Position numbers and translations under genes: made by a program
The notes under the pieces: model-generated
Databases searched by the model: none
Told to the model about the DNA's origin: nothing
The model's input: only the letters and a program-made list of their open reading frames with translations
Assembly: GCA_021836035.1 (NCBI GenBank)
Contig: JAKBJL010000003.1
Location: 132,135-196,134 of the forward strand
Length of the DNA stretch: 64,000 nt
Direction of reading: 5' to 3'
From: a bacterium
Lineage (GTDB): Bacteria > Patescibacteriota > Microgenomatia > JAMCZE01
In this document: piece after piece, positions 1-64,000 of the stretch
Layout of the letters: each line of letters starts with the position of its first letter
Numbering within the stretch: position 1 is the first letter of the stretch

Positions 1-1432
1 ACAGGAAAATGGTGCCAAACCGATGGTCGGCAGATTGGGACAGATTTACTATCCCCTAAAGGACTCGCCACCAGAGCGAGCCATTCTGGTATTGGAAAAA
101 ATTCCAGACCGGGAATCTCAGCGACTGTCTCCAGCCGTAACATATATGACTGGAATTAATCTGGCCGAAGCGAATTTTATGTTCCGCCCTGACAGGGCGG
201 CAATTTTAAATGAACATTTGGCTGGAGATCCAAAGTTGCAAGGGCTACATAAACAGTTTATCGATGAGGTGTCAGCACAAGTGCAAACAAACCCTGACGA
301 CAAGCAAGCTTTAACAGATATTGCTATTAAATACTCTCTAATTTATGACAGATACACTCGGGAAAATAGATATTATGCTTTGGGATTTTCTGTTAAAAAT
401 AATTTCTCTGACAATGACTATCCCAGCCTGGAAGCAATTGCTAATAATCCCGACAAGGGCTACTACTGCCAGATTGCATCCCAAGCGTATCGTGAGTTTA
501 TGACATCTGGAGGGTTTATGGCGGTAGACCAACCAGGCATTACGTTTAAAGATTATAAGGAGCAATTATGGGGACAGGTTGGTCATCAGAATAATGCGGT
601 AATACTTCCCAATGGGGATGTTTTGTACGTAGATATAACTCCAGGTATCACAGACCGTACACCAAAAGAGGACATTGATGCCCTAACACCTAAGCAACCT
701 AAGCCAGAAGAGGTGCAAACACAACAGGACCAGGAATCTATCTTTAATATGGCCCTCAAGTACGGTGTTGGAACAGGAGTTGTTGGGACGGCACTATACG
801 GTTCTTATGAGCTATATGGAAGGATCAGACACCGAGCGGCTCTTGGTTATGTTGAGAAGTTTCTGTCAGAAACTCGTGGATTATCAGAGATTGAAAAGGA
901 AGTTTTACTATCGACAGTAAACGACTTAGCATATAGACCGTATACAGCCGAATTTTATAGCGAGGCAGCTAGAGTATTAGATAATTTGAACCTTTTTTCT
1001 GCTGAAAAACACGGCTCAACGGTGCAGTGGTTGCTCAATAATCACGTAGGGTTGCTTCATGGTGCTACGCCGCAAACAGCTTATGATAAATTGGTAGAAC
1101 AATATCAACAGGAGCCAGATATTTTAAGAACATACCTTGGGAGAACACAATCTGAGAAATCACCGGATTTTGATGTGGCATTTGAGACGGCAAAACTCCT
1201 GGACAAAAATAGGGTTGATATTTTGAAACGGCGACTTTACCAAAGACTTGATATGGAAAGCGGCGATAAGCAAGCTGGCGAACAAGCGAGTTATAAAGCG
1301 GCCGATATTTTAGAAATGGTAAGGGAACGCTTATATGATGACGCATTTCGCCGGCAACACATGGTTAGGGAGGAAAGTGCTCCTTACTACCAAGCTCTGT
1401 ACGACACACTACAAAGTCTAGGTACGGCTTAG
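1..1432 (+). CDS. hypothetical protein, 5-prime partial (the reading frame stays open upstream of the first ATG at 23 to the window edge)
   Basis: Long ORF 23..1432 (469 aa); the in-frame codons at 2..22 have no stop; no motif recognised. Confidence 0.5.
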   Translation, partial: QENGAKPMVGRLGQIYYPLKDSPPERAILVLEKIPDRESQRLSPAVTYMTGINLAEANFMFRPDRAAILNEHLAGDPKLQGLHKQFIDEVSAQVQTNPDDKQALTDIAIKYSLIYDRYTRENRYYALGFSVKNNFSDNDYPSLEAIANNPDKGYYCQIASQAYREFMTSGGFMAVDQPGITFKDYKEQLWGQVGHQNNAVILPNGDVLYVDITPGITDRTPKEDIDALTPKQPKPEEVQTQQDQESIFNMALKYGVGTGVVGTALYGSYELYGRIRHRAALGYVEKFLSETRGLSEIEKEVLLSTVNDLAYRPYTAEFYSEAARVLDNLNLFSAEKHGSTVQWLLNNHVGLLHGATPQTAYDKLVEQYQQEPDILRTYLGRTQSEKSPDFDVAFETAKLLDKNRVDILKRRLYQRLDMESGDKQAGEQASYKAADILEMVRERLYDDAFRRQHMVREESAPYYQALYDTLQSLGTA

Positions 1433-1475
1433 TTCCGCTCTCTATAAATGTTTGTCGAAGAGATAGAGCGTGGTT

Positions 1476-1802
1476 CTAGCGATTTCCTTTTGCTCGGTTG
1501 TGTGTTTTACACAACATTTGACAATTCTTGGCTGAAGTTGTGCCTCCTTTACTCCAAGCTGTTAGATGGTCAGCGTCCATCTCGTCAAAACTCCAAATCT
1601 TACTCTTGTTGGCATCATGTCCAACAGCACAATACGGACAGTTAGACCTTCCCTTATTTTTAGCTTCAGTGGTTTGTGTTGTGTAAATTGCTTTCTTGGT
1701 TGCTTCATCAAAAACTCGAATCTCGAGTAATTTTGTGTCGATTGAACCACCTAAGAAAGAAAATGACTGGATAGTAAACAATCGGATTATTTTCTTAATC
1801 AT
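1476..1802 (-). CDS. HNH endonuclease
   Basis: 108 aa with CPYC...HDANKSKIWSFDEMDADHLTAWSKGG...NCQMLCKTHNRAKGN: the two Cys pairs plus the HD/DH/HN residues of the HNH ββα-metal nuclease fold. Confidence 0.65.
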   Translation of the reverse strand: MIKKIIRLFTIQSFSFLGGSIDTKLLEIRVFDEATKKAIYTTQTTEAKNKGRSNCPYCAVGHDANKSKIWSFDEMDADHLTAWSKGGTTSAKNCQMLCKTHNRAKGNR

Positions 1803-2062
1803 ATTAACACCAGTTATTAGTGACGACGGACTGTACGAGAAGGTAAGAAAGGTTTTAGAGAATAACCAGAAGTATGCCCATGCCCTTAAGAAACGAAGTT
1901 TAACTATCTTTTAAGTGGTACGGTCTATTGTGGCTGCGGTAGCAGGCGTGTGGGGGATGGTACAAGCAAATATGGTCAAACTTCTATTACCGTTGTGTTG
2001 ACCGGATCCGTAAACCCACAGGAATAGTCGGTGGGTGTAAAGCTCAAGGGGCAAATGCTGCA

Positions 2063-2632
2063 GTGCTTGATGGGCTGTTTTGGAGAGAGCTTAAGAAGTA
2101 TTTAACAGATAAAGATTATCTACGTCAGCAAGCGCAAGAGTGGTTAACCTCAGAAATGAATCAAAATCAAACAAATGCTTTGGAAAAGGAAAGGCTGAAG
2201 GAACAAATAACCAAAGCCAGAGAAGAACAGGAGCGTTACGCAAAGGCTTACGGAGTGGAAACACTGGACTTTGAGCAATTCAAAGATTTAATGAGGGAGT
2301 CTAAAAGGAAAGTTGAGGAATTGGAAAAACGACTAGATGAACTTTCAATAGCAATCAGTGGCCATGTTATTAATCCCGAACAGCTGGATACTTTGTGCAA
2401 AGAAGCAGTAAAAGTCATAAAAAACCTTAACTTCGATGACAAAAAGAGGCTAATTGGCGATATAATCGATAAAGTTACCGTTCACGTAGATGGACGGGTA
2501 GAAGCCTTGGGGCATTTACCTTTATTCGCCCAAAGTTGGGACAGTAAACCAAATGTAACCCAAGAGTTGGGATTGTATGCTACAGGTAGGAATTATAGGG
2601 CTCCCGAATGTTGGAAAGTCCACGCTATTTAA
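2063..2632 (+). pseudogene. C-terminal fragment of a large-serine-recombinase-like protein (coiled coil + KRLIGDIIDKVTVHVDGRVEA tail); paralog of the island remnants at 35532 and 42709; its 3-prime end overlaps ychF start by 56 nt
   Basis: 189-aa ORF with no N-terminal catalytic domain; a heptad-rich coiled coil then a DUF4368-like tail (…l.rlIdkI.V..dg.i.i.f); the C-terminus aligns with ORFs 35532..35951 and 42709..43068. Confidence 0.35.
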
Positions 2633-3671
2633 TGCCTTACTTGAAAAGCAACAAGCGCTGGTAGCTAATTATCCGTTTGCCACAATTGAACCGAATGTGG
2701 GGATAGTAGCGGTACCGGACGAACGGCTCGGGGAACTGCAAAAGATAGTACAAGCACAGGAACAAGTACAAATAGAAGAAATACCGATTGTGCCGGCGAC
2801 GGTAAAGTTCGTGGATATTGCCGGATTGGTGAAGGGAGCGGCAGAAGGGGCGGGACTGGGGAATAAATTTTTAGCCCATATCCGGGAAGTGGATTTAATC
2901 TGCCATGTCGTCCGCGATTTTAAGGATGAGAATATTATCCGGGAGGGGAGTACAAATCCGGAATCGGATATAGAAGTGATTAACGCGGAATTAATACTGG
3001 CGGATTTACAGACAATTGCGAAAGCGGATAGCGGGAAGCGTAAAGCGGATAGTACGGAATTAAAGAATCGGTTGGGGGGATTGAAGAAACTTACAGGGGA
3101 ACTGAATAAAGGAAAGCTGGCCAGAGATGTGGAGCTGACCGAGGAAGAAGCGGAAGCGATAAAAGAGCTACAGTTGTTAACGATGAAACCGGTGTTGTAC
3201 GTAAGAAACGTGACATACGAAAACAGCTTAAAGCAAATAGCTAATGGCATAAATAACAAAATGGGAACAAATGAAAAAATTGAGATTGACGCGAAGCTGG
3301 AAGCGGAACTGGCCTCTCTAAGCGAAGAAGAGCAGAAGGAGTACCTGCAAAGCTTAGGAATTTCGGAACCGGGGTTAAACAGGTTGATTCAGAAAGCGTA
3401 CTCAATGCTAGGCCTAATTTCCTTTCTGACAGCAGGGGTAAAAGAGGTGCGGGCGTGGACGATTAAGCGCGGGACTAAGGCACCGCAAGCGGCCGGGGTA
3501 ATCCATACCGATTTTGAAAAAGGATTTATTAAAGCGGAAATAATAGATTTTAATGATTTTGTTAAATTGGGAGGGTGGAAGAAGGCCAGGGAAGAGGGGA
3601 AAGTCAGATTTGAAGGAAAAGAATATGTTATAAATGACGGTGACGTAGTAGAGTTCAAGGTTAACGCGTAG
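2577..3671 (+). CDS. ychF: ribosome-binding ATPase YchF (Obg-family GTPase)
   Basis: GIIGLPNVGKSTLFNAL P-loop, NYPFATIEPN, DIAGLVKGA, C-terminal TGS-like EFKVNA tail; 364 aa. Confidence 0.9.
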   Translation: MLQVGIIGLPNVGKSTLFNALLEKQQALVANYPFATIEPNVGIVAVPDERLGELQKIVQAQEQVQIEEIPIVPATVKFVDIAGLVKGAAEGAGLGNKFLAHIREVDLICHVVRDFKDENIIREGSTNPESDIEVINAELILADLQTIAKADSGKRKADSTELKNRLGGLKKLTGELNKGKLARDVELTEEEAEAIKELQLLTMKPVLYVRNVTYENSLKQIANGINNKMGTNEKIEIDAKLEAELASLSEEEQKEYLQSLGISEPGLNRLIQKAYSMLGLISFLTAGVKEVRAWTIKRGTKAPQAAGVIHTDFEKGFIKAEIIDFNDFVKLGGWKKAREEGKVRFEGKEYVINDGDVVEFKVNA

Positions 3672-3680
3672 TCGTTTTAA

Positions 3681-3850
3681 TTCAAGGATCCCGCCAGCCA
3701 CCCATCCCCGAAAAGCTAGCTTCGCCATCATGACGATTTTTTACAAATGTTTTTCTTTTTTTATTTTCTTTATTCTGTTTATTTAAAAAGGGGGGCTATG
3801 CCTATGCTTTTGGGGTCCCCGGTGGCTGTCACCCTTTTAAAATAAACGAG
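3681..3850 (+). repeat. intergenic inverted-repeat element, copy C (AAGGATCCCGCCAGCCACCCATCCCC … GGGGTCCCCGGTGGCTGTCACCCTTTTAAAA)
   Basis: Same architecture and arm sequences as the elements at 5241, 7169, 20151 and 51285. Confidence 0.4.
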
Positions 3851-4035
3851 TAATAACAAAACGAATAAAAAATATCCGCCAAAGGCGTTATCTAGAGACT
3901 GACCAGCCGCGGGCTGAGATCAGCCTTGGGTTGAAAAAACAAAAAATGAAAAACAAAAAATAATCTTGGAGTATTGTCTTTAGCAGGTAGAAATGGTAAA
4001 ATTTGCATCAATTATGGCTTTTATTAAGGCAAAAC

Positions 4036-4320
4036 ATGAGAGATTATGAGTTGACGATTTTGGTTCCGGCGAGTTTATCAGAAGCGGATTTGGAAAAGGA
4101 ACAATCAAAGATTGCCCAACTCCTTAAAAAATCCTCTGTCAAGGTAACCAGAGAAGCCAAAGCAACCAAAAAACCATTAGCGTACGAAATCGGTAAAATC
4201 CGGGAGGGATACTATTTATATTATGAGCTGGAAATGGGTCCGGAAACAGTTGCAGAATTGGACAAACTGATTAAAATGGAAGAGAATGTGATGAGACACT
4301 TGATCGTAAAAAGAGCGTAA
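4036..4320 (+). CDS. rpsF: 30S ribosomal protein S6
   Basis: MRDYELTILV…; likely true start is the internal Met at 4036; conserved rpsF-ssb-rpsR order. Confidence 0.85.
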   Translation: MRDYELTILVPASLSEADLEKEQSKIAQLLKKSSVKVTREAKATKKPLAYEIGKIREGYYLYYELEMGPETVAELDKLIKMEENVMRHLIVKRA

Positions 4321-4355
4321 AGCGTAAAGAGGTCTCTCTCTATACGCTAAATAAA

Positions 4356-4904
4356 ATGTCGAGCAGATCGCTGAATAAAGTAATGTTAATCGGGAACCTG
4401 ACCCGGGATCCGGAACTACGGTATACGCCGCAGGGAACAGCCGTGGCTACTTTCGGCCTGGCGACTAACCGTGGCTGGACGACCGATACCGGGGAGAAAA
4501 AGGAAGAGGTAGAATTTCACCGGCTGGTCTCTTGGAATAAACTGGCAGAGCTTTGCAGCCAGCTTTTATACAAGGGGGTTAAAGTCTATATTGAAGGAAG
4601 ACTGCAGACCCGAACTTTTACCGGTTCGGATAACGCTCAGCATTCAGTTACGGAGATTGTTGTTTCCGATATGGTTATCCTTTCCCCAAAGAGGGGAATT
4701 GAAGAAAGCGTGGGTTCAAGTACGAGTGTAAGTACAAGCGGACCCGGGGAAACGGAAAATGCTCCGGCGACTCCGGCACCGGCGGTTGAGGAAACAAAAA
4801 AGGGTAAAACCGCTCCCAAAGGAAAAACGGCAAAAAAGGAAGGCACAGAGACAGAGGAGGCTGTTGCGGAGGAAAAAGTGGATGTAGACGAAATACCCTT
4901 CTGA
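4356..4904 (+). CDS. ssb: single-stranded DNA-binding protein
   Basis: OB-fold LIGNLTRDPELRYTPQG…FHR, Gly/Pro/Glu-rich linker, acidic tail ending DEIPF; stop codon TGA. Confidence 0.9.
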   Translation: MSSRSLNKVMLIGNLTRDPELRYTPQGTAVATFGLATNRGWTTDTGEKKEEVEFHRLVSWNKLAELCSQLLYKGVKVYIEGRLQTRTFTGSDNAQHSVTEIVVSDMVILSPKRGIEESVGSSTSVSTSGPGETENAPATPAPAVEETKKGKTAPKGKTAKKEGTETEEAVAEEKVDVDEIPF

Positions 4905-4996
4905 TGACTAACCCCTCGACTGCGCTCGGGGTGGGCAGCAAACCTCGATTAATTCGGGGTAAATAGCTTAAAGCGCAAAGCACAAAAATAATTTTT

Positions 4997-5230
4997 ATGT
5001 ATCGAAAATATATCAAGCCAAAGCCGGTCAGAAAAAATTGCGAATTTTGTCATAACGATGCGGAGCCGGATTATAAAAACCCGGACGCTCTGCGGCGTTA
5101 TATTACGGAGCGCGGCAAAATCCAGGGCAAGGACAGAAGCGGAGTTTGTACTAAACATCAGAAAAGACTGGCGGTCCAGATTAAAAGAGCAAGACACCTT
5201 GCCTATCTTCCTTTTGTCGCCGGACTTTAA
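4997..5230 (+). CDS. rpsR: 30S ribosomal protein S18
   Basis: CEFCHNDAEPDYKNPDALRRYITERGKI…TKHQKRLAVQIKRAR. Confidence 0.9.
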   Translation: MYRKYIKPKPVRKNCEFCHNDAEPDYKNPDALRRYITERGKIQGKDRSGVCTKHQKRLAVQIKRARHLAYLPFVAGL

Positions 5231-5240
5231 TATTATAATT

Positions 5241-5402
5241 TAAGGGTCCTGGCAACCCGCAGCCCCAAAACACTATTTCGCCCATACGTCTGATTTGTAT
5301 CTTGTTTCTTGTATCTTGGTAATTTAATTCTGGTCGGGCGAAAGAAGAGGGGGCTCATTCGTGTTTGGGGCTCCCCGCGGGTTACCGCCCTTACTAAAAA
5401 CC
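5241..5402 (+). repeat. intergenic inverted-repeat element, copy A (TAAGGGTCCTGGCAACCCGCAGCCCC … GGGGCTCCCCGCGGGTTACCGCCCTTACTAAAAACC)
   Basis: ~25-bp imperfect inverted repeats flanking ~110 nt; near-identical ends in copy B at 51285..51442; the internal GCGAAAGAAGAGGGGG block is shared. Confidence 0.55.
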
Positions 5403-5488
5403 GTGTAATAATGCATTAATCTAATTCTTGTGCTTTTTCCTTCCATAAGGTAACTTGGTAGAGTAAAATATATAAACTGAGGAAAAGC

Positions 5489-6154
5489 ATGGAATTGAAA
5501 TTCGAATCTGTTGCCCGTTGGTTACCGTTTAATCCCGATCCGCTGATGGTGGAGAATTGGATCGGCAATCGTACTCTCTATCCCGAGCTGTTGCCCCAAA
5601 CGGAAGAAGAACTTTATCTCGAACAGGCGGCGATGCGGGAAGAATTACGGGAACAGGTGCTGACCGGTGCTTCTCAGATAAAGGGAAAACCAGCGGAAAA
5701 TCCTGCCCCCAATTGGGAAAGGTTAATCCCGAAACTACGGCGTATAGCCAGAAGTGATAACGAGGTTTTAGGAATAATTCTGGATGGATTGGAACCAAAG
5801 GATATTTTTTCGGTACCGGGCTTAGCTTTAGTTATTGCTCCGGTAGGAATGATCCCTCCCGGTACGGCAGTTGCTGCTGAAGTGATTGTTGATCTTGGAT
5901 TAACGGAAAAACAGAAAATGTTGATCCCCCCCGATGACATTCTCCTTTTGCCATTGCCTCGTAACCAGAAAGCGAAATTAAAAATCAAACTGAACCGGGA
6001 TTTGCGCCTAAATAAAAAAGGCGGTCTGACTTTGGAATTAGAGAGCGAAGGGTGCGGAGTTTTATTAGATTTAAGAGGTAGACCGATCAATTTACCGCTG
6101 GCCGACGGTTACAGCCGGGAAAGGGTGAAGAAATGGCGCGGGGTATTAAACTAG
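5489..6154 (+). CDS. hypothetical protein
   Basis: 221-aa ORF upstream of, and co-directional with, the ctpA/htrA protease genes; no motif recognised. Confidence 0.5.
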   Translation: MELKFESVARWLPFNPDPLMVENWIGNRTLYPELLPQTEEELYLEQAAMREELREQVLTGASQIKGKPAENPAPNWERLIPKLRRIARSDNEVLGIILDGLEPKDIFSVPGLALVIAPVGMIPPGTAVAAEVIVDLGLTEKQKMLIPPDDILLLPLPRNQKAKLKIKLNRDLRLNKKGGLTLELESEGCGVLLDLRGRPINLPLADGYSRERVKKWRGVLN

Positions 6155-6155
6155 A

Positions 6156-7157
6156 ATGTCCTCTCTTACTATTCCGGTAATCAAAAAAATAAAAGAAAAG
6201 GAAAAAATGGTTCTTACCCGTCAGATTACGGGTGAATCAATGGTGAGCGTTGGGGAAGAAGTGGCCGCCGAAACAATCCTAGGTACTAAACGGTTTTCCC
6301 GGGAAGTAAAGTATCGATTGCCCGGGGCTAAATTAACTGTTTCTCCCGGTGAGAAAATCGTTCGGGGACAACTAATCGGCAGCCGCAAAGTAATGTTAGG
6401 CTTGCGGAGCAGCAAAATTTTGGCGCCGGTTGACGGGGAAGTAAAAAGTATCGGTAATAACGGGGAAGTCGTTTTCCAGGAATACGGGCAGGCTGAAAAA
6501 ATTGCCGCCGGCTGCTGGGGGAAGATTGCGGCGATTGAGGACGGTACGGTCAGTATTGAGACGATGGTTAAGCGGATTTTCGGTGCTACCGGCATCGGCG
6601 GATCCTGTAGCGGTTTTATTAAAAACCTGGCCAAAAGCGACGAGATCGTTACCCCGCAGTTGCTGAGTAGTTCGGTAGCCGGAATGATTGTCTGCGGCGG
6701 CAGCTTGCTTTTACGGGAAACGGTAGAAAAAGCGCAGGCATTAGGTGCTTGCGGCATCATCGCCGGAGGTATCAATTACCGGGAATTTGCCGCTTTCAAA
6801 AAAGAAAACCACCCTTTCACCATTGTAATTACCGATGGATTCGGAGCCGTACCTATGGGAATAAATATTCCTGAAGTTTATGCGATGGTTGACGGATCCG
6901 AAGCAATGGTTACAATCCCTGTAAATATAAAAACTGTGTCTAAAAGTGAGGAAAAGGAGGTTGAACGAGTGCCTTTAAATATCGGCACAGTAGTACGGAT
7001 TTTAGCGGCGGAGAAAATGGGGCGCTACGGGAAAATTACCGCCATTTCGGAAAAAGAGGAAGTATTACCCAGCGGGTTAAAAGATTTTGTCGCGGAAGTA
7101 AAAGTTGGGGAGGAGATGTCAGCGGTGGCGGTGAGTAACTTACAGGCAGTAATATAA
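6156..7157 (+). CDS. hypothetical protein with repeated lipoyl/hybrid-barrel-like segments
   Basis: 333 aa; repeated …VSPGEKIVRGQLIG…ILAPVDGEV… beta-barrel-type motifs; tightly coupled to the upstream ORF. Confidence 0.5.
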   Translation: MSSLTIPVIKKIKEKEKMVLTRQITGESMVSVGEEVAAETILGTKRFSREVKYRLPGAKLTVSPGEKIVRGQLIGSRKVMLGLRSSKILAPVDGEVKSIGNNGEVVFQEYGQAEKIAAGCWGKIAAIEDGTVSIETMVKRIFGATGIGGSCSGFIKNLAKSDEIVTPQLLSSSVAGMIVCGGSLLLRETVEKAQALGACGIIAGGINYREFAAFKKENHPFTIVITDGFGAVPMGINIPEVYAMVDGSEAMVTIPVNIKTVSKSEEKEVERVPLNIGTVVRILAAEKMGRYGKITAISEKEEVLPSGLKDFVAEVKVGEEMSAVAVSNLQAVI

Positions 7158-7168
7158 TGGGGAAATAT

Positions 7169-7320
7169 TTAAAGGATTTGGGATCCCGACAGCTGTTTTC
7201 CCCGGAAATGCATCTTGCCATAAGGCGGTTTTAAAACGGATCATTCTTGTTTCTAATTTTATGAAAAGAAGATGGCAAGCTGCGCTTTCCCGGGGACCCT
7301 GCTAGCTGCCACTCCTTAAC
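7169..7320 (+). repeat. intergenic inverted-repeat element, copy E
   Basis: GGGATCCCGACAGCTGTTTTCCCCGG … GGCAAGCTGCGCTTTCCCGGGGACCCTGCTAGCTGCCACTCCTTAA; shares the GGCAAGCTGCGC block with copy D. Confidence 0.35.
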
Positions 7321-7379
7321 AATTTTGTAGGTATTTTTGTATATTGGGAATTAATATATAAATCGGATATAATTTTCCC

Positions 7380-8621
7380 GTGATAATTAAACTGAGAACA
7401 ATAAGAAACCTAGCGGTTATCCTTGCTCTTCTGGTTCTTGCCGGTGGAGTAGGCTATAACTTGGGGCAGAGGGATGTCAAAGTCCGTTGGAAAAATTTAC
7501 CCCAGGTAGAGATAACCAATAAGTTGCCGCCTTCTAACCGGGATGTTGACTTTTCGCTTTTTTGGGATGTCTGGAGCAGGGTGGAAAGCAGTTATGTGGA
7601 CAAGTCTAAACTGCAGCCGCAAACCATGGTTTACGGGGCAATTTCCGGGATGGTTTCTTCTCTGGGCGATCCCTATACGGTTTTTCTCCCGCCGCAGGAA
7701 AATAAAGAGAGCAAAGAGGAACTGAACGGCAGTTTTGAGGGAATTGGCGCCCAACTGGGAATTAAGGAGAACAAGATTGTAGTAGTAGCCCCGGTTTCCG
7801 GGATGCCGGCAGAGGCAGCGGGGATTAAAGCCGGTGATTGGATCGTTAAAGTTGACGGTAAAGAAACCGCCAACTGGACTTTACCCGAAGCGGTAAACAA
7901 CATCCGTGGAACGAAGGGAACCGAAGTTACTCTGACTATTCTGCATCCCGGCCAGACAAAAACGACCGATGTCAAAGTGGTCAGAAATACCATTGTTATC
8001 AAATCAATTGAATGGCAAGTCAAGGAAGCCTCCGGTTCAGCTAAGGAGATAGTCTATCTGCGCCTGAGCCGTTTCGGCGATACTACTAATACGGAGTTTG
8101 ATACCGCAGTCACGGAGATTACCGAGAAGATGCAATCTGACAGCAATATCCGGGGACTGGTTTTGGATTTGCGTAACAATCCGGGCGGTTATCTTAATGG
8201 CGCGGTCTATGTTGCCAGCGAATTTCTCAAAGACGGGGAGGTGGTCAAGCAAGCAAACGGCGACGGAACTTCCCAGACTTTTACGGTTAACCGGCAAGGC
8301 AAGCTAACTCAGGTACCCATGGTGGTGTTGATCAACCAGGGCAGCGCTAGTGCTTCCGAGATTGTCGCTGGAGCTCTACAAGCGCGGGGAAGAGCAAAAC
8401 TAATTGGTACGCAAAGTTTCGGCAAAGGGAGTGTCCAGGAAGCCCAGGATTTACCCGGTGGAGCGGGACTGCACGTGACGATTTCCAAATGGTTGCTACC
8501 TGACGGGCGCTGGATTAATGGCAGTGGCTTGACACCAGATGATAAAATAGAACAGGACGAAAACGATCCGACGCGGGATTTACAGCTGGAAAAAGCGATC
8601 GAAATTCTAACCGCCGGATAA
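7380..8621 (+). CDS. ctpA: carboxyl-terminal processing protease (peptidase S41) with PDZ domain
   Basis: N-terminal TM segment, PDZ (GIKAGDWIVKVDG), S41 catalytic region (GLVLDLRNNPGGYL…GSASASEIVAGALQ). Confidence 0.85.
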   Translation: MIIKLRTIRNLAVILALLVLAGGVGYNLGQRDVKVRWKNLPQVEITNKLPPSNRDVDFSLFWDVWSRVESSYVDKSKLQPQTMVYGAISGMVSSLGDPYTVFLPPQENKESKEELNGSFEGIGAQLGIKENKIVVVAPVSGMPAEAAGIKAGDWIVKVDGKETANWTLPEAVNNIRGTKGTEVTLTILHPGQTKTTDVKVVRNTIVIKSIEWQVKEASGSAKEIVYLRLSRFGDTTNTEFDTAVTEITEKMQSDSNIRGLVLDLRNNPGGYLNGAVYVASEFLKDGEVVKQANGDGTSQTFTVNRQGKLTQVPMVVLINQGSASASEIVAGALQARGRAKLIGTQSFGKGSVQEAQDLPGGAGLHVTISKWLLPDGRWINGSGLTPDDKIEQDENDPTRDLQLEKAIEILTAG

Positions 8622-8627
8622 TTTATT

Positions 8628-9818
8628 ATGGGCAAAAAATTTTTAACAGCCATCGGTATTCTGGTAATTTTGATTTTACTCGGCATTGGCTCCGGGACCT
8701 TAGGAGTCAAGACCGACAAACTTAATTTTACTCTTCCGCAGATTGCCAATACCCTCCGTATTACCGGACCGAATACCGGACCTGTTCCGGCGGGTCAATC
8801 AACCACGAAAGTAGTTTCGGAAGAATCGGTGACTATTGATGTGGTTAAAAAAGTCTCGCCGGCGGTAGTTACCGTCGGAATTACGACTGCGCAATCTAAT
8901 CTCGGCAACCAGAATTTCGGTTTCGGCCCATTCGGCTTTTTCCAATCACCGGCTCCCCAAAACCAACAGCCGGTTAGCCAGAATATCGGCTCCGGTTTTA
9001 TTATTAAAAGCGACGGGCTGATCATTACCAACAAACATGTTGTATCAGATACTACGGCTAAATACCGGATAGTAACCGCCGATAATAAAACTTATGATGT
9101 CCAAAAAATTTATCGTGATCCAAACAATGATCTGGCAATTTTAAAAATTAACGCCACCGGCTTACCCTCGGTAGAGCTGGGCGATAGCAGTAGTCTACAG
9201 GTAGGGCAATTTGCTATAGCAATCGGGACAGCTTTGGGAGAGTTTCGTAGTACTGTTACTACCGGAGTTATTTCGGGAATAGGCAGGAGTATTACGGCCG
9301 GAGCCCCTTTCCAGGGAAGTGAGCAGTTAAATAACATTATCCAAACTTCGGCGGCGATTAATCCGGGGAATTCCGGGGGACCTTTACTTAACAGCTCGGG
9401 GCAGGTTATCGGGGTGAATGTGGCGACCGCATCGGACGCCCAGAATATCGGTTTTGCTTTACCGATCAATACCGTTAAGGATTCAATTAATATTTTCGAA
9501 ACCACCGGGTCTTTTCCTCAGAAGGCGTATCTCGGAGTTCAATACAGCATGGTCAGCCGGAATTTAGCGGTTATTAACGATATTCCCGAAGGAGCTTATA
9601 TCCAGAATGTCGTTACCGACAGCCCAGCGGATAAAGCAGGAGTCCATGACGGAGATATCATTACCAAAATTGACGGGCAAAATATCCGTGATACCAACGG
9701 GGGATTATCAGCGGTAATCAACAAGAAAAAGCCCGGGGATTCGGTAGAATTAACCATTTACCGGGATACTAATGAAACCATCACGATTAAAGTAACCCTC
9801 TCTGAATCGCCCTCTTAG
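8628..9818 (+). CDS. htrA: HtrA/DegP-family trypsin-like serine protease with C-terminal PDZ
   Basis: GSGFIIKSDGLIITNKHVV (His), NDLAILK (Asp), NPGNSGGPLLNSSGQVIGVN (Ser), PDZ at C-terminus. Confidence 0.85.
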   Translation: MGKKFLTAIGILVILILLGIGSGTLGVKTDKLNFTLPQIANTLRITGPNTGPVPAGQSTTKVVSEESVTIDVVKKVSPAVVTVGITTAQSNLGNQNFGFGPFGFFQSPAPQNQQPVSQNIGSGFIIKSDGLIITNKHVVSDTTAKYRIVTADNKTYDVQKIYRDPNNDLAILKINATGLPSVELGDSSSLQVGQFAIAIGTALGEFRSTVTTGVISGIGRSITAGAPFQGSEQLNNIIQTSAAINPGNSGGPLLNSSGQVIGVNVATASDAQNIGFALPINTVKDSINIFETTGSFPQKAYLGVQYSMVSRNLAVINDIPEGAYIQNVVTDSPADKAGVHDGDIITKIDGQNIRDTNGGLSAVINKKKPGDSVELTIYRDTNETITIKVTLSESPS

Positions 9819-9846
9819 AAAATTATAATTGGATAAATAGGATGTT

Positions 9847-9897
9847 GGAGCGGGGAATAGAGTAACTCTTTTTCTTTCCCTTTCTCCTTCCCGCTCC
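9847..9897. terminator. candidate bidirectional terminator between the convergent htrA and prfA genes
   Basis: Outer stem GGAGCGGGGAA/TTCCCGCTCC with an inner hairpin AGAGTAACTCT followed by TTTTTCTTTCC. Confidence 0.35.
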
Positions 9898-9924
9898 CGC
9901 TAACCATTACTTTTCTCAAATTAA

Positions 9925-10830
9925 TTAGGCGTCAGAATACCTACTTTGGAGTTCGGAAATAATCTCGTCCAAATTACCCTCCATAATTTTATCAATGTTA
10001 TGAAAGTTTTTGTCTAATCGGTGATCTGTAACTCTGTCCTGTAAAAAATTGTAGGTGCGGATTTTTTCGTTGCGCATACCTGTACCGATCTGCGCCCGGC
10101 GTTCCGCGGACATTTCGCTTAAGATCCTTTCCTGCTCCTGTTCCCAGAGAATTTGCCTGAGCTTGCCCATCGCTTTATCCCGGTTTTTGGATTGATCCCG
10201 TTCATCCTGGCAGGTAACGACGATGCCTGTCGGTTTATGGGTAAGTCTTACGGCGCTGCTGACTTTATTTACATTTTGGCCGCCGTGTCCGCCGGAACGA
10301 TAAAAAGACTCTTCGACATCACCCGGGTCGATATGGATATCAAAGTCTTCCAATTCGGGCAGAATAGCAACGGTAGCTGTGGAAGTATGTACCCGGCCCG
10401 AGGACTCCGTTACGGGTACCCGCTGGACCCGATGCACTCCTGATTCAAATTTTAATTTGCCGTACGCCCCTTTGCCGGAAATTTTAACGGATAGAGGGCT
10501 TTCCGGAAGAACCCGCCAGCCTTGCATTTGCGCGTAGCGGGTATACATGCGCAATAAATCTTCTCCCCAGAGTTTGGCTTCCTCGCCTCCTGCCGCTCCG
10601 CGGATTTCCAGAACGATGTTGCGGTGGCCAAAATCATCGGAGGATCCGGGGGATAGGGAGGAAGGGCGAGTGGTTTGTGATTCAATCAGCAATTTTTTCT
10701 CTGCCTCGAGTTTTGTAATTTCCTCGCCGGCCATTTCGGCTATAGTAGGATCAGCCGCAAGCACTTTGGCTTCAGCAATACGTTGGTCAATCAGGTCAAC
10801 TTGGGATTTAAGATAGCCGGGAATATCCAT
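9925..10830 (-). CDS. prfA: peptide chain release factor 1 with a short N-terminal domain
   Basis: [17 protein letters not shown] (the P-x-T motif of RF1, not the SPF of RF2), GGQ motif [11 protein letters not shown]; 301 aa versus ~360 typical. Confidence 0.85.
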
Positions 10831-10895
10831 ACCGAAGCGAGTAACGTTAAACGGTTAGCATATAGACCGTATAAACGCTTTACGCTTTTTGCTAT

Positions 10896-11198
10896 TTACT
10901 GTTTCAGTGCTTGTAGCATCTCGCGGAGTGTCTTGGGGCGGTATTCTTCCTGCTCTTTTTCCTGTTTTTTCTGGACTCTGACGGCTTTTATGGCCGCGGC
11001 GTTCTTTTGTTTCGCCTGGAATTTTTCAATTTTTCCGACCGTATCGACAAATTTTTGTACACCAGTATAAAACGGATGGCATTGGCTGCACAATTCCACA
11101 TGAATGACGGGTTTTGTTGAGCCCACACTAAAGGTATTGCCGCAGGCGCAAATCACCTTAGCATCAGGATAATATTGAGGATGGATTCCCGGCTTCAT
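10896..11198 (-). CDS. rpmE: 50S ribosomal protein L31 with a C-terminal extension
   Basis: [10 protein letters not shown]…ICACGNTF…[10 protein letters not shown]. Confidence 0.85.
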
Positions 11199-11367
11199 AT
11201 TGTGCCTATTATACTATATTAGTGAGCTAAAATCACTAATAAATTTAAATTTAATATTTTTAATGAGTATCCGCCTACGACAGGATCTGAAATAACAAAT
11301 AGTTTTTCAGAAAGAGGCAAAATGCCCCTTCATTTCAAATCCGATCTGAGCGGATTAAAATTAAAAA

Positions 11368-12276
11368 TTACAAATTAAATATTTTGTGTAGCGGGTGCCA
11401 GGGAATGCGGCGCTCCGCGATTAGAATGCCAAAGAAAACCAGAGCACTGCCGGTTAGGAAGGGAACGGTTAGTTGTTCCCCCAGTAGGGGTATGGCGATA
11501 GCAACTGCGGTAATAGGATCAAGGTAGGTAAAGACGCCGGTTTTATAAGCAGGAAGTTTGGAGAGAGCCCAATCATAAGCGGCATAAGCGATGGCGCTGG
11601 AAAAGACGCTGCCGAAAATAATACCGGTCCAGCCGCGGTAGTCTAAAGCGGCGATCCATCCAGGAGAGGACTCAAATTCCCAAATCATAAACGGCAAAAA
11701 GGTGAGGGTGCCAATGAGAAACGACCAGAAAGTCGAGCCCAGGGTATTTTCATTGGTCAGGAATTTACGCCCGGCAATGGTGCTTACGACATAACCTAAA
11801 GTAGCAATAATCAGAAAAAAGTTGCCGATAATTTCTCCCTGAGGACCGTTTTGCAGAATTGGCTGGAAAACAATAATAAAAATCCCGGTAAATGAGAGCA
11901 AAGTTCCCGCTAGGGCGGATTTTTTAATCCTTTCCCGCAGGAAAAGCGCGGAGCCGATAAGGAGTATAACCGGGCCGGCAGAAGCAATAATCGGGGAATT
12001 AATCGAAGCCGTTCTTTCCAGCCCCAGGAAGAAAAAAGTGATGTTTATAGTAATTCCGGAAAAAGCGAAAAGCCAAAGCCAGCGGTTTTTCAATTGGCCG
12101 TAGGTTAACTCTTTATGGACAATGGGGTAAAGGAGGCAGGAGGCGATAAGGAAGCGGATGAAGGCGAGCGAAAAAGGGGGGATGTTACCTAGAGCGAATT
12201 TAAAGATCGGGCTGGCTGCTCCCCAGATCAAATTGGCGATTATCAGAGCAAGGATGGGCAGATTGAGCTTTTTCAT
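11368..12276 (-). CDS. EamA/DMT-family transporter
   Basis: ~10 TM segments with two EamA-like repeats; 302 aa. Confidence 0.7.
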   Translation of the reverse strand: MKKLNLPILALIIANLIWGAASPIFKFALGNIPPFSLAFIRFLIASCLLYPIVHKELTYGQLKNRWLWLFAFSGITINITFFFLGLERTASINSPIIASAGPVILLIGSALFLRERIKKSALAGTLLSFTGIFIIVFQPILQNGPQGEIIGNFFLIIATLGYVVSTIAGRKFLTNENTLGSTFWSFLIGTLTFLPFMIWEFESSPGWIAALDYRGWTGIIFGSVFSSAIAYAAYDWALSKLPAYKTGVFTYLDPITAVAIAIPLLGEQLTVPFLTGSALVFFGILIAERRIPWHPLHKIFNL

Positions 12277-13523
12277 CCGATGATTAATTTTATGGCTTCC
12301 GGAAGGGCCAGGGTTTGTTGCGATTTAGTAGCCAGGTCTTTTAGGGTAACGAGATTTTTTTCTGCTTCCTCTGGACCGATAATTACGGCAAACGGAATAC
12401 CTTTAGCATCGGCATACTTCAATTGCTTATCCAATTTTACTCCCGGATCAGGATAAATTTCCGTATTCAGGTCGTTGATACGCAGGGCGGAAGCGGTTTC
12501 CAGCGATTTATCAAGCAGCGACGGGGAAAAAACGGTAACCAGGATACGGGTCGGCATTTTAGGAATATTTGGCCAGAGATTAAGTTCCTGAATGACGTCT
12601 ACAATACGGTCCAAGCCAAAACTATAACCTACCGCCGGTAAATCCATTTCGGTAAATTGGCCAATTAGCTGATCATAACGACCGCCGCCGCCAAGCGAAC
12701 CGATTTTAGGCTCCGTCACGCTGGTCTCAAAGATAACACCGGTATAGTAATTTAAACCGCGGGAAAGGATTGGGTCAAAGCGCAGGTATTCAGGCGGTAC
12801 ACCCATTTTTTCCGCCAAGTTTAAAATTTCCTCCAGGTTCTTATCCGGTTTATTGTTGTAAAGATTTTTCAGCAGGAGATCGACTTTTTCCTTGTCGATC
12901 ATTTTGGAGGTTAATTCTTTGCGGATTTCCGCGAAGGGTTTTTTGTCCAGCTTATCTAGGGACTGGATTACCGGCAGGTATTTTTCCTCGGGGATATTGC
13001 AACTGTGCATATAAGCAAATAATACTGTGCGGCTGTTCACGCGGATAATAAAGTTAGCAAAACCAAGAGATTTAAGGCATTCGAAGATAATGGCCAGGAT
13101 TTCCGCGTCAGCCAGGGGAGAATTGGTCCCGAAAGTGTCAATGTCGCACTGGGTAAACTCCCGATAGCGGCCTTTTTGCGGCTTTTCCGCACGGTAAGCC
13201 GTCTGAATTTGATAGCGCTTAAAAGGCTTAGGAAGGGCGGGGTATTGGGCAACTACCCGGGCTGCGGGGATAGTTAAGTCATAACGCAAGCCGACATCCC
13301 TTTGTCCCTGATCACGGAAAAGATACATCAACTGTTCCGCTTCCGGTCCGTATTTTCCCAAAAGAATATCCTGATATTCCAGAGCGGGGGTTTCCAGAGG
13401 GGAGAAACCGTATTTTTCAAATATCCGGGCGAAAGTGGTGATCACTTTTTGCCGGATGAGGAGAGTCTCCGGCAGAAAATCCCGAAATCCGGGTAAGGTC
13501 CGCGGCTCAATTTTTCCTACCAT
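12273..13523 (-). CDS. hisS: histidyl-tRNA synthetase
   Basis: Class II motifs: GFRDFLP, YQIQTAYRAEKPQKGRYREFTQCD, GGGGRYDQL; anticodon-binding C-terminus. Confidence 0.9.
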   Translation of the reverse strand: MVGKIEPRTLPGFRDFLPETLLIRQKVITTFARIFEKYGFSPLETPALEYQDILLGKYGPEAEQLMYLFRDQGQRDVGLRYDLTIPAARVVAQYPALPKPFKRYQIQTAYRAEKPQKGRYREFTQCDIDTFGTNSPLADAEILAIIFECLKSLGFANFIIRVNSRTVLFAYMHSCNIPEEKYLPVIQSLDKLDKKPFAEIRKELTSKMIDKEKVDLLLKNLYNNKPDKNLEEILNLAEKMGVPPEYLRFDPILSRGLNYYTGVIFETSVTEPKIGSLGGGGRYDQLIGQFTEMDLPAVGYSFGLDRIVDVIQELNLWPNIPKMPTRILVTVFSPSLLDKSLETASALRINDLNTEIYPDPGVKLDKQLKYADAKGIPFAVIIGPEEAEKNLVTLKDLATKSQQTLALPEAIKLIIG

Positions 13524-13679
13524 GAATCAATAATAGCACGGGATTAAGAAATTTGTATGGGTCCGATAGTTCGCACGTGCGGATTATTGATACTATTTTT
13601 GGGGATTGTTATACCTATCTGGTGGTTTCAACCCTTCGATGCTTCGATTCCTCGGTAAACTCGGCACTCAGGATTTCGG

Positions 13680-14879
13680 CTATTCATAACGGATAGCCTC
13701 AATCGGGGATAACTGGGAAGCTTGGCGAGCGGGGAATACACCGAAGACGACGCCAATCAGGGAGGAGACGCCGAGGGAGAGAACAACTGACTGCCAATTG
13801 ATGTATGCCGGGAAGATACTTTGGAGGGCAAGAACGACGATGAAAGACAGGGTTAATCCCAGGAAACCTCCGATTAGGGAAAGGAGAACGGCTTCCGCTA
13901 AAAATTGCCAGAGAATATCATATTTAGTGGCTCCGATCGCACGGCGGATACCGATTTCCCGTATCCTTTCGATCACGGAAACATACATGATGTTCATAAT
14001 TCCGACGCCGCCGACAATAAGGGAAATGGCGGCGATAGCTACCAGAATACTGTTAAGAATATTAAAAATGGAACCAACGATAGAAAGGATTTCTGTTTGG
14101 TCGGCAACGGAGAATTTATCGGCGTCATATTCCTTGACTAATTCTTTCTTAATTTCTTCTTTTACCGTAGCCAGATTATTCTGTTCCGCCACCGAGACAT
14201 AAATAGCGTAGAATTTTTTATCCTCCTGATAGGCGGCCAAGGCGGAGTAGGGGAGATAAAGATGGGCATCGATCGACGGTCCGCCGATCCCGCCGCCGCC
14301 TTTTTTCTTGACGATGCCAATGACTCGGTAAGTTAATCCATCAAGGCGGAGGTTTTTCCCTAAAGCGTCATCTGCGCTGGCGAAAATTTCCGTGGCTACC
14401 TGGGAACCGATAACTACCACCTTGGATTTTTTATTCACGTCGGCTTTCGTAAACGGTTTTCCGCTGCCGATATCTAAGTTCATAGCTTGAAAGATATCGG
14501 CTGTAGATCCGACGACCTCGTAGGTTTTGGTATCGGTTTCGCCCTGGATCCGGGACATTTGGACGGACATGGGCATGGAGGCCGTAATGCCGGGGATGCG
14601 GCCCAGCTTTTGCGCGTCTTTTAAAGTAAATTTAATACCGCCGATTCCGGATGCGGCAGCCAAATTTCCCTGAAGATTTCCTGGCATAACAAAGAGCAGA
14701 TTGCTGCCGATGCTTTCAAATTGCTGGGCGATATATTTTTTCAGCCCTAATCCCAAAGCTACAAGCAAAACAACGGAAGCTACTCCGATAAGAATTCCCA
14801 GAGAAGTAAGAAAAGTCCGGATTTTATTCCTCCGGAAATCTTCAAAAGAAGATTTAAGGATAAAGAGAAAATAATTCAT
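13680..14879 (-). CDS. ABC transporter permease, FtsX/MacB type
   Basis: N-terminal TM, large periplasmic domain, C-terminal FtsX 3-TM bundle (GIMNIMYVSVIERIREIGIRRAIGA). Confidence 0.8.
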   Translation of the reverse strand: MNYFLFILKSSFEDFRRNKIRTFLTSLGILIGVASVVLLVALGLGLKKYIAQQFESIGSNLLFVMPGNLQGNLAAASGIGGIKFTLKDAQKLGRIPGITASMPMSVQMSRIQGETDTKTYEVVGSTADIFQAMNLDIGSGKPFTKADVNKKSKVVVIGSQVATEIFASADDALGKNLRLDGLTYRVIGIVKKKGGGGIGGPSIDAHLYLPYSALAAYQEDKKFYAIYVSVAEQNNLATVKEEIKKELVKEYDADKFSVADQTEILSIVGSIFNILNSILVAIAAISLIVGGVGIMNIMYVSVIERIREIGIRRAIGATKYDILWQFLAEAVLLSLIGGFLGLTLSFIVVLALQSIFPAYINWQSVVLSLGVSSLIGVVFGVFPARQASQLSPIEAIRYE

Positions 14880-15040
14880 TTTAGTTTAGTGCGCTGCTTC
14901 GCAGATCCAAAAAACCTCGCTGGCCGTGGTTCATGCTCGACTTTTTGTCCGCTCGCATCGCTTTAATATATGTCGCGTAACTACGCCCAGTGGGTTGCCA
15001 CCTTTCTAAAATATTTGTAAATACTAATAGAAATTAGGAA

Positions 15041-15712
15041 TTAGTTGTTAGTAATTTTCCCATCCTGTATTTTGATTTTTCTTTTCGTTTTTGCCGCAAT
15101 ACTAGGGTCATGTGTAACAATGACTACCGTAATATTTTCTTCCCGGTTTAACTCCTGAAGTAATTTGATAATTTCCTCGCCGGTTTTGGTGTCTAAATTG
15201 CCGGTGGGTTCATCGGCCAGAATCAGCTTCGGTTTCATAATCAAGGCCCGGGCGATAGCGACACGCTGCTGCTGGCCGCCGGAAATTTTATTAGGATAAG
15301 AATCAATACGGTCCTGAAGACCAAAACGCAGCAAAAGACTGCGGGCCCGCTCGTCGGGAATATAATCAAGCTTTTTGCGGCTGTAGATTGCCGGCAGGAG
15401 AATATTTTCCCTGACCGTTAATTTATTAATGAGGTTAAATTGCTGAAAGACGAAGCCGACGTATTCATTACGGAGTTTAGAAAGGGAGACATCAGAAAGA
15501 TGCGCGATGTTTTTTCCGTCAACAAGGATATCCCCGCCAGTTGGTTGATCCAGCAAACCGACAAGATGCATAAGGGTGGATTTACCCGATCCTGAGGGGC
15601 CGACAATCGAGGCGAACTCTCCGTCATTTATTTCCAAGTAGATATTATCAAGGGCAAAAAATTTTTCACCGCCGACATCGTAACTTTTACTGACTCCGCT
15701 AAGCTTAATCAT
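15041..15712 (-). CDS. ABC transporter ATP-binding protein (MacB/LolD-like)
   Basis: Walker [10 protein letters not shown], signature [15 protein letters not shown], Walker [12 protein letters not shown]. Confidence 0.9.
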
Positions 15713-16715
15713 AAACCAGGTCGCCCTCTGTCAGTCCGGAAGTTATTTCGGCGAGGCTATCGGTTTCTAACCCCACCGCAACGTTGACCTTTTTCTTTTT
15801 GCCATCTTTCCGGACGTAAACGTATCTTTGGTCTCCGCTGGTTTTTAAAGCTTTCAAGGGAACGGCTAAAACGGCTTTTTTGTCAGAGGTCACAAAATCC
15901 GCGTCGCCGCCCATATCCAGGCGAAGGTTTAATGTGCCGCTGTCAGAAGCGCTTATTTTAACCTCATAAACCGTTTCGGATTCCCCGGGTTTAGGGGTAA
16001 AAGAGATCCGTTTTATAATTCCCGGAATAGTTTTTTCCGGGTAAGAATCGAGAACTATTTCGCCGCGCATTCCTTCCTGTAGTTTTACCACATCAGTTTG
16101 GTCGGCAAGGGCGGAAAAATAAATCGTCGCCGGATTGACAATTTCAAATTCAGCCTGGGTGGGAATGATATTGACACCGGGCAGGGGAGTCTCAACACGG
16201 GTAACAATGCCGTCAATTGGGGTCCAGAGGTTGGAAAACTGAATAGCCAGGTTTTTAATTTCCACATCCAGGACGGCATTGTTGAGATCAAACTGAGATT
16301 GGTCTATTGTCCTTTTAATCGTATCGGTAATTACCTGATCCTTATAGGTTGTCTGGCTTAATTGGTCAAAGTCCCAGCGGGCATTGCGGTAATCATTCAG
16401 ATATTTTTGAAAAGTTTTTTGGAGTTCCTGCTGGTCCAGGCCGGCAATAACCTGGTTGGCTTTAACCCTATCACCCTCCTTGACACCGACCCAGGCCAGA
16501 TAACCGGAAGTCTGGAATCGCAGTGTAGCTTTTTCTTCAGCGGCGATTTTTCCGGATAAAGAGAGGGTTTCCTGCAATTCCTGGCGCTTAACCCGGTAAG
16601 TGCTTTCCGCCTTCGTGCCGGCAAATTGTGTTTGGTAATAAAAGATTCCGCTCCCCGCGAGGAGCGTAATAATAAAACCCAACAAAAACTTACGGTTCCG
16701 CAAAATATTTCTCAT
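15705..16715 (-). CDS. HlyD/MacA-family periplasmic adaptor subunit
   Basis: N-terminal TM anchor, coiled-coil hairpin, lipoyl and beta-barrel segments; overlaps the ABC ATPase gene by 8 nt (translational coupling). Confidence 0.7.
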   Translation of the reverse strand: MRNILRNRKFLLGFIITLLAGSGIFYYQTQFAGTKAESTYRVKRQELQETLSLSGKIAAEEKATLRFQTSGYLAWVGVKEGDRVKANQVIAGLDQQELQKTFQKYLNDYRNARWDFDQLSQTTYKDQVITDTIKRTIDQSQFDLNNAVLDVEIKNLAIQFSNLWTPIDGIVTRVETPLPGVNIIPTQAEFEIVNPATIYFSALADQTDVVKLQEGMRGEIVLDSYPEKTIPGIIKRISFTPKPGESETVYEVKISASDSGTLNLRLDMGGDADFVTSDKKAVLAVPLKALKTSGDQRYVYVRKDGKKKKVNVAVGLETDSLAEITSGLTEGDLVYD

Positions 16716-16810
16716 ACCGTTAAGACATTATAGCGAATTGGAAGTACTAGGTTCCAGTGGCTGGGTTCCGGAAACAACAGGGTAAATAAACAATTATTAA
16801 AAGTCCTAAT

Positions 16811-17494
16811 CTACTTGCTAGTATAGACAAGGGCCTTGAGAGAAGAAAGGGTTTGGGATTTAGTGTCGGAAGAATAGGCAATAACGAATACTACCGAACC
16901 TTCCTTAAAGTCAGCCAGCTTAGCCGTGAGAAACTTCCCGGAAATGTCGAGTTTTTTTAAAGTCAAAGCGTCCGCCAGATCGACGGTGGTTTCTGTCCCG
17001 CCATTTTGTTTAAGCGTATAAACCGTTTTATTGACGGCGGTGACTACACCGACAATATTTAATCTCTCGATTTTGGCAATAACCTGACGGGCGGTCATTT
17101 CGGAAGTTGTGGGATCAATCGTCCCGGTGGCGACCACATCTTCACCGGCTTTGAGGTTTTTTAAGGCGATTTCCGTCCGGTTACCGGCGCGGATCCGGTA
17201 ATAGACCGTGGCGTCGTTAACCGCAACCGTACGTTGGCCGTCGGGAGTGGTCAGGATAAAGGAGGAAGTACCGACGGATTTTACAGTACCCCGATAGCTC
17301 CTTTTCATTTTTGCAGCTAGCTCGGCGACCTTGGTAGCTACGCGGTCCAGGAGATCCTGGGCTTTCTTATTGTCCGACGGGGGCGTAGCTGACGGAGTAG
17401 CCGTAATCGCTACAGCTCTGGAATAAGAAGAAACGAAAAATAAGAGATAAGAAATGACTAAAAAATTAAAAATAATAAATAATAACCGTTTCAT
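16811..17494 (-). CDS. hypothetical secreted protein
   Basis: Signal peptide MKRLLFIIFNFLVISYLLFFVSS; 227 aa. Confidence 0.5.
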   Translation of the reverse strand: MKRLLFIIFNFLVISYLLFFVSSYSRAVAITATPSATPPSDNKKAQDLLDRVATKVAELAAKMKRSYRGTVKSVGTSSFILTTPDGQRTVAVNDATVYYRIRAGNRTEIALKNLKAGEDVVATGTIDPTTSEMTARQVIAKIERLNIVGVVTAVNKTVYTLKQNGGTETTVDLADALTLKKLDISGKFLTAKLADFKEGSVVFVIAYSSDTKSQTLSSLKALVYTSK

Positions 17495-17495
17495 G

Positions 17496-17942
17496 TTATT
17501 GTTGCGGGATTTCTAAAGTGACGCTACGGGTAACGGTAATATTTTTATTACTGGCGTCGATAACCGTTGCCGATATTTCATTTTCACCGTCTTCCAGTTT
17601 CAGGCTAGCGGAAAAATTGCCGATAGCATCAGCCGTCGCTACTTTCTCATCAGCGGGTCCGAAAAGGATGATGCTAGTGCCGGGTTTGGTTTTGCCCGAG
17701 ACAGCAACCGCCCCATCAGAAACAAAGGAATTATCCTCCGGGCTGTCAAGGACCAGAGTTAACGGTTGGCTTTGGGAATTATTTTCCGTATTATTCGGAG
17801 TGGGCAAGGGGGCGGTAATAGAAGAGGCTTTCGGCAAAGTGTTTTGTAATTTCCGGAAAAGCCCAGGCCCGAAGAGTACTCCCAAGGCTAAGACTACTCC
17901 TACCAAAAGGCCGATAAAAATCGTGACGAATTTTTCACTCAT
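17496..17942 (-). CDS. hypothetical membrane-anchored protein
   Basis: N-terminal TM (FVTIFIGLLVGVVLALGVLFG); 148 aa; adjacent to, and co-oriented with, 16811..17494. Confidence 0.5.
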   Translation of the reverse strand: MSEKFVTIFIGLLVGVVLALGVLFGPGLFRKLQNTLPKASSITAPLPTPNNTENNSQSQPLTLVLDSPEDNSFVSDGAVAVSGKTKPGTSIILFGPADEKVATADAIGNFSASLKLEDGENEISATVIDASNKNITVTRSVTLEIPQQ

Positions 17943-18022
17943 CCCGGGCTCATGATAAGAGACTTTTGATATATTGTCAAGAAATGGTATAAATATTAGA
18001 CTACGGCAAAAATAGCAAGACT

Positions 18023-18679
18023 ATGGATATTACCTATTTGGGACACGCCAGTTTCAAAATTAAAGGAAAAAGTGCCAGCGTAGTCACGGACCCGTTTGAT
18101 CCCAAAGTTGTTGGCTTTACTCCTCCCGCACCGGAGAATGTGGACCTGGTTACCGTCAGCCATGACCATGCAGATCATAATTTTGTTTCCCGGGTTAAAG
18201 AAAAGAATCCGGACGCTTTTGTTATTAGCGGTCCGGGTGAGTATGAGGCTAGGGGAGTGACGGTTTTCGGTTACGGAGCGTTCCATGATAAAAGTAATGG
18301 GGCAGAAAGAGGTAAAAATACTATTTTCCGGATTGTCCTTGATGATATTAATGTTTGTCACCTGGGGGATCTGGGGCATAAATTAAGCGATGCCTTAGTG
18401 GAAAAAATCGATAATGTAGATATTTTAATGGTTCCTGTTGGCGGCGGGTTTTCTTTGGAACCGGAGGTCGCAGCGGAAGTTGTTGCCCAGCTGGCCCCCA
18501 GTATTGTTATCCCCATGCATTATAAAACACCCAAACATAATCCTGAAGTATTTGCCAAATTGGCCGGGGTAGCAGAATTTTTAAAGGCCATGGGTAAAGA
18601 AAATATATCACCGATACCAAAATTGAGCGTTTCTAAGGATAAATTACCAGAAGAGTTGCAAGTAGTAGTCTTAGAATAA
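18023..18679 (+). CDS. MBL-fold metal-dependent hydrolase (UPF0173-like)
   Basis: VSHDHADHNF metal-binding motif; 218 aa. Confidence 0.75.
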   Translation: MDITYLGHASFKIKGKSASVVTDPFDPKVVGFTPPAPENVDLVTVSHDHADHNFVSRVKEKNPDAFVISGPGEYEARGVTVFGYGAFHDKSNGAERGKNTIFRIVLDDINVCHLGDLGHKLSDALVEKIDNVDILMVPVGGGFSLEPEVAAEVVAQLAPSIVIPMHYKTPKHNPEVFAKLAGVAEFLKAMGKENISPIPKLSVSKDKLPEELQVVVLE

Positions 18680-18800
18680 CTTGGGATCCCACCGCCGCTC
18701 GTGTTCATTCCGTGTACTACGTGCACGCTAATGAGCGCTCGCTTTGCTGGGCAAGCCTGCCACACCAGCCTTATTAGCGTGACCCTGATAAAATAAAATT

Positions 18801-20135
18801 ATGAGCCAGACAAAGGTTCCTCCCCATTCCGACGATGCCGAGCAATCCGTTCTTGGGGCAATTATGATCGACCGGGACGCGATTGTAGAAGTGGCCGGCT
18901 TTTTACGCCCTGAACATTTTTATAATGACCCCAACGGAAATATATTTTCCGCGATGTTATCACTTTTTGAAGAACGCCACCCCATAGATTTGGTAACCCT
19001 GAAGGAAAAGCTACGGGAGCAGAAATGTCTAAAGGAGGTCGGAGGAGCGGGGTATCTTTCGGATTTGGTTAACAAAGTGCCGACAAGCGCTCATGTGGAA
19101 CAATATGGCCGGATTATCAAAGAACATTATGCTAAAAGGCAGCTGATCAAAACTGCGGCCGACGTAACGGAGGATTCTTTCGACGAGGGGAAGCCCCTCC
19201 GCGATCTTTTGGATAAGGCGGAGCAACGGATTTTTGCCATTTCGCAGGAAAGCTTGCAACGCAATTTCGTGCCTCTCAAAGACGCGCTGGCGGAAAGTTT
19301 TGACCGCTTGGATGAGTTGCAGAAAAAAGGCAGCAGCGGTTTGCGTGGTGTACCTACGGGTTTTCGGGAGTTGGACAATATCTTAGCTGGCATGCAAGAT
19401 AGCAATTTATTAATTTTGGCTGCCCGCCCGGGAATCGGGAAAACAGCGATTGTTTTAAATATCGCTGCTCACGCCGCGGTCCGGGATAAACTGCCGGTGG
19501 GAATGTTCTCTCTGGAGATGAGCCAGGAAGAATTAGTGGATCGCCTGCTGGTAGCCCAGGCGGATATTGACGCTTGGAAACTGAAGACCGGCCATTTGGA
19601 GGATGAGGATTTTGACAAATTGCAGGAAGCGATGGGGCAGCTTGCCGAAGCGCCGATTTTTATTGATGATACTCCGGGTATCAATATTATGGAAATGCGG
19701 ACCAAAGCGCGGCGGTTACAGGCCGAACACGGACTAAAACTACTGGTGGTTGATTATCTTCAACTTATCGATTCCGGAAGGCATTTTGATAACCGAGTAC
19801 AGGAAGTTAGCATTATTTCCCAGGCTTTAAAAAATATGGCCCGGGAATTAAAAATTCCCGTACTGGCAGTTTCCCAACTATCCCGTGCGGTCGAAGCTCG
19901 GGGAACAAAAGTACCGCAGTTGGCGGACCTGCGTGAGAGCGGAAGTATTGAACAGGACGCGGATGTAGTGATGTTCCTTTACCGTGCCGACGATGAAATC
20001 AAAGACATGAATAAAATTAATACTAAACTGTTGCTGGCTAAACACCGCAACGGCGCCCTGGGAGAATTTGAGATGATGTTTGTCGGCCCCAAACTCCGCT
20101 TCCACCCCCTGGAAAGCAAAAGAGAGAAAGAGTAA
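18801..20135 (+). CDS. dnaB: replicative DNA helicase DnaB
   Basis: DnaB N-terminal domain (QSVLGAIM…), Walker A ARPGIGKTA, RecA-like C-domain (VVDYLQLI, SQLSR). Confidence 0.9.
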   Translation: MSQTKVPPHSDDAEQSVLGAIMIDRDAIVEVAGFLRPEHFYNDPNGNIFSAMLSLFEERHPIDLVTLKEKLREQKCLKEVGGAGYLSDLVNKVPTSAHVEQYGRIIKEHYAKRQLIKTAADVTEDSFDEGKPLRDLLDKAEQRIFAISQESLQRNFVPLKDALAESFDRLDELQKKGSSGLRGVPTGFRELDNILAGMQDSNLLILAARPGIGKTAIVLNIAAHAAVRDKLPVGMFSLEMSQEELVDRLLVAQADIDAWKLKTGHLEDEDFDKLQEAMGQLAEAPIFIDDTPGINIMEMRTKARRLQAEHGLKLLVVDYLQLIDSGRHFDNRVQEVSIISQALKNMARELKIPVLAVSQLSRAVEARGTKVPQLADLRESGSIEQDADVVMFLYRADDEIKDMNKINTKLLLAKHRNGALGEFEMMFVGPKLRFHPLESKREKE

Positions 20136-20150
20136 TTTGGTTTATCTTAA

Positions 20151-20300
20151 TTTAGGGTTCTGGTAACCGCTTTTCCCGGAAAGACATCCTGCCGCGCGGC
20201 AGTTTTAAAGGTTTCTATATTTTTTACTTTTTCCTGATTTTATAAAAAGAGGGGGGCAAGCTGCGCCTATCCGGGTCCTCTGCGATTGCCACACAATTAA
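20151..20300 (+). repeat. intergenic inverted-repeat element, copy D
   Basis: TAGGGTTCTGGTAACCGC … AAAAAGAGGGGGGCAAGCTGCGCCTATCCGGGTCCTCTGCGATTGCCAC. Confidence 0.35.
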
Positions 20301-20380
20301 AGTATTTGTAAATATTTGTATATTACGAATTTGTATATTATTCAAATAAATTTTCCCCTGAACCTGATAAAATACTGTTA

Positions 20381-22213
20381 ATGACCAAGAAAGCAATTAC
20401 TGAGGAACTGCGGGAAATGATTTTCGCGGCGGTCAGAAAAGAATTCCCCGAGGCGGAAATAAAACCGGAGGATATTTTGCTGGAACATCCGGCATCCGAA
20501 GAGCACGGTGATTATGCGACAAATATTGCTTTAAAGCTTAAAGCAAATAGCAAATGGCTACTGGCTCAAAGTCCTTTGGAGGTTGCGGAACGGTTGGTTA
20601 ACAGAATAGCAGAACAGAAGGATAGCAGGATAAAAAAGATTGAAACCGCAGGACCGGGGTTTATTAATTTTAAACTTTCTCCGGAATGGCAATGGGAACA
20701 GGTGAAAGAAATAATACTGGCGGAAGAAAATTACGGAAAATCACCCGACAAACAGAAAAAAATTGTCATTGAGTTGGTCAGCCCGAATATTAATAAGCCG
20801 CTGCATGTTGGACATCTCAGAAACGCAGCGCTGGGAATGAGTTTAGCCGCGTTATATCAAGCAAGTGGTTGGAAAGTTGTCAGGGATGAAATTAACAACG
20901 ATCGGGGACTGCATATCATGAAAGCCGCATATGGTTATTTGCTTTACGGCCGGAAAAATCCGGCAAAACAAAACGGCTGGCGGGATCTGCTGGGAGCCTG
21001 GGTTGCTCAGCCGGGACTGTGGAAAACACCGGTCGATGAAGGCCTGAAACCGGATTATTTTGTCGGTAATTATTATGTCTTAGGCGAAAAGTTTCTTAAC
21101 GAGAATATAAAGTTTGCCGGAGAGCAGCTAGCGGAAATGCTCCAGGCTTGGGAAGCCGAGGACAAAGAAATACGGCGGTTGTGGAAAGTACTAGGAGATT
21201 GGGTACACGAGGGTATCGATCAAACCTATAAACGCCTGGGGGTTAGGCATGAAAAAAGATGGTATGAGAGTTTACTTTACCAGGAAGGCAAAAAGGTTAT
21301 TCTTGAGGGATTAGAAAATGGCGTCTTCGAAAAATTGCCCGACGGGGCAATCCGGGCAAATCTGGAAAAATACGGCCTGCCGAATAAGATCCTTATCCGC
21401 AGCGACGGAACAGCAATCTATATGACCTTTGATATTGCCCTTACCAAACATAAGGTAGAGGAATATATCGCCGATAAATATGTTTGGGTTGTGGGCAGCG
21501 ACCAAATAGACCACTTTAAAAGATTATTTGTGATTTTTGAAATGTTGGGTTTAGGAAAAAGGGAAAATTTTTTCCATCTGGCATACGGCATGGTCCGGGT
21601 TCCGGGAGGAAAAATGAGCAGCCGGCTGGGAAATGTTGTCCTGGCAGATGATCTATTGGATAAGGTAAAAGAGATGACTATAAAATTAATGGCCGAGAGG
21701 AAAATCGGGGGTGAACTTTCGGAAGAAGAAAAAGAGAAAGCAGCGGAAGCCGTTAGCATCGGAGCGGTTAAATATACCATATTAAAGGTTGATCCGCTGC
21801 TAAATCTGGTTTTTGATTTGGAAAAGAGCATCTCGTTGGAGGGGGACTCGGGACCATATCTACAATATGCGTATACCAGGGCTAAGAGTGTATTGAGAAA
21901 ATCCCAAATACCAAATACCAATTCCCAAATCCCAAGGGGAGATATTTCTAACGAAGAACAATCTATCCTGCGTTATCTATACCGTTATCCGGAGGTTGTG
22001 GAAGTAGCAGCAAAAAACTATAATCCCAGCATAATCTGCAATTATCTCTTTAGTCTTGCCCAGCGGTTTAATAGTTTTTATAATAATCAGCCGATATTGA
22101 ACCCGGGAAATGAGAGTTTGTCAGACCGGAGGTTGCAGCTGACGGAAGCTACAGCGATAATTTTAAAATCGGGACTGAATATGCTAGGAATTGAAGCTAT
22201 GGAGAAAATGTAA
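20381..22213 (+). CDS. argS: arginyl-tRNA synthetase
   Basis: Class I HIGH (PLHVGHLRNAALG), ArgRS N-domain, DALR anticodon-binding C-terminus ending …IEAMEKM; low-complexity insert (SQIPNTNSQIP). Confidence 0.9.
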   Translation: MTKKAITEELREMIFAAVRKEFPEAEIKPEDILLEHPASEEHGDYATNIALKLKANSKWLLAQSPLEVAERLVNRIAEQKDSRIKKIETAGPGFINFKLSPEWQWEQVKEIILAEENYGKSPDKQKKIVIELVSPNINKPLHVGHLRNAALGMSLAALYQASGWKVVRDEINNDRGLHIMKAAYGYLLYGRKNPAKQNGWRDLLGAWVAQPGLWKTPVDEGLKPDYFVGNYYVLGEKFLNENIKFAGEQLAEMLQAWEAEDKEIRRLWKVLGDWVHEGIDQTYKRLGVRHEKRWYESLLYQEGKKVILEGLENGVFEKLPDGAIRANLEKYGLPNKILIRSDGTAIYMTFDIALTKHKVEEYIADKYVWVVGSDQIDHFKRLFVIFEMLGLGKRENFFHLAYGMVRVPGGKMSSRLGNVVLADDLLDKVKEMTIKLMAERKIGGELSEEEKEKAAEAVSIGAVKYTILKVDPLLNLVFDLEKSISLEGDSGPYLQYAYTRAKSVLRKSQIPNTNSQIPRGDISNEEQSILRYLYRYPEVVEVAAKNYNPSIICNYLFSLAQRFNSFYNNQPILNPGNESLSDRRLQLTEATAIILKSGLNMLGIEAMEKM

Positions 22214-22216
22214 AAT

Positions 22217-22411
22217 ATGACGGAAGGACCGCTCACTAAGCGCATCAAGGAGCGAAAAATCCGGCAGGAGGAGCAGCGGGCTGCCGAAGAAGGGAAAATA
22301 ACGGAGTTACAGAGGCTTGCCAATCAGAAGATGGCGGAGGAAATAAGCCGCAAGATGAAAGAGGCCGAATCTAAGACCGGGAAAACAACGGGTCCGGAAA
22401 GCGGTAGTTAA
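22217..22411 (+). CDS. small charged coiled-coil hypothetical protein
   Basis: 64-aa ORF immediately after argS; low complexity. Confidence 0.3.
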   Translation: MTEGPLTKRIKERKIRQEEQRAAEEGKITELQRLANQKMAEEISRKMKEAESKTGKTTGPESGS

Positions 22412-22445
22412 AAAAAATAAATTTTGTTAAAATAATTCTCGTCTT

Positions 22446-23027
22446 ATGGAAAGAACAGTAGTTTTGCTGAAACCAGACGGTGTTAAAAGGGGACTGGTCG
22501 GGGAAATTATCTCCCGCTTTGAGAAAGTGGGGTTGAAAATTGTAGCCATGAAAATGGTTTGGGTTGATGAAGAAATGGTAAGGAAACACTATCCTATTAC
22601 CCGAGAAGAATGGGTGAAAAAAATCGGAGAGAAAACCCTGGAAAGCTATAAACAATATGGCCAGGATCCCGGTGAAAAAATCGGCACTACCGATCCCAAA
22701 GAAATCGGCTTAAAGGTATGTAATTGGCTGGTGGATTATTTAACATCAGGTCCTGTTATAGCGGTAGTTTTAGAAGGGCCGCATGCCATTGCCGTTGTGC
22801 GAAAAATGACTGGTCACACTTATCCTGAAGTTGCGCTACCCGGAACAATACGCGGTGATTATTCGGTTGATTCCACGGAGATTGCTAATGAAAAGAAACG
22901 CTCTACCCGGAATTTAGTGCACGCTTCCGGTAACGCAGAGGAAGCAAAATTTGAGGAGGAGCTCTGGTTTCATAAAAAGGAAATCCACGATTACCACAGG
23001 GTTGACGAGGATATTATCTACGGATAA
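22446..23027 (+). CDS. ndk: nucleoside diphosphate kinase with a ~40-aa internal insertion
   Basis: TVVLLKPDGVKRGLVGEIISRFE, catalytic His region NLVHASGN; 193 aa versus ~140 typical. Confidence 0.85.
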   Translation: MERTVVLLKPDGVKRGLVGEIISRFEKVGLKIVAMKMVWVDEEMVRKHYPITREEWVKKIGEKTLESYKQYGQDPGEKIGTTDPKEIGLKVCNWLVDYLTSGPVIAVVLEGPHAIAVVRKMTGHTYPEVALPGTIRGDYSVDSTEIANEKKRSTRNLVHASGNAEEAKFEEELWFHKKEIHDYHRVDEDIIYG

Positions 23028-23346
23028 CTCTTCTATTTTTTCAACGGATCGGAAAATTAATCAAGTATGAGGGAGAAAAGAAGGAAGTAGGGAAGGTTCG
23101 TGGAGCAAATCTTCCGGAGGACTGCGCGAAAAGATATGCCCGTTATCTATGGGGATATGTCTTTTGGCAGCCACAGCCAGATGGGTGTGGAGCGACCTTC
23201 CCGCTTTCCGGCAAGGGGATCCAAAACATAATTGATTCTTGGGAATTTGGGTGAATTGGCTAGGCGGGCCGCTAGCGGAAGTATTTTCCCGGCCCCGGAC
23301 GGTTATAGATAACTGAGAACCGGCGGCTGTCGATGGTAAAGAAGAG
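23028..23346 (+). ncRNA. rnpB: candidate RNase P RNA (reduced bacterial type)
   Basis: Fills the ~500-nt gap with no credible ORF. CR-IV-like GGGUGAAUUGG (23248) then a GCUAGGCGG/CCGCUAGC hairpin; CR-V-like GAGAACCGGCGGCU (23315). CR-I-like GGAAGGUUCGUGGAGC…UCCGGAGGAC near the 5-prime end. P1: 5-prime CUCUUCU (23028-34) pairs with AGAAGAG (23340-46). Confidence 0.45.
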
Positions 23347-23525
23347 CTTCGCAGATAAAACTTTAGGTCATTATTCGGCATGACTACACAATAGAGGGAA
23401 AATATTTATTTGCCACTAGAATCGGGTAAGGATACAGCAAGAAATAAACCAAGTCAGACTTGGCTCAGTCGAAGGATCTTGTCCCGAGCAGTTAGACTTC
23501 GCTCACCGTAAGCATTGTTGAAGGG

Positions 23526-23555
23526 TTGACAAAATTAATACCCAATTCCTATCTT
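23526..23555 (+). promoter_or_regulatory. candidate sigma70-type promoter (TTGACA-N18-TATCTT) for the 23586 ORF
   Basis: TTGACA at 23526-31 and TATCTT at 23550-55. Confidence 0.25.
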
Positions 23556-23585
23556 CCTAAAATCTTCGGAATCTACTATAGCTGC

Positions 23586-23912
23586 ATGGCTCAGACGAAA
23601 GTAACTACCAACCACGGAGAAATTATCCGCTGGGTTCAGAAACATAAGGGCAAACCGCAAATAGCCGTCGATCCCCAAGCCGGGTCGGATTTGCCGATAA
23701 TTAGGATTGATTTTCCCGGAGCGGGAGTTGATAACTTTTTGGGTTCTGACGAGATTACCAGAAATCTTTCCTGGGAAGAGTTTTTCCGTTTTTTTGATGA
23801 AGAACGCCTGGCTTTTATATATGAAGACCGCGACAAACTGGCAGATCCCAGTTTGGCTTATCGTTTTATCAAACGCGGTTTGGTAGATGCTGAAAGTGGA
23901 AGCCAGCTCTAG
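23586..23912 (+). CDS. hypothetical protein
   Basis: Protein-like composition (…DEITRNLSWEEFFRFFDEERLAFIYEDRDKLADPS…); probable start MAQTK at 23586 (the ORF track starts at 23526). Confidence 0.4.
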   Translation: MAQTKVTTNHGEIIRWVQKHKGKPQIAVDPQAGSDLPIIRIDFPGAGVDNFLGSDEITRNLSWEEFFRFFDEERLAFIYEDRDKLADPSLAYRFIKRGLVDAESGSQL

Positions 23913-23969
23913 TGGTTCATACAAGTTACATAAAAATTTCCCACACAAATTTAAACCAAAAAGTATAAA

Positions 23970-24311
23970 TTGACCGATATGAATATTGTCGTCTTTTTCC
24001 AGGAGTTGATCACAAACCCGACCAATCTCGTGAGTTGGATTCTCTTCGGACTGATTGTCGGGACACTTGTGCACCTTATTGATCCCGGGGATGTCCGCGG
24101 GGGCATAATCGGAACGGTTATTTTAGGGGTGTTCGGAGCTTTACTTGGGGGTCTTGCTACCGCCTGGCTTTTGGGAATAGCTTTGGTGGGCTTTAGTCTC
24201 CAGGGATTAATTGTCGCCGTTATCGGCGCCTTAATTTTAGCTTTAATTTCCCGCCTGGTATTTCGCAGGACGGGGGTCTTTACCACCACGACCAGAACCG
24301 AGCAAAGATGA
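23970..24311 (+). CDS. GlsB/YeaQ/YmgE-family (transglycosylase-associated) small membrane protein
   Basis: Gly-rich TM helices …GGIIGTVILGVFGALLGGLATAWLLG…VAVIGALILALISRLV. Confidence 0.7.
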   Translation: MTDMNIVVFFQELITNPTNLVSWILFGLIVGTLVHLIDPGDVRGGIIGTVILGVFGALLGGLATAWLLGIALVGFSLQGLIVAVIGALILALISRLVFRRTGVFTTTTRTEQR

Positions 24312-24330
24312 TCTATAACAAATGCTTCTT

Positions 24331-24735
24331 TTAATGCGCGCGCATGGTGGACGGCGGAGTAAAAAGCGGGTAGTGATCAAGGGTGCGAAGAAAAATACGG
24401 GGGAAATGGTGTTTAAAAGGATAGGAATGCGGGCAATGCTCTATCGTGAAGCTTTCCTGATGGGGTCTAATTAAATCTGCCGTCAGGGTCAAGTCAAAAA
24501 CTTCAGCATTTAAATGGCGGTAAGCAAATTTTTTCCACTCCCGCGGGCCGATTTTAACCGCATCGCCCTGATCGGTAGACTGGCAGCAGAGATTGATGTG
24601 ACAGCGGTTGGGACTTTGACCGCGCTCCTGTAGATTGTGGTGGAGATGAACCAAAATTTCAGAGATGTTACGGCAAGAAGCGCATTCCGGAAAGTTTTGC
24701 GGGCGGGAGATTTGCTGCTTTTCTTTTGTTGCCAT
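24331..24735 (-). CDS. hypothetical Cys/His-rich protein
   Basis: 134 aa with CASC…HLHH…CHINLCC; no family assigned. Confidence 0.3.
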   Translation of the reverse strand: MATKEKQQISRPQNFPECASCRNISEILVHLHHNLQERGQSPNRCHINLCCQSTDQGDAVKIGPREWKKFAYRHLNAEVFDLTLTADLIRPHQESFTIEHCPHSYPFKHHFPRIFLRTLDHYPLFTPPSTMRAH

Positions 24736-24794
24736 TTAAGAGGGCAGCGGCCTTATCTTAGCATAATTACCGTGGGCGTCAAGAGAATTGGGGT

Positions 24795-25610
24795 TTGTTT
24801 TTATTATTCAGGCGGGATAAAATGCCCTCAATGAAAATTGGCGATTGTGAAACACCGTCCGGGGCGGGAGCGCTGGAAATGACTGCCTTAGAAAAAAGGC
24901 AGATCCTTTATCCCGAGAGTCGGGCAATGTTACGAACGAAAATTACCCAAGTCCAGGGAAAAGTGGAACAACGTTGGGGAGAGCATATACCCGGCGATAC
25001 CAAGAGGAAAAACCTTACATTAGCGGAGCGGGTTTATGTCCTGGGTGCTAAAGATTACGATGCAGAATTGGGAGGGTTTGACCACAAGGTTGATTCGGCA
25101 AATCCTTTAGCGATGTTTACGGAATGCGGGGCATTTTATTATGCGCGTATAGTAGGTCAGGATTTAGGTTGGGGAGAGGTCGTGGCGGGAAACGGACGGG
25201 AGGAAAAGTTAGCGGCATTTTTCGCCGCACAATTAGCGGTTTTTGGCAGCCGGGTGCATGATTTTTACTTTAACGGGAAAGACAGAATTACGGAGTCTGC
25301 TGATATTTTAAAACAGCAAAATACCGCGGAAATCCGGGAATCGTTTTACCCGCCAGTAGGCACCGGCCAGCAATACCAAATTCCCATTACTTCCGGGTAC
25401 CAATCCCTAGGCTGCAGCTTAACGCAATTGGGAATAATTATTTTACGTTATTCTAGCGATCTGGAATCTTTTGCTAGCATCGAGAGACTGGAGGAATGGC
25501 GGAATTTATTTGGTAGAAATGAGCAAAAAATGCGCCGCGTCGTGGCCGGAACTATTTTAGATTGCACCCTTGCCCACGAGATAGTCCATCTCTACGGACC
25601 GCAGATTTAA
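24795..25610 (+). CDS. hypothetical protein
   Basis: 271-aa ORF with coding-like composition; no motif recognised. Confidence 0.5.
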   Translation: MFLLFRRDKMPSMKIGDCETPSGAGALEMTALEKRQILYPESRAMLRTKITQVQGKVEQRWGEHIPGDTKRKNLTLAERVYVLGAKDYDAELGGFDHKVDSANPLAMFTECGAFYYARIVGQDLGWGEVVAGNGREEKLAAFFAAQLAVFGSRVHDFYFNGKDRITESADILKQQNTAEIRESFYPPVGTGQQYQIPITSGYQSLGCSLTQLGIIILRYSSDLESFASIERLEEWRNLFGRNEQKMRRVVAGTILDCTLAHEIVHLYGPQI

Positions 25611-25941
25611 TCCCGTTGTTTTGATACCCATGTTGGGAAACGGCTGTTAAATTGATTTTTTGATAAGCCGGGTTTATAGGTGTCGGTACGCAGATAAATA
25701 TAATCGCTGCAGAGCCTGCTATTTATTTCAATGGCTCGAAGTCATAAGCGGGATTGTGAATAAGAATCGGGCAGCGGGGTTTAAATACGTATTCGACCGC
25801 CTTGCCGACAAACTCGTAACCGACAATTCCGACTTTAGGAATTGGGCAAAGAGGCAAATATAATGAAAGAGAAAGAAAGTAATGCAAGTCCAATTGGTAA
25901 ATAAACCCATGAGACAATAAAACCGTTTATCCAGGCGGTAG

Positions 25942-25950
25942 TGGTATAAT
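25942..25950 (+). promoter_or_regulatory. extended -10 element TGGTATAAT 10 nt upstream of the 25960 start (near-leaderless)
   Basis: TGgTATAAT at 25942-25950. Confidence 0.3.
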
Positions 25951-25959
25951 TTATGTGGT

Positions 25960-26313
25960 ATGGACGATTCAGTCGTCGAAAAAGATCCACAAAAACCTAG
26001 CGGCTTTAATGTTCCGCCGGACTCGACGCTAACTTTCCAGGAGGCTATAAAAAGAGGGGAATATGATCCAAAATTTCTGGAAGGGTTCGCCATTTGGCAC
26101 ACTTTGAGCCGCGATGTTCAATTTGAATATATTCGCGAAGCCTTAAAAAATCGTGAGAAGCAATATGTTGTCCAGTTTGCAGAAATCAATAATGTTCTGG
26201 ATTTTAGTAAGAAACCGCAGTTACAACAAGTCCTTAACAATATTCAACAAAAAATTCAAAAACTTCGGGAAGAAAAGGAAAGATTGTATATTGAATACAC
26301 TAAACCGGAATAA
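25960..26313 (+). CDS. hypothetical protein
   Basis: 117 aa, charged and helical (…LREEKERLYIEYTKPE). Confidence 0.45.
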   Translation: MDDSVVEKDPQKPSGFNVPPDSTLTFQEAIKRGEYDPKFLEGFAIWHTLSRDVQFEYIREALKNREKQYVVQFAEINNVLDFSKKPQLQQVLNNIQQKIQKLREEKERLYIEYTKPE

Positions 26314-26340
26314 ATATAATGATGAAATTATCGCCCCGAT

Positions 26341-27301
26341 TTAAATTCCCCGTTTTTCTCTTGTAATGACATCCAGCAAATGGTTAGGTTCGTATAATGA
26401 TCTTGCGTTGTAAAGGCATTTATTTACCAATGGTTTAGACATGTGACATTCAAGTTGAGAAATTACCCTGGTAATACCTTCCAGCTGCTTAACGTATGCT
26501 CCTGGCGACCCAAACGCTTCCTGGTATTTACCATAGAGATCACCTGATAGAGTATGTTTGATGTTGTCAAGCTTATCGTAGATTGTGTTTGTGCTGGTTT
26601 CTTCGCGGGTAATTTTCCCTGATCCGTCCCTCTGGACTGTTTTGGTGGTATAAATATTTGGTACGTAAGTGTCACGGTAATAGGCAGCAAATTCTTCGAG
26701 AACCGCTTCTTTTGGACCACGGTTGTCTCGATTGGGGTCAAGAGTATGGCCGACTTCATGGAGCATGTCCGCATCCAGATTACCCGTAAATATCAAAGTC
26801 AAATCTTTTGTCAGGGGATCTTTATCCAACACGTCACCACTTATCGTAACCCCATTTGATCCGCTGTGGCCGGCCAGTTTCTTATAGAGTTTTTTGGTAA
26901 TCAGCTAAGTCCATACTAAAATAAGGTCGGGCGAAAGAATAGCCATATTGATCGGCCAAAGCCTTTACATCCGGTGAGTTAGACACAACCTTTAATCCAT
27001 CCAGGCCATCTTGGGCTATCTCTTCACCTGGCTGTTCACGTAGATTATTGAATAATTTTACCGGCCATGGTTTAAGAGGGTCTTCTTTTTGCATATTTTC
27101 CAGCTCTTGTTGAAAACGATGATAATGCTCCTCTTTTTCCTGATTAATAACCAAGGGTCCCCTAAAGCGGTCGACGACGGGATCAGAGATCTTTAGTTCG
27201 CTATTTGTTGGCTTTAGGGCATGGGAGAGATCTAGTGATCCGTCAGGGCTTACTTTTGCCCCGATAATTAATCCCAAATCAGCATTCCCGTCTGCTGGCA
27301 T
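26341..27301 (-). pseudogene. HExxH zinc-metallopeptidase-like gene split into two frames (26882..27301 then 26341..26832)
   Basis: Downstream part carries DADMLHEVGHTLDP; the two ORFs are 49 nt apart, same strand, offset by one frame. Confidence 0.35.
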
Positions 27302-27423
27302 ATGTTAACCAAAACACCTTTTATCCTGGGCCGGAGCCATCTGAGCCTACAGACGTCGTCTGGCGAAGCTGAATAAAAACCTATCTCAAGGCTCTATCCC
27401 AAATTTGTGCCTGATTTCTTGAA

Positions 27424-27460
27424 GCTCTGGATGGAAGGTACCGAACCTTTTACGCACAAA
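27424..27460 (+). repeat. recombinase-like 3-prime-end remnant repeat R1 (degenerate: GC--TCTGGATGGAAGGTACCGAACCTTTTACGCACAAA)
   Basis: Aligns to R2-R5. Confidence 0.6.
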
Positions 27461-28147
27461 TTATTCCAGGCAACTATTTTTTGTTGGTCCCCGGCGAAAA
27501 CGATCCAGGAAAATTGTCTGTGAAATATCAATTGAATCTCGATAAAGACCCATTTTAAAATAAACTAAATTTTGTGTGTAATCAAAACCAAGTGGACCAT
27601 GATAACTGGCTAATATTTCGTTGTTGATCCAGACATCAACAAACCCGTCTAATGATTCGTTGAGTTGGTAATTAACCAAGACATCATGCCAAATACCGCG
27701 TGGATCTTTTGTCCAAAAGTATTTTTTCATTAATTGCTTCCTGCCCATTATGCAAAATTGCAACTGTCCGTTAATATAGCGAAATGAAAGAAAAGGTGAT
27801 TGTTTTTCTTCCTGGTAAAATTGTTTCCATTGTGCGAAAAGTAAACGATTATCAACGATAGGGAAATTGGTGGGGAAGTAAAACGAAAAAGCATACCAAA
27901 TGCCAGAATTTAAAGGTACTAAAATATCTTGTTTTTCCGAAAATTCTGCCCTTTCGGTGGGTTTATTATCTCGACCAATATCTGGTTTATCTCCGGTGCG
28001 AAGAGTTATTTTTAAGCTAGACTTTCCGTTCCGGGCTTGTTCTTCTGAAATTTCCCAAGAATGTTGTTCAACCCTTTTGAGCCACCAAATATTCCCATCT
28101 ATCTTACCTTCAAAATCGTCTTTTAATATTAAATCTTGGGCCGCCAC
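27461..28147 (-). CDS. ConA-like lectin/glucanase-fold protein, possibly a polysaccharide lyase (PF14099-like)
   Basis: 228 aa, W/F/Y-rich beta-sandwich-like sequence (…GIWYAFSFYFPTNFP…LLFAQWKQ…). Confidence 0.3.
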   Translation of the reverse strand: MAAQDLILKDDFEGKIDGNIWWLKRVEQHSWEISEEQARNGKSSLKITLRTGDKPDIGRDNKPTERAEFSEKQDILVPLNSGIWYAFSFYFPTNFPIVDNRLLFAQWKQFYQEEKQSPFLSFRYINGQLQFCIMGRKQLMKKYFWTKDPRGIWHDVLVNYQLNESLDGFVDVWINNEILASYHGPLGFDYTQNLVYFKMGLYRDSIDISQTIFLDRFRRGPTKNSCLE

Positions 28148-28230
28148 AAATTTATTGTAACAGAAGGTTCTTCCATTCAGCCATGAGATACTTTGGTATA
28201 GAAGCTAGGTAAGAATTTCTTCAGAAGAGT

Positions 28231-28295
28231 TTAGTGAACTATGTTTGCAACTACTACCGGGAAAATTATTCCAAGTACTAATGGTTACTATTGCG
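28231..28295 (+). repeat. second-type remnant repeat (≈80 % identical to 42997..43062, the 3-prime end of ORF 42709..43068)
   Basis: …TTTAGTGAACTATGTTTGCAACTACTACCGGGAAAATTATTCCAAGTACTAATGGTTACT… versus …CTTGGTGAACTACGTCAGCAACTTCTACCGGGAAAACTGTTCCAGTTACCAATGGTTACT…; the local copy carries a stop. Confidence 0.55.
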
Positions 28296-28362
28296 GGAGA
28301 ATAGTTAAAAAGCTGTCAAAATCATAAACTATGTTAGCTATGTTAGAATTGATTAAGATTCA

Positions 28363-28987
28363 ATGGCCAAGCTAGTTTCAACTAATCCCTCCAAAAATTT
28401 CGAAAAAATTGGTGAAGTCGATATTTCTTCTGAAAATGAGATTGCCGGAAAGGTTAAGAAGGCAAGGGAAGTCCAGAAGAGCTGGGGAAGTTTATCCGTA
28501 AAAGAACGGGTAATATACCTGCAAAAGGTATATGACCTTTTTGAAAAGCACCGGGAGGAACTTGGAAAGCTTGTTGGTGACGAAATTGGGATGCCATTGT
28601 CTGTGAGGGATTCTATGGAAATCGGAGCCGGTCAAGATTACTTCAAATGGTATTTGGAGAATGCGGAAAAATCTCTGTCACCGGAAATAACTCATGAAGA
28701 CGAAACCTCGCAAAGTAAGGTTTACTATGAACCTACTGGTGTCGCTGCTGTAATATCCCCCTGGAATTTTCCTTGGATTGGGAGGCTATCTTTTTACAGA
28801 GGATAAAATGTCAGCCAGGAGAGAAGCCTCAAAGATAAAGACGGGGATGATCGGGATTAATAACACAACTTACCTTCATCCGGCTAATCCATGGGGAGGA
28901 TATAAGAAATCAGGGCTGGGAAGGGGGAATGGAAAGTTTGGTCTTCGAGGGGTATCACAAATAAAGGTTGTTACTCTTGAAAAATAA
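28363..28987 (+). pseudogene. aldehyde dehydrogenase remnant: N-terminal ~147 aa joined out of frame to C-terminal ~60 aa; catalytic core (~270 codons) deleted
   Basis: N-fragment ends with the ALDH motif VYYEPTGVAAVISPWNFPW; C-fragment has GINNTTYLHPANPWGGYKKSGLGRGNG (the PFGG-K-SG-GRE region); the Cys/Glu catalytic region is absent. Confidence 0.75.
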
Positions 28988-29133
28988 TAAGCAAGGTGGG
29001 AGGAAAACACCTTCGGTTAGCTCCGCCAAGGCGAAGTCGAACAAACGCGAGTTGATAAATCAGCTCGCTTCGTTCGTCCTGTGAACTCGCTTGAAACAAA
29101 ATATCCCGAGACAAATGCCCGGGAATTTTGTTT

Positions 29134-29174
29134 GCAGCCCTGGATGGAAGACATTCGAACCTTTTACGCACAAA
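29134..29174 (+). repeat. recombinase-like 3-prime-end remnant repeat R2 (GCAGCCCTGGATGGAAGACATTCGAACCTTTTACGCACAAA)
   Basis: Encodes …REFCLQPWMEDIRTFYAQN… in an otherwise unannotated open frame (29021..29209). Confidence 0.65.
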
Positions 29175-29183
29175 ATGCTCTTT

Positions 29184-30356
29184 TTATTTGGAAAGGCTGG
29201 GTTGGTTAAGAAGGTAATACATTACACTGTAAACTTGGGTTATTCCTTCTGACCGCCAAGTGTTTAGTTTGCTTTTTGTCGTAGTATTTGTTCTTCGTTC
29301 TGCCAGAAAAACTAGTGTTTTTCCTATAAAAGTCTCAGCTTTTACCGGAACTCTCAAACCATAATAATTCTCAGTTTTTCCTTGGCCGCTAAGAAAATCA
29401 CCCACTCTTGCGTTGTTCATAGCAAAAATATTTCCAATTCTAGAATAGACTCGAGGGCCAAGACCCATAAAATCTACACCGTTGTTCATAAGTTTTCTTT
29501 GTGGTGCGTCCTTTTCTCTGCTAAAACCATAGGTACCTGTTTGGTTATATCCACATGTAACTAAATAATTTCTGGCCATGTCGTACATTTGATGCCGTTC
29601 ATGTAATCCCGGCCGACGCATCACTCCTTGGTTTATGAGATTCCTGCTTCTGGCGCCATAAGCATTGACATATTGAAACAAGGTAATTTCAGGCGGGTTT
29701 ACTTCTTCGACAACTCTAATTAAAGTATTTTCTAAACTTTGTTGTGTTTGATTCGGGGTACCAAACATGAGATCAATGTTGTAGGGTACACCGATTTGAT
29801 TTAAATTTTGAAGAATCTGAACTTCCTGTTGTGCCGAGGTAATATTCCGATCAAGACCCTGCCTTTCTTGATCTGATAAATTTTGAACTCCCAGGCTTAA
29901 TCTGCTTACCCCTAAGGCTAAAAGTCCCAATACATGATTTTCGGTAGCGTTTTTGGGGTGTAGTTCGAAAGTTATTCGGGCACCGTTGGTTTCCACATTT
30001 TGGCGAACATTAGCTAGAAGTTGATCGGCTTGACCTAGGGTTAAAAGTCCGGATGTCCCGCCTCCAAAGTAAACCGAAGTTATTTTTCCCCGGCCGACTT
30101 GTGGTAGGACAGTATCAAGGTGTTTTGAAAACGGTCCGATGTACCCTTCAATTTTTTCGGGACTGGCGGTTGTTCGGTGGAAGGCACAAAAAGAACAAAC
30201 TTGTTCACAAAACGGAATGTGGACATATAAAGCCAATCCTTTGCCAGCAGAGCGTCCAACCTCTCTTTGTTGGTTCATTTCTGCCAATCTAATTGGTTTT
30301 AGCCTGCCTTTAATAGTTTCACCTGCTAGCATGTGTAGCGCGTATTCACAATCCAT
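29184..30356 (-). CDS. radical SAM protein, HemW/HemN family (oxygen-independent coproporphyrinogen-III-oxidase-like)
   Basis: CEQVCSFCAF (CxxxCxxC), VYFGGGTSG (the GGGTP motif of HemN), 390 aa. Confidence 0.75.
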   Translation of the reverse strand: MDCEYALHMLAGETIKGRLKPIRLAEMNQQREVGRSAGKGLALYVHIPFCEQVCSFCAFHRTTASPEKIEGYIGPFSKHLDTVLPQVGRGKITSVYFGGGTSGLLTLGQADQLLANVRQNVETNGARITFELHPKNATENHVLGLLALGVSRLSLGVQNLSDQERQGLDRNITSAQQEVQILQNLNQIGVPYNIDLMFGTPNQTQQSLENTLIRVVEEVNPPEITLFQYVNAYGARSRNLINQGVMRRPGLHERHQMYDMARNYLVTCGYNQTGTYGFSREKDAPQRKLMNNGVDFMGLGPRVYSRIGNIFAMNNARVGDFLSGQGKTENYYGLRVPVKAETFIGKTLVFLAERRTNTTTKSKLNTWRSEGITQVYSVMYYLLNQPSLSK

Positions 30357-30392
30357 AAGTGCTTTATATACAAATAATGCTAAAATTGATAT

Positions 30393-31172
30393 ATGGGTGC
30401 TTTGACAGTAGCTTCACTAAACACTTTTGGAGGAGTGGTTGATATTTACAATTTGGCCCTTCGTTATAAAGCCATTGCTGATTACTTTAACTCTTCTACG
30501 GTGGATGTTATTCAGTTCCAAGAGGTTTTTACCTATTTGCATTTAGCATTATTTAAATATTTTTTGTCGGGGTATCAATATTGTCAGTTTCAAGCATCAT
30601 ATATGGGGCCGAAGGGTGGGCTAGTAACATTTTCTCGACACCAATTGATAAAACACCGTCATATTAACTACTCCCGTCACTTTGTCCCTTATTTAGGAAA
30701 GTCCATAATTGAGCTTTTTACCCAACGAGGGTTGTTGATAACTGAAATTAAGGGTTTTAGTGTGGCCTTAATTAACACCCATTTGACGGCGGTTCTTAAC
30801 GCCGATTGGAGCCAAAAAAGTAAATATTACAAAGAGCTAAGTTCTGAAATTAACGAATTTCACCAGTTGGTTAACGATGAGTCACTTAATAAAATCGGAA
30901 TTGCGACCGGGGACTTTAATACTGCCAAGGGTAGTGATTTATTTTGGCAGTTGATAAGTTGTCCAAGGCTAAATGATCCGTTCGAAAAAGATGAGCTTCC
31001 TACCCGGCATCAATGTTTTGCTGCCCTTGGTCGTAAAACCAATTGTGTTGATTATATTTTTGTTTTTGGTGATAAATCGCTGTACAAAGTTAAAGAAAAT
31101 AAGCGTATTTTTACGGAAAGGCCTTATGCTTCTGACCACATTGGACTTCAAATTTCTTTAACTCTTTCCTGA
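30393..31172 (+). CDS. endonuclease/exonuclease/phosphatase (EEP) family protein
   Basis: ASLNTFGG…VIQFQEV, TGDFNT, SDHIGL: the catalytic E, GDFN and SDH motifs of the EEP superfamily. Confidence 0.7.
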   Translation: MGALTVASLNTFGGVVDIYNLALRYKAIADYFNSSTVDVIQFQEVFTYLHLALFKYFLSGYQYCQFQASYMGPKGGLVTFSRHQLIKHRHINYSRHFVPYLGKSIIELFTQRGLLITEIKGFSVALINTHLTAVLNADWSQKSKYYKELSSEINEFHQLVNDESLNKIGIATGDFNTAKGSDLFWQLISCPRLNDPFEKDELPTRHQCFAALGRKTNCVDYIFVFGDKSLYKVKENKRIFTERPYASDHIGLQISLTLS

Positions 31173-31948
31173 GCTTGTTCGTATAACAAATAATCTTTTT
31201 CGTGAAACTGTTGAAACCGTCGTAGGAAATCGTGTTCATATGTTGGGGAAGATTGACGAAATTGTGGGGTGCGGTTTAGCCACTTAACTTGGTGTCGACC
31301 CATCTCTTTTCTCGAAACAAAACCGCTATTTTGCAGACAGCGGATCAATTTTTGAGCAAAGGCGTCGAGTTCGTTTGTGACTCCAACCACAGCAAAAGCA
31401 TGGAGGTCTTTTCCGCCTAATGCTTGGGTTTGATAATTTTGAAGTTGGGGCAATAAAGCGTAATCTTCAAAAGTTAATGCCGAATCGAACGGTATTCTTA
31501 CCCGCCATTCAGTGATACCTTTTGTTCTTTGCCAATGAGTATATTGCGATTCCATTCTTTCTAAAGGGTCACGGATGACAACGGCAGAGATAGGGTTGGT
31601 AATCAGTTGGTCAAAGCGATTTGCAGCAAAATGGCCGTGAATTGCGGCGAAATTGTCGGGTAAATTTGTGACCTGGATAACTTTAGGTTTTAGTACCCCA
31701 TCGATAAGTACTTGGTAAGCTTTATTTATAAGGGGAGCAAGGGGGGTGTTAGCAATTCTTAACCGGAGAGCATCGTGCACCCGATTTGTTCGTTGAACTT
31801 TAAGATCGGCGGACCTAGTTAATGTATCCCGAATAGGGTCGTATATGAGTACTCTGTTTTTTCCTAAAACCGACTCTAACAAATCTTGGATTGATGTCCC
31901 GGCAGTTTTTTCAATATGGACGCTTAATACGCGACTTTCAACTGGCAT
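31148..31948 (-). CDS. sulfotransferase-family protein
   Basis: VHIEKTAGTSI (5-prime-PSB H-x-P-K-T-G-G-T-like) and VVIRDPLERMES (RDP motif). Confidence 0.6.
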   Translation of the reverse strand: MPVESRVLSVHIEKTAGTSIQDLLESVLGKNRVLIYDPIRDTLTRSADLKVQRTNRVHDALRLRIANTPLAPLINKAYQVLIDGVLKPKVIQVTNLPDNFAAIHGHFAANRFDQLITNPISAVVIRDPLERMESQYTHWQRTKGITEWRVRIPFDSALTFEDYALLPQLQNYQTQALGGKDLHAFAVVGVTNELDAFAQKLIRCLQNSGFVSRKEMGRHQVKWLNRTPQFRQSSPTYEHDFLRRFQQFHEKDYLLYEQAQERVKEI

Positions 31949-31981
31949 ATAAATATCCTATAATATGAATTATATATCAAT

Positions 31982-32650
31982 ATGCCTGAGAATCAAAATG
32001 ATAAGTACCTTTGTTTACCACGAAGAAGCCCTCAAGAATGGCTAAGGGGAAAATTCCATGTAGATACAGAAAATATTCCCCGGCTTGTTTATCCTTTGGC
32101 TAAATTTATCCACGAAGAAAAACCGGATTATGTTTTAGCCATCGACTCCGGTGCACGAATTACTGGTCTTGCGTTATTTGCTTTTTACCACGAACTATAT
32201 GGAGAGTTACCTACAAAAGACCACCGGATTCACTTTCGTAAGATTTCCCATAGTTTTCCGGCGGAGGTGGTAAGGCGTCAACTGAAACCAGATATTTGCG
32301 AAGTAATGTCTTCAAGTGAATCACCGTTGTTATTTGTTGTTGATGATTGCGTCAATACAGGAACAACAACGCTGATGTTGCGATTATTAGTTTCTGAATT
32401 ATCTGAGGGAAAAGTCCGGCTTAAAATTGGAGTAATGCGAGAGTTTTTGGCCGGAGTAACAGATGTAAGGGGTGATACTTTTAGTCTTGCCAGAGCCACA
32501 TGGCGAAACAACTCGCAATTGATTGGAGTGGAATATACTGACAAGATTATCCCGCATGTTATGCGAACAGCCGAGGCCGCCAATTTAAGAAGAGAAATAT
32601 TTACCAATGTCAGAGGCTTTGCGTCCAAAATAAAAAGCAGGCAAATATGA
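31982..32650 (+). CDS. phosphoribosyltransferase-domain protein (type I PRTase)
   Basis: PRPP-binding loop LLFVVDDCVNTGTT. Confidence 0.6.
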   Translation: MPENQNDKYLCLPRRSPQEWLRGKFHVDTENIPRLVYPLAKFIHEEKPDYVLAIDSGARITGLALFAFYHELYGELPTKDHRIHFRKISHSFPAEVVRRQLKPDICEVMSSSESPLLFVVDDCVNTGTTTLMLRLLVSELSEGKVRLKIGVMREFLAGVTDVRGDTFSLARATWRNNSQLIGVEYTDKIIPHVMRTAEAANLRREIFTNVRGFASKIKSRQI

Positions 32651-34743
32651 AGAATGAAATTATAAATTATCGGGGATGTATCCACCCACTTGTGCCGGAT
32701 GTACTTAATGTTTGTCATGAGCAATTAACTGAAGCCCGGCTAAGAAACGGAGTTATTTTTGGTAAGGATCAAGGAATAGAATTACCAGTAAACGCTTTAA
32801 TTAGTGAAATAATAAAATTGCAGGAAGCCTATGATAGTCGATTAGCGTTAGCCATTATAGATCGGAGACTGCCAGCTGAATCAGTACCGCTTTTAAGACA
32901 AACTGCTAAAGTCTTAGAAAATAATAAAGCAGTAGTTGTTAACAAGTTTGCGTCTGGATGGCTAGAGAACGGCTGTGGTGATCAAGCCACACAATTAACA
33001 GCACACAGGCTACTTCACCTACTTTCTTTATCCGATACTCCACATTTGTTGGACAAATATAGTCTGGAAGTATCACCCACTCAGGGAATCTTTATTGTAC
33101 CGTCTGAAACTGATGGAATCTTGAAAGAAACATTGGCCCTTTTGCCGTTTGCAAAAAATGTTGTTGGTTTTCAAGTTAGACAAAACGGATCTGACAGGAT
33201 AGTAACTTTATTTGTAAACGCCGATGGTAAAAATTTAACTAGGACTGAAATTAAGGTCGATGGAAAAGACAAAGCGGCCATGGCTAAAAATAAAAAAACC
33301 AAAAGAATATTGATAGCTGTGGAGGGTGATATTGCCGGACATGCCGTGAGGGCATTAGAAACAGCTAGGGGTTTAAGAAGACTGGACTATGAACCGACAA
33401 TCGTTGGTAGCGGTTATTATGCCCGACCGTTTGTTGAAGAAGGTTTCAATTGTCTGCCACCGTTTAATACCGAGCAAACAGCTGAACGGGATCGTATTAT
33501 TACCCAGGCTAGAGGAGAAGGTAAAGGATTATTTTTCTGGGATTTTGATACTGTCAAAAAGCGCGTAGAAGGTTTCAAAACATCACTAAGGGGTTATGTT
33601 CAATCCGGTGTAGATCTTTTTCTTTGTGATATGAACCCAATTGTGGACATAGCCGTTAGTCATCTTCAAAAAGAAACAGGTAGAACTTTTCCAAAATTAA
33701 CCGAAACGCACAATATTCTTTTGTCAGCAACCAGAAGTTTACGAGCACTTAAAGTTGGCGGGATCTCGATGGGAGAATATCTTTACAAAGTCAATGGTTC
33801 AAGGGTATTAAAATTAATGGATCCAAAGGGTTTTCGTTTTGCGGCTACCCATTTTATTTTTAATGAAATTGCCGATGTGGTTATGGGTTTACCGCTTTCG
33901 GTCTATGAACGGCTTCACGGAGGCAGCGGATCGAGAATAAAATTTACTGATTACATGTACGGAAGAGACGGCACCCTACAGTTTTGTTTTAAACCAGACA
34001 GTAGGAACACAAAATCTTATCCGGTCGGCCTTCAGGCTGATAGGGGAAAAACCGATGGTTCTGATCGAGATCATTGGGAAGCAGAAATCCCAGCAGACAA
34101 AGCCTTTGTCTTAAACTCTCAAGGAAGTACATATCATAAGAAAGCTTGGGATACCGTAGTCGACGGATTAGCAGAAACTCCGACTTTATTTTCTGTTCAT
34201 GTCACAGGAATTAAAGAAGATCAGCCGTCTCCATTGGGCGGTTCAGAAGTGACCGGTTATAAAGTTGGTTATGTGGCTGGTTATAGAATGGCACAAAGAG
34301 CCGATGTTGTAATTAACCACGGCGGGTTTGGAACAATTTCTCAGTGGCTAATGGCTACAGCGGATAGAATTTGTGAAGAACGACAAATACTGGACCGGAT
34401 AGTTCAAGCTGGGTCTCCAGATGAAGTCCCCGCCTTTTTAATGTCCTGCCGCGGAATTTCCCGTTCACTTTCACTTTGCAATACTTTTGAGCAGGAAAAT
34501 AATTCCCGTTCGTTAAACGAAGTTGGTGGAGACCATGTTTGTACGGTCACAACGGCTGATGCTCTGTTGCAAACTACTGATCCAAAGGCAGAAATAAGAG
34601 AAAAAGTTGAGATGTTACTAACTGATCCGGTAGATAATCAAGAACGGGAGTTTTGGCTTGATCTGGTGAAATATGAAGCTACCATGAACGCACCGATACA
34701 CGCTGCCCTTATTTTGGAGAGGATTATGATGACAGGTAAATAA
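32647..34743 (+). CDS. large GT-B glycosyltransferase (GT1/GT28-like) with a ~220-aa N-terminal extension
   Basis: N-lobe RILIAVEGDIAGHAVRALETARGLRRLDYEPTIVG (the G-x-x-GH of MurG/UGT) and C-lobe ADVVINHGGFGTISQWL (the HGG-G-T nucleotide-sugar motif). Confidence 0.5.
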   Translation: MKNEIINYRGCIHPLVPDVLNVCHEQLTEARLRNGVIFGKDQGIELPVNALISEIIKLQEAYDSRLALAIIDRRLPAESVPLLRQTAKVLENNKAVVVNKFASGWLENGCGDQATQLTAHRLLHLLSLSDTPHLLDKYSLEVSPTQGIFIVPSETDGILKETLALLPFAKNVVGFQVRQNGSDRIVTLFVNADGKNLTRTEIKVDGKDKAAMAKNKKTKRILIAVEGDIAGHAVRALETARGLRRLDYEPTIVGSGYYARPFVEEGFNCLPPFNTEQTAERDRIITQARGEGKGLFFWDFDTVKKRVEGFKTSLRGYVQSGVDLFLCDMNPIVDIAVSHLQKETGRTFPKLTETHNILLSATRSLRALKVGGISMGEYLYKVNGSRVLKLMDPKGFRFAATHFIFNEIADVVMGLPLSVYERLHGGSGSRIKFTDYMYGRDGTLQFCFKPDSRNTKSYPVGLQADRGKTDGSDRDHWEAEIPADKAFVLNSQGSTYHKKAWDTVVDGLAETPTLFSVHVTGIKEDQPSPLGGSEVTGYKVGYVAGYRMAQRADVVINHGGFGTISQWLMATADRICEERQILDRIVQAGSPDEVPAFLMSCRGISRSLSLCNTFEQENNSRSLNEVGGDHVCTVTTADALLQTTDPKAEIREKVEMLLTDPVDNQEREFWLDLVKYEATMNAPIHAALILERIMMTGK

Positions 34744-34746
34744 AAT

Positions 34747-35583
34747 ATGAAACAAGCAGAAAATCTTTTCAAGCAGGTACCATATACGGGCATTCCCATG
34801 TTAGCCAGATTAGGAATGTCTTTGTTAGAGGCTCCGGGCGGAGCTATTACTTTTGGCGACCGGATACGAAATAGGGGTATCTTGTCCACTAGTGAAGCAC
34901 AGTCAATTTTATTTGAAGCAGTAGATCGGTTAGACGGAGCTCTAGCTGACAATTTAAAAAGCTCTCCCAGAATTGGGAAATATCTGGGACGGGGTTTCGA
35001 AGCCACTGTGTTTGCTTTAGACACGAAAGACGGCAAATGGGTTATGAAGATTGGTTTGCCAAAAAGTTGCGTTCCTGGGATTTATTCGCCGTCAACTGAT
35101 AAATATGCTGCTATGATGAAGTGGAATTATACTGTTCTTCAAAAAACGTTTTCCAGAGGACTACCACATATGCTACCGAACCCATACTTTGTTGTTACCC
35201 CAAGCGAATTGGGTCGAGCTACGACGGTTCAATTTCTCCCATATGTAGAAAAGATCGCAGACATGGATGTTTTAACAGCGGTTCAAAAATTGCATTTAAT
35301 TGAAGAAAGGCAAAAATTTTACGATACTTCGAAGTTGCTAATTGCAAAAAATAGAGTCATGCCGGATTTGGTCGGACCTAGAAATCTTATTTTAGGCATG
35401 GTGGAAAATGACCCGCATTATCATTTGATAGATCTTGGATTATTTCATCTCCGTGCTCCAACGCCGATACTTAATTTGCTGGTTTATTCATTCCAAAGAG
35501 CATCATTAATAAAAGATGTCAGTACATTGAAGTGTCAAGCACCCCTTTTGTTGCACACACTTTCTCTAAACAAAACGGCTTGA
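34747..35583 (+). CDS. atypical protein-kinase-like fold protein (Kdo/LPS-kinase/RIO-like)
   Basis: YLGRGFEATVFAL…KWVMKIG (Gly-loop and VAIK-like Lys), PDLVGPRNLIL (catalytic loop D…N), HLIDLGLF (DFG-like). Confidence 0.45.
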   Translation: MKQAENLFKQVPYTGIPMLARLGMSLLEAPGGAITFGDRIRNRGILSTSEAQSILFEAVDRLDGALADNLKSSPRIGKYLGRGFEATVFALDTKDGKWVMKIGLPKSCVPGIYSPSTDKYAAMMKWNYTVLQKTFSRGLPHMLPNPYFVVTPSELGRATTVQFLPYVEKIADMDVLTAVQKLHLIEERQKFYDTSKLLIAKNRVMPDLVGPRNLILGMVENDPHYHLIDLGLFHLRAPTPILNLLVYSFQRASLIKDVSTLKCQAPLLLHTLSLNKTA

Positions 35584-35951
35584 GAGTGGGAGCGACAGGT
35601 AAACGGATAGAAAATTGGATTGATAATTCGGATAAGGCTCTCCAGTTTGCGGTTCAAACCCGCTACACATTCGCTAATGGCAGTATTGCAGATAAACGGG
35701 ACATATTGGCCACCATTGGATCGAACCTAATTTTGGAAGATGGAAAGTTGCATTGCAAAGCCCAAGGTCCATATTGCTTCCTGGAAGAGATTGTAAAAGT
35801 GGAGCCGACAGCTTCAGCAGAGTTCGAACCTGAGAAGCAGGGTATATCAACAGCCCAATTGGAGACTTTGTGGATTCAAAATCCATCTGTGCAGCCCTGG
35901 ATGGAAAACCTTCGAACTTTTTGTGCCCAAAACTATCTTTTTGTCGAATGA
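35532..35951 (+). pseudogene. C-terminal remnant of a large-serine-recombinase-like gene (…SNLILEDGKLHC…QPWMENLRTFCAQNY); contains repeat R3
   Basis: Aligns with the tails of 42709..43068 and 2063..2632; 5-prime end overlaps the preceding gene. Confidence 0.4.
35891..35932 (+). repeat. recombinase-like 3-prime-end remnant repeat R3
   Basis: GCAGCCCTGGATGGAAAACCTTCGAACTTTTTGTGCCCAAAA. Confidence 0.65.
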
Positions 35952-35963
35952 TATACTTATAGC

Positions 35964-37622
35964 GTGGCTGAAGGTAATCAGGAAACTTCGATACCAGAAC
36001 AACCAAAACACCAATTATCAACTCGCCGACAGTTTCTTAAACGAGCAGGCTTAGGGGTAGCAGCATTGACAGCTGTATCTGTAGGTGTAGGCGAGGCAAG
36101 GAAAGATTATTTTTCTGAAGGTGCCGATCCTGAAATCCAATCGGCATTAGAAAAACAAGGCGTTAAAGATGTCCACTTAAGAATGTACTTCGGAGATCAT
36201 TACTTCACTCAAGAAACAGCTAATAAGATGGAAGCGCAAGGCGTTACTGTCATCACTGGTGAGCTAGGTTTTACACCCGGAACTGGACGAATTGGTGGTA
36301 ACGAAACAAAAAGTGTTGCTGAAGAATTCTTTGTAAATCTTAAAAAGTTACCGAATGGGGTGACTGGTTCTGATCAAATGCGACTTCAATCACAACGAAG
36401 CGCAGAATTATTAGAACGGTTTTCTAGGGGTCGAGCAATTTTAGCTTCTGATAACGGGATTGGTGGCACGGCATTGCAGGAAGCAGCCAACGAAGTATGG
36501 GTCGGGTGGGGTTTGTTTGGTTCTCTATTGTATTTTGCGGGATTGGCTTGGAAGACAGGAATGTTAACTGATTCAAAAAACCCTATCTCTCGACGGGGTT
36601 TTCTAAAAGGAGCGGCGATTGGTGGTGGTGCCGCAATAAGCAGTTTAATTGGTGGAGCTTTATATCAAACGGCAGAAAACCGTGGCTGGATCGAACCAAC
36701 TGCCAATACCGAGGTTTCTTATATTTACTCAAGATTGTTTAATTTGGTGGCAGTTGATGTTTCGACTAAAGCTTTGGAAATTGCAGGTGATAAGCGCCTT
36801 TTACAAGCGTTCCAATCTCTAATTAACGTCAGAAATAAAGTCATGGCCTTGAATAATTGGTATTTGATCGAATCGCTAGAGAGGAGCAAAGGTTTACGGC
36901 AGGGTCTTACTGGACCAAATGAATATGTCGAAATGGGATTTTTTGCCGGAGCGGGACACTCGGCAGCTAAAGATGAATTCTGTAAGGGGCCGTCTCAACT
37001 TGGAACGGAATTAAAAGCAGAGGTTAGCAGTTGGCTTGATCAGTATGAAAAAGACATGGCAACGGCACCAGAAGATAAAAAAGAACACGTGCTCGATTAT
37101 TACCAGGGTTTAATGACGACTTTTGGACGTCCTTATTTGATCAGCCATTCGCCTATTAACCAAGAGGGAACTGGGTTAGACAACCATATTCCAAAGGTTG
37201 ATGCTCCAGCAGCCATCATGTATCGAACTTTGGTTGAAAGGATTACAGAAAGGAGATCGTCTGGACAAAACGCAGATAATTATGAGCAGTTAGTCGCGGG
37301 GCTAGTTAAAGACCAGCATTTCCCAGACGGAACTTATATTAATGTTAGCGGTAAAAATGTTTTAATCGAAGGGAAATATCACGGGGAAATGACAGCTAAA
37401 GACCCAGGAGCCCTAAGGGAAAGGTTTGTCGAATGCAATTTTATATCTCCCGATGATTTGCGGTCGATTCAAGGCGAATTATACCCGGGACTTTACACTT
37501 ACGACTATGGTGGGCCAGTGGTAGATAAAAAGGTGTCAGTTGGGATTGCTATCATCAGGGGTATGCCCGCGACGTTTTTCCAAAAAGAAGATACATCGTT
37601 TATTATAAGTAAAGCTCCCTAA
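35964..37622 (+). CDS. hypothetical Tat-signal protein with a second internal twin-arginine motif
   Basis: N-terminus STRRQFLKRAGLGVAALTAVSVG (S/T-R-R-x-F-L-K); a second SRRGFLKGAAIGGGAAISS at ~residue 205; 552 aa. Confidence 0.55.
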   Translation: MAEGNQETSIPEQPKHQLSTRRQFLKRAGLGVAALTAVSVGVGEARKDYFSEGADPEIQSALEKQGVKDVHLRMYFGDHYFTQETANKMEAQGVTVITGELGFTPGTGRIGGNETKSVAEEFFVNLKKLPNGVTGSDQMRLQSQRSAELLERFSRGRAILASDNGIGGTALQEAANEVWVGWGLFGSLLYFAGLAWKTGMLTDSKNPISRRGFLKGAAIGGGAAISSLIGGALYQTAENRGWIEPTANTEVSYIYSRLFNLVAVDVSTKALEIAGDKRLLQAFQSLINVRNKVMALNNWYLIESLERSKGLRQGLTGPNEYVEMGFFAGAGHSAAKDEFCKGPSQLGTELKAEVSSWLDQYEKDMATAPEDKKEHVLDYYQGLMTTFGRPYLISHSPINQEGTGLDNHIPKVDAPAAIMYRTLVERITERRSSGQNADNYEQLVAGLVKDQHFPDGTYINVSGKNVLIEGKYHGEMTAKDPGALRERFVECNFISPDDLRSIQGELYPGLYTYDYGGPVVDKKVSVGIAIIRGMPATFFQKEDTSFIISKAP

Positions 37623-38100
37623 AACAACTTTTTATTAACCTCTTCACTTGAATAATAGGTTGTTGTTTCGCTTAGCTCTCCGATTGAGACTTAAGACAAA
37701 AGAGAAACGGAGCGTCTTGTATTGGAAGGAGATATGCAATCCCGGATGCGTGAACATTTGGCAGGTAGTGGACAACAATATGTCCGTGAGGAACTGGGGA
37801 GGATCTTCCCTGAACTCGATCCTACTTCTGACTAAGCAGAATGGAGCTCCGAACAAAAAGAGGCAATGGAATGGGCACTTGATCATGCCCAAGCGATGCT
37901 GGTTAGCGCGATTCTGAAAAGAACAGAAGGGTACAAAGCCGGTCTGGAAGCACAATTCAAAGGAAACAACGAACTCGCAGGAATGAAAGACCTAGGCTTA
38001 AACCAGAGACGAGACTTGCTTGCAGTCGATAATTTAACCCCCCTTCTTAAAACTTTTCAACCAAACCAATCCAAGTAAGCAGATTATTCAAGGAGTTCAC

Positions 38101-38868
38101 TTATGTTTTCGGGTCAGTAGCAATTAATTTACAATAACTTTCCTCCATATAAGATTGCTCTTTAATTTTCCATCCCGTTTCTTCTAGAATCTTTTTGGCC
38201 TCCGGAGGGATAGCCGGAGAGGAGGCAAACTGGCCTTCTTTTTGAAATTCAGTCGTAATCAATGCCGCCCCAGGTGTTGCTAGCCGTCTCATTTCTGTCC
38301 AAAATTTGCGAAGGACTTGTTCCGATGCCATTCCTTGATTCAAGCTGGGATTATAAGCGGCCATTGCTTGACCATCAAAAACTTCAAAGCCGTTTACTAC
38401 TAACGTGTTAATTGCTCCACTGGCAAAAGGATTTTCGTAGAAGCTTGCCACGACCTTTTCAGCTTTCTGTGTACCTTTTAACTGAGTTATATATTTATTG
38501 AAATAATCCGGATCTAACGAAGTCATTATCGTGTTTTCTTGGCCAAAAACGCTGCCTGGTAATCCGTCAAAACCCGAGGCTATATATAAAACTTTTGGGG
38601 TAACCTTTTGCTTGTCCAATTCTTGTTTTTCGCGGAGGTAGTGCTGAGCACGGAAATACTCATCCAGGAGTTCTGCGCTCTTCGAATCTAACTTTCCAAG
38701 TCGTCTTTTTTCTGCAAGTTTATGGGCTTCATCAAGAGGAATCGGTTTGGCGTGGTAATATTCAGTAAATAATTTTCCGTCACGGACAAAGTCCACAAAC
38801 TGCCTAAATTTGAATCCCCAATCTTGTCCTGTTCTTACCTCTGTCTCTGAAAGTGAACTATCAATCAT
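38101..38868 (-). CDS. hypothetical protein
   Basis: 255-aa ORF adjacent to the MFS transporter. Confidence 0.5.
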   Translation of the reverse strand: MIDSSLSETEVRTGQDWGFKFRQFVDFVRDGKLFTEYYHAKPIPLDEAHKLAEKRRLGKLDSKSAELLDEYFRAQHYLREKQELDKQKVTPKVLYIASGFDGLPGSVFGQENTIMTSLDPDYFNKYITQLKGTQKAEKVVASFYENPFASGAINTLVVNGFEVFDGQAMAAYNPSLNQGMASEQVLRKFWTEMRRLATPGAALITTEFQKEGQFASSPAIPPEAKKILEETGWKIKEQSYMEESYCKLIATDPKT

Positions 38869-38870
38869 TT

Positions 38871-40136
38871 TTAAATAACTCCAACGATTTTTGGTTCCGG
38901 TTGGCCGGCTAGTGGTTCGGTTTTTGGTAGATGCTCTTTAAGTTTCAATGAATACGGAAGTAGAAAAAATGCTATTAAGGGTAGAAATCCAATTAATAGA
39001 AAAGTTAATCTCAAAGAGTGATCGGCCGCAAAACCAACCATCGGATTGGCGATGGCAAAGACTAGGGTTTTCAGAGTAGAAGTCGCGGACAGAATCGTAG
39101 CTCTTTGTTCCGCGGGAATAAATTCATTCATCGTGGTATTCATAAAAGATGATCTTGTTGAGGCTAATCCACCAACCAAAATTATGGCTATAACTACCGT
39201 AACTACCGATGGATAAATTGCAATAAAAATAAGTGTGGCCGAGACAATGATTGCTGTCAGATTAACAAAGTTTTTTTCGGAACCAAAGATTCTTTCTGTA
39301 ATGTGGATATTAAAAGTTGCCGCAGTTGCGGCTAAGGAAAAGGCAGACCTAATAAATCCAAAGTAAATAATGGCTAAACCAACTTTAACTAGCATTGGTT
39401 GGTAAAGCCAAATAAGAAAATAAGCACCGATCCAGACGAGGATATCGCTAGCAATTAAATAAAGAACTGTCTTATTCTTCAGAAGTATTGAGATTCCCAT
39501 TTTGCTGGTATTTATTAAGTCGTGACGAGAAAAGACTTTTTGCGTTTTCGGTTCGTCAACCGTCAAAATGACAATTGCGGCTATAAATAAGGGAATAGCT
39601 GAGATAATCATTGGCGCGCGAAGTCCAAACTGGGCCGCAATAAGGCTACCAACCGGTGCGGCGACAATGGTTCCCAGGTTACTAAATGATGAGGATCGAG
39701 CTAATACTTTTTTGCTTTCATTATCTCGACCCGACCTTTTCAGGTAATCGTAAACTAGGGCACTACTGGCACCTACCACAAACGAAGTTCCCAGGGCCGC
39801 CAAGAATTCAGCAAAAAGGAACAGATAAAAATTGGGGATTAGGACATAAACCACACTCGAAATTGCCAGGATAAAACCCCCAAGACTAACTGAGACTTTC
39901 CTTCCCAAGTGATCGGCAAGAGCTCCTGTTGGGATATTAAGGACAAACATCCAGATCATGAGCCATGATTGAAGAAATTGCACTTGGGTCAAATTCAAGT
40001 GGCCCCATTCGGTATAAAAGGGAACTAGAACTGAGACGTAAAACATTAAGCCACTAAAAAAGGTGGCTAAATAGTAACGAAAGACGAACCCTGAGGGGTT
40101 TAATTTCTGCCAAATGTCATGCACTTTACTTCTCAT
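38871..40136 (-). CDS. MFS transporter
   Basis: 12 predicted TM helices, 421 aa, MFS-like loop motif (GALADHLGRK). Confidence 0.75.
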   Translation of the reverse strand: MRSKVHDIWQKLNPSGFVFRYYLATFFSGLMFYVSVLVPFYTEWGHLNLTQVQFLQSWLMIWMFVLNIPTGALADHLGRKVSVSLGGFILAISSVVYVLIPNFYLFLFAEFLAALGTSFVVGASSALVYDYLKRSGRDNESKKVLARSSSFSNLGTIVAAPVGSLIAAQFGLRAPMIISAIPLFIAAIVILTVDEPKTQKVFSRHDLINTSKMGISILLKNKTVLYLIASDILVWIGAYFLIWLYQPMLVKVGLAIIYFGFIRSAFSLAATAATFNIHITERIFGSEKNFVNLTAIIVSATLIFIAIYPSVVTVVIAIILVGGLASTRSSFMNTTMNEFIPAEQRATILSATSTLKTLVFAIANPMVGFAADHSLRLTFLLIGFLPLIAFFLLPYSLKLKEHLPKTEPLAGQPEPKIVGVI

Positions 40137-40647
40137 TGGCTAAGTCTCGACTTATCTTATCGACGCACTCTTTAAGCGATAAACGTTCAGTGTCGAGGAT
40201 TATAGCCCCAGGGTAATCTGTCTTCTCAAGATGTTCGAAAATATCCTTGATCTTCTCATCGCCCATTGGTTTACGACACCCTTCTTTAATTCCGGGTCTA
40301 GTTCTGTCTCTCTCCTGAAGCGTCGATAGAGAGCATTTGATTTGATAGACAAGGACTTTTATACCTCTTGTCTTAGCTGATTCAACGGCCATAGGAATAA
40401 TGAATGGATCGTAGAAGATTTTTTCCATAACAACCGAAAAGTTATGATCCAGTAGGTAATTAAGTGTTGCCAAAGCGCTTTCGTCGACAAACTTCTGTTC
40501 CTCCGGAGTGACATCGGTGGAAAAGAAGTCCTTGAAATTATCAACCTTGAGCCAGACTACCCTTTTTTCAAAATTTCGTAATTCTCTGGAGATAGTTGTT
40601 TTCCCGCTTGCTGGGGCACCCCGAATAATTACTAAGAATTGTTCCAC
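40126..40647 (-). CDS. P-loop kinase (AAA_33/chloramphenicol-phosphotransferase-like fold)
   Basis: Walker A IIRGAPASGKTT at the N-terminus; 173 aa. Confidence 0.55.
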   Translation of the reverse strand: MEQFLVIIRGAPASGKTTISRELRNFEKRVVWLKVDNFKDFFSTDVTPEEQKFVDESALATLNYLLDHNFSVVMEKIFYDPFIIPMAVESAKTRGIKVLVYQIKCSLSTLQERDRTRPGIKEGCRKPMGDEKIKDIFEHLEKTDYPGAIILDTERLSLKECVDKISRDLANEK

Positions 40648-40693
40648 AGAATCAGTTTATCATCCGTCATCTTTCTGGTCTATAATTTAAGCT

Positions 40694-41257
40694 ATGTCGA
40701 GTAATTTTGAAAACCATAGCACGATTATCCATAAGCGCCAAATTTACGGGCAGGTGTTAGAATACACGAACATGCAAAACGGATCGTTCGTTGTTCTTTT
40801 TAAAGACAGTGCCCGCCAAGAAGTATTTTTAGTTTTTCGTTCTGATTATCCTATATGGGGTATTACTGGTGGGGGGATTGAAAATGGAGAAACTTCAGAA
40901 CAAGCGGCGGTGAGGGAAGCCTTTGAGGAAACCGGGTTCGAGGTTAAAATTCTTAGAAAAGTCGGGGTTTATGAAAACGGGCTTGCCAAAACACATCTCT
41001 TTGAGGGCAGAGTTATTAAAGGTGACTTCAAGCCAGAGTTCCCGGGATGTAGAGGGGCCTGGTTTAAAGTTGATAATTTACCGAAGGATATGACGCATCG
41101 GGCTAAAGAAAAAGTCCAAGACGTCTCTAGTTGTTTTGATAAAACGCCTTTTGTCAAAAAAATACAAGGAGAATTGATTAGCGATAACTTAATTTTGGTA
41201 CTACGGCACCCATGTTATTTATTGAAATACCTAACGAATCAAATCGTTACCCACTAA
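40694..41257 (+). CDS. NUDIX hydrolase
   Basis: Nudix box GGGIENGETSEQAAVREAFEETGF (G-x5-E-x7-REUxEExGU). Confidence 0.75.
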   Translation: MSSNFENHSTIIHKRQIYGQVLEYTNMQNGSFVVLFKDSARQEVFLVFRSDYPIWGITGGGIENGETSEQAAVREAFEETGFEVKILRKVGVYENGLAKTHLFEGRVIKGDFKPEFPGCRGAWFKVDNLPKDMTHRAKEKVQDVSSCFDKTPFVKKIQGELISDNLILVLRHPCYLLKYLTNQIVTH

Positions 41258-41409
41258 TACATCAAAATCTTTGCCCACATGGCGGACACAAACAGCCCCG
41301 TACTTATTCAGACAGAGAGAGTAGGTTTTCTACTAAAATATCCTGATAAGTTTGATTCCAGTTGGGCGTTGATTTATTTTGATATAGAAACTAGGCACGA
41401 ATTTTGTTG

Positions 41410-41447
41410 GCAGCCCTGGATGGAACACATTCGAACTTTTTACGATC
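41410..41447 (+). repeat. recombinase-like 3-prime-end remnant repeat R4 (inside small ORF 41279..41473, …RHEFCWQPWMEHIRTFYDQ…)
   Basis: GCAGCCCTGGATGGAACACATTCGAACTTTTTACGATCA. Confidence 0.65.
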
Positions 41448-41456
41448 AGGTGAAGA

Positions 41457-42299
41457 TTATTTCCTTACAATAACTCTTTCATTTATGGGGGGTGTTACTT
41501 CCTCTGATGGGTCGGGCAGTTCAAAAGTCTCGGGATTATAATCGTCGTCCTGTTTTGGTATCTTTCCGAAGATAGCATATTTTTCCCCATTATAATCGAT
41601 TGTCTCAGACAATCTTTGCCAATAATCGTGAGTCTGGTTCTCTCCGATAGGATCTTCATCTATATTAGAAAGGACATAAAATCTTCCACTTTTTTTATTA
41701 ATCCAATGAGCCTCAAAATATACGGCATTTTCCGTCTCTTTTAAATCACCGGGAAGATTTAACTGGGTAACAGGTACAAACCTCTCATTGCCACCACCGA
41801 CATCAGAGCCTTCATAGAGATGGATTACTAAAGAATCCAAACTTCCTTGAAGTTTATCTGCATTTTCGAGGGGGATCAGATGCAAAACTAAGACGTAGTG
41901 TGCTTCGAAGAATTGATCTTCGGCTTCTTGAGCCAAGGATTCTTCTCGTAACTCCTTCGGTGTATCCTTATGGGTGGGATTAAGTAGTTTAAACATGGGG
42001 GAACGGGCTATTGGTATGTATATTTGCAGGTAATAGCCTGGACTTCTTAATCTACCGATTGTAGCTTCTGTGTCGCCAAATGAAATTTCTTTTGATTGCG
42101 GATCGTGGAAATGAACCGTGCTGTTCAAATCCCCAGAGCTATAATGTCTGGCCAATTCTGCTTGTACACTACTGTAAGAAAGCTCCCTATATGTCTGAGG
42201 TGATTGAGAAAGACTCAAGAAGATAGGAGTCAACCCTACCAGATCATCAGGCGGGGGATATTCAGGAATATGTGGTCGAGGGAATTTTTCTTTGGGCAT
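41457..42299 (-). CDS. hypothetical protein
   Basis: 280-aa ORF; no motif recognised. Confidence 0.5.
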   Translation of the reverse strand: MPKEKFPRPHIPEYPPPDDLVGLTPIFLSLSQSPQTYRELSYSSVQAELARHYSSGDLNSTVHFHDPQSKEISFGDTEATIGRLRSPGYYLQIYIPIARSPMFKLLNPTHKDTPKELREESLAQEAEDQFFEAHYVLVLHLIPLENADKLQGSLDSLVIHLYEGSDVGGGNERFVPVTQLNLPGDLKETENAVYFEAHWINKKSGRFYVLSNIDEDPIGENQTHDYWQRLSETIDYNGEKYAIFGKIPKQDDDYNPETFELPDPSEEVTPPINERVIVRK

Positions 42300-42347
42300 T
42301 TAGGAACATTATAGTGTTTCTGGTTCCTTTAATCAACCTATAGTATC

Positions 42348-42388
42348 TGCAGCCCTGGATAGAAAGTATTCGAACCTACTGCGCTCAA
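42348..42388 (+). repeat. recombinase-like 3-prime-end remnant repeat R5
   Basis: GCAGCCCTGGATAGAAAGTATTCGAACCTACTGCGCTCAAA. Confidence 0.6.
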
Positions 42389-42427
42389 ATTCAGGTATTT
42401 GCTACTATTGTTTGACCTAAAATTATT

Positions 42428-42670
42428 TTATGTGGTTAAAAAGCGAACAACTTCTCGAACAACCTCTGCCTTTGGTCTGAGAATAAAGTCTCCATGCCCT
42501 CCGGGGTAGAAAAGCGACTTCCCATCGCTGAATCTGCGACGTAGCAATTCTGCCCGTCTTCTAAACATTTTTGTTTCATCTTTTGAATTAACTATTAAAA
42601 TGTCTTTACCTTCCAAAATATCAAGTTCGTTATACCAATCAGTATGAAAAAGATTGTAAAAGCCCTCCAT
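42428..42670 (-). pseudogene. possible C-terminal fragment of an alpha/beta hydrolase
   Basis: 80 aa ending …LFYPGGHGDFILRPKAEVVREVVRFL (His-containing C-terminal segment); no N-terminal nucleophile elbow. Confidence 0.25.
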
Positions 42671-42708
42671 TATTAGATGCGTGGCTAAACGGAAAGGTTA
42701 AGGAGGAT

Positions 42709-43068
42709 TTGTATAATACTAAATCGGTCGAAATCGAGAGAGAGAAAGATGAAGTTATCGCCGAGATAGCAAAACACAAAACTACGGATCGTGCGTATCA
42801 AGCGGATATTGGGGGATTTTTAACTTTTTGTAACGAAGCTCCAACTTTATTCAAAAGTTCGAGACCTGCTCTAAAACGGGAGCTTTTGAGATTTGTCGTT
42901 TCGAACCTTATTTTGAAAGACGGAAAGCTCGATATTACGCTCCGTTTGCCATTCAACATAGTCGCAAAGTATGCCAAAAATGAGAATTGGCAGGGCTTGG
43001 TGAACTACGTCAGCAACTTCTACCGGGAAAACTGTTCCAGTTACCAATGGTTACTTACTCCCAATTAA
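42709..43068 (+). pseudogene. C-terminal remnant of a large-serine-recombinase-like gene (…ALKRELLRFVVSNLILKDGKLDITLRLPF…NWQGLVNYVSNFYREN…)
   Basis: 119 aa with no catalytic N-terminus; the tail aligns with 35532..35951 and 2063..2632; 3-prime end ≈80 % identical to 28231..28295. Confidence 0.4.
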
Positions 43069-43542
43069 TTCCTTAAATTTTGCCGCTCTTTGTTCTCTTG
43101 TCAAGGACAAAGCCCAATCCCAAGCGTCTTTATACAACGGCTGCCTTTCTGACTCAACTTTTACCTGCTTTTTCGCAAAGTCTTCACCCCATAAATCAAT
43201 CCAGACGTCATAAAGGATAAGATCTAATAGCTTATGGATTTCGTCCTCTTTACCGGGTATTAACCGGTGGAATAATTCATGGACTAAGGTAGCCTTTTTC
43301 GTCTCAATTGGGTAACTGGCTCTAAGACTAAGGGGATGGGATCGGCTTACGCCTTCAATAACAACGGCATTAATAGTATTTTCTGTAAATTTTAATCCGG
43401 TTAATCTTTCGATTGTTTCAATTATTCTTGCCGATTCTTTGATCCAAATCTCCTGATATTCCTCTGCAGATTTAATTAATTCTAAATCATCATGGTCTGG
43501 GTAAAAATTTATTTTCATAATTTCACTTTTAGTTCTTCCCAC
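43051..43542 (-). CDS. putative zinc-dependent peptidase (HExxH; SprT/DUF45-like)
   Basis: ATLVHELFHRL. Confidence 0.4.
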   Translation of the reverse strand: MGRTKSEIMKINFYPDHDDLELIKSAEEYQEIWIKESARIIETIERLTGLKFTENTINAVVIEGVSRSHPLSLRASYPIETKKATLVHELFHRLIPGKEDEIHKLLDLILYDVWIDLWGEDFAKKQVKVESERQPLYKDAWDWALSLTREQRAAKFKELIGSK

Positions 43543-44114
43543 GTAATAACATCAGCCCAATTGGGGATTGGAGTTTCTAAAACCTTATCCCGGTCATCAA
43601 TTTTTCCGGAGGCGTGATCTACGGCTTCCTTAATTACCAAAGGATAGTAACCCCGCCAATTTAATTCCTGTATAGTTGAAAGGACGCAACAATCGATCGT
43701 AAGTCCGAAGAGCACAGGAATAACTTCTTCAGGTGAACCAATGTTTTTACCAAGCCATTCACCGAATTTTTTCGGATCGGGATAGGGGAGACCGGGTTCT
43801 TGATTGGGATCGCCGATTCCGTCTCTAATCCATACCGGCGAGTTCATGCACTTAACCCATTGAGATGAGACAAGCTCTTTAGGAACTATTGATTCATAGC
43901 CCCATTCGCCTGGGTGAGCCCCATCACCCCGGTCACCTGGTCTGGGTTGGCGATAATCGGAAACAATTTCGCAGATTTTTATTCTTTTTTCTTCGAGAAT
44001 TGGGAAAACATTTTCTTTAAGAAATTTTACTGATGGTTTAGGGGAATAAAACTTGCCGCCAACAGACGCAAATTCGTTTTGGATATCAACAGCGATAAAT
44101 CTATATTTTTCCAT
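43515..44114 (-). CDS. isochorismatase-family cysteine hydrolase
   Basis: FIAVDIQNEF (catalytic Asp), GLTIDCCVLSTIQEL…YPLVIKEAVD (catalytic Cys region). Confidence 0.65.
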   Translation of the reverse strand: MEKYRFIAVDIQNEFASVGGKFYSPKPSVKFLKENVFPILEEKRIKICEIVSDYRQPRPGDRGDGAHPGEWGYESIVPKELVSSQWVKCMNSPVWIRDGIGDPNQEPGLPYPDPKKFGEWLGKNIGSPEEVIPVLFGLTIDCCVLSTIQELNWRGYYPLVIKEAVDHASGKIDDRDKVLETPIPNWADVITWEELKVKL

Positions 44115-44155
44115 GGTGAAACCGCTAAGACGTATGATAAGAGTATAATAAAACT

Positions 44156-44746
44156 ATGTCCATACCCGAAAACGTTGAGCGGAAGCTCTCGCCAGAGGAA
44201 GAAGCCAGAAAAGAAAAGTGGCTAAAAGACCTGTCGACTTTTATTGTCGAAGCCAATACCCATACTTGGGCAGCCGAAGGGGCAGAAGTTAAAGTTCCAC
44301 AAAGACCAAAATATAAAGAATTGCAATGGCCGCTGCCTGATCCAAATACCGGGAAGATCGAAGGAGGGTGGGAATTAAGAGATAGCTATACAGGATATTT
44401 CCGAGCTCCCTGGATGACGACAATTTACTATAAAGGGGAACCAGCCTGGACTATGGCTTACGGGAGAACCGGAATGATGGAAGATAAGTACGATATAACC
44501 AAAGCTACCTTTGATTTTCTTAAAAAAGCCCTAATGCTTGTGACAACAGAAATGCCGTATCGGGGATTGCCTTTGGAGGAGGGAAACCGTCGTTATGAAA
44601 TTCAAGCGAATGGTAATCTGGAAGACTTTGACGGCCAGGAGAAAACTTTTGAGGACAACGAATTAACTTTTACCCAGTATTTCTTCGGAGGAATTGTCAT
44701 CGACAAGGACGCGAAACGTCAGCCGGTTTATCCCTGGAATAGATGA
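44156..44746 (+). CDS. hypothetical protein
   Basis: 196-aa ORF. Confidence 0.5.
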   Translation: MSIPENVERKLSPEEEARKEKWLKDLSTFIVEANTHTWAAEGAEVKVPQRPKYKELQWPLPDPNTGKIEGGWELRDSYTGYFRAPWMTTIYYKGEPAWTMAYGRTGMMEDKYDITKATFDFLKKALMLVTTEMPYRGLPLEEGNRRYEIQANGNLEDFDGQEKTFEDNELTFTQYFFGGIVIDKDAKRQPVYPWNR

Positions 44747-44747
44747 T

Positions 44748-45188
44748 ATGGGCAAAGAGAGAGAAGTTTCAGAAGCCGAGTTCCGGGCGTTGATGCAAAA
44801 GTATCAATTGGAATTTGTGGGAAACGGGCACACAGAACCGGAATATCAAAAAGGGGGATTGAATAATCTTTTTAAAGCCAGAGGTGGAGAGCGTCCTAAA
44901 GATGATACGGAGGCAAGGGAATTAACTCAAATTGCAGAATATGCGGCAACCGCTTTAGTCTCACCACGGGTTTTAAGAGAATGGCAGGACAGCGTAATCA
45001 GTTGGATGATAAAAAGCGGCGAAGAAAAAGTCCCGGTTTATTGCTGGCGTTATCAAGAACCGATGTATCGTAGCCATCCTCGTTGGGAAGAAGCCAAACA
45101 ATATGTTACCTTTTGGGAAGATAAAAAAAGCTGGGAAGATGTCCGCTATGGAAAATTAAATGAATGGGATAAACAAAAGCAGAAATAA
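44748..45188 (+). CDS. hypothetical protein (start overlaps the previous stop; likely co-transcribed)
   Basis: MGKEREVSEAEFRAL…; ORF track 44694..45188. Confidence 0.45.
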   Translation: MGKEREVSEAEFRALMQKYQLEFVGNGHTEPEYQKGGLNNLFKARGGERPKDDTEARELTQIAEYAATALVSPRVLREWQDSVISWMIKSGEEKVPVYCWRYQEPMYRSHPRWEEAKQYVTFWEDKKSWEDVRYGKLNEWDKQKQK

Positions 45189-45196
45189 TTGTTAAC

Positions 45197-45985
45197 TTAA
45201 CGACGAACTGACTTAACTATAAAACTTGGTTTTGGAACTTCTACCACAAAAATCTCCCCCGGAGACCCTGATGGACCGGTTAAGGTTGTGCCAATAATTC
45301 TCTCGGCCAGTTGGGTAGTAGAAAGTTGCTGTAGAGTACTTGCCAAGGGATCAACCATAAGCCAGTTAATATCCCGGTCAGACAATTTGTTTAAGCCGTA
45401 TATTGCCACCCAATGGGAATAACTGTTTAGAAGAAAAAGATTACCTTCGGAAATAATATTTACCGCTGCCCATCCCATTTCCTCTGGCTCTCGAGGATCT
45501 AAATGGTTAATATGAATTCCTAAGTTTCTTTCCAGAAAATGCTGGACGGCATCGCGGCTGGCGGTTCTTTCGGTATGCATTCCCGCTCCGGATAGTAAAC
45601 CTTGCGCTCTTGCTTGCCCAGCTAAATAAGCCTCGTTAAAAGCCGCAAGGCGACCCTGGTGACGGGCAAGTCCTTCACCAATGGAAATCGAAGCCGCAAG
45701 AAGACAGGAGTTGTCATGTTTCTGAAGATGCGGCTGAAGCGGCAAAGAAATTCTTTCTCCTAACGGCAAGTCTCTCGCCTGATCAACAATGGCTGCTCTG
45801 GTTCTGGATAAAGCTCTTTCTCTTAAAGCGGGTAGTTCGGAAGAGTTAGGGCGGCGGATACCTTTAGCTTTTATACCGCTTGGTTTTCCTTCTCTTCTGG
45901 CTGTTACCTTGAATTTGCTTTCGTTTTCGCTCTCGGTCATGGGAAAATTATAGCACCCCAAAAAGCAGAATAGAGATATAATCAT
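45197..45985 (-). CDS. papain-like cysteine peptidase, C39-like (Peptidase_C39_2/BtrH-like)
   Basis: QKHDNSCLLAASISIG (Q…C) and SYSHWVAIYG (H) spaced as in C39-like peptidases. Confidence 0.4.
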   Translation of the reverse strand: MIISLFCFLGCYNFPMTESENESKFKVTARREGKPSGIKAKGIRRPNSSELPALRERALSRTRAAIVDQARDLPLGERISLPLQPHLQKHDNSCLLAASISIGEGLARHQGRLAAFNEAYLAGQARAQGLLSGAGMHTERTASRDAVQHFLERNLGIHINHLDPREPEEMGWAAVNIISEGNLFLLNSYSHWVAIYGLNKLSDRDINWLMVDPLASTLQQLSTTQLAERIIGTTLTGPSGSPGEIFVVEVPKPSFIVKSVRR

Positions 45986-45993
45986 AGATAAGC

Positions 45994-46586
45994 ATGGAGC
46001 CTATAGAGATTAAAGAAATATCCAACGACAGAATAGGCGCTGCCAAGATGCATTTTCTGGACCGCGTAACAGAGGCCGGACCAAAATTCGGTTATTTGCT
46101 AATCCATTTAAAGGCTTTAGAAAAATGGGCAGACAAGGAAAGTTCAAAGCGCCCGGAGTTAAATAAGGAAGTGTTTTTCTTGTCTATTTGGTTACACGAT
46201 ATTGGGCAGGTTATTGGTGATAAAACTGATCACGCCGTTAATTCCGAAACAGAAGTAAGAAGGTATCTTCCAGAAATTGGGGTGGGTTCGGAAACCGTTG
46301 AGGAAGTGGCTCACTGTGTTCGGTCCCACCGGTGCAAAGATGTCCAGCCGGAAACTCTGAAGCTAAAGTCTTAGCCGCATGTGATTCTGCCAGCCACATG
46401 ATAGATATTGTTTATGCCGATAAGGCTAGCGAGGGGAGGGCAGGGGAAGCATTAGGAAAATTGGAAAGGGATCTCCGGGACACGGGAATATTTCCGGAAA
46501 TTCAAGAAGAGGTTAAACCATACTATCTAGCGTGGAAAAATTTGTTGGAGTTTTTAAGTCGAAACAGCAGTAATAACTTCGTTTAA
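45994..46586 (+). pseudogene. HD-domain phosphohydrolase interrupted by a frameshift near 46330-46375
   Basis: WLHDIGQ (H-D) in frame 1 (45994..46374); LAACDSASHMID (the downstream D of the HD motif) in another frame from 46332. Confidence 0.5.
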
Positions 46587-48203
46587 TCTTTGCTGCTTAA
46601 TAGTTTTAACTTGTTCACCTTTTTCTTCAATTTCTGCGTTTCGGTGGATTCGGCGTCCTAAGGGTTCAACAAATTCGTCCTTATAAAGAATCTCTGAATC
46701 CAGATAGAGTTTAACGTGGTCCATGAATGCCTTGCTTCCCAAATATTCAGCCACCTTTTGTCTCGCTTGCTGTTGAACTTTAGGATCTATGTCTGCCGCT
46801 TTCAGCTGGACAGCTTTTCTTAAAAGGGAAAAATAATAAACGCTAACCGGAATTTCAAAACCCCCGCCATCGTTATATATGGCTTCGGGTTTGGTTAATT
46901 CCGGCTGGGTTTTATAAAGATAGTCAAAGTAGGCAACCGAAGGGAAAAAGTTTTGGACCAAACAGTTTTCCAGAAAACCTACATAGCGACCATAATTTTC
47001 GTGTTGATAAAGCAATCTTACATATGGCTCAATTTCCGGATCTAAAGCCAGTTCACAATGAAAAACCGGGTGGCTAATTTTAAGCTGGTCGATCATCATA
47101 TACTCCTGCTCGTTTGTATGGGAAAGAATATTTTTTATAGCTTGCCGCATTTCTTCCAGGGTAAATTTCTCCTCAATGGCTTGCCCTGATGATTTAAAAT
47201 CGAAGGGGTCAACACCAAAGTGAAAGCCAAGATCGGCAGCAGTATTTCTAAAATCTTTCCCGACCTCCATTTGATCGGATAAATTTCTTAAATCATCAGC
47301 CGCAATTATGGTGTCCTTGGTCGGTGAAACTATTTTTGGTAAAAACTCTGAAGATAGGGGAGCAAAGTTTTCAAAGATAAATCTGTCCATCGCGGGCAAA
47401 TTTCTGTCTATTGCCGCCAATGAGGAGTTGTCGTGGGTACCGGCAATGGCGCGAATATTAGCATGCAAAATCTCGGTTCGTTTCTCTTGAGGAACATTAA
47501 ACCAGGTCTGTAGGGCTTTGAGATATTCATTATTATCTGTCAATTCCATGCATTCTTTAACAGTGGAGGTTGCTAGTTTATCTTGTGCTTCGGTTTTGGA
47601 GATTCTTCTCATTAAAATATTTAGACCTCTATGCGTATCAAAAGTTGCGTTTTCCGCAGGAGCCGGTTTCCACTCGTTCTTTTCGCTACTAAGTATTTCA
47701 AAGTCGTTTCCATATATCTGTTGGACATCTTCAAGGTCTCTGTACATCATGCTGCCAGAATTGTCTTTATAAGCGGGGTGTTCTTTGGAAAAGCCAAAAT
47801 ATAAGAGGTATCCGCCTTGTTTTACAATTCTTGCCTGTTCTTCTTCTGCTTTGATTTGGCCCTCTTTGGTTAGCATATGGGAACAACCGGAGTCTATGGC
47901 AACATCATAGCTGGAATCGTCCAGGGGCAATTTTGTTGCATTTGCCTCAATGAAACTTGTACTTAATTTATTTTTTTGGGCATTTGCTCTAGCAACATCA
48001 AGTTCTTCTTTGTTTATATTGATACCGATAACTTTAGCTCCTTGAGATTCCAGATAATTAGAATTACGACCAAATCCGCATCCGATATCAACAACAGTTT
48101 GGCCTGGTTTTATCAAACCTTTTTCAAGGCTAGTCTTAATAAATGGTGTTGGGCTATCTGCTTTCCAGGCGATGTTTTCGGAAACTTCTCCTACTTCGCT
48201 CAT
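46554..48203 (-). CDS. class I SAM-dependent methyltransferase domain fused to a ~370-aa C-terminal domain of unknown function
   Basis: VVDIGCGFGRNSNYL (motif I), KVIGININ, YDVAIDSG; the ORF track extends to 48335, but a start at MSEVGE (48203) avoids overlap. Confidence 0.55.
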   Translation of the reverse strand: MSEVGEVSENIAWKADSPTPFIKTSLEKGLIKPGQTVVDIGCGFGRNSNYLESQGAKVIGININKEELDVARANAQKNKLSTSFIEANATKLPLDDSSYDVAIDSGCSHMLTKEGQIKAEEEQARIVKQGGYLLYFGFSKEHPAYKDNSGSMMYRDLEDVQQIYGNDFEILSSEKNEWKPAPAENATFDTHRGLNILMRRISKTEAQDKLATSTVKECMELTDNNEYLKALQTWFNVPQEKRTEILHANIRAIAGTHDNSSLAAIDRNLPAMDRFIFENFAPLSSEFLPKIVSPTKDTIIAADDLRNLSDQMEVGKDFRNTAADLGFHFGVDPFDFKSSGQAIEEKFTLEEMRQAIKNILSHTNEQEYMMIDQLKISHPVFHCELALDPEIEPYVRLLYQHENYGRYVGFLENCLVQNFFPSVAYFDYLYKTQPELTKPEAIYNDGGGFEIPVSVYYFSLLRKAVQLKAADIDPKVQQQARQKVAEYLGSKAFMDHVKLYLDSEILYKDEFVEPLGRRIHRNAEIEEKGEQVKTIKQQRLNEVITAVST

Positions 48204-48205
48204 AA

Positions 48206-48940
48206 TTATATTGTACCTATCCGCTCGGCTTTTGATAAGTCTTTCATAGAACCCCGGAATAAGGCTAAGTTGTAGTACTTGGTAAATTGAGTAAGTTTTT
48301 GGATTTGTTCTTCCTGCGGTTCTGTAGGAAACCATTTATTGGTGTTAATTGTTTTTGAGATTTCCGATTCCTGGGTCCGGACTAATATCCAGAAATCTTC
48401 AGTATCAACGCAAGCCATTAAGGGGGGATTTTCTGGCCGGGGATGATAGACAGAACCAAAAGCGTCTGAATAGCTTGGAGGTCTTGGGGAAACATGGGAA
48501 TGGATGGAAAGACCAGCCCGGTTTTTGGCGTTAAGTTTCGAACTGTCAAAATACGCAGAATCCGGTAAGCCTTGTAACGGTAGTGTCACGCCCAAGTTAC
48601 CTGCTTCATCGGAAGTGACAAGAACGCCCCACTCCGTATTAATCATTTTTCCAAGCTGTTCTTGCTCGTCAAGATAACCAAGAATTTGTTGGTAGTACGG
48701 ACTGGCTTTATCCACCTTGCCTTCGAGATTTTCCCGGACCTGCTGGGGGGAAAGCGGCTTTTCCCCAGTTAACTTAAGGATATCTCTAACCTGGTTTTGG
48801 ACAATAATTGGAATTACAAACTCTGATGGTAATTCAGACAGGCTGGGTTTACCTTCAAATGCGGCTTTGGTTATCCAAACACCTAGATCATTGTTCTTAG
48901 GAGTAAGTTCTCTCGATTCCTGTGCCCCCGGTTCAGCCAT
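48206..48940 (-). CDS. hypothetical protein
   Basis: 244-aa ORF. Confidence 0.45.
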   Translation of the reverse strand: MAEPGAQESRELTPKNNDLGVWITKAAFEGKPSLSELPSEFVIPIIVQNQVRDILKLTGEKPLSPQQVRENLEGKVDKASPYYQQILGYLDEQEQLGKMINTEWGVLVTSDEAGNLGVTLPLQGLPDSAYFDSSKLNAKNRAGLSIHSHVSPRPPSYSDAFGSVYHPRPENPPLMACVDTEDFWILVRTQESEISKTINTNKWFPTEPQEEQIQKLTQFTKYYNLALFRGSMKDLSKAERIGTI

Positions 48941-49124
48941 ATATTCCTATTTTACCAGAGAAGAACTGTCAGAGAGTTTTTAACCAGGAGACAACCTTGG
49001 TGAACGAGGTTTTTCCGGAAGCGATTTGGGCTCCGATAACTGCCAACAGGCCGCCGATAATAAAGGGCACAGTTATTCTTTCACCAAGAAGAAGGACTGC
49101 CAGAATGATCGTGGCTACGGGTTG

Positions 49125-49195
49125 CAGGGATGCCAGGATTCGAACCTGGAAAAGCAGTTTTGGAGACTGCTGTGATACCATTTCACCACATCCCT
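49125..49195 (-). tRNA. tRNA-Trp (anticodon CCA)
   Basis: Cloverleaf folded by hand: acceptor AGGGATG/CATCCCT, D-stem GTGA/TCAC, anticodon stem GCAGT/ACTGC, loop CTCCAAA, T-arm CCAGG-TTCGAAT-CCTGG, discriminator G; CCA not encoded. Confidence 0.8.
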
Positions 49196-49245
49196 AACCA
49201 ACGTATTTTATCATTTTTAACGTTTTTTGGATTACCACCTCGGGA

Positions 49246-49476
49246 TTATTTAATTTTCCTTAAATCGATTAATTGTGCCGGGTCAGTAGATGCTTCGCGG
49301 ACAGATGCGGAAAGAAAGTTAAGTACTTTTCCCATTCTTTGCCGAAGTCCCCGGTTTGATTTATTTTCAGAAACATCACCACAATGGTCACAAATATATT
49401 CAGGCGGGAGATTTCCGCCGTGTTCTGCTTTACAACCCTCGCAATTGTTAATTATTCTTACTGCCATTGATATCAC
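49246..49476 (-). CDS. small zinc-ribbon protein (two CxxC pairs); weak resemblance to ribosomal protein L33
   Basis: MAVRIINNCEGCK…YICDHCGD. Confidence 0.3.
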   Translation of the reverse strand: MISMAVRIINNCEGCKAEHGGNLPPEYICDHCGDVSENKSNRGLRQRMGKVLNFLSASVREASTDPAQLIDLRKIK

Positions 49477-49501
49477 CTCCGCTCTTTTCTTATAACGATT
49501 A

Positions 49502-49783
49502 TTAATCGTTTAAAACGATTGGCTCACCGCCGGGAAAAGGAAAGACACCAACTCCTTCTTTTAACGTTTCTTCAGGCGGCAAAGAGACCCCTTCTAAAGA
49601 TAATGAACCAAGCCTTTTGGATTCCTTCAGTTTACAACCGGTTCTAAATTTTCTTTCCGCCCTAACTTTATTTGGCTGGCGGTCTCCGTGAACATCAGCC
49701 CGAACAACTTTATTCCTATTTATACCCATACCCTGATGGGCCGGTAATTTCTCAACTTCAGAAAACGATTCCATATTTACCAT
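49502..49783 (-). CDS. small basic hypothetical protein
   Basis: 93-aa ORF co-oriented with tRNA-Trp. Confidence 0.3.
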   Translation of the reverse strand: MVNMESFSEVEKLPAHQGMGINRNKVVRADVHGDRQPNKVRAERKFRTGCKLKESKRLGSLSLEGVSLPPEETLKEGVGVFPFPGGEPIVLND

Positions 49784-50159
49784 AGTATATTCACCTCCTT
49801 AACGACCCTTGTCATTAAAAAACCTGATTCCCCTGCTTCTTTGCTGCAGCGTTTCTAAGGCCGGTTGACGGGTTAGGACGGCGGAGGAGACAGAAGTGCT
49901 GCGCACGGATAACCGAATTTTCCGCGACCCCGTACAGTTGGCTGGACCGGTTGATTTTATAATGAATTTCGTTTAAGTTCATTGGCCTAATAACCTTTAA
50001 AAATAAAAATACCGCAACTCACCCACTCGGATAGACTGGGGAATTGCGGGACAGTCTGTAATTCCTTGCCCTTTCCTTTTATTTATATGATTTTAGAAGC
50101 TGAGTTTAGAGCTTGTCAAGGGTGAAAATGGGCTAGGGATCTGTTAAAATTAAAATATT

Positions 50160-50244
50160 GCCGCAGTGGTGAAATGGTATACACGAAGGTCTCAAAAACC
50201 TTTGGGTGTAAAAACCCGTGTCGGTTCGACTCCGACCTGCGGCA
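50160..50244 (+). tRNA. tRNA-Leu (anticodon CAA), type II long variable arm
   Basis: Acceptor GCCGCAG/CTGCGGC, anticodon stem AAGGT/ACCTT, loop CTCAAAA, variable arm TGGGTGTAAAAACCCGTG, T-arm GTCGG-TTCGACT-CCGAC, discriminator A. Confidence 0.8.
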
Positions 50245-50297
50245 CAAATTATTTTTTGCTTTTTGTTTTTATATTGATTTAAGTACTTTCATTTTAA

Positions 50298-51272
50298 TTG
50301 TTCATGCTTACACTACGACAAATTTACGAACTGGCGATTAAAAAGGGGATAGAAGCAGATCCGCGGGGGAAGGCTGGGGTGGCAAAATATCTCGCGCGCC
50401 AACTGCGGGAATATCAAGAACTCCCGGAAAAACAGCAAAAGGATTTTGATAAGGAATCGTTAAAAAATCCCTATGCCGATTCCCGGATATTGTTAGGCAA
50501 ACCGGATTTAAAAGTGGATAAGATTATGGCCGGGATTGATATTACATCCGCGGAAGTGACCCTGGCATACCTTTTAAACGAAAAGTCCCCGCGGAAAACT
50601 ATTGATCTTCTGCTTTCTCACCATCCTGTCGGCGGCGGTTATGCCGGGCTCCATGAAGTAATGGACCTACAGGTAGATATGCTGGCAAATTACGGTGTCC
50701 CGATAAATGTCGCGGAACAAATTCTCCATGAACGGGTTGAGGAAGTCCAGCGGAGTATTTCGCCGCGCAACCATAACCAGACGGTCGACGCCGCCCGGCT
50801 TTTAAATTTTGCCCTGATGTGTACCCATACGATTACCGACAATTTAGTTTATAAGTTCCTGGTTAAACTTTTCACCCAACATGAAGTGGATACGGTCCGG
50901 GAAGTAATGGATTTACTTTTAACAGTTCCGGAATACCGGGAGGCCAAGTTAGGTAAAGCCGGACCATTGATCTTTGCAGGCAGTGAGAAGAACAGGGCGG
51001 GAAAAGTTGCTCCTCTGGAAATCACCGGCGGGACGGAAGGTTCCCCGCAAATTTACGAAAAAATGGCAGCCGCCGGAATCGGGACGATTGTCGGGATGCA
51101 TGCTTCGGAAGAACACCGCAAAGAATGCGCCAAATACCATATGAATATGGTCGTTGCCGGGCATATGTCCTCTGATAGTTTAGGGATGAATTTATTGCTA
51201 GATGAATTGGAGAAAAAGGGGATAGAGATTGTAGTTTGTTCCGGGTTAATCCGGATTTCGCGAAATAAATAG
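50298..51272 (+). CDS. Nif3-family (YqfO/YbgI-like) dinuclear-metal-centre protein
   Basis: DLLLSHHPV and a C-terminal VVAGHMSSD reminiscent of the HHP…GHY(A/E)(S/T)E motifs. Confidence 0.45.
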   Translation: MFMLTLRQIYELAIKKGIEADPRGKAGVAKYLARQLREYQELPEKQQKDFDKESLKNPYADSRILLGKPDLKVDKIMAGIDITSAEVTLAYLLNEKSPRKTIDLLLSHHPVGGGYAGLHEVMDLQVDMLANYGVPINVAEQILHERVEEVQRSISPRNHNQTVDAARLLNFALMCTHTITDNLVYKFLVKLFTQHEVDTVREVMDLLLTVPEYREAKLGKAGPLIFAGSEKNRAGKVAPLEITGGTEGSPQIYEKMAAAGIGTIVGMHASEEHRKECAKYHMNMVVAGHMSSDSLGMNLLLDELEKKGIEIVVCSGLIRISRNK

Positions 51273-51284
51273 ATTATTTTAACT

Positions 51285-51442
51285 TAAGGGTCCTAGCAAC
51301 CAGCAGCCCCATTCAAGCTATTTTGTTCATACGAACAGCTTGGTCACTTTCTTTTTAGATGAAGGCCTTCTCTTCTTGCGAAAGAAGGGGGGTTCATCCG
51401 CTTAACGGGGCTCCCCGCCTGTTGCCACCCTTTCTAAAACCA
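51285..51442 (+). repeat. intergenic inverted-repeat element, copy B, immediately upstream of efp
   Basis: TAAGGGTCCTAGCAACCAGCAGCCCC … GCGAAAGAAGGGGGG … GGGGCTCCCCGCCTGTTGCCACCCTTTCTAAAACC; closest match to copy A. Confidence 0.55.
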
Positions 51443-51465
51443 AAGTAATCAGATAAAATCGGATT

Positions 51466-52026
51466 ATGGTTGAAGTAACACAACTGCGAGCTGGGACGGT
51501 TTTTGAATTTGAGGGTGCCCCCTATGCGGTCCTGAGGTACGAACATGTCAAAATGGGCCGGGGAACGGCGACGATTAAGGTAAAAATCAGAAACCTTAAA
51601 AGCGGAGCAACGATTGAGAAAGCTTTTATTAACGGCGCCCGGGTTCAGGACATATTTTTAGAAAAGCGCAAAGCAACGTACCTATACAAACAGGGCGACA
51701 GACAGATATTCATGGATACAGATACCTATGAACAATTTGAGGTTCCGCAGGATTTAATCGGAGAACAGGCGAAATTCCTCAAGGAGGGAATGGAAGTTAC
51801 CGTTCAGCTTTATGAAAACCACGCCCTATCGGTACTTTTGCCGCTGAAAGTAATCTTTCGGATAGAGGAAACGGAACCGGGCTTCCGCGGGAATTCAGTC
51901 GCTAATATTTATAAAGAGGCAACTATTGAAACCGGTGCAAGAATCAAGGTTCCCATGTTCATAAATATTGGAGAGCGGGTGTTAGTTAACACTGACACCG
52001 GTGAATATGTGGAAAGAGCAAAGTAG
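51466..52026 (+). CDS. efp: elongation factor P
   Basis: 186 aa with the EF-P N-terminal KOW-like domain (…GRGTATIKVKIRNLKSG…) and two OB domains. Confidence 0.9.
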   Translation: MVEVTQLRAGTVFEFEGAPYAVLRYEHVKMGRGTATIKVKIRNLKSGATIEKAFINGARVQDIFLEKRKATYLYKQGDRQIFMDTDTYEQFEVPQDLIGEQAKFLKEGMEVTVQLYENHALSVLLPLKVIFRIEETEPGFRGNSVANIYKEATIETGARIKVPMFINIGERVLVNTDTGEYVERAK

Positions 52027-52077
52027 ATTATTAGAATTTAGGTTACCTGCGGTTGACACCCTCGTAAAACTAAGGAA

Positions 52078-52536
52078 TTATTTCAATAACCAAAAGAGAA
52101 AAATGGCCAGAACTATCAGCTGGGTTATTACACCCCAGGGGGCTTGCGCCCGGGAATCATAGAAAAGATCATGCGCCCAATGTTGACTTCGGTATACCCA
52201 GGTGAAGGGAGGGAAATGCCACTTAAAGAACATATGCGGGATTTCCAGCCAATCTGGAGATTGAGCTACCAGCGAACCTAGCATAACGTTCAGCGGACTT
52301 TGTTTACCCCAATAGACAAAGAAAAAATAAGCGATAAATAAGCCCAGGAGTGCGTCTATGCCTGCCTCCGTCATGAGACGGAACCGGGACTTGTTTTTAT
52401 AGTTGACCATGGGATCCCAATGGGGAAGTTTATCGCCCAGATAATGGCTAAGCAAAGCTAAGGGTAAGGCGATCCGGAGGTCGGGAATTTTAGTAGCAAT
52501 TACTGCTCCTACGATTGAGTGTGCGGTTGCTGTCAC
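52078..52536 (-). CDS. membrane-bound metal-dependent hydrolase-like protein (YdjM/DUF457-like)
   Basis: Multi-TM with His/Asp-rich loops (SHYLGDKLPHWD…HWAHD). Confidence 0.35.
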   Translation of the reverse strand: MTATAHSIVGAVIATKIPDLRIALPLALLSHYLGDKLPHWDPMVNYKNKSRFRLMTEAGIDALLGLFIAYFFFVYWGKQSPLNVMLGSLVAQSPDWLEIPHMFFKWHFPPFTWVYRSQHWAHDLFYDSRAQAPWGVITQLIVLAIFLFWLLK

Positions 52537-52631
52537 AAAGTCTATGCTATACTAAATTTCAGTCGCTAATTTTTAAGTATAAACCCGGAAAGCAAGGGGG
52601 TCAACCCACTGGGCTTGCCGGGGGTTTCTGC

Positions 52632-53894
52632 GGCATGGAGATAATTAGACGTGTAGCTATTATTGACGTTCTGAGAAATGCCCGTTTCCGTTTTCTCTGG
52701 TTTGCTCAGGCCAGTTCCCAAATCGGTATCAATATTTTGACCTTTGCCCTGGCTCTTCGGATTTACGAACTAACCCACAAAAATACTGCCGTTTCGATAT
52801 TGGCTTTAACCGTTGCCATTCCGGCTTTACTTTTCGGAGCTGTCGCGGGAACTTTAGTGGATCGCTATGACAAAAAAATGGTTCTGTTTTTCTGCAACCT
52901 TTCCCGGGCAGTGGCGGTTTTGGGTTTTCTTTTAACCCGCGAATCTATATTTTTTATTTATCTTTTGTTAATCGCCATTTCTGTTATCACTCAGTTTTTT
53001 GTCCCGGCGGAAGCGCCGACAATCCCGCTTTTGGTGGAGAAAGAAGATTTGCTTTCCGCTAACGGTACCTTTACTTTAACAATTTTTGCGACCATGCTTG
53101 CCGGGGGATTGCTGGCCGGTCCGCTACTTGATCTTATCGGTATCGACCGAACCTTTCTTTTTATCGCGCTACTTTTTGGGTTAGCATCTTATTTCATTTC
53201 CCGGTTACCGGGACAAACCGCCCTTTCTTTTTTGCAAAGAAGGAGCCGCAATTTTCATCCGGAGGACATTTTTGTAGCTTTAGAAAACGGCTGGATGTCC
53301 CGGTTGAAACAGGAATTTTATGAGGGTATCGATTTCTTACGTTCGCACAGGAAAGTGCGTACGGCGTTACTCATCCTCGTCGGGTCGCAAACGGTAGTCG
53401 CTTCTATTTCCAGCTTATTACCGGGTTTCGCCGACCAGGTGGTTAAAATTCCCATTAATGACGCCTCAGTATTTTTATTGGGTCCGGCAATTTTAGGCAT
53501 TATTTCCGGAGCTCTTTTTGTTTCCCAATTCGGCCATTTCCTTTCCCGCGATAAAATAATCAATAGCGGTATTTTTTGTGTCGGCTTGTTTCTCCTGCTT
53601 TTAGGGTGGGGTAGGACAGTCGGCTTGGCTCAATTTTTTCTTTTTGCTCTCGGTTTTTCCAATGCCTTAATTGATGTTACTTCCAACACCGCCCTTCAGG
53701 AAGGAACGACAGAGGCGGTCCGGAGCCGGGTTTACGGCGTTTTAACTTCGCTGGGCGGTGCTTTTTTTATTCTGCCGATTATATTTTCCGGTATTCTCTC
53801 AGATATTTTAGGTGTCGGGGAGGTATTGATGATCTTCGGAGGGTTGATAATCGTTGTTTGGCTGGTTAAAATCGGGAAAGTCCGGCTTTTATGA
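52632..53894 (+). CDS. MFS transporter
   Basis: 12 TM helices; probable start MEIIRR at 52632 (the ORF track starts at 52515). Confidence 0.7.
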   Translation, partial: GMEIIRRVAIIDVLRNARFRFLWFAQASSQIGINILTFALALRIYELTHKNTAVSILALTVAIPALLFGAVAGTLVDRYDKKMVLFFCNLSRAVAVLGFLLTRESIFFIYLLLIAISVITQFFVPAEAPTIPLLVEKEDLLSANGTFTLTIFATMLAGGLLAGPLLDLIGIDRTFLFIALLFGLASYFISRLPGQTALSFLQRRSRNFHPEDIFVALENGWMSRLKQEFYEGIDFLRSHRKVRTALLILVGSQTVVASISSLLPGFADQVVKIPINDASVFLLGPAILGIISGALFVSQFGHFLSRDKIINSGIFCVGLFLLLLGWGRTVGLAQFFLFALGFSNALIDVTSNTALQEGTTEAVRSRVYGVLTSLGGAFFILPIIFSGILSDILGVGEVLMIFGGLIIVVWLVKIGKVRLL

Positions 53895-54952
53895 AACCAC
53901 TAATTGCTTTCGGTGGAACGGTTTTACCCACATTCGGTATAGCTTTAGCCCTGGCATTTGTCGCCGGTTTTTTCCTGCTCTGGAAAACAGCGCGGAAAGA
54001 GGGGTTTAACGAGGAAAAGATTATCGATATGTTGCTTCTGGCCGTTTTTACGGCTCTCGTTGCCGGGAGAGCTTTTTATATTCTCTTTAACCCTTTTGTT
54101 TTTACCGGTGACCCCGGTCGCTGGTTTTTACTGATTAAGTATCCGGGAATTTCCTTTTTCGGCAGCCTGATCACGGGTATTTCCGTTCTCTTTCTTGCGG
54201 CTAAAGCGGAGAAATTAGAAACCGGTAAAATTTTAGATTTATTCGCTCTTCCCATGACTTTCGCGACGGCGATCGGTTTTGTGGGCTGTTTCTTGAATGG
54301 TTGTTTTCTGGAAAACAAGTTAGCAACGCTACCGTTATATCTGGCGTTTCTGTTTCTCTTTCTTTTCACCGTCCAGTATTTTCTATGGAAAAGAGTAACC
54401 TTGACTCCGGATATCCGGGAAATTATAGACAAGCCCGGAGCCCTTGCCATGTTTTATTTAATCTTGATCAGTATAATTAACGTCCTACTTGAAAAAAATA
54501 CAGGAAGCAGGCTATACTTGCTTTGGCTGATATTTCTTAGCGTTTCTTTTTTAGTATTCCTAATCAGCTTTCATAAATTAGTCAGAACTATGGTCAAGTT
54601 CCCGCAAACCGTGTTAGTCCAGATTAAGCAGTATCTTGAAGACCGCCGGGCGCAGACGGAACATCGTTTGGCGGATCTGAAAACGGAAGACCCGTTTGCT
54701 GATCAAAGCCGCCTGACAGATAATGCTGCCGACGATACGGAAGCGCATGAAAAAGCCGGGCATGAAAGAACCCAAGCTTTAATTGCCCAGTTAAATACGG
54801 TTCTTATTCAGACTCGCAAAGCTCTGACTAAAATTAAAATCGGTAAATACGGCACCTGCGAAAGATGCGGCAAAATGATTGATACCGACCGGCTGGCGGC
54901 CATACCGACGGCTACGCTCTGCTTAAGCTGCGAAAAAAAGAAAGAAAAGTAA
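53891..54952 (+). CDS. lgt: Lgt-like prolipoprotein diacylglyceryl transferase membrane domain fused to a C-terminal DksA/TraR-type C4 zinc finger
   Basis: The N-terminal ~270 aa aligns with Lgt (IAFGGTVLPTFG…, GRAFYILFNPF…DPGRWF…SFFGSLITG, …LNGCFLENK); the C-terminal ~90 aa has …ALTKIKIGKYGTCERCGKMIDTDRLAAIPTATLCLSC (C-x2-C-x17-C-x2-C). Confidence 0.55.
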   Translation: MKPLIAFGGTVLPTFGIALALAFVAGFFLLWKTARKEGFNEEKIIDMLLLAVFTALVAGRAFYILFNPFVFTGDPGRWFLLIKYPGISFFGSLITGISVLFLAAKAEKLETGKILDLFALPMTFATAIGFVGCFLNGCFLENKLATLPLYLAFLFLFLFTVQYFLWKRVTLTPDIREIIDKPGALAMFYLILISIINVLLEKNTGSRLYLLWLIFLSVSFLVFLISFHKLVRTMVKFPQTVLVQIKQYLEDRRAQTEHRLADLKTEDPFADQSRLTDNAADDTEAHEKAGHERTQALIAQLNTVLIQTRKALTKIKIGKYGTCERCGKMIDTDRLAAIPTATLCLSCEKKKEK

Positions 54953-55009
54953 ATAAATCAATAATTACAATCCCCAGCCCCTTTACTAATCACCAGTTCC
55001 CAATAGCCA

Positions 55010-55085
55010 ATCTTTAATTTCCGGCTTTAGTTATTGGTTATTGGTAGTATTGGATATTGGTAATTGATAATATTGGTCATTGGGT
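55010..55085 (+). repeat. tandem degenerate heptamer repeats (T)ATTGGT ×6-7 overlapping the rluA-family start region
   Basis: ttattggttattggtagtattggatattggtaattgataatattggtcattgg. Confidence 0.5.
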
Positions 55086-55101
55086 CCCGGATTTATTGTT
55101 T

Positions 55102-55872
55102 ATGGATATTCCGATTATTTACGAGGATGAAGTTATGCTGGTGATTGATAAACCAGCGGGGATGATAGTGAACAGAGCGGAAACAACAGCCGGAGCGGAG
55201 ACGGTACAGGATTGGGCGGAACGAAGACTGGGAATTAAAAAAGAGCTAAAGGTAGTGGGTAATGGGGCAAAAGACATGAAGAGAAAAAGGGGAGATTGGG
55301 ATACGAAAAAAGAATTTGAAGAGAGGACGGGGATAGTGCACCGGCTGGATAAAGATACCTCGGGATTGTTGGTTATTGCCAAAACCACAGAAGGGTTTGC
55401 TGGTTTAAAAGCGCAATTTAAAGAAAGAGCCGCGGTAAAAAAATATCTGGCCCTGGTACACGGGAAAGTGGAACCGGCGGAGGGAGAGATAAAAGCGCCA
55501 ATCGAAAGGAACCCGTTTAATAGAATGCACTTTGGGGTATTTCCCGGGGGAAGGGAAGCGGTAACAGGCTATCATGAAATTGCGAATTATCGAAATGCTA
55601 ATTGCCAATTATCATTGCTGGAGGTGCAACCGCATACCGGGAGGACGCATCAGATTAGAGTACATTTGAAATATATTAATCATCCGGTCGTTTCAGATCC
55701 GATTTATGGAGGCAGAAAAAATTTACAGGAGGACAGAAAATTTTGCCCGCGGCTTTTTTTACATGCGGCATTTCTCCGGATTAAAAATCCGGGAAGCGGA
55801 GAAATGCAGGAATTCCAGTCCGAGCTACCCTTCGAACTTGCTGACGCCTTAGGAAAACTGCAGAAGATTTGA
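55102..55872 (+). CDS. RluA-family 23S rRNA/tRNA pseudouridine synthase
   Basis: VIDKPAGMIV, catalytic HRLDKDTSGLLV; probable start MDIPIIY at 55102. Confidence 0.8.
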   Translation: MDIPIIYEDEVMLVIDKPAGMIVNRAETTAGAETVQDWAERRLGIKKELKVVGNGAKDMKRKRGDWDTKKEFEERTGIVHRLDKDTSGLLVIAKTTEGFAGLKAQFKERAAVKKYLALVHGKVEPAEGEIKAPIERNPFNRMHFGVFPGGREAVTGYHEIANYRNANCQLSLLEVQPHTGRTHQIRVHLKYINHPVVSDPIYGGRKNLQEDRKFCPRLFLHAAFLRIKNPGSGEMQEFQSELPFELADALGKLQKI

Positions 55873-55889
55873 TACACTACTAGTAAAGC

Positions 55890-57608
55890 ATGGAGCTCGC
55901 TACGGAATTGATTATTGTTCTTCTTATTGCCCTGGGCGGAGGCATGGTTGCCAAGAAATTACGGCAACCGATTTTAACCGGCTACTTAATATCCGGAATA
56001 CTGGTAACCGGTTTGTTTGGACGGTTCCTTCATTTTACCAGTGCTCAGGCATTAGCAGACTTGGGCTTAGCATTTCTCATGTTCGTGGTCGGTTTGGATT
56101 TTTCTTTCCGCAGGCTTGCCAGGGTAAAACGCATCGCCGTAGGCGGAGCAATTCTCCAGATGCTTCTGACAGTAATAATTCTAGCGATACTTGGGCTTAC
56201 GGGATTATTCGGCAGCCTTTCTCCGGCGGAAGTTATTGTTGCGGCAGTTGCTTTTTCCCTTTCTTCCACCGCCATCGTGATCAAGCTGCTGTCGGAAAAG
56301 GGAGAGCTGGATACCCTGCCGGCGGAAATATTAGTCGGCTGGCTACTGGTCCAGGACCTAGCGGTAGTACCGATTTTAACGGTGCTACCGGTTTTATCTG
56401 CCGGCGGCCCGATAATATCGGTTTTAGCAGGAATCTTTCTTTCGCTTCTCAAAGCGGCGGTCTTACTTTATTTGGTTCTGTTTCTGGGGAAAAAAGTTGT
56501 CCCCATTTTTTTTACCAAAGTGGCGGAAATTAACAGCCGGGAGATTTTACTTTTAGCGACTGTCAGTTTGGTTCTTATTTCAGCTGCCGTTACCTATGCT
56601 TTAGGGCTTTCTTTTGCCCTGGGTGCATTCCTCGCCGGGCTTTTAGTTGCGGATAATATTGCTCAACACGCCGTTTTTTCCGAGATCCGGCCCCTGAGAG
56701 ACATTTTTGCCGTAATCTTTTTTGTAACTTTAGGTGTCCTCTTGTCGCCGGTTTTTATTTGGCAAAATTGGCTGACAATCCTCATAGTTTCGTTGGCGGT
56801 GATTATGATAAAATTTTTCCTGGTTTTACTTATTACCGTTAACTTTAAGTATCACCTTAAAACTGCCTTGCAGGTCGGGTTATCATTAACCTTAGTTTCA
56901 GAATTTGCTTTTGTTATCGCCCGCCTCGCTTTAAATAACGGAGCTATCGGTCAGAATGCCTATTCCTTAATTTTGGCAGTGACAATGGTTACCATGATGG
57001 TTTCGCCGTGGGAGTTTGGTCTTTCGGTCGGCATTTATGAGAAATTGCGTAATAGTGCGGCCAAGTGGTCGCCGCGTATTTATAAAATGTTTTTCAACAG
57101 TTTTGATCATTACCGCAAGGAACATAAGGAAATTGAGATCGCAAACCATGTGGTGATTTGCGGTCACGGGCGGGTAGGGCGCCATATTGCGAGAATTATG
57201 GCCATGGCTGGCGTTCCTTATGTCGTGGTTGACTATAACCATAATGTAATAAGCGATCTGGAGATGCAGGGAGTAGAAACGGTGTTAGGAGATCCGACAG
57301 ATAAGGAGGTCTTGCAATTCGCCGGTGTCAGTCGTGCCGGGGCAGTAGTAGCGGCCGTTCCGGATCGTTATTCGCAGGAATTGATTATCGAAAACGCGTT
57401 GAGTTTAAAACCGGGAATAACTATTATTTGCCGTTCCCATTTTGAGGAAGACCAGCGGCGGCTTTATGCTTTAGGGGTTTCGGCAGTCGTTTCGCCGGAA
57501 TTTGAAGCAGGCTTATCTATGGGGCACCGCATCTTGGATAGTATGGGCTTCGAACGGAACAAGACGGCGGCCTACCTGAAGATGGCCCGAAGAGAACAAG
57601 GAATATAA
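55890..57608 (+). CDS. monovalent cation:proton antiporter (CPA2, Kef-type) with a C-terminal TrkA-N/RCK domain
   Basis: 12-13 TM helices followed by the Rossmann motif VVICGHGRVGRHIARIM. Confidence 0.8.
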   Translation: MELATELIIVLLIALGGGMVAKKLRQPILTGYLISGILVTGLFGRFLHFTSAQALADLGLAFLMFVVGLDFSFRRLARVKRIAVGGAILQMLLTVIILAILGLTGLFGSLSPAEVIVAAVAFSLSSTAIVIKLLSEKGELDTLPAEILVGWLLVQDLAVVPILTVLPVLSAGGPIISVLAGIFLSLLKAAVLLYLVLFLGKKVVPIFFTKVAEINSREILLLATVSLVLISAAVTYALGLSFALGAFLAGLLVADNIAQHAVFSEIRPLRDIFAVIFFVTLGVLLSPVFIWQNWLTILIVSLAVIMIKFFLVLLITVNFKYHLKTALQVGLSLTLVSEFAFVIARLALNNGAIGQNAYSLILAVTMVTMMVSPWEFGLSVGIYEKLRNSAAKWSPRIYKMFFNSFDHYRKEHKEIEIANHVVICGHGRVGRHIARIMAMAGVPYVVVDYNHNVISDLEMQGVETVLGDPTDKEVLQFAGVSRAGAVVAAVPDRYSQELIIENALSLKPGITIICRSHFEEDQRRLYALGVSAVVSPEFEAGLSMGHRILDSMGFERNKTAAYLKMARREQGI

Positions 57609-57621
57609 TTTCTAATTCCCA

Positions 57622-57936
57622 ATGACCAAGTTCATTGCCAGAAATGAAGGCTTTATCTGCGAACATTGTGGGAAAACGGTGGAAGCTATTAAATACGGCG
57701 GTTCCTACCGTAACCACTGCCCCTTTTGCCTCTGGAGCAAACATGTGGATACGGATATCCCGGGGGATCGGGCGAATAAGTGCTTGGGGCTTATGAGGCC
57801 CATAAGTGCTATCACGCGTAGAACGGGGGAATATGTGTTGACGCATAAATGCGAGAAGTGCGGTTTTGAAAGGTACAACCGGATTGCCGGCGACGACGAT
57901 TTTGAGATGGTCGTCGGCTTGTCCGGAGGCGCTTAG
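57622..57936 (+). CDS. RNHCP-domain protein
   Basis: Literal SYRNHCPFCLWSKHVD with flanking CEHCG and CEKCG zinc-ribbon pairs. Confidence 0.6.
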   Translation: MTKFIARNEGFICEHCGKTVEAIKYGGSYRNHCPFCLWSKHVDTDIPGDRANKCLGLMRPISAITRRTGEYVLTHKCEKCGFERYNRIAGDDDFEMVVGLSGGA

Positions 57937-59238
<1,302 letters not shown>

Positions 59239-59415
59239 CGTATAGAAAAGATAAAATAACGGAATTTTCTTAACGTTTTTAGCTAAAATATATGGGTTCG
59301 TTTGGGGATTTTTATAATAAGAATAAAAAGAAACTTTCCAAAGAAGAACAGGCACGAAAAGCTTCCAAGGTGTCTGTTTCTTCATATGTCCCGCCGCAGC
59401 CTGTGGTAATCTCCC

Positions 59416-60363
59416 GTGGGAAGAAGGAAAAGTAGATCAAAACCATCTTTTTTTAGGGGCCTGACCTTAATTTTTATTCTGCCCGTTCTGGTTTTGGCGG
59501 GTGTTTTAGGTTGGAAGCTTTACGGGGAATACCGGATCTCCCGGTTAACCAATCGCGAACGTTTTAACATCGTCATCGTCGCCGATTCTCCCACGGTCAT
59601 TTCTATTAATCCCCAGGATAAAACCGCGGTGGTAGTGCCGTTACCGGGGGATATTTATTTTCCGGCGGCGGAAGGATACGGTGATTATCGGCTGAAAGCG
59701 GTGTATAAACTGGGAGAACTGGATAGGAAAGGCGGCCGGGTTTTAGCGGAAACAGTGGGTGATATTTTAGGTATCCCCATTGACGGATTTATCCTCATCC
59801 CGGATTTTCCTACCGGGAAAATGCCGCAACTGGATCAATTATTTACCTTCGGATTATTAACCCAATATCTGCAAAACAGGATTAAAACCAACTTGTCCCT
59901 GTTGGATATCGGGCAAATTATTGCTGCCTCGCTCCAGTTGCGCTTTGATAAAATAAAAGTTTTAAATCTTAGGGGGATGGGTATTTTGGATGAGCTGGTT
60001 TTAGCTGACGGCAGCAAGGCTTTATCCGCTGATTTAGGCCGCCTGGATTATCTGGCGGATGATAACTTTGTCGAACCGGGTTTGCGCCGGGAAAATTTAA
60101 AAATAGAAGTACTAAACGCCGGGACTACGGCAGGTTTGGGGTCGGAAGTTAGCCGGGTTCTTTCCCGGATCGGATTGGATATCATTAATGTCGGTAATCA
60201 GGATATTCCGGTTGGGGATTGTGAGGTAAGATCCGAAAATAAATGGCAAAATACTCTGACCGTGCGAAGGATAGCCGGGATATTTTCCTGTCGGATTTTA
60301 CCCAAACAGTCCGGAAGGGCGGATGTTACTGTGATTCTTCGCTCTCTTCGTCCTGGTGAATAG
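59416..60363 (+). CDS. LCP-family (LytR-CpsA-Psr) protein with a LytR_C domain
   Basis: N-terminal TM, LCP core (RFNIVIVADSP…), C-terminal LKIEVLNAGTTAGLGSEVSRVLSRIGLDIINVGN. Confidence 0.6.
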   Translation: MGRRKSRSKPSFFRGLTLIFILPVLVLAGVLGWKLYGEYRISRLTNRERFNIVIVADSPTVISINPQDKTAVVVPLPGDIYFPAAEGYGDYRLKAVYKLGELDRKGGRVLAETVGDILGIPIDGFILIPDFPTGKMPQLDQLFTFGLLTQYLQNRIKTNLSLLDIGQIIAASLQLRFDKIKVLNLRGMGILDELVLADGSKALSADLGRLDYLADDNFVEPGLRRENLKIEVLNAGTTAGLGSEVSRVLSRIGLDIINVGNQDIPVGDCEVRSENKWQNTLTVRRIAGIFSCRILPKQSGRADVTVILRSLRPGE

Positions 60364-61087
60364 CGGAAATAGACGGGGGCAGGGGTTCGTCTTCCTCCTC
60401 ACCGGTTTTAGCGGGTTCGTGTACTTCTTCAGGTGGGGGTTCGAAATGGTCGCAGCTCCCGTTGGAAAAGGAAGGTACTTGGTAGTATTTTTTAGCCCGG
60501 GATACCTCCCGGATAAAAATAACAATGTTATTGGATGCCGATCTAATACAGGCTTCATAGGTATTGCCCGCGTGTACCAGCGTATTTAGCCGCTTACCGA
60601 TATCGTCAGGCAGCGAGCCTAAATAATTACCGTTACTGTCGCTGATATGGATACTATGGTGTTTTGCTTCCAAATAAACGGTTTGCCCGGCGCAAAGGGT
60701 AGTCAGAGTGGTCGGCGAAGCCAGATTAACTAAAGAAACGGTTTTGGTCCGCCCCGGTTCCTCAATAAAACTGCTGGGAAGATTAGCATGCGGTAGAGTT
60801 AAGTCTTTTTCGGCGGGCATGGACTTTTTTTTATAACAGGCAGACTTTAATTTGGCCTGGTTTTTAGAAGCAATTTGGTTGTAGGGATCGATATTATGCA
60901 GGATAAGGTTAAAAATTTCCCGGGCTTTATTAAGTTTCCCCAGTTCCATATAAGCCCTTCCCAGTCGATTTAGGGCGTCAACGTCTTTTTTATCTCCCCG
61001 GAGAATTTTTTCATTCAGCTCGACCGCTTTTTCCCAATTACCGTTCAATGCTGCCTGAATTGCTTCGTTAATAAAGTCGGCTGACAT
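60326..61087 (-). CDS. TPR-repeat protein
   Basis: N-terminal TPR-like helices (AIQAALNGNWEKAVELNEKIL…LGRAYMELGKLNKAREIF); acidic tail; probable start MSADF at 61087. Confidence 0.5.
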   Translation of the reverse strand: MSADFINEAIQAALNGNWEKAVELNEKILRGDKKDVDALNRLGRAYMELGKLNKAREIFNLILHNIDPYNQIASKNQAKLKSACYKKKSMPAEKDLTLPHANLPSSFIEEPGRTKTVSLVNLASPTTLTTLCAGQTVYLEAKHHSIHISDSNGNYLGSLPDDIGKRLNTLVHAGNTYEACIRSASNNIVIFIREVSRAKKYYQVPSFSNGSCDHFEPPPEEVHEPAKTGEEEDEPLPPSISAIHQDEESEESQ

Positions 61088-61189
61088 CCAAAAAAGTATA
61101 GGAAATTCGTTGCAAAAGTCAAGGGACGAAGATACAATATAGCGAATAGCAAATGGTAAGCGACTTAAGGCTATTAGCTTGAACCTGTT

Positions 61190-61933
61190 ATGTCCGGACA
61201 CTCAAAGTGGTCTACGATTAAGAGACAAAAGGGGGCTGCTGACGCGCGGCGGGGTCAAGCATTCACCAAGTTGGGTAACGCGATTACCATCGCTGTTCGT
61301 CAGGGCGGGGGCAATACCGACCCCGATTTTAACTTCAAGCTGCGGTTGGCTGTAGAAAAAGCACGGGAAGCTAATATGCCCAAAGAGAATATCCAACGTG
61401 CTATTGAGCGCGGGGGAGGGAAGGGAGACGGAGCGCAACTCAATGAAGCAATCTTTGAAGGATTTCTCCCCGGCGGAGGGGCGGTAATAATTGAAGCTAT
61501 TTCTGATAATATCAATCGTACCTCCGGCGAAATCCGTAATTTGTTAAATAAGGGTGGTGGCAATCTCGGGGGGCAGGGATCGGTCGTTTATCTTTTTCAA
61601 AGAGTTGGAGAAATTATAATTGAAAGGACGGGCCAGGATATGGATACCGTCTTGGAAAAAGCGATCGAAGCCGGAGCGAAGGACCTTGAAGAGACTGAAG
61701 ATTCTTATTCGGTTTATTCCGAAGTGGAAGACTTACACAGGGTTAAGGAAAGATTAGCGGCAGTGGGCTTGAAAATTCTGGACAGCGAATTGGTTTTCCG
61801 GCCGAATAAAGAAACCTTAGTAACTTTACCTAACCGGGAAATCGCCGGCAGAGTGGAGAATCTGCTCGCCAGTATCGAAGAATTGGACGACGTCCAGAGT
61901 GTTTTTAGCAATGTGGATTTTAAAACCGCATGA
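61190..61933 (+). CDS. yebC: YebC/PmpR-family transcriptional regulator
   Basis: MSGHSKWSTIKRQKGAADARRGQAFTKL…. Confidence 0.85.
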   Translation: MSGHSKWSTIKRQKGAADARRGQAFTKLGNAITIAVRQGGGNTDPDFNFKLRLAVEKAREANMPKENIQRAIERGGGKGDGAQLNEAIFEGFLPGGGAVIIEAISDNINRTSGEIRNLLNKGGGNLGGQGSVVYLFQRVGEIIIERTGQDMDTVLEKAIEAGAKDLEETEDSYSVYSEVEDLHRVKERLAAVGLKILDSELVFRPNKETLVTLPNREIAGRVENLLASIEELDDVQSVFSNVDFKTA

Positions 61934-62283
61934 CTGAGGTTTCTAAGGGATCAGTAAAAAGAGAAGCGGCGAAGTCGGGAATGGACAATCGGGATTATCA
62001 GCCGCCCGGGATAAAAGAAGGAGAAACATTCAGCGAGTATGTGAGGCGTAAGCGGTCCGGTTTAGTAATTCCCCCAAAAACAGAAACGCCGATTTCCGAA
62101 AAGAAGGACAACGATAATACTTGTCTACCGGGCGGTTATCCGGGAGAGTCGTGGTCAAGTTATATAAAACGGAACCAACGGAGCGAACCTGGTCAGAGAG
62201 CCGCTTTCGATACCGTAGCGAGAACTGAGGGCATAGCTAGGGCCGAAGAAATTTTTGGAGAAAGAGATAAGCTTCCCGACTAA
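61930..62283 (+). CDS. hypothetical protein
   Basis: 117-aa ORF whose start overlaps the yebC stop. Confidence 0.4.
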   Translation: MTEVSKGSVKREAAKSGMDNRDYQPPGIKEGETFSEYVRRKRSGLVIPPKTETPISEKKDNDNTCLPGGYPGESWSSYIKRNQRSEPGQRAAFDTVARTEGIARAEEIFGERDKLPD

Positions 62284-62309
62284 TTTCTTACTTTTCCCCA
62301 TAGATATTC

Positions 62310-62585
62310 TTGCTCCAGTTTGGCATATTGTTTTTGATGAAAAGTCGGGAAATGAAGGGGATTTTTATGCGGTATGACCAGGAGAAAAACTTGCTTTCCG
62401 TAAGAACGGAACCGGATCTCGATGTTAAGCCGATCGAGGTACTTGAGGAGGAGCTCAGGACCGAAATAGCGAAGAGGGAGAAGGAGCTGAAGGGGAAAAG
62501 GGTTCGTCTAACCATCACCGACCAGACGGAAGGATATTCTGGTTTTGTCCGGCAAAAACTTCTGAAACTTTCTTGTGATGACTGA
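62310..62585 (+). CDS. hypothetical protein
   Basis: 91-aa ORF between yebC and ruvC. Confidence 0.35.
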   Translation: MLQFGILFLMKSREMKGIFMRYDQEKNLLSVRTEPDLDVKPIEVLEEELRTEIAKREKELKGKRVRLTITDQTEGYSGFVRQKLLKLSCDD

Positions 62586-62666
62586 AGTCTAAACTAATAA
62601 ACCTAAGTTGCCCGGGAATTTACTGCTTAATTGATTGATTCATGGTAAATTTGGTATCATTTCCTT

Positions 62667-63155
62667 ATGCTGATTTTAGGTATTGACCCAGGCACTGCCC
62701 GTTTGGGCTACGGTCTGATAGAAACAGGCAAAAAAGAAAAGGGGAACGGCTTAAAATTTGTGGATGCAGGCTGTCTGGAAACGAAAATGGAAACCCCGAT
62801 GCCAAAGCGGCTGCTTTTCCTACAGAGAGAAGTAGGCAAGGTTATCCGTAAATATAAGCCCGACCTTTTAGTTATTGAACAACTTTTTTTCGGAGTTAAT
62901 TCCCGGACTGCCATGGCGGTTGGTCAGGCAAGGGGAGTGGTCTTAGCGGTAGCAGCCCAGCACGGGCTCCCCGTAATTGAATACCAGGGATTAACCGTTA
63001 AGTTTGCCTTGACCGGTTTTGGGCGAAGCGATAAGAAGCAAATGCAGGAAAGTGTCCGGAAACACCTGCATATGCACGAAATTATTAAACCTGATGATGC
63101 TGCTGACGGTTTAGCTATTGCGATCTGCCATCATTTAAAAAGCGGAAAAGCGTAA
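62667..63155 (+). CDS. ruvC: Holliday junction resolvase RuvC
   Basis: MLILGIDPGTARLGYGLIE… with a catalytic Asp/Glu pattern; follows yebC as in many bacteria. Confidence 0.85.
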   Translation: MLILGIDPGTARLGYGLIETGKKEKGNGLKFVDAGCLETKMETPMPKRLLFLQREVGKVIRKYKPDLLVIEQLFFGVNSRTAMAVGQARGVVLAVAAQHGLPVIEYQGLTVKFALTGFGRSDKKQMQESVRKHLHMHEIIKPDDAADGLAIAICHHLKSGKA

Positions 63156-63225
63156 AACAAACAGCGTGTAGTAGACCGGTTGACCAAACCTTTATGATTT
63201 CCGCTTTATACTAAACGCTACAATT

Positions 63226-64000
63226 ATGAGTAAGCGGCAGAAATTTGTCATTGCCACACTAATCTTAACCCTGGGAATTGTGCTAATTCGTTACCCAATG
63301 TTTCAATGGCGTTACAGGGTGCTCGTATATTTAGTTATCGATTGGGCGTTGTCACTTTGGGCTTTACATGATCGCGATTTCGGGGGTGTGGAGTGGGTGA
63401 CGCTTTTAATTCTGCCGACAATGTTCTCCCTGGGAGGAGCGTTGGTATTTCCTTTGCTGCCGCGCTCATTTGATTCTTTCCTGATCTGGAATATCAGCCC
63501 CGATTCCGGCTTGTTGTTGGGCTTAGGAATACGCATGGCCTTTCTGCTGCTCTTTGCAGTAGGGTATTATGCTGTTCTATTGACGCGGAATATCTATAAT
63601 GTAGCCGCAATTAGAACAATACAGTTACTGCGGGCCGCCCATTCAGTCGGATTTATGATGGTTCTCTTAACTGCGCTGTCCCTTTTCCTGGTTACTGCCT
63701 CTTTTCATCTGTCGAGCTTCTGGAATTTTTGTTTTATTTTTATTATTAGTTTACCCCTGGCTTTATCAGCGCTTTGGTCTATAAATCTGGAAGAGGGGAT
63801 TAACCGCCAATTAAGACTGATGACGGTATTTATGGCTTTGGCCGTAGCAGAAGTGGGCTGGATTATGTCCTTCTGGCCGGTTTCCGTCTCGCTTTATGCC
63901 TTGGTTTTAACCACCGTCTTTTATACTTTAGTAGGGATGGGGCAGTACTACCTCAGTGAACGCCTCTTTGGCAATACCAGCCGGGAATTCGTCGCAGTGC
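63226..64000 (+). CDS. polytopic membrane protein, 3-prime partial (runs off the window)
   Basis: My own translation from ATG 63226 gives 258 codons with no stop; multiple hydrophobic helices. Confidence 0.5.
   Translation, partial: MSKRQKFVIATLILTLGIVLIRYPMFQWRYRVLVYLVIDWALSLWALHDRDFGGVEWVTLLILPTMFSLGGALVFPLLPRSFDSFLIWNISPDSGLLLGLGIRMAFLLLFAVGYYAVLLTRNIYNVAAIRTIQLLRAAHSVGFMMVLLTALSLFLVTASFHLSSFWNFCFIFIISLPLALSALWSINLEEGINRQLRLMTVFMALAVAEVGWIMSFWPVSVSLYALVLTTVFYTLVGMGQYYLSERLFGNTSREFVAV

Follow-up and report, generated by a model that had tools for sequence, protein, structure and literature searches.

Five neighbouring genes in the window (the whole 64-kb stretch of DNA analysed here), encoding an EEP-family phosphoesterase, a sulfotransferase-like protein, a phosphoribosyltransferase (PRTase), a glycosyltransferase (GT) and a kinase, constitute, judging from sequence comparisons, one functional unit, and the most likely product of the enzymes is a sugar conjugate bearing phosphate and sulfate. 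Our main reading, held tentatively at a probability of about 0.4, is that they form a horizontally mobile cytoplasmic sugar-tailoring pathway making a soluble, decorated glycoside. A sixth gene, coding for a radical SAM protein, is a putative passenger specific to this genome. The cassette is compact (5.2 kb, ~45% GC) and occurs in uncultivated bacteria, and all five core proteins retain the catalytic residues typical of their superfamilies.

Six intact ORFs span 29184-35583, between two copies of a 53-nt direct repeat (Table 1). The ORF positions of the initial annotation were confirmed for all six, the motifs it quoted (CEQVCSFCAF; GGGTSG; QEV, GDFN and SDH; HIEKTAGTS and RDP; VVDDCVNTGTT) were all found in the translations, and its assignments to enzyme superfamilies were upheld by Pfam, NCBIfam, profile and Foldseek searches. 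The same gene arrangement was present in three independent assemblies, which rules out an assembly artefact. When all six proteins were scanned against Pfam, NCBIfam, PADLOC and PHROGs, the only matches were to Radical_SAM, Exo_endo_phos and, weakly, Sulfotransfer_2, so that within the five-enzyme unit and its radical SAM neighbour curated family models recognise just the EEP protein and the radical SAM protein. No cluster type in these four resources matched the combination and literature searches found none, in agreement with the earlier impression that it had not been described.

Table 1. Features of the cassette and its borders (window coordinates).
Feature	Position	Strand	Basis
Left 53-nt direct repeat copy (R2)	29133..29185	+	Remnant 3′ end of a decayed gene; encodes ...QPWMEDIRTFYAQN
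HemN/HemW/ChuW-like radical SAM protein, 390 aa	29184..30356	-	Pfam Radical_SAM, 1.3e-13
EEP-family phosphoesterase, 259 aa	30393..31172	+	Pfam Exo_endo_phos, 29.3 bits (cut-off 24.5)
Probable PAPS-dependent carbohydrate O-sulfotransferase, HS2ST/Sulfotransfer_2 type, 266 aa	31148..31948	-	Motifs and sub-threshold matches
Divergent type I PRTase, 222 aa	31982..32650	+	PRPP loop LLFVVDDCVNTGTT; PPi loop DSGAR
GT-B, GT1-type glycosyltransferase, 698 aa	32647..34743	+	AlphaFold model (pLDDT 74); Foldseek
Minimal protein-kinase-fold kinase, 278 aa	34747..35583	+	AlphaFold model (pLDDT 81); Foldseek
5′-truncated remnant ORF, 139 aa	35532..35951	+	Final codons are the right repeat copy
Right 53-nt direct repeat copy (R3)	35890..35942	+	Repeat match within the window

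The case for a five-gene unit comes from gene neighbourhoods. The order EEP(+), sulfotransferase(-), PRTase(+), GT(+), kinase(+) is repeated in at least five other genomes (loci L001, L004, L007/L013, L014 and L009), and the identities of the five proteins run in parallel, at about 58-66% for L001, 51-61% for L004 and 37-48% for L009. Flanking genes differ among all of these loci, with none shared. Five of the six genes are thus syntenic in other genomes, and the possibility raised initially, that the genes are not co-conserved anywhere else, does not hold; the six-gene set proposed at that time stands for these five but not for the radical SAM gene. Although the latter lies within the repeat bracket and has the same GC3 as the island, a tblastn search found it only in assemblies of the same genome (L011/L012), and it was dropped from the functional set because it is not co-conserved. 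Its product has the cluster motif CxxxCxxC in the form CEQVCSFC, and its best NCBIfam matches (STM4012, ChuW/HutW and HemW; 124-138 bits) fall far short of their cut-offs (205-400), so that equivalog-level scores for HemW, HemN, ChuW and STM4012 were not reached.

The PRTase, GT and kinase probably act together, on one substrate or in one complex, because in the window they are translationally coupled and in relatives pairs of them are fused. The PRTase stop codon overlaps the GT start (ATGA), and natural fusions join PRTase to GT (P0007) and GT to kinase (P0005). In the PRTase, residues D121, D122, T126, G127 and T129 and the segment D55-S56-G57-x-R59 are invariant across the alignment, and a profile search of the PDB aligned residues 27-149 (123 residues) with the purine PRTase of P. 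horikoshii (1vdm, E 7e-4). There was no Pfam match at E<=0.01 (including Pribosyltran, PF00156) and no NCBIfam match.

The GT fold domain comprises residues ~220-698 and includes a poorly modelled insertion of ~115 aa (~354-471). Enzymes of the GT1 family are defined by an N-terminal G-x-x-G-H motif with the catalytic His and a C-terminal H-G-G-x-G-T ... (D/E)-Q-x-x-N-A motif for donor binding; the corresponding GDIAGH (H232), HGGFGTISQWL and CNTFEQENNA are invariant in eight sequences. With Foldseek, the top 50 PDB matches were all GT1 enzymes (E 8e-11 to 3e-8, probability 1.0), the nearest being the elaiophylin GT, EryCIII, GtfD, CalG1 and OleD-type GTs (E about 1e-10), and viral structures likewise returned UGT-like GT1 folds. 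The protein thus shares the GT-B fold, the His motif and the HGGxGT...EQ..NA donor motif with the elaiophylin GT, EryCIII, GtfD, CalG1-4, OleD and the baculovirus ecdysteroid UGT, but is only 10-16% identical to GT1 enzymes and has no Pfam match at E<=0.01, the UDPGT and Glyco_transf_28-type GT1 models included. Its best NCBIfam score (MJ1255/VC2487) was 15.8 bits against a cut-off of 195.9, and sequence and profile searches of the PDB gave nothing significant. Unlike GT1 enzymes it also has an N-terminal domain of 215 aa with no detectable relative (no PDB relative for residues 1-215, and no Pfam match for any of eight such domains), the insertion of ~115 aa, and PRTase or kinase fusions among its relatives. 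A search of 5.8 billion proteins gave just eight clusters.

The kinase retains a Gly-loop (GxGFE), K101, a catalytic loop (D207...N213) and the Mg-binding D229 (DxG), and Foldseek matched its model to CK2/CK1 and other kinases in the PDB (E about 1e-5), while sequence and profile searches of the PDB gave nothing significant. The conserved K/D/N/D residues and the fold place it in the superfamily, not in the PF06293 family. The initial label, "Kdo/LPS-kinase-like", is therefore sound as to the protein-kinase fold with K101, D207, N213 and D229, but there is no match to PF06293 (KdkA, WaaP), and since the kinase's family has no Pfam relative the label describes an analogy, not membership. From sequence searches, the protein belongs to a small, undescribed orphan family that is absent from Pfam, with 59 clusters among 1.84 billion representatives and a Pfam match in none of the 49 members scanned.

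The EEP catalytic set (N10, E44, H130, D174/N176 and D248-H249) is invariant in the alignment. Its top PDB profile match is an uncharacterised EEP protein (3teb, E 7e-6), and the protein is closest to phosphodiesterases of the neutral sphingomyelinase and beta-haemolysin type, the nearest characterised PDB relatives being SMPD2 (8j2f), beta-haemolysin and SMase C. Orthologues occur at seven of nine GT-bearing loci. The sulfotransferase-like gene, kept at six of nine loci, encodes a 5′-PSB loop (SVHIEKTAGTS), an HGH triplet and a 3′-PB motif (RDPLERMxS), and SVHIE(K/R)TxGTS, HGH and RDPLxRMxS are invariant and in canonical order in six sequences. Matches were sub-threshold: Sulfotransfer_2 in Pfam (E 0.0086, scoring 16.7 bits where the gathering cut-off is 22), heparan sulfate 2-O-sulfotransferase in the PDB profile search, aligned over HGH...RDPxERxxS (E 0.06), and a Gal-3-O-sulfotransferase in PHROGs (E 0.055). 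Together with the motifs, they make a PAPS-dependent carbohydrate O-sulfotransferase the probable identity of the product. Two points count against our main reading: HS2ST-type sulfotransferases mostly act on polysaccharides, and no PAPS-synthesis gene was found in the 64-kb window or at any locus; a 173-aa P-loop kinase (40126-40647) considered as a PAPS-supplying APS kinase is Zeta-toxin/CPT-like instead.

Part of the unit extends beyond the five-gene arrangement. Distant relatives of the kinase always lie beside an orthologous EEP gene and a heptosyltransferase-family GT, and an EEP orthologue adjoins every one of them for which there is sufficient flank. In sister cassettes at L019, L022 and L023, EEP and kinase accompany a Glyco_transf_9-like GT; some sister cassettes add an SIS/PGI protein and TIM barrels resembling sugar-phosphate isomerases/epimerases, and L022 additionally carries a GT2. 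Since the pairing of the distant kinases is constant, a GT-B enzyme, a kinase and a phosphoesterase are the putative ancestral module, an older triad common to the sister cassettes with a heptosyltransferase-family GT. In L008 and L010, the EEP gene is replaced by an apparent Endo IV-type nuclease. This was considered as a sign of a DNA function but rejected, since these AP_endonuc_2 proteins resemble sugar-phosphate isomerases/epimerases and occur alongside EEP in L022.

The initial annotation had placed the genes in a mobile context, bounded by remnant repeats, and both parts were borne out. Two features support mobility: GC3 is low, and in three genomes the cassette is flanked by duplicated gene 3′ ends. 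In the window, the two bracketing copies are 83% identical (blastn within the window, E 9e-8), further 53-nt copies lie at 41409 and 42348, and a partial copy lies at 27419. The copies encode the C-terminal peptide of a decayed gene, QPWME(D/N)(I/L)RTF(Y/C)AQN, which makes the term "remnant" apt. In L004, the flanking repeat (44 nt) is the last 14 codons of the gene upstream, and in L023 (354 nt) it is the 3′ end of cysS; flanking direct repeats are absent from L001, L014 and L016. The truncated remnant ORF overlaps the kinase ORF by 52 nt; its homologues are all short fragments, one of them annotated Patescibacteria, and it has no relative in Pfam, NCBIfam, PADLOC or viral contigs. The idea that it is the C-terminus of a serine recombinase drew no support from these short, domain-less homologues or from the empty viral-contig scan. 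A tRNA 3′ fragment was not accepted as the source of the 53-nt repeat, which has only a gapped, partial likeness to the 3′ end of tRNA-Trp at 49124. No integrase or recombinase domain was found within the bracketed segment or at other loci, and the duplicated gene ends may reflect insertion by a route independent of a cassette-borne integrase. Pseudogenes and remnants of repeats give the region a mosaic character. A plasmid collection searched with GT and kinase gave no match, a metagenome scan contributed just two short contigs, and two cassette-bearing MAGs are titled Gammaproteobacteria and Pseudomonadales.

For a soluble product, the chemistry of the families suggests the following scheme, in which the steps are placed in a conjectural order. 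The type I PRTase would join PRPP to a nucleophile, which may be a nucleobase-like ring, yielding a 5-phosphoribosyl adduct, the GT1-type enzyme would move a sugar from an NDP-sugar onto the adduct or its acceptor, and the kinase would use ATP to phosphorylate a sugar hydroxyl. The sphingomyelinase-like EEP protein may take off a phosphate or cut a phosphodiester, candidates being the PRPP-derived 5′-phosphate and the phosphate installed by the kinase; since EEP also occurs in sister cassettes that have no PRTase, removal of the 5′-phosphate cannot be its sole role. The HS2ST-like enzyme would O-sulfate the sugar with PAPS. The scheme predicts a ribosyl-glycoside bearing phosphate and/or sulfate, similar in make-up to glycosylated, sulfated nucleoside metabolites. 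The scheme assigns no role to the first 215 residues of the GT or to its insertion at 354-471, and it does not uniquely explain why the kinase is always paired with a phosphoesterase.

Besides the GT1 enzymes, three known systems offer partial parallels. In the nucleocidin cluster, the adenine PRTase NucV, the 3′-O-glucosyltransferase NucGT and the sulfotransferases NucK/NucO act on a nucleoside (PMC10946740), and clusters of the nucleocidin/ascamycin type are found in Streptomyces (PMC10946740, PMC8694150). The likeness is one of enzyme types, namely a type I PRTase, a small-molecule GT and PAPS-type sulfotransferases working on one soluble ribosyl compound. The nuc sulfotransferases are of Sulfotransfer_1/3 type, whereas that of the cassette is Sulfotransfer_2/HS2ST-like, and the nuc clusters are large actinomycete BGCs without a kinase-fold kinase or EEP protein, in contrast to a compact 5.2-kb cassette of uncultivated bacteria. 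In nuc, a gene for a radical SAM protein likewise lies close by; that of the cassette is not conserved. PRPP-dependent ribosylation followed by dephosphorylation is carried out by BtrL/BtrP in butirosin and TubE/TubG in tubercidin, where a PRTase and a phosphoesterase serve as a two-step ribosylation device in a tailoring pathway, but with phosphatases of other families than EEP. In the LPS inner-core heptose module (WaaC/F/Q with WaaP/WaaY), a GT-B enzyme is teamed with a kinase-fold enzyme that phosphorylates the transferred sugar; however, the GT in the window is GT1-like and not GT9, the kinase has no Kdo/WaaP Pfam match, lipid A and Kdo genes are absent, and EEP, PRTase and sulfotransferase have no LPS counterpart.

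The LPS parallel bears on the alternative favoured by the initial annotation, decoration of a surface glycan or glycolipid, which we consider possible but doubtful. The target would be a cell-envelope glycoconjugate (glycolipid, teichoic-acid-like polymer, LPS-core-like or S-layer glycan) modified at the cytoplasmic face, with the GT adding a sugar, the kinase phosphorylating it as WaaP/WaaY do on heptose, the sulfotransferase sulfating it and the EEP protein remodelling phosphodiester substituents. A glycan acceptor is favoured by the sister cassettes, which use GT9 (and in L022 also GT2) with the same kinase and EEP families; characterised GT9 and GT2 members act on LPS cores, proteins or polymers, and the set of GT9, kinase and phosphatase mirrors inner-core heptose phosphorylation. 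The resemblance of EEP to lipid-headgroup phosphodiesterases and of the sulfotransferase to glycan sulfotransferases, as well as a PLD-family gene adjoining the GT in L010, point the same way. Against this, all six proteins are predicted to be soluble, with no TM segment or signal peptide, and across more than nine loci no membrane protein, transporter (ABC/Wzx exporter included), flippase, polyprenyl-phosphate transferase, ligase or lipid-carrier enzyme is co-conserved, so that surface decoration found no direct support. In fold, the GT is nearest to GT1 enzymes acting on small molecules rather than to GTs for polymers or LPS, and we know of no role for a PRPP-dependent type I PRTase in envelope glycan decoration. 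Because the proteins are soluble and export and lipid-carrier genes are absent from the loci, we rate a cytoplasmic route to a soluble glycoside no less likely than decoration of a surface glycan. The same holds for the initial annotation's second suggestion, a nucleotide-sugar-like small molecule, given the small-molecule GT1 folds and the PRTase fusion in one relative.

A bolder version of the soluble-glycoside reading, which we regard as unlikely, is that the product is a sulfated and/or phosphorylated glycosyl-riboside unknown to date, made via new minimal kinase-fold sugar kinases and encoded by a unit that lacks an integrase, inserts at the 3′ ends of genes and spreads among distantly related uncultivated bacteria. 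Such a compound would be nucleoside-like, with a make-up comparable to nucleocidin intermediates or adenophostin.

Inactivation of a xenobiotic or antibiotic by a mobile multi-enzyme set, in which glycosylation, phosphorylation, sulfation and phosphoribosylation neutralise a toxic small molecule, is improbable. In its favour, the closest structural neighbours of the GT1 fold are macrolide and glycopeptide GTs, among them OleD-type resistance GTs; aminoglycoside and macrolide phosphotransferases share the kinase fold; the cassette is mobile, with a patchy distribution; and a neighbouring island segment has the Zeta-toxin/chloramphenicol-phosphotransferase-like P-loop kinase and an MFS transporter. 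However, strict co-conservation, translational coupling and the fusion of three different transferases suit sequential steps on one product, the hydrolytic EEP protein, the kinase's most constant partner, would have no role, and the kinase has no similarity to APH/MPH families. Anti-phage defence or nucleic-acid modification, with EEP as a nuclease effector and PRTase, GT and kinase modifying nucleotides or DNA, is more improbable still. PRTase-domain toxins are known from defence systems (ShosTA), the cassette is mobile and rare, and L001 adjoins a defence-island-like set of genes (N6_N4 methyltransferase, ResIII helicase and an RNase_H_2-like gene); yet no protein has a PADLOC or PHROG match, neighbours at other loci are unrelated and non-defence, sister cassettes have sugar-phosphate isomerases and heptosyltransferase-family GTs, and EEP is nearer sphingomyelinases than nucleases. 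That the six genes are unrelated neighbours gathered by island accretion fits the radical SAM gene and the mosaic region, but is refuted for the core by five genes that keep their order, orientation and parallel divergence amid unrelated flanks, and by their fusions.

The five-enzyme unit is compact and transferable, and its co-occurrence, gene order and fusions argue for one product. Should that product prove to be a glycoside or nucleoside carrying sulfate or phosphate, it would represent a new type of natural product and be evidence for the exchange of such pathways among small-genome or uncultivated bacteria; the glycosyl-riboside reading, if true, would place the synthesis of a bioactive small molecule in bacteria that are not known for secondary metabolism. 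The constant partnership of the kinase family with an EEP protein and a GT-B enzyme can be put to the test as a rule for a new sugar-phosphorylation module.

Scans of genomes and metagenomes for the 698-aa glycosyltransferase (GT) encoded in the cassette identified four more loci, of which two fell in genomes that the sample had covered before, as well as two short contigs. Wherever a locus had enough flank, genes encoding the phosphoribosyltransferase (PRTase) and the kinase adjoined the GT gene or were fused to it, as in an 889-aa PRTase-GT protein (P0007) and a 976-aa GT-kinase protein (P0005). The gene for the EEP (endonuclease/exonuclease/phosphatase superfamily) protein was present in seven of nine distinct loci, and that for the sulfotransferase in six of nine. 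Gene order and orientation were the same as in the window in L001, L004, L007/L013, and L014, while in L009, genes encoding a HAD-like hydrolase and a polyprenyl synthase lie between those for the sulfotransferase and EEP. In the MAG titled Pseudomonadales (L016), two separate ORFs together make up the GT homologue, reflecting either a frameshift/pseudogene or an assembly error. The identities of the five core proteins drop in parallel from one locus to the next, and the flanks shared no other gene family in an all-against-all comparison, the core recurring amid unrelated surroundings. Because of this synteny, the parallel divergence, and the fusions, there are strong grounds to consider the five genes one functional unit, and chance juxtaposition is excluded for this core.

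The initial annotation had listed six genes as a functional set, and all six were found at the expected coordinates and strands, with every quoted motif present in the ORF listing. The radical SAM gene, however, does not belong with the five that are syntenic elsewhere, as the only assemblies in which it turned up were those of the genome containing the window. Its product matched Pfam Radical_SAM (1.3e-13) and the HemN-like group of NCBIfam (STM4012, ChuW/HutW, HemW), the latter at 124-138 bits vs. cut-offs of 205-400. The cassette arrangement was seen in three independent assemblies and is therefore not an assembly artefact.

Catalytic residues are retained in each of the five core enzymes. 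The EEP protein scored above the Pfam gathering score with all catalytic residues kept; its best profile match was an uncharacterised EEP (3teb, E 7e-6), and its nearest characterised PDB relatives were neutral sphingomyelinase 2 and bacterial sphingomyelinase C/beta-haemolysin. The sulfotransferase-like protein fell below the Pfam Sulfotransfer_2 threshold; its invariant elements are the 5'-PSB loop, the HGH triplet, and an RDPxERxxS motif, of which the triplet and the RDPxERxxS motif align with heparan sulfate 2-O-sulfotransferase. The PRTase-like protein had no Pfam match; a profile comparison aligned it with a purine PRTase of known structure (1vdm, E 7e-4), the alignment covering both the PPi and the PRPP loop. 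An AlphaFold model of the 698-aa GT (pLDDT 74) matched only GT1 natural-product/xenobiotic glycosyltransferases in the PDB (E about 1e-10); in a comparison with viral models, the matches were to UGT-like GT1 enzymes. In this protein, both the catalytic His motif and the motifs for donor binding are invariant, and a search among 5.8 billion proteins gave only 8 clusters for it. Residues 1-215 had no relative in the PDB or among Pfam profiles, in agreement with their earlier description as an unknown N-terminal domain.

A protein-kinase fold was modelled for the 278-aa protein (pLDDT 81), matching CK2/CK1 (E about 1e-5), and the protein keeps the Gly loop, K101, D207/N213, and D229. Out of 1.84 billion representatives, its profile retrieved no more than 59 clusters, 17 at less than 1e-30, and a Pfam scan of 49 family members gave no matches; the protein is a member of an undescribed kinase-fold family. 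With no match to the Kdo/WaaP Pfam model, the protein has no support for belonging to that family, and of its original designation as Kdo/LPS-kinase-like only the protein-kinase fold stands. Contexts read around kinase relatives of 29-31% identity revealed sister cassettes: L019 has an EEP-kinase pair adjoining two Glyco_transf_9 (GT9)-like GTs, L023/L024 have EEP, kinase, and a GT9-like GT, and L022 has two kinases, EEP, a GT9-like GT, a GT2, a SIS/PGI protein, and an AP_endonuc_2 TIM barrel. The EEPs of these cassettes are 35-41% identical to that of the window. AP_endonuc_2 TIM-barrel proteins also occur in L008 and L010; they were rejected as endonuclease IV, being closer to sugar-phosphate isomerases/epimerases. 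From these contexts and the TIM-barrel resemblance it follows that GT-B, kinase, and EEP constitute an older, recurrent module found in a sugar-phosphate context. Only the GT1-type branch, to which the window's cassette belongs, has gained the PRTase and sulfotransferase.

The mobile context initially proposed for the cassette is supported by a low-GC island (41% vs. 45% in the flanks), by the GC3 of cassette genes (0.31-0.35 vs. 0.45-0.52 for DnaB, HisRS, ArgRS, and TGT), and by gene-end duplications bracketing cassettes in three of six testable loci. The rest of the window is chromosomal (YchF, RF, HisRS, DnaB, ArgRS, Lgt, TGT). The bracketing sequences, previously termed remnant repeats, are 53-nt copies (in-window blastn, E 4e-12 to 1e-5) that differ at synonymous and non-synonymous positions and all code for the C-terminal peptide QPWME(D/N)(I/L)RTF(Y/C)AQN. 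The ORF ending at the right copy is 5'-truncated and has few homologues, none more than a short fragment and one annotated as Patescibacteria. The shared peptide and the truncated ORF identify the repeats as leftovers of the 3' end of a repeatedly decayed gene. Similarly, a 44-nt duplication in L004 exactly brackets the five-gene core and repeats the final 14 codons of the upstream 216-aa gene together with its stop (peptides NTAFAILRSLFEE and NTAFAILRSPFEG, each followed by the stop). The L023 sister cassette lies between two copies of a 354-nt stretch from the cysS 3' end (83.6% nucleotide identity), having inserted where an essential gene ends, with a surrogate end for that gene. None of the bracketed units in the window, L004, or L023 encodes an integrase.

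Coordinates of repeats and other features in the window and in homologous loci
Locus	Feature	Position (nt)	Remarks
Window	Low-GC island	25.7-44.2 kb	
Window	53-nt repeat, left copy	29133-29185	Same strand as other copies; 83% identical to right copy
Window	53-nt repeat, right copy	35890-35942	End of 139-aa ORF 35532-35951
Window	53-nt repeat, further copies	41409-41461; 42348-42400; 27419-27460 (partial)	Same strand
Window	64-nt direct repeat	28226-28289; 42992-43055	81-83% identity
Window	Aldehyde dehydrogenase pieces	28363-28806; 28778-28987	N-terminal part; C-terminal tail
Window	Intergenic element, four copies	7185-7360; 20160-20335; 5235-5410; 51278-51445	About 170-190 nt, about 70% identity
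Window	Lgt-zinc finger fusion	53891-54952	
L004	44-nt duplication	7636-7679; 12942-12985	
L016	GT homologue, two ORFs	9216-10532; 10610-11281	
L023	cysS, full-length	5295-6728	
L023	cysS, second copy of last 118 codons	10247-10624	83% aa identity

The five 53-nt copies split the 18-kb island into segments with unrelated cargo (a polysaccharide lyase; the cassette; a TAT-signal protein, MFS transporter, Zeta-like kinase, and NUDIX protein; a 280-aa ORF), an arrangement that looks like serial insertion at one site. The same island holds a second direct repeat, of 64 nt, whose order relative to the 53-nt repeat is not alike at the two sites, and an aldehyde dehydrogenase pseudogene lies directly left of the cassette. 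Elsewhere in the window, a conserved intergenic element with shared blocks AAGGGTCCTGGCAACC...GAAAGAAGGGGGG...GGGGCTCCCCGC..GTTGCCACCCTT has two copies directly upstream of the S41-protease and ArgRS genes. It had no Rfam match and a weak RNAalifold signal, and may represent a repeat element, or else a leader or RNA not yet recognised. Another gene in the window encodes an Lgt (prolipoprotein diacylglyceryl transferase) domain joined to a DksA/TraR C4 zinc finger on its C-terminal side, an unusual architecture.

Hydrophobic segments and signal peptides are absent from all six cassette proteins, and co-conservation across loci extends to no transporter, flippase, polyprenyl-phosphate transferase, or ligase; these features point to a cytoplasmic chemistry. 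A soluble small molecule is tentatively favoured as acceptor (probability roughly 0.4) because the GT has a small-molecule GT1 fold and is fused to the PRTase in one relative, the proteins are soluble, and export genes are lacking. These features, other than the fusion, argue against decoration of a cell-envelope glycoconjugate, akin to the surface glycan or glycolipid first suggested. This reading is the less probable one, but it is kept as a serious rival, given the GT9- and GT2-family enzymes of sister cassettes and the resemblance of the sulfotransferase and EEP to glycan- and lipid-directed enzymes. The five-gene set was absent from curated models, the defence catalogue, the phage catalogue, and plasmid records, consistent with the earlier remark that the combination is not a described one; xenobiotic inactivation is an improbable role, and defence a still more improbable one.

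Nucleocidin-type clusters contain an adenine PRTase, a 3'-O-glucosyltransferase, and sulfotransferases (PMC10946740); the cassette resembles them in composition, and the logic of its GT-kinase pair may be compared to LPS-core heptose phosphorylation, neither likeness implying membership. The chemistries predicted for the five enzymes comprise PRPP-dependent phosphoribosyl transfer, NDP-sugar glycosyl transfer, ATP-dependent phosphorylation, phosphoester hydrolysis, and PAPS-dependent O-sulfation, and the most economical prediction is that the cassette would produce a decorated ribosyl-glycoside in the cytoplasm.
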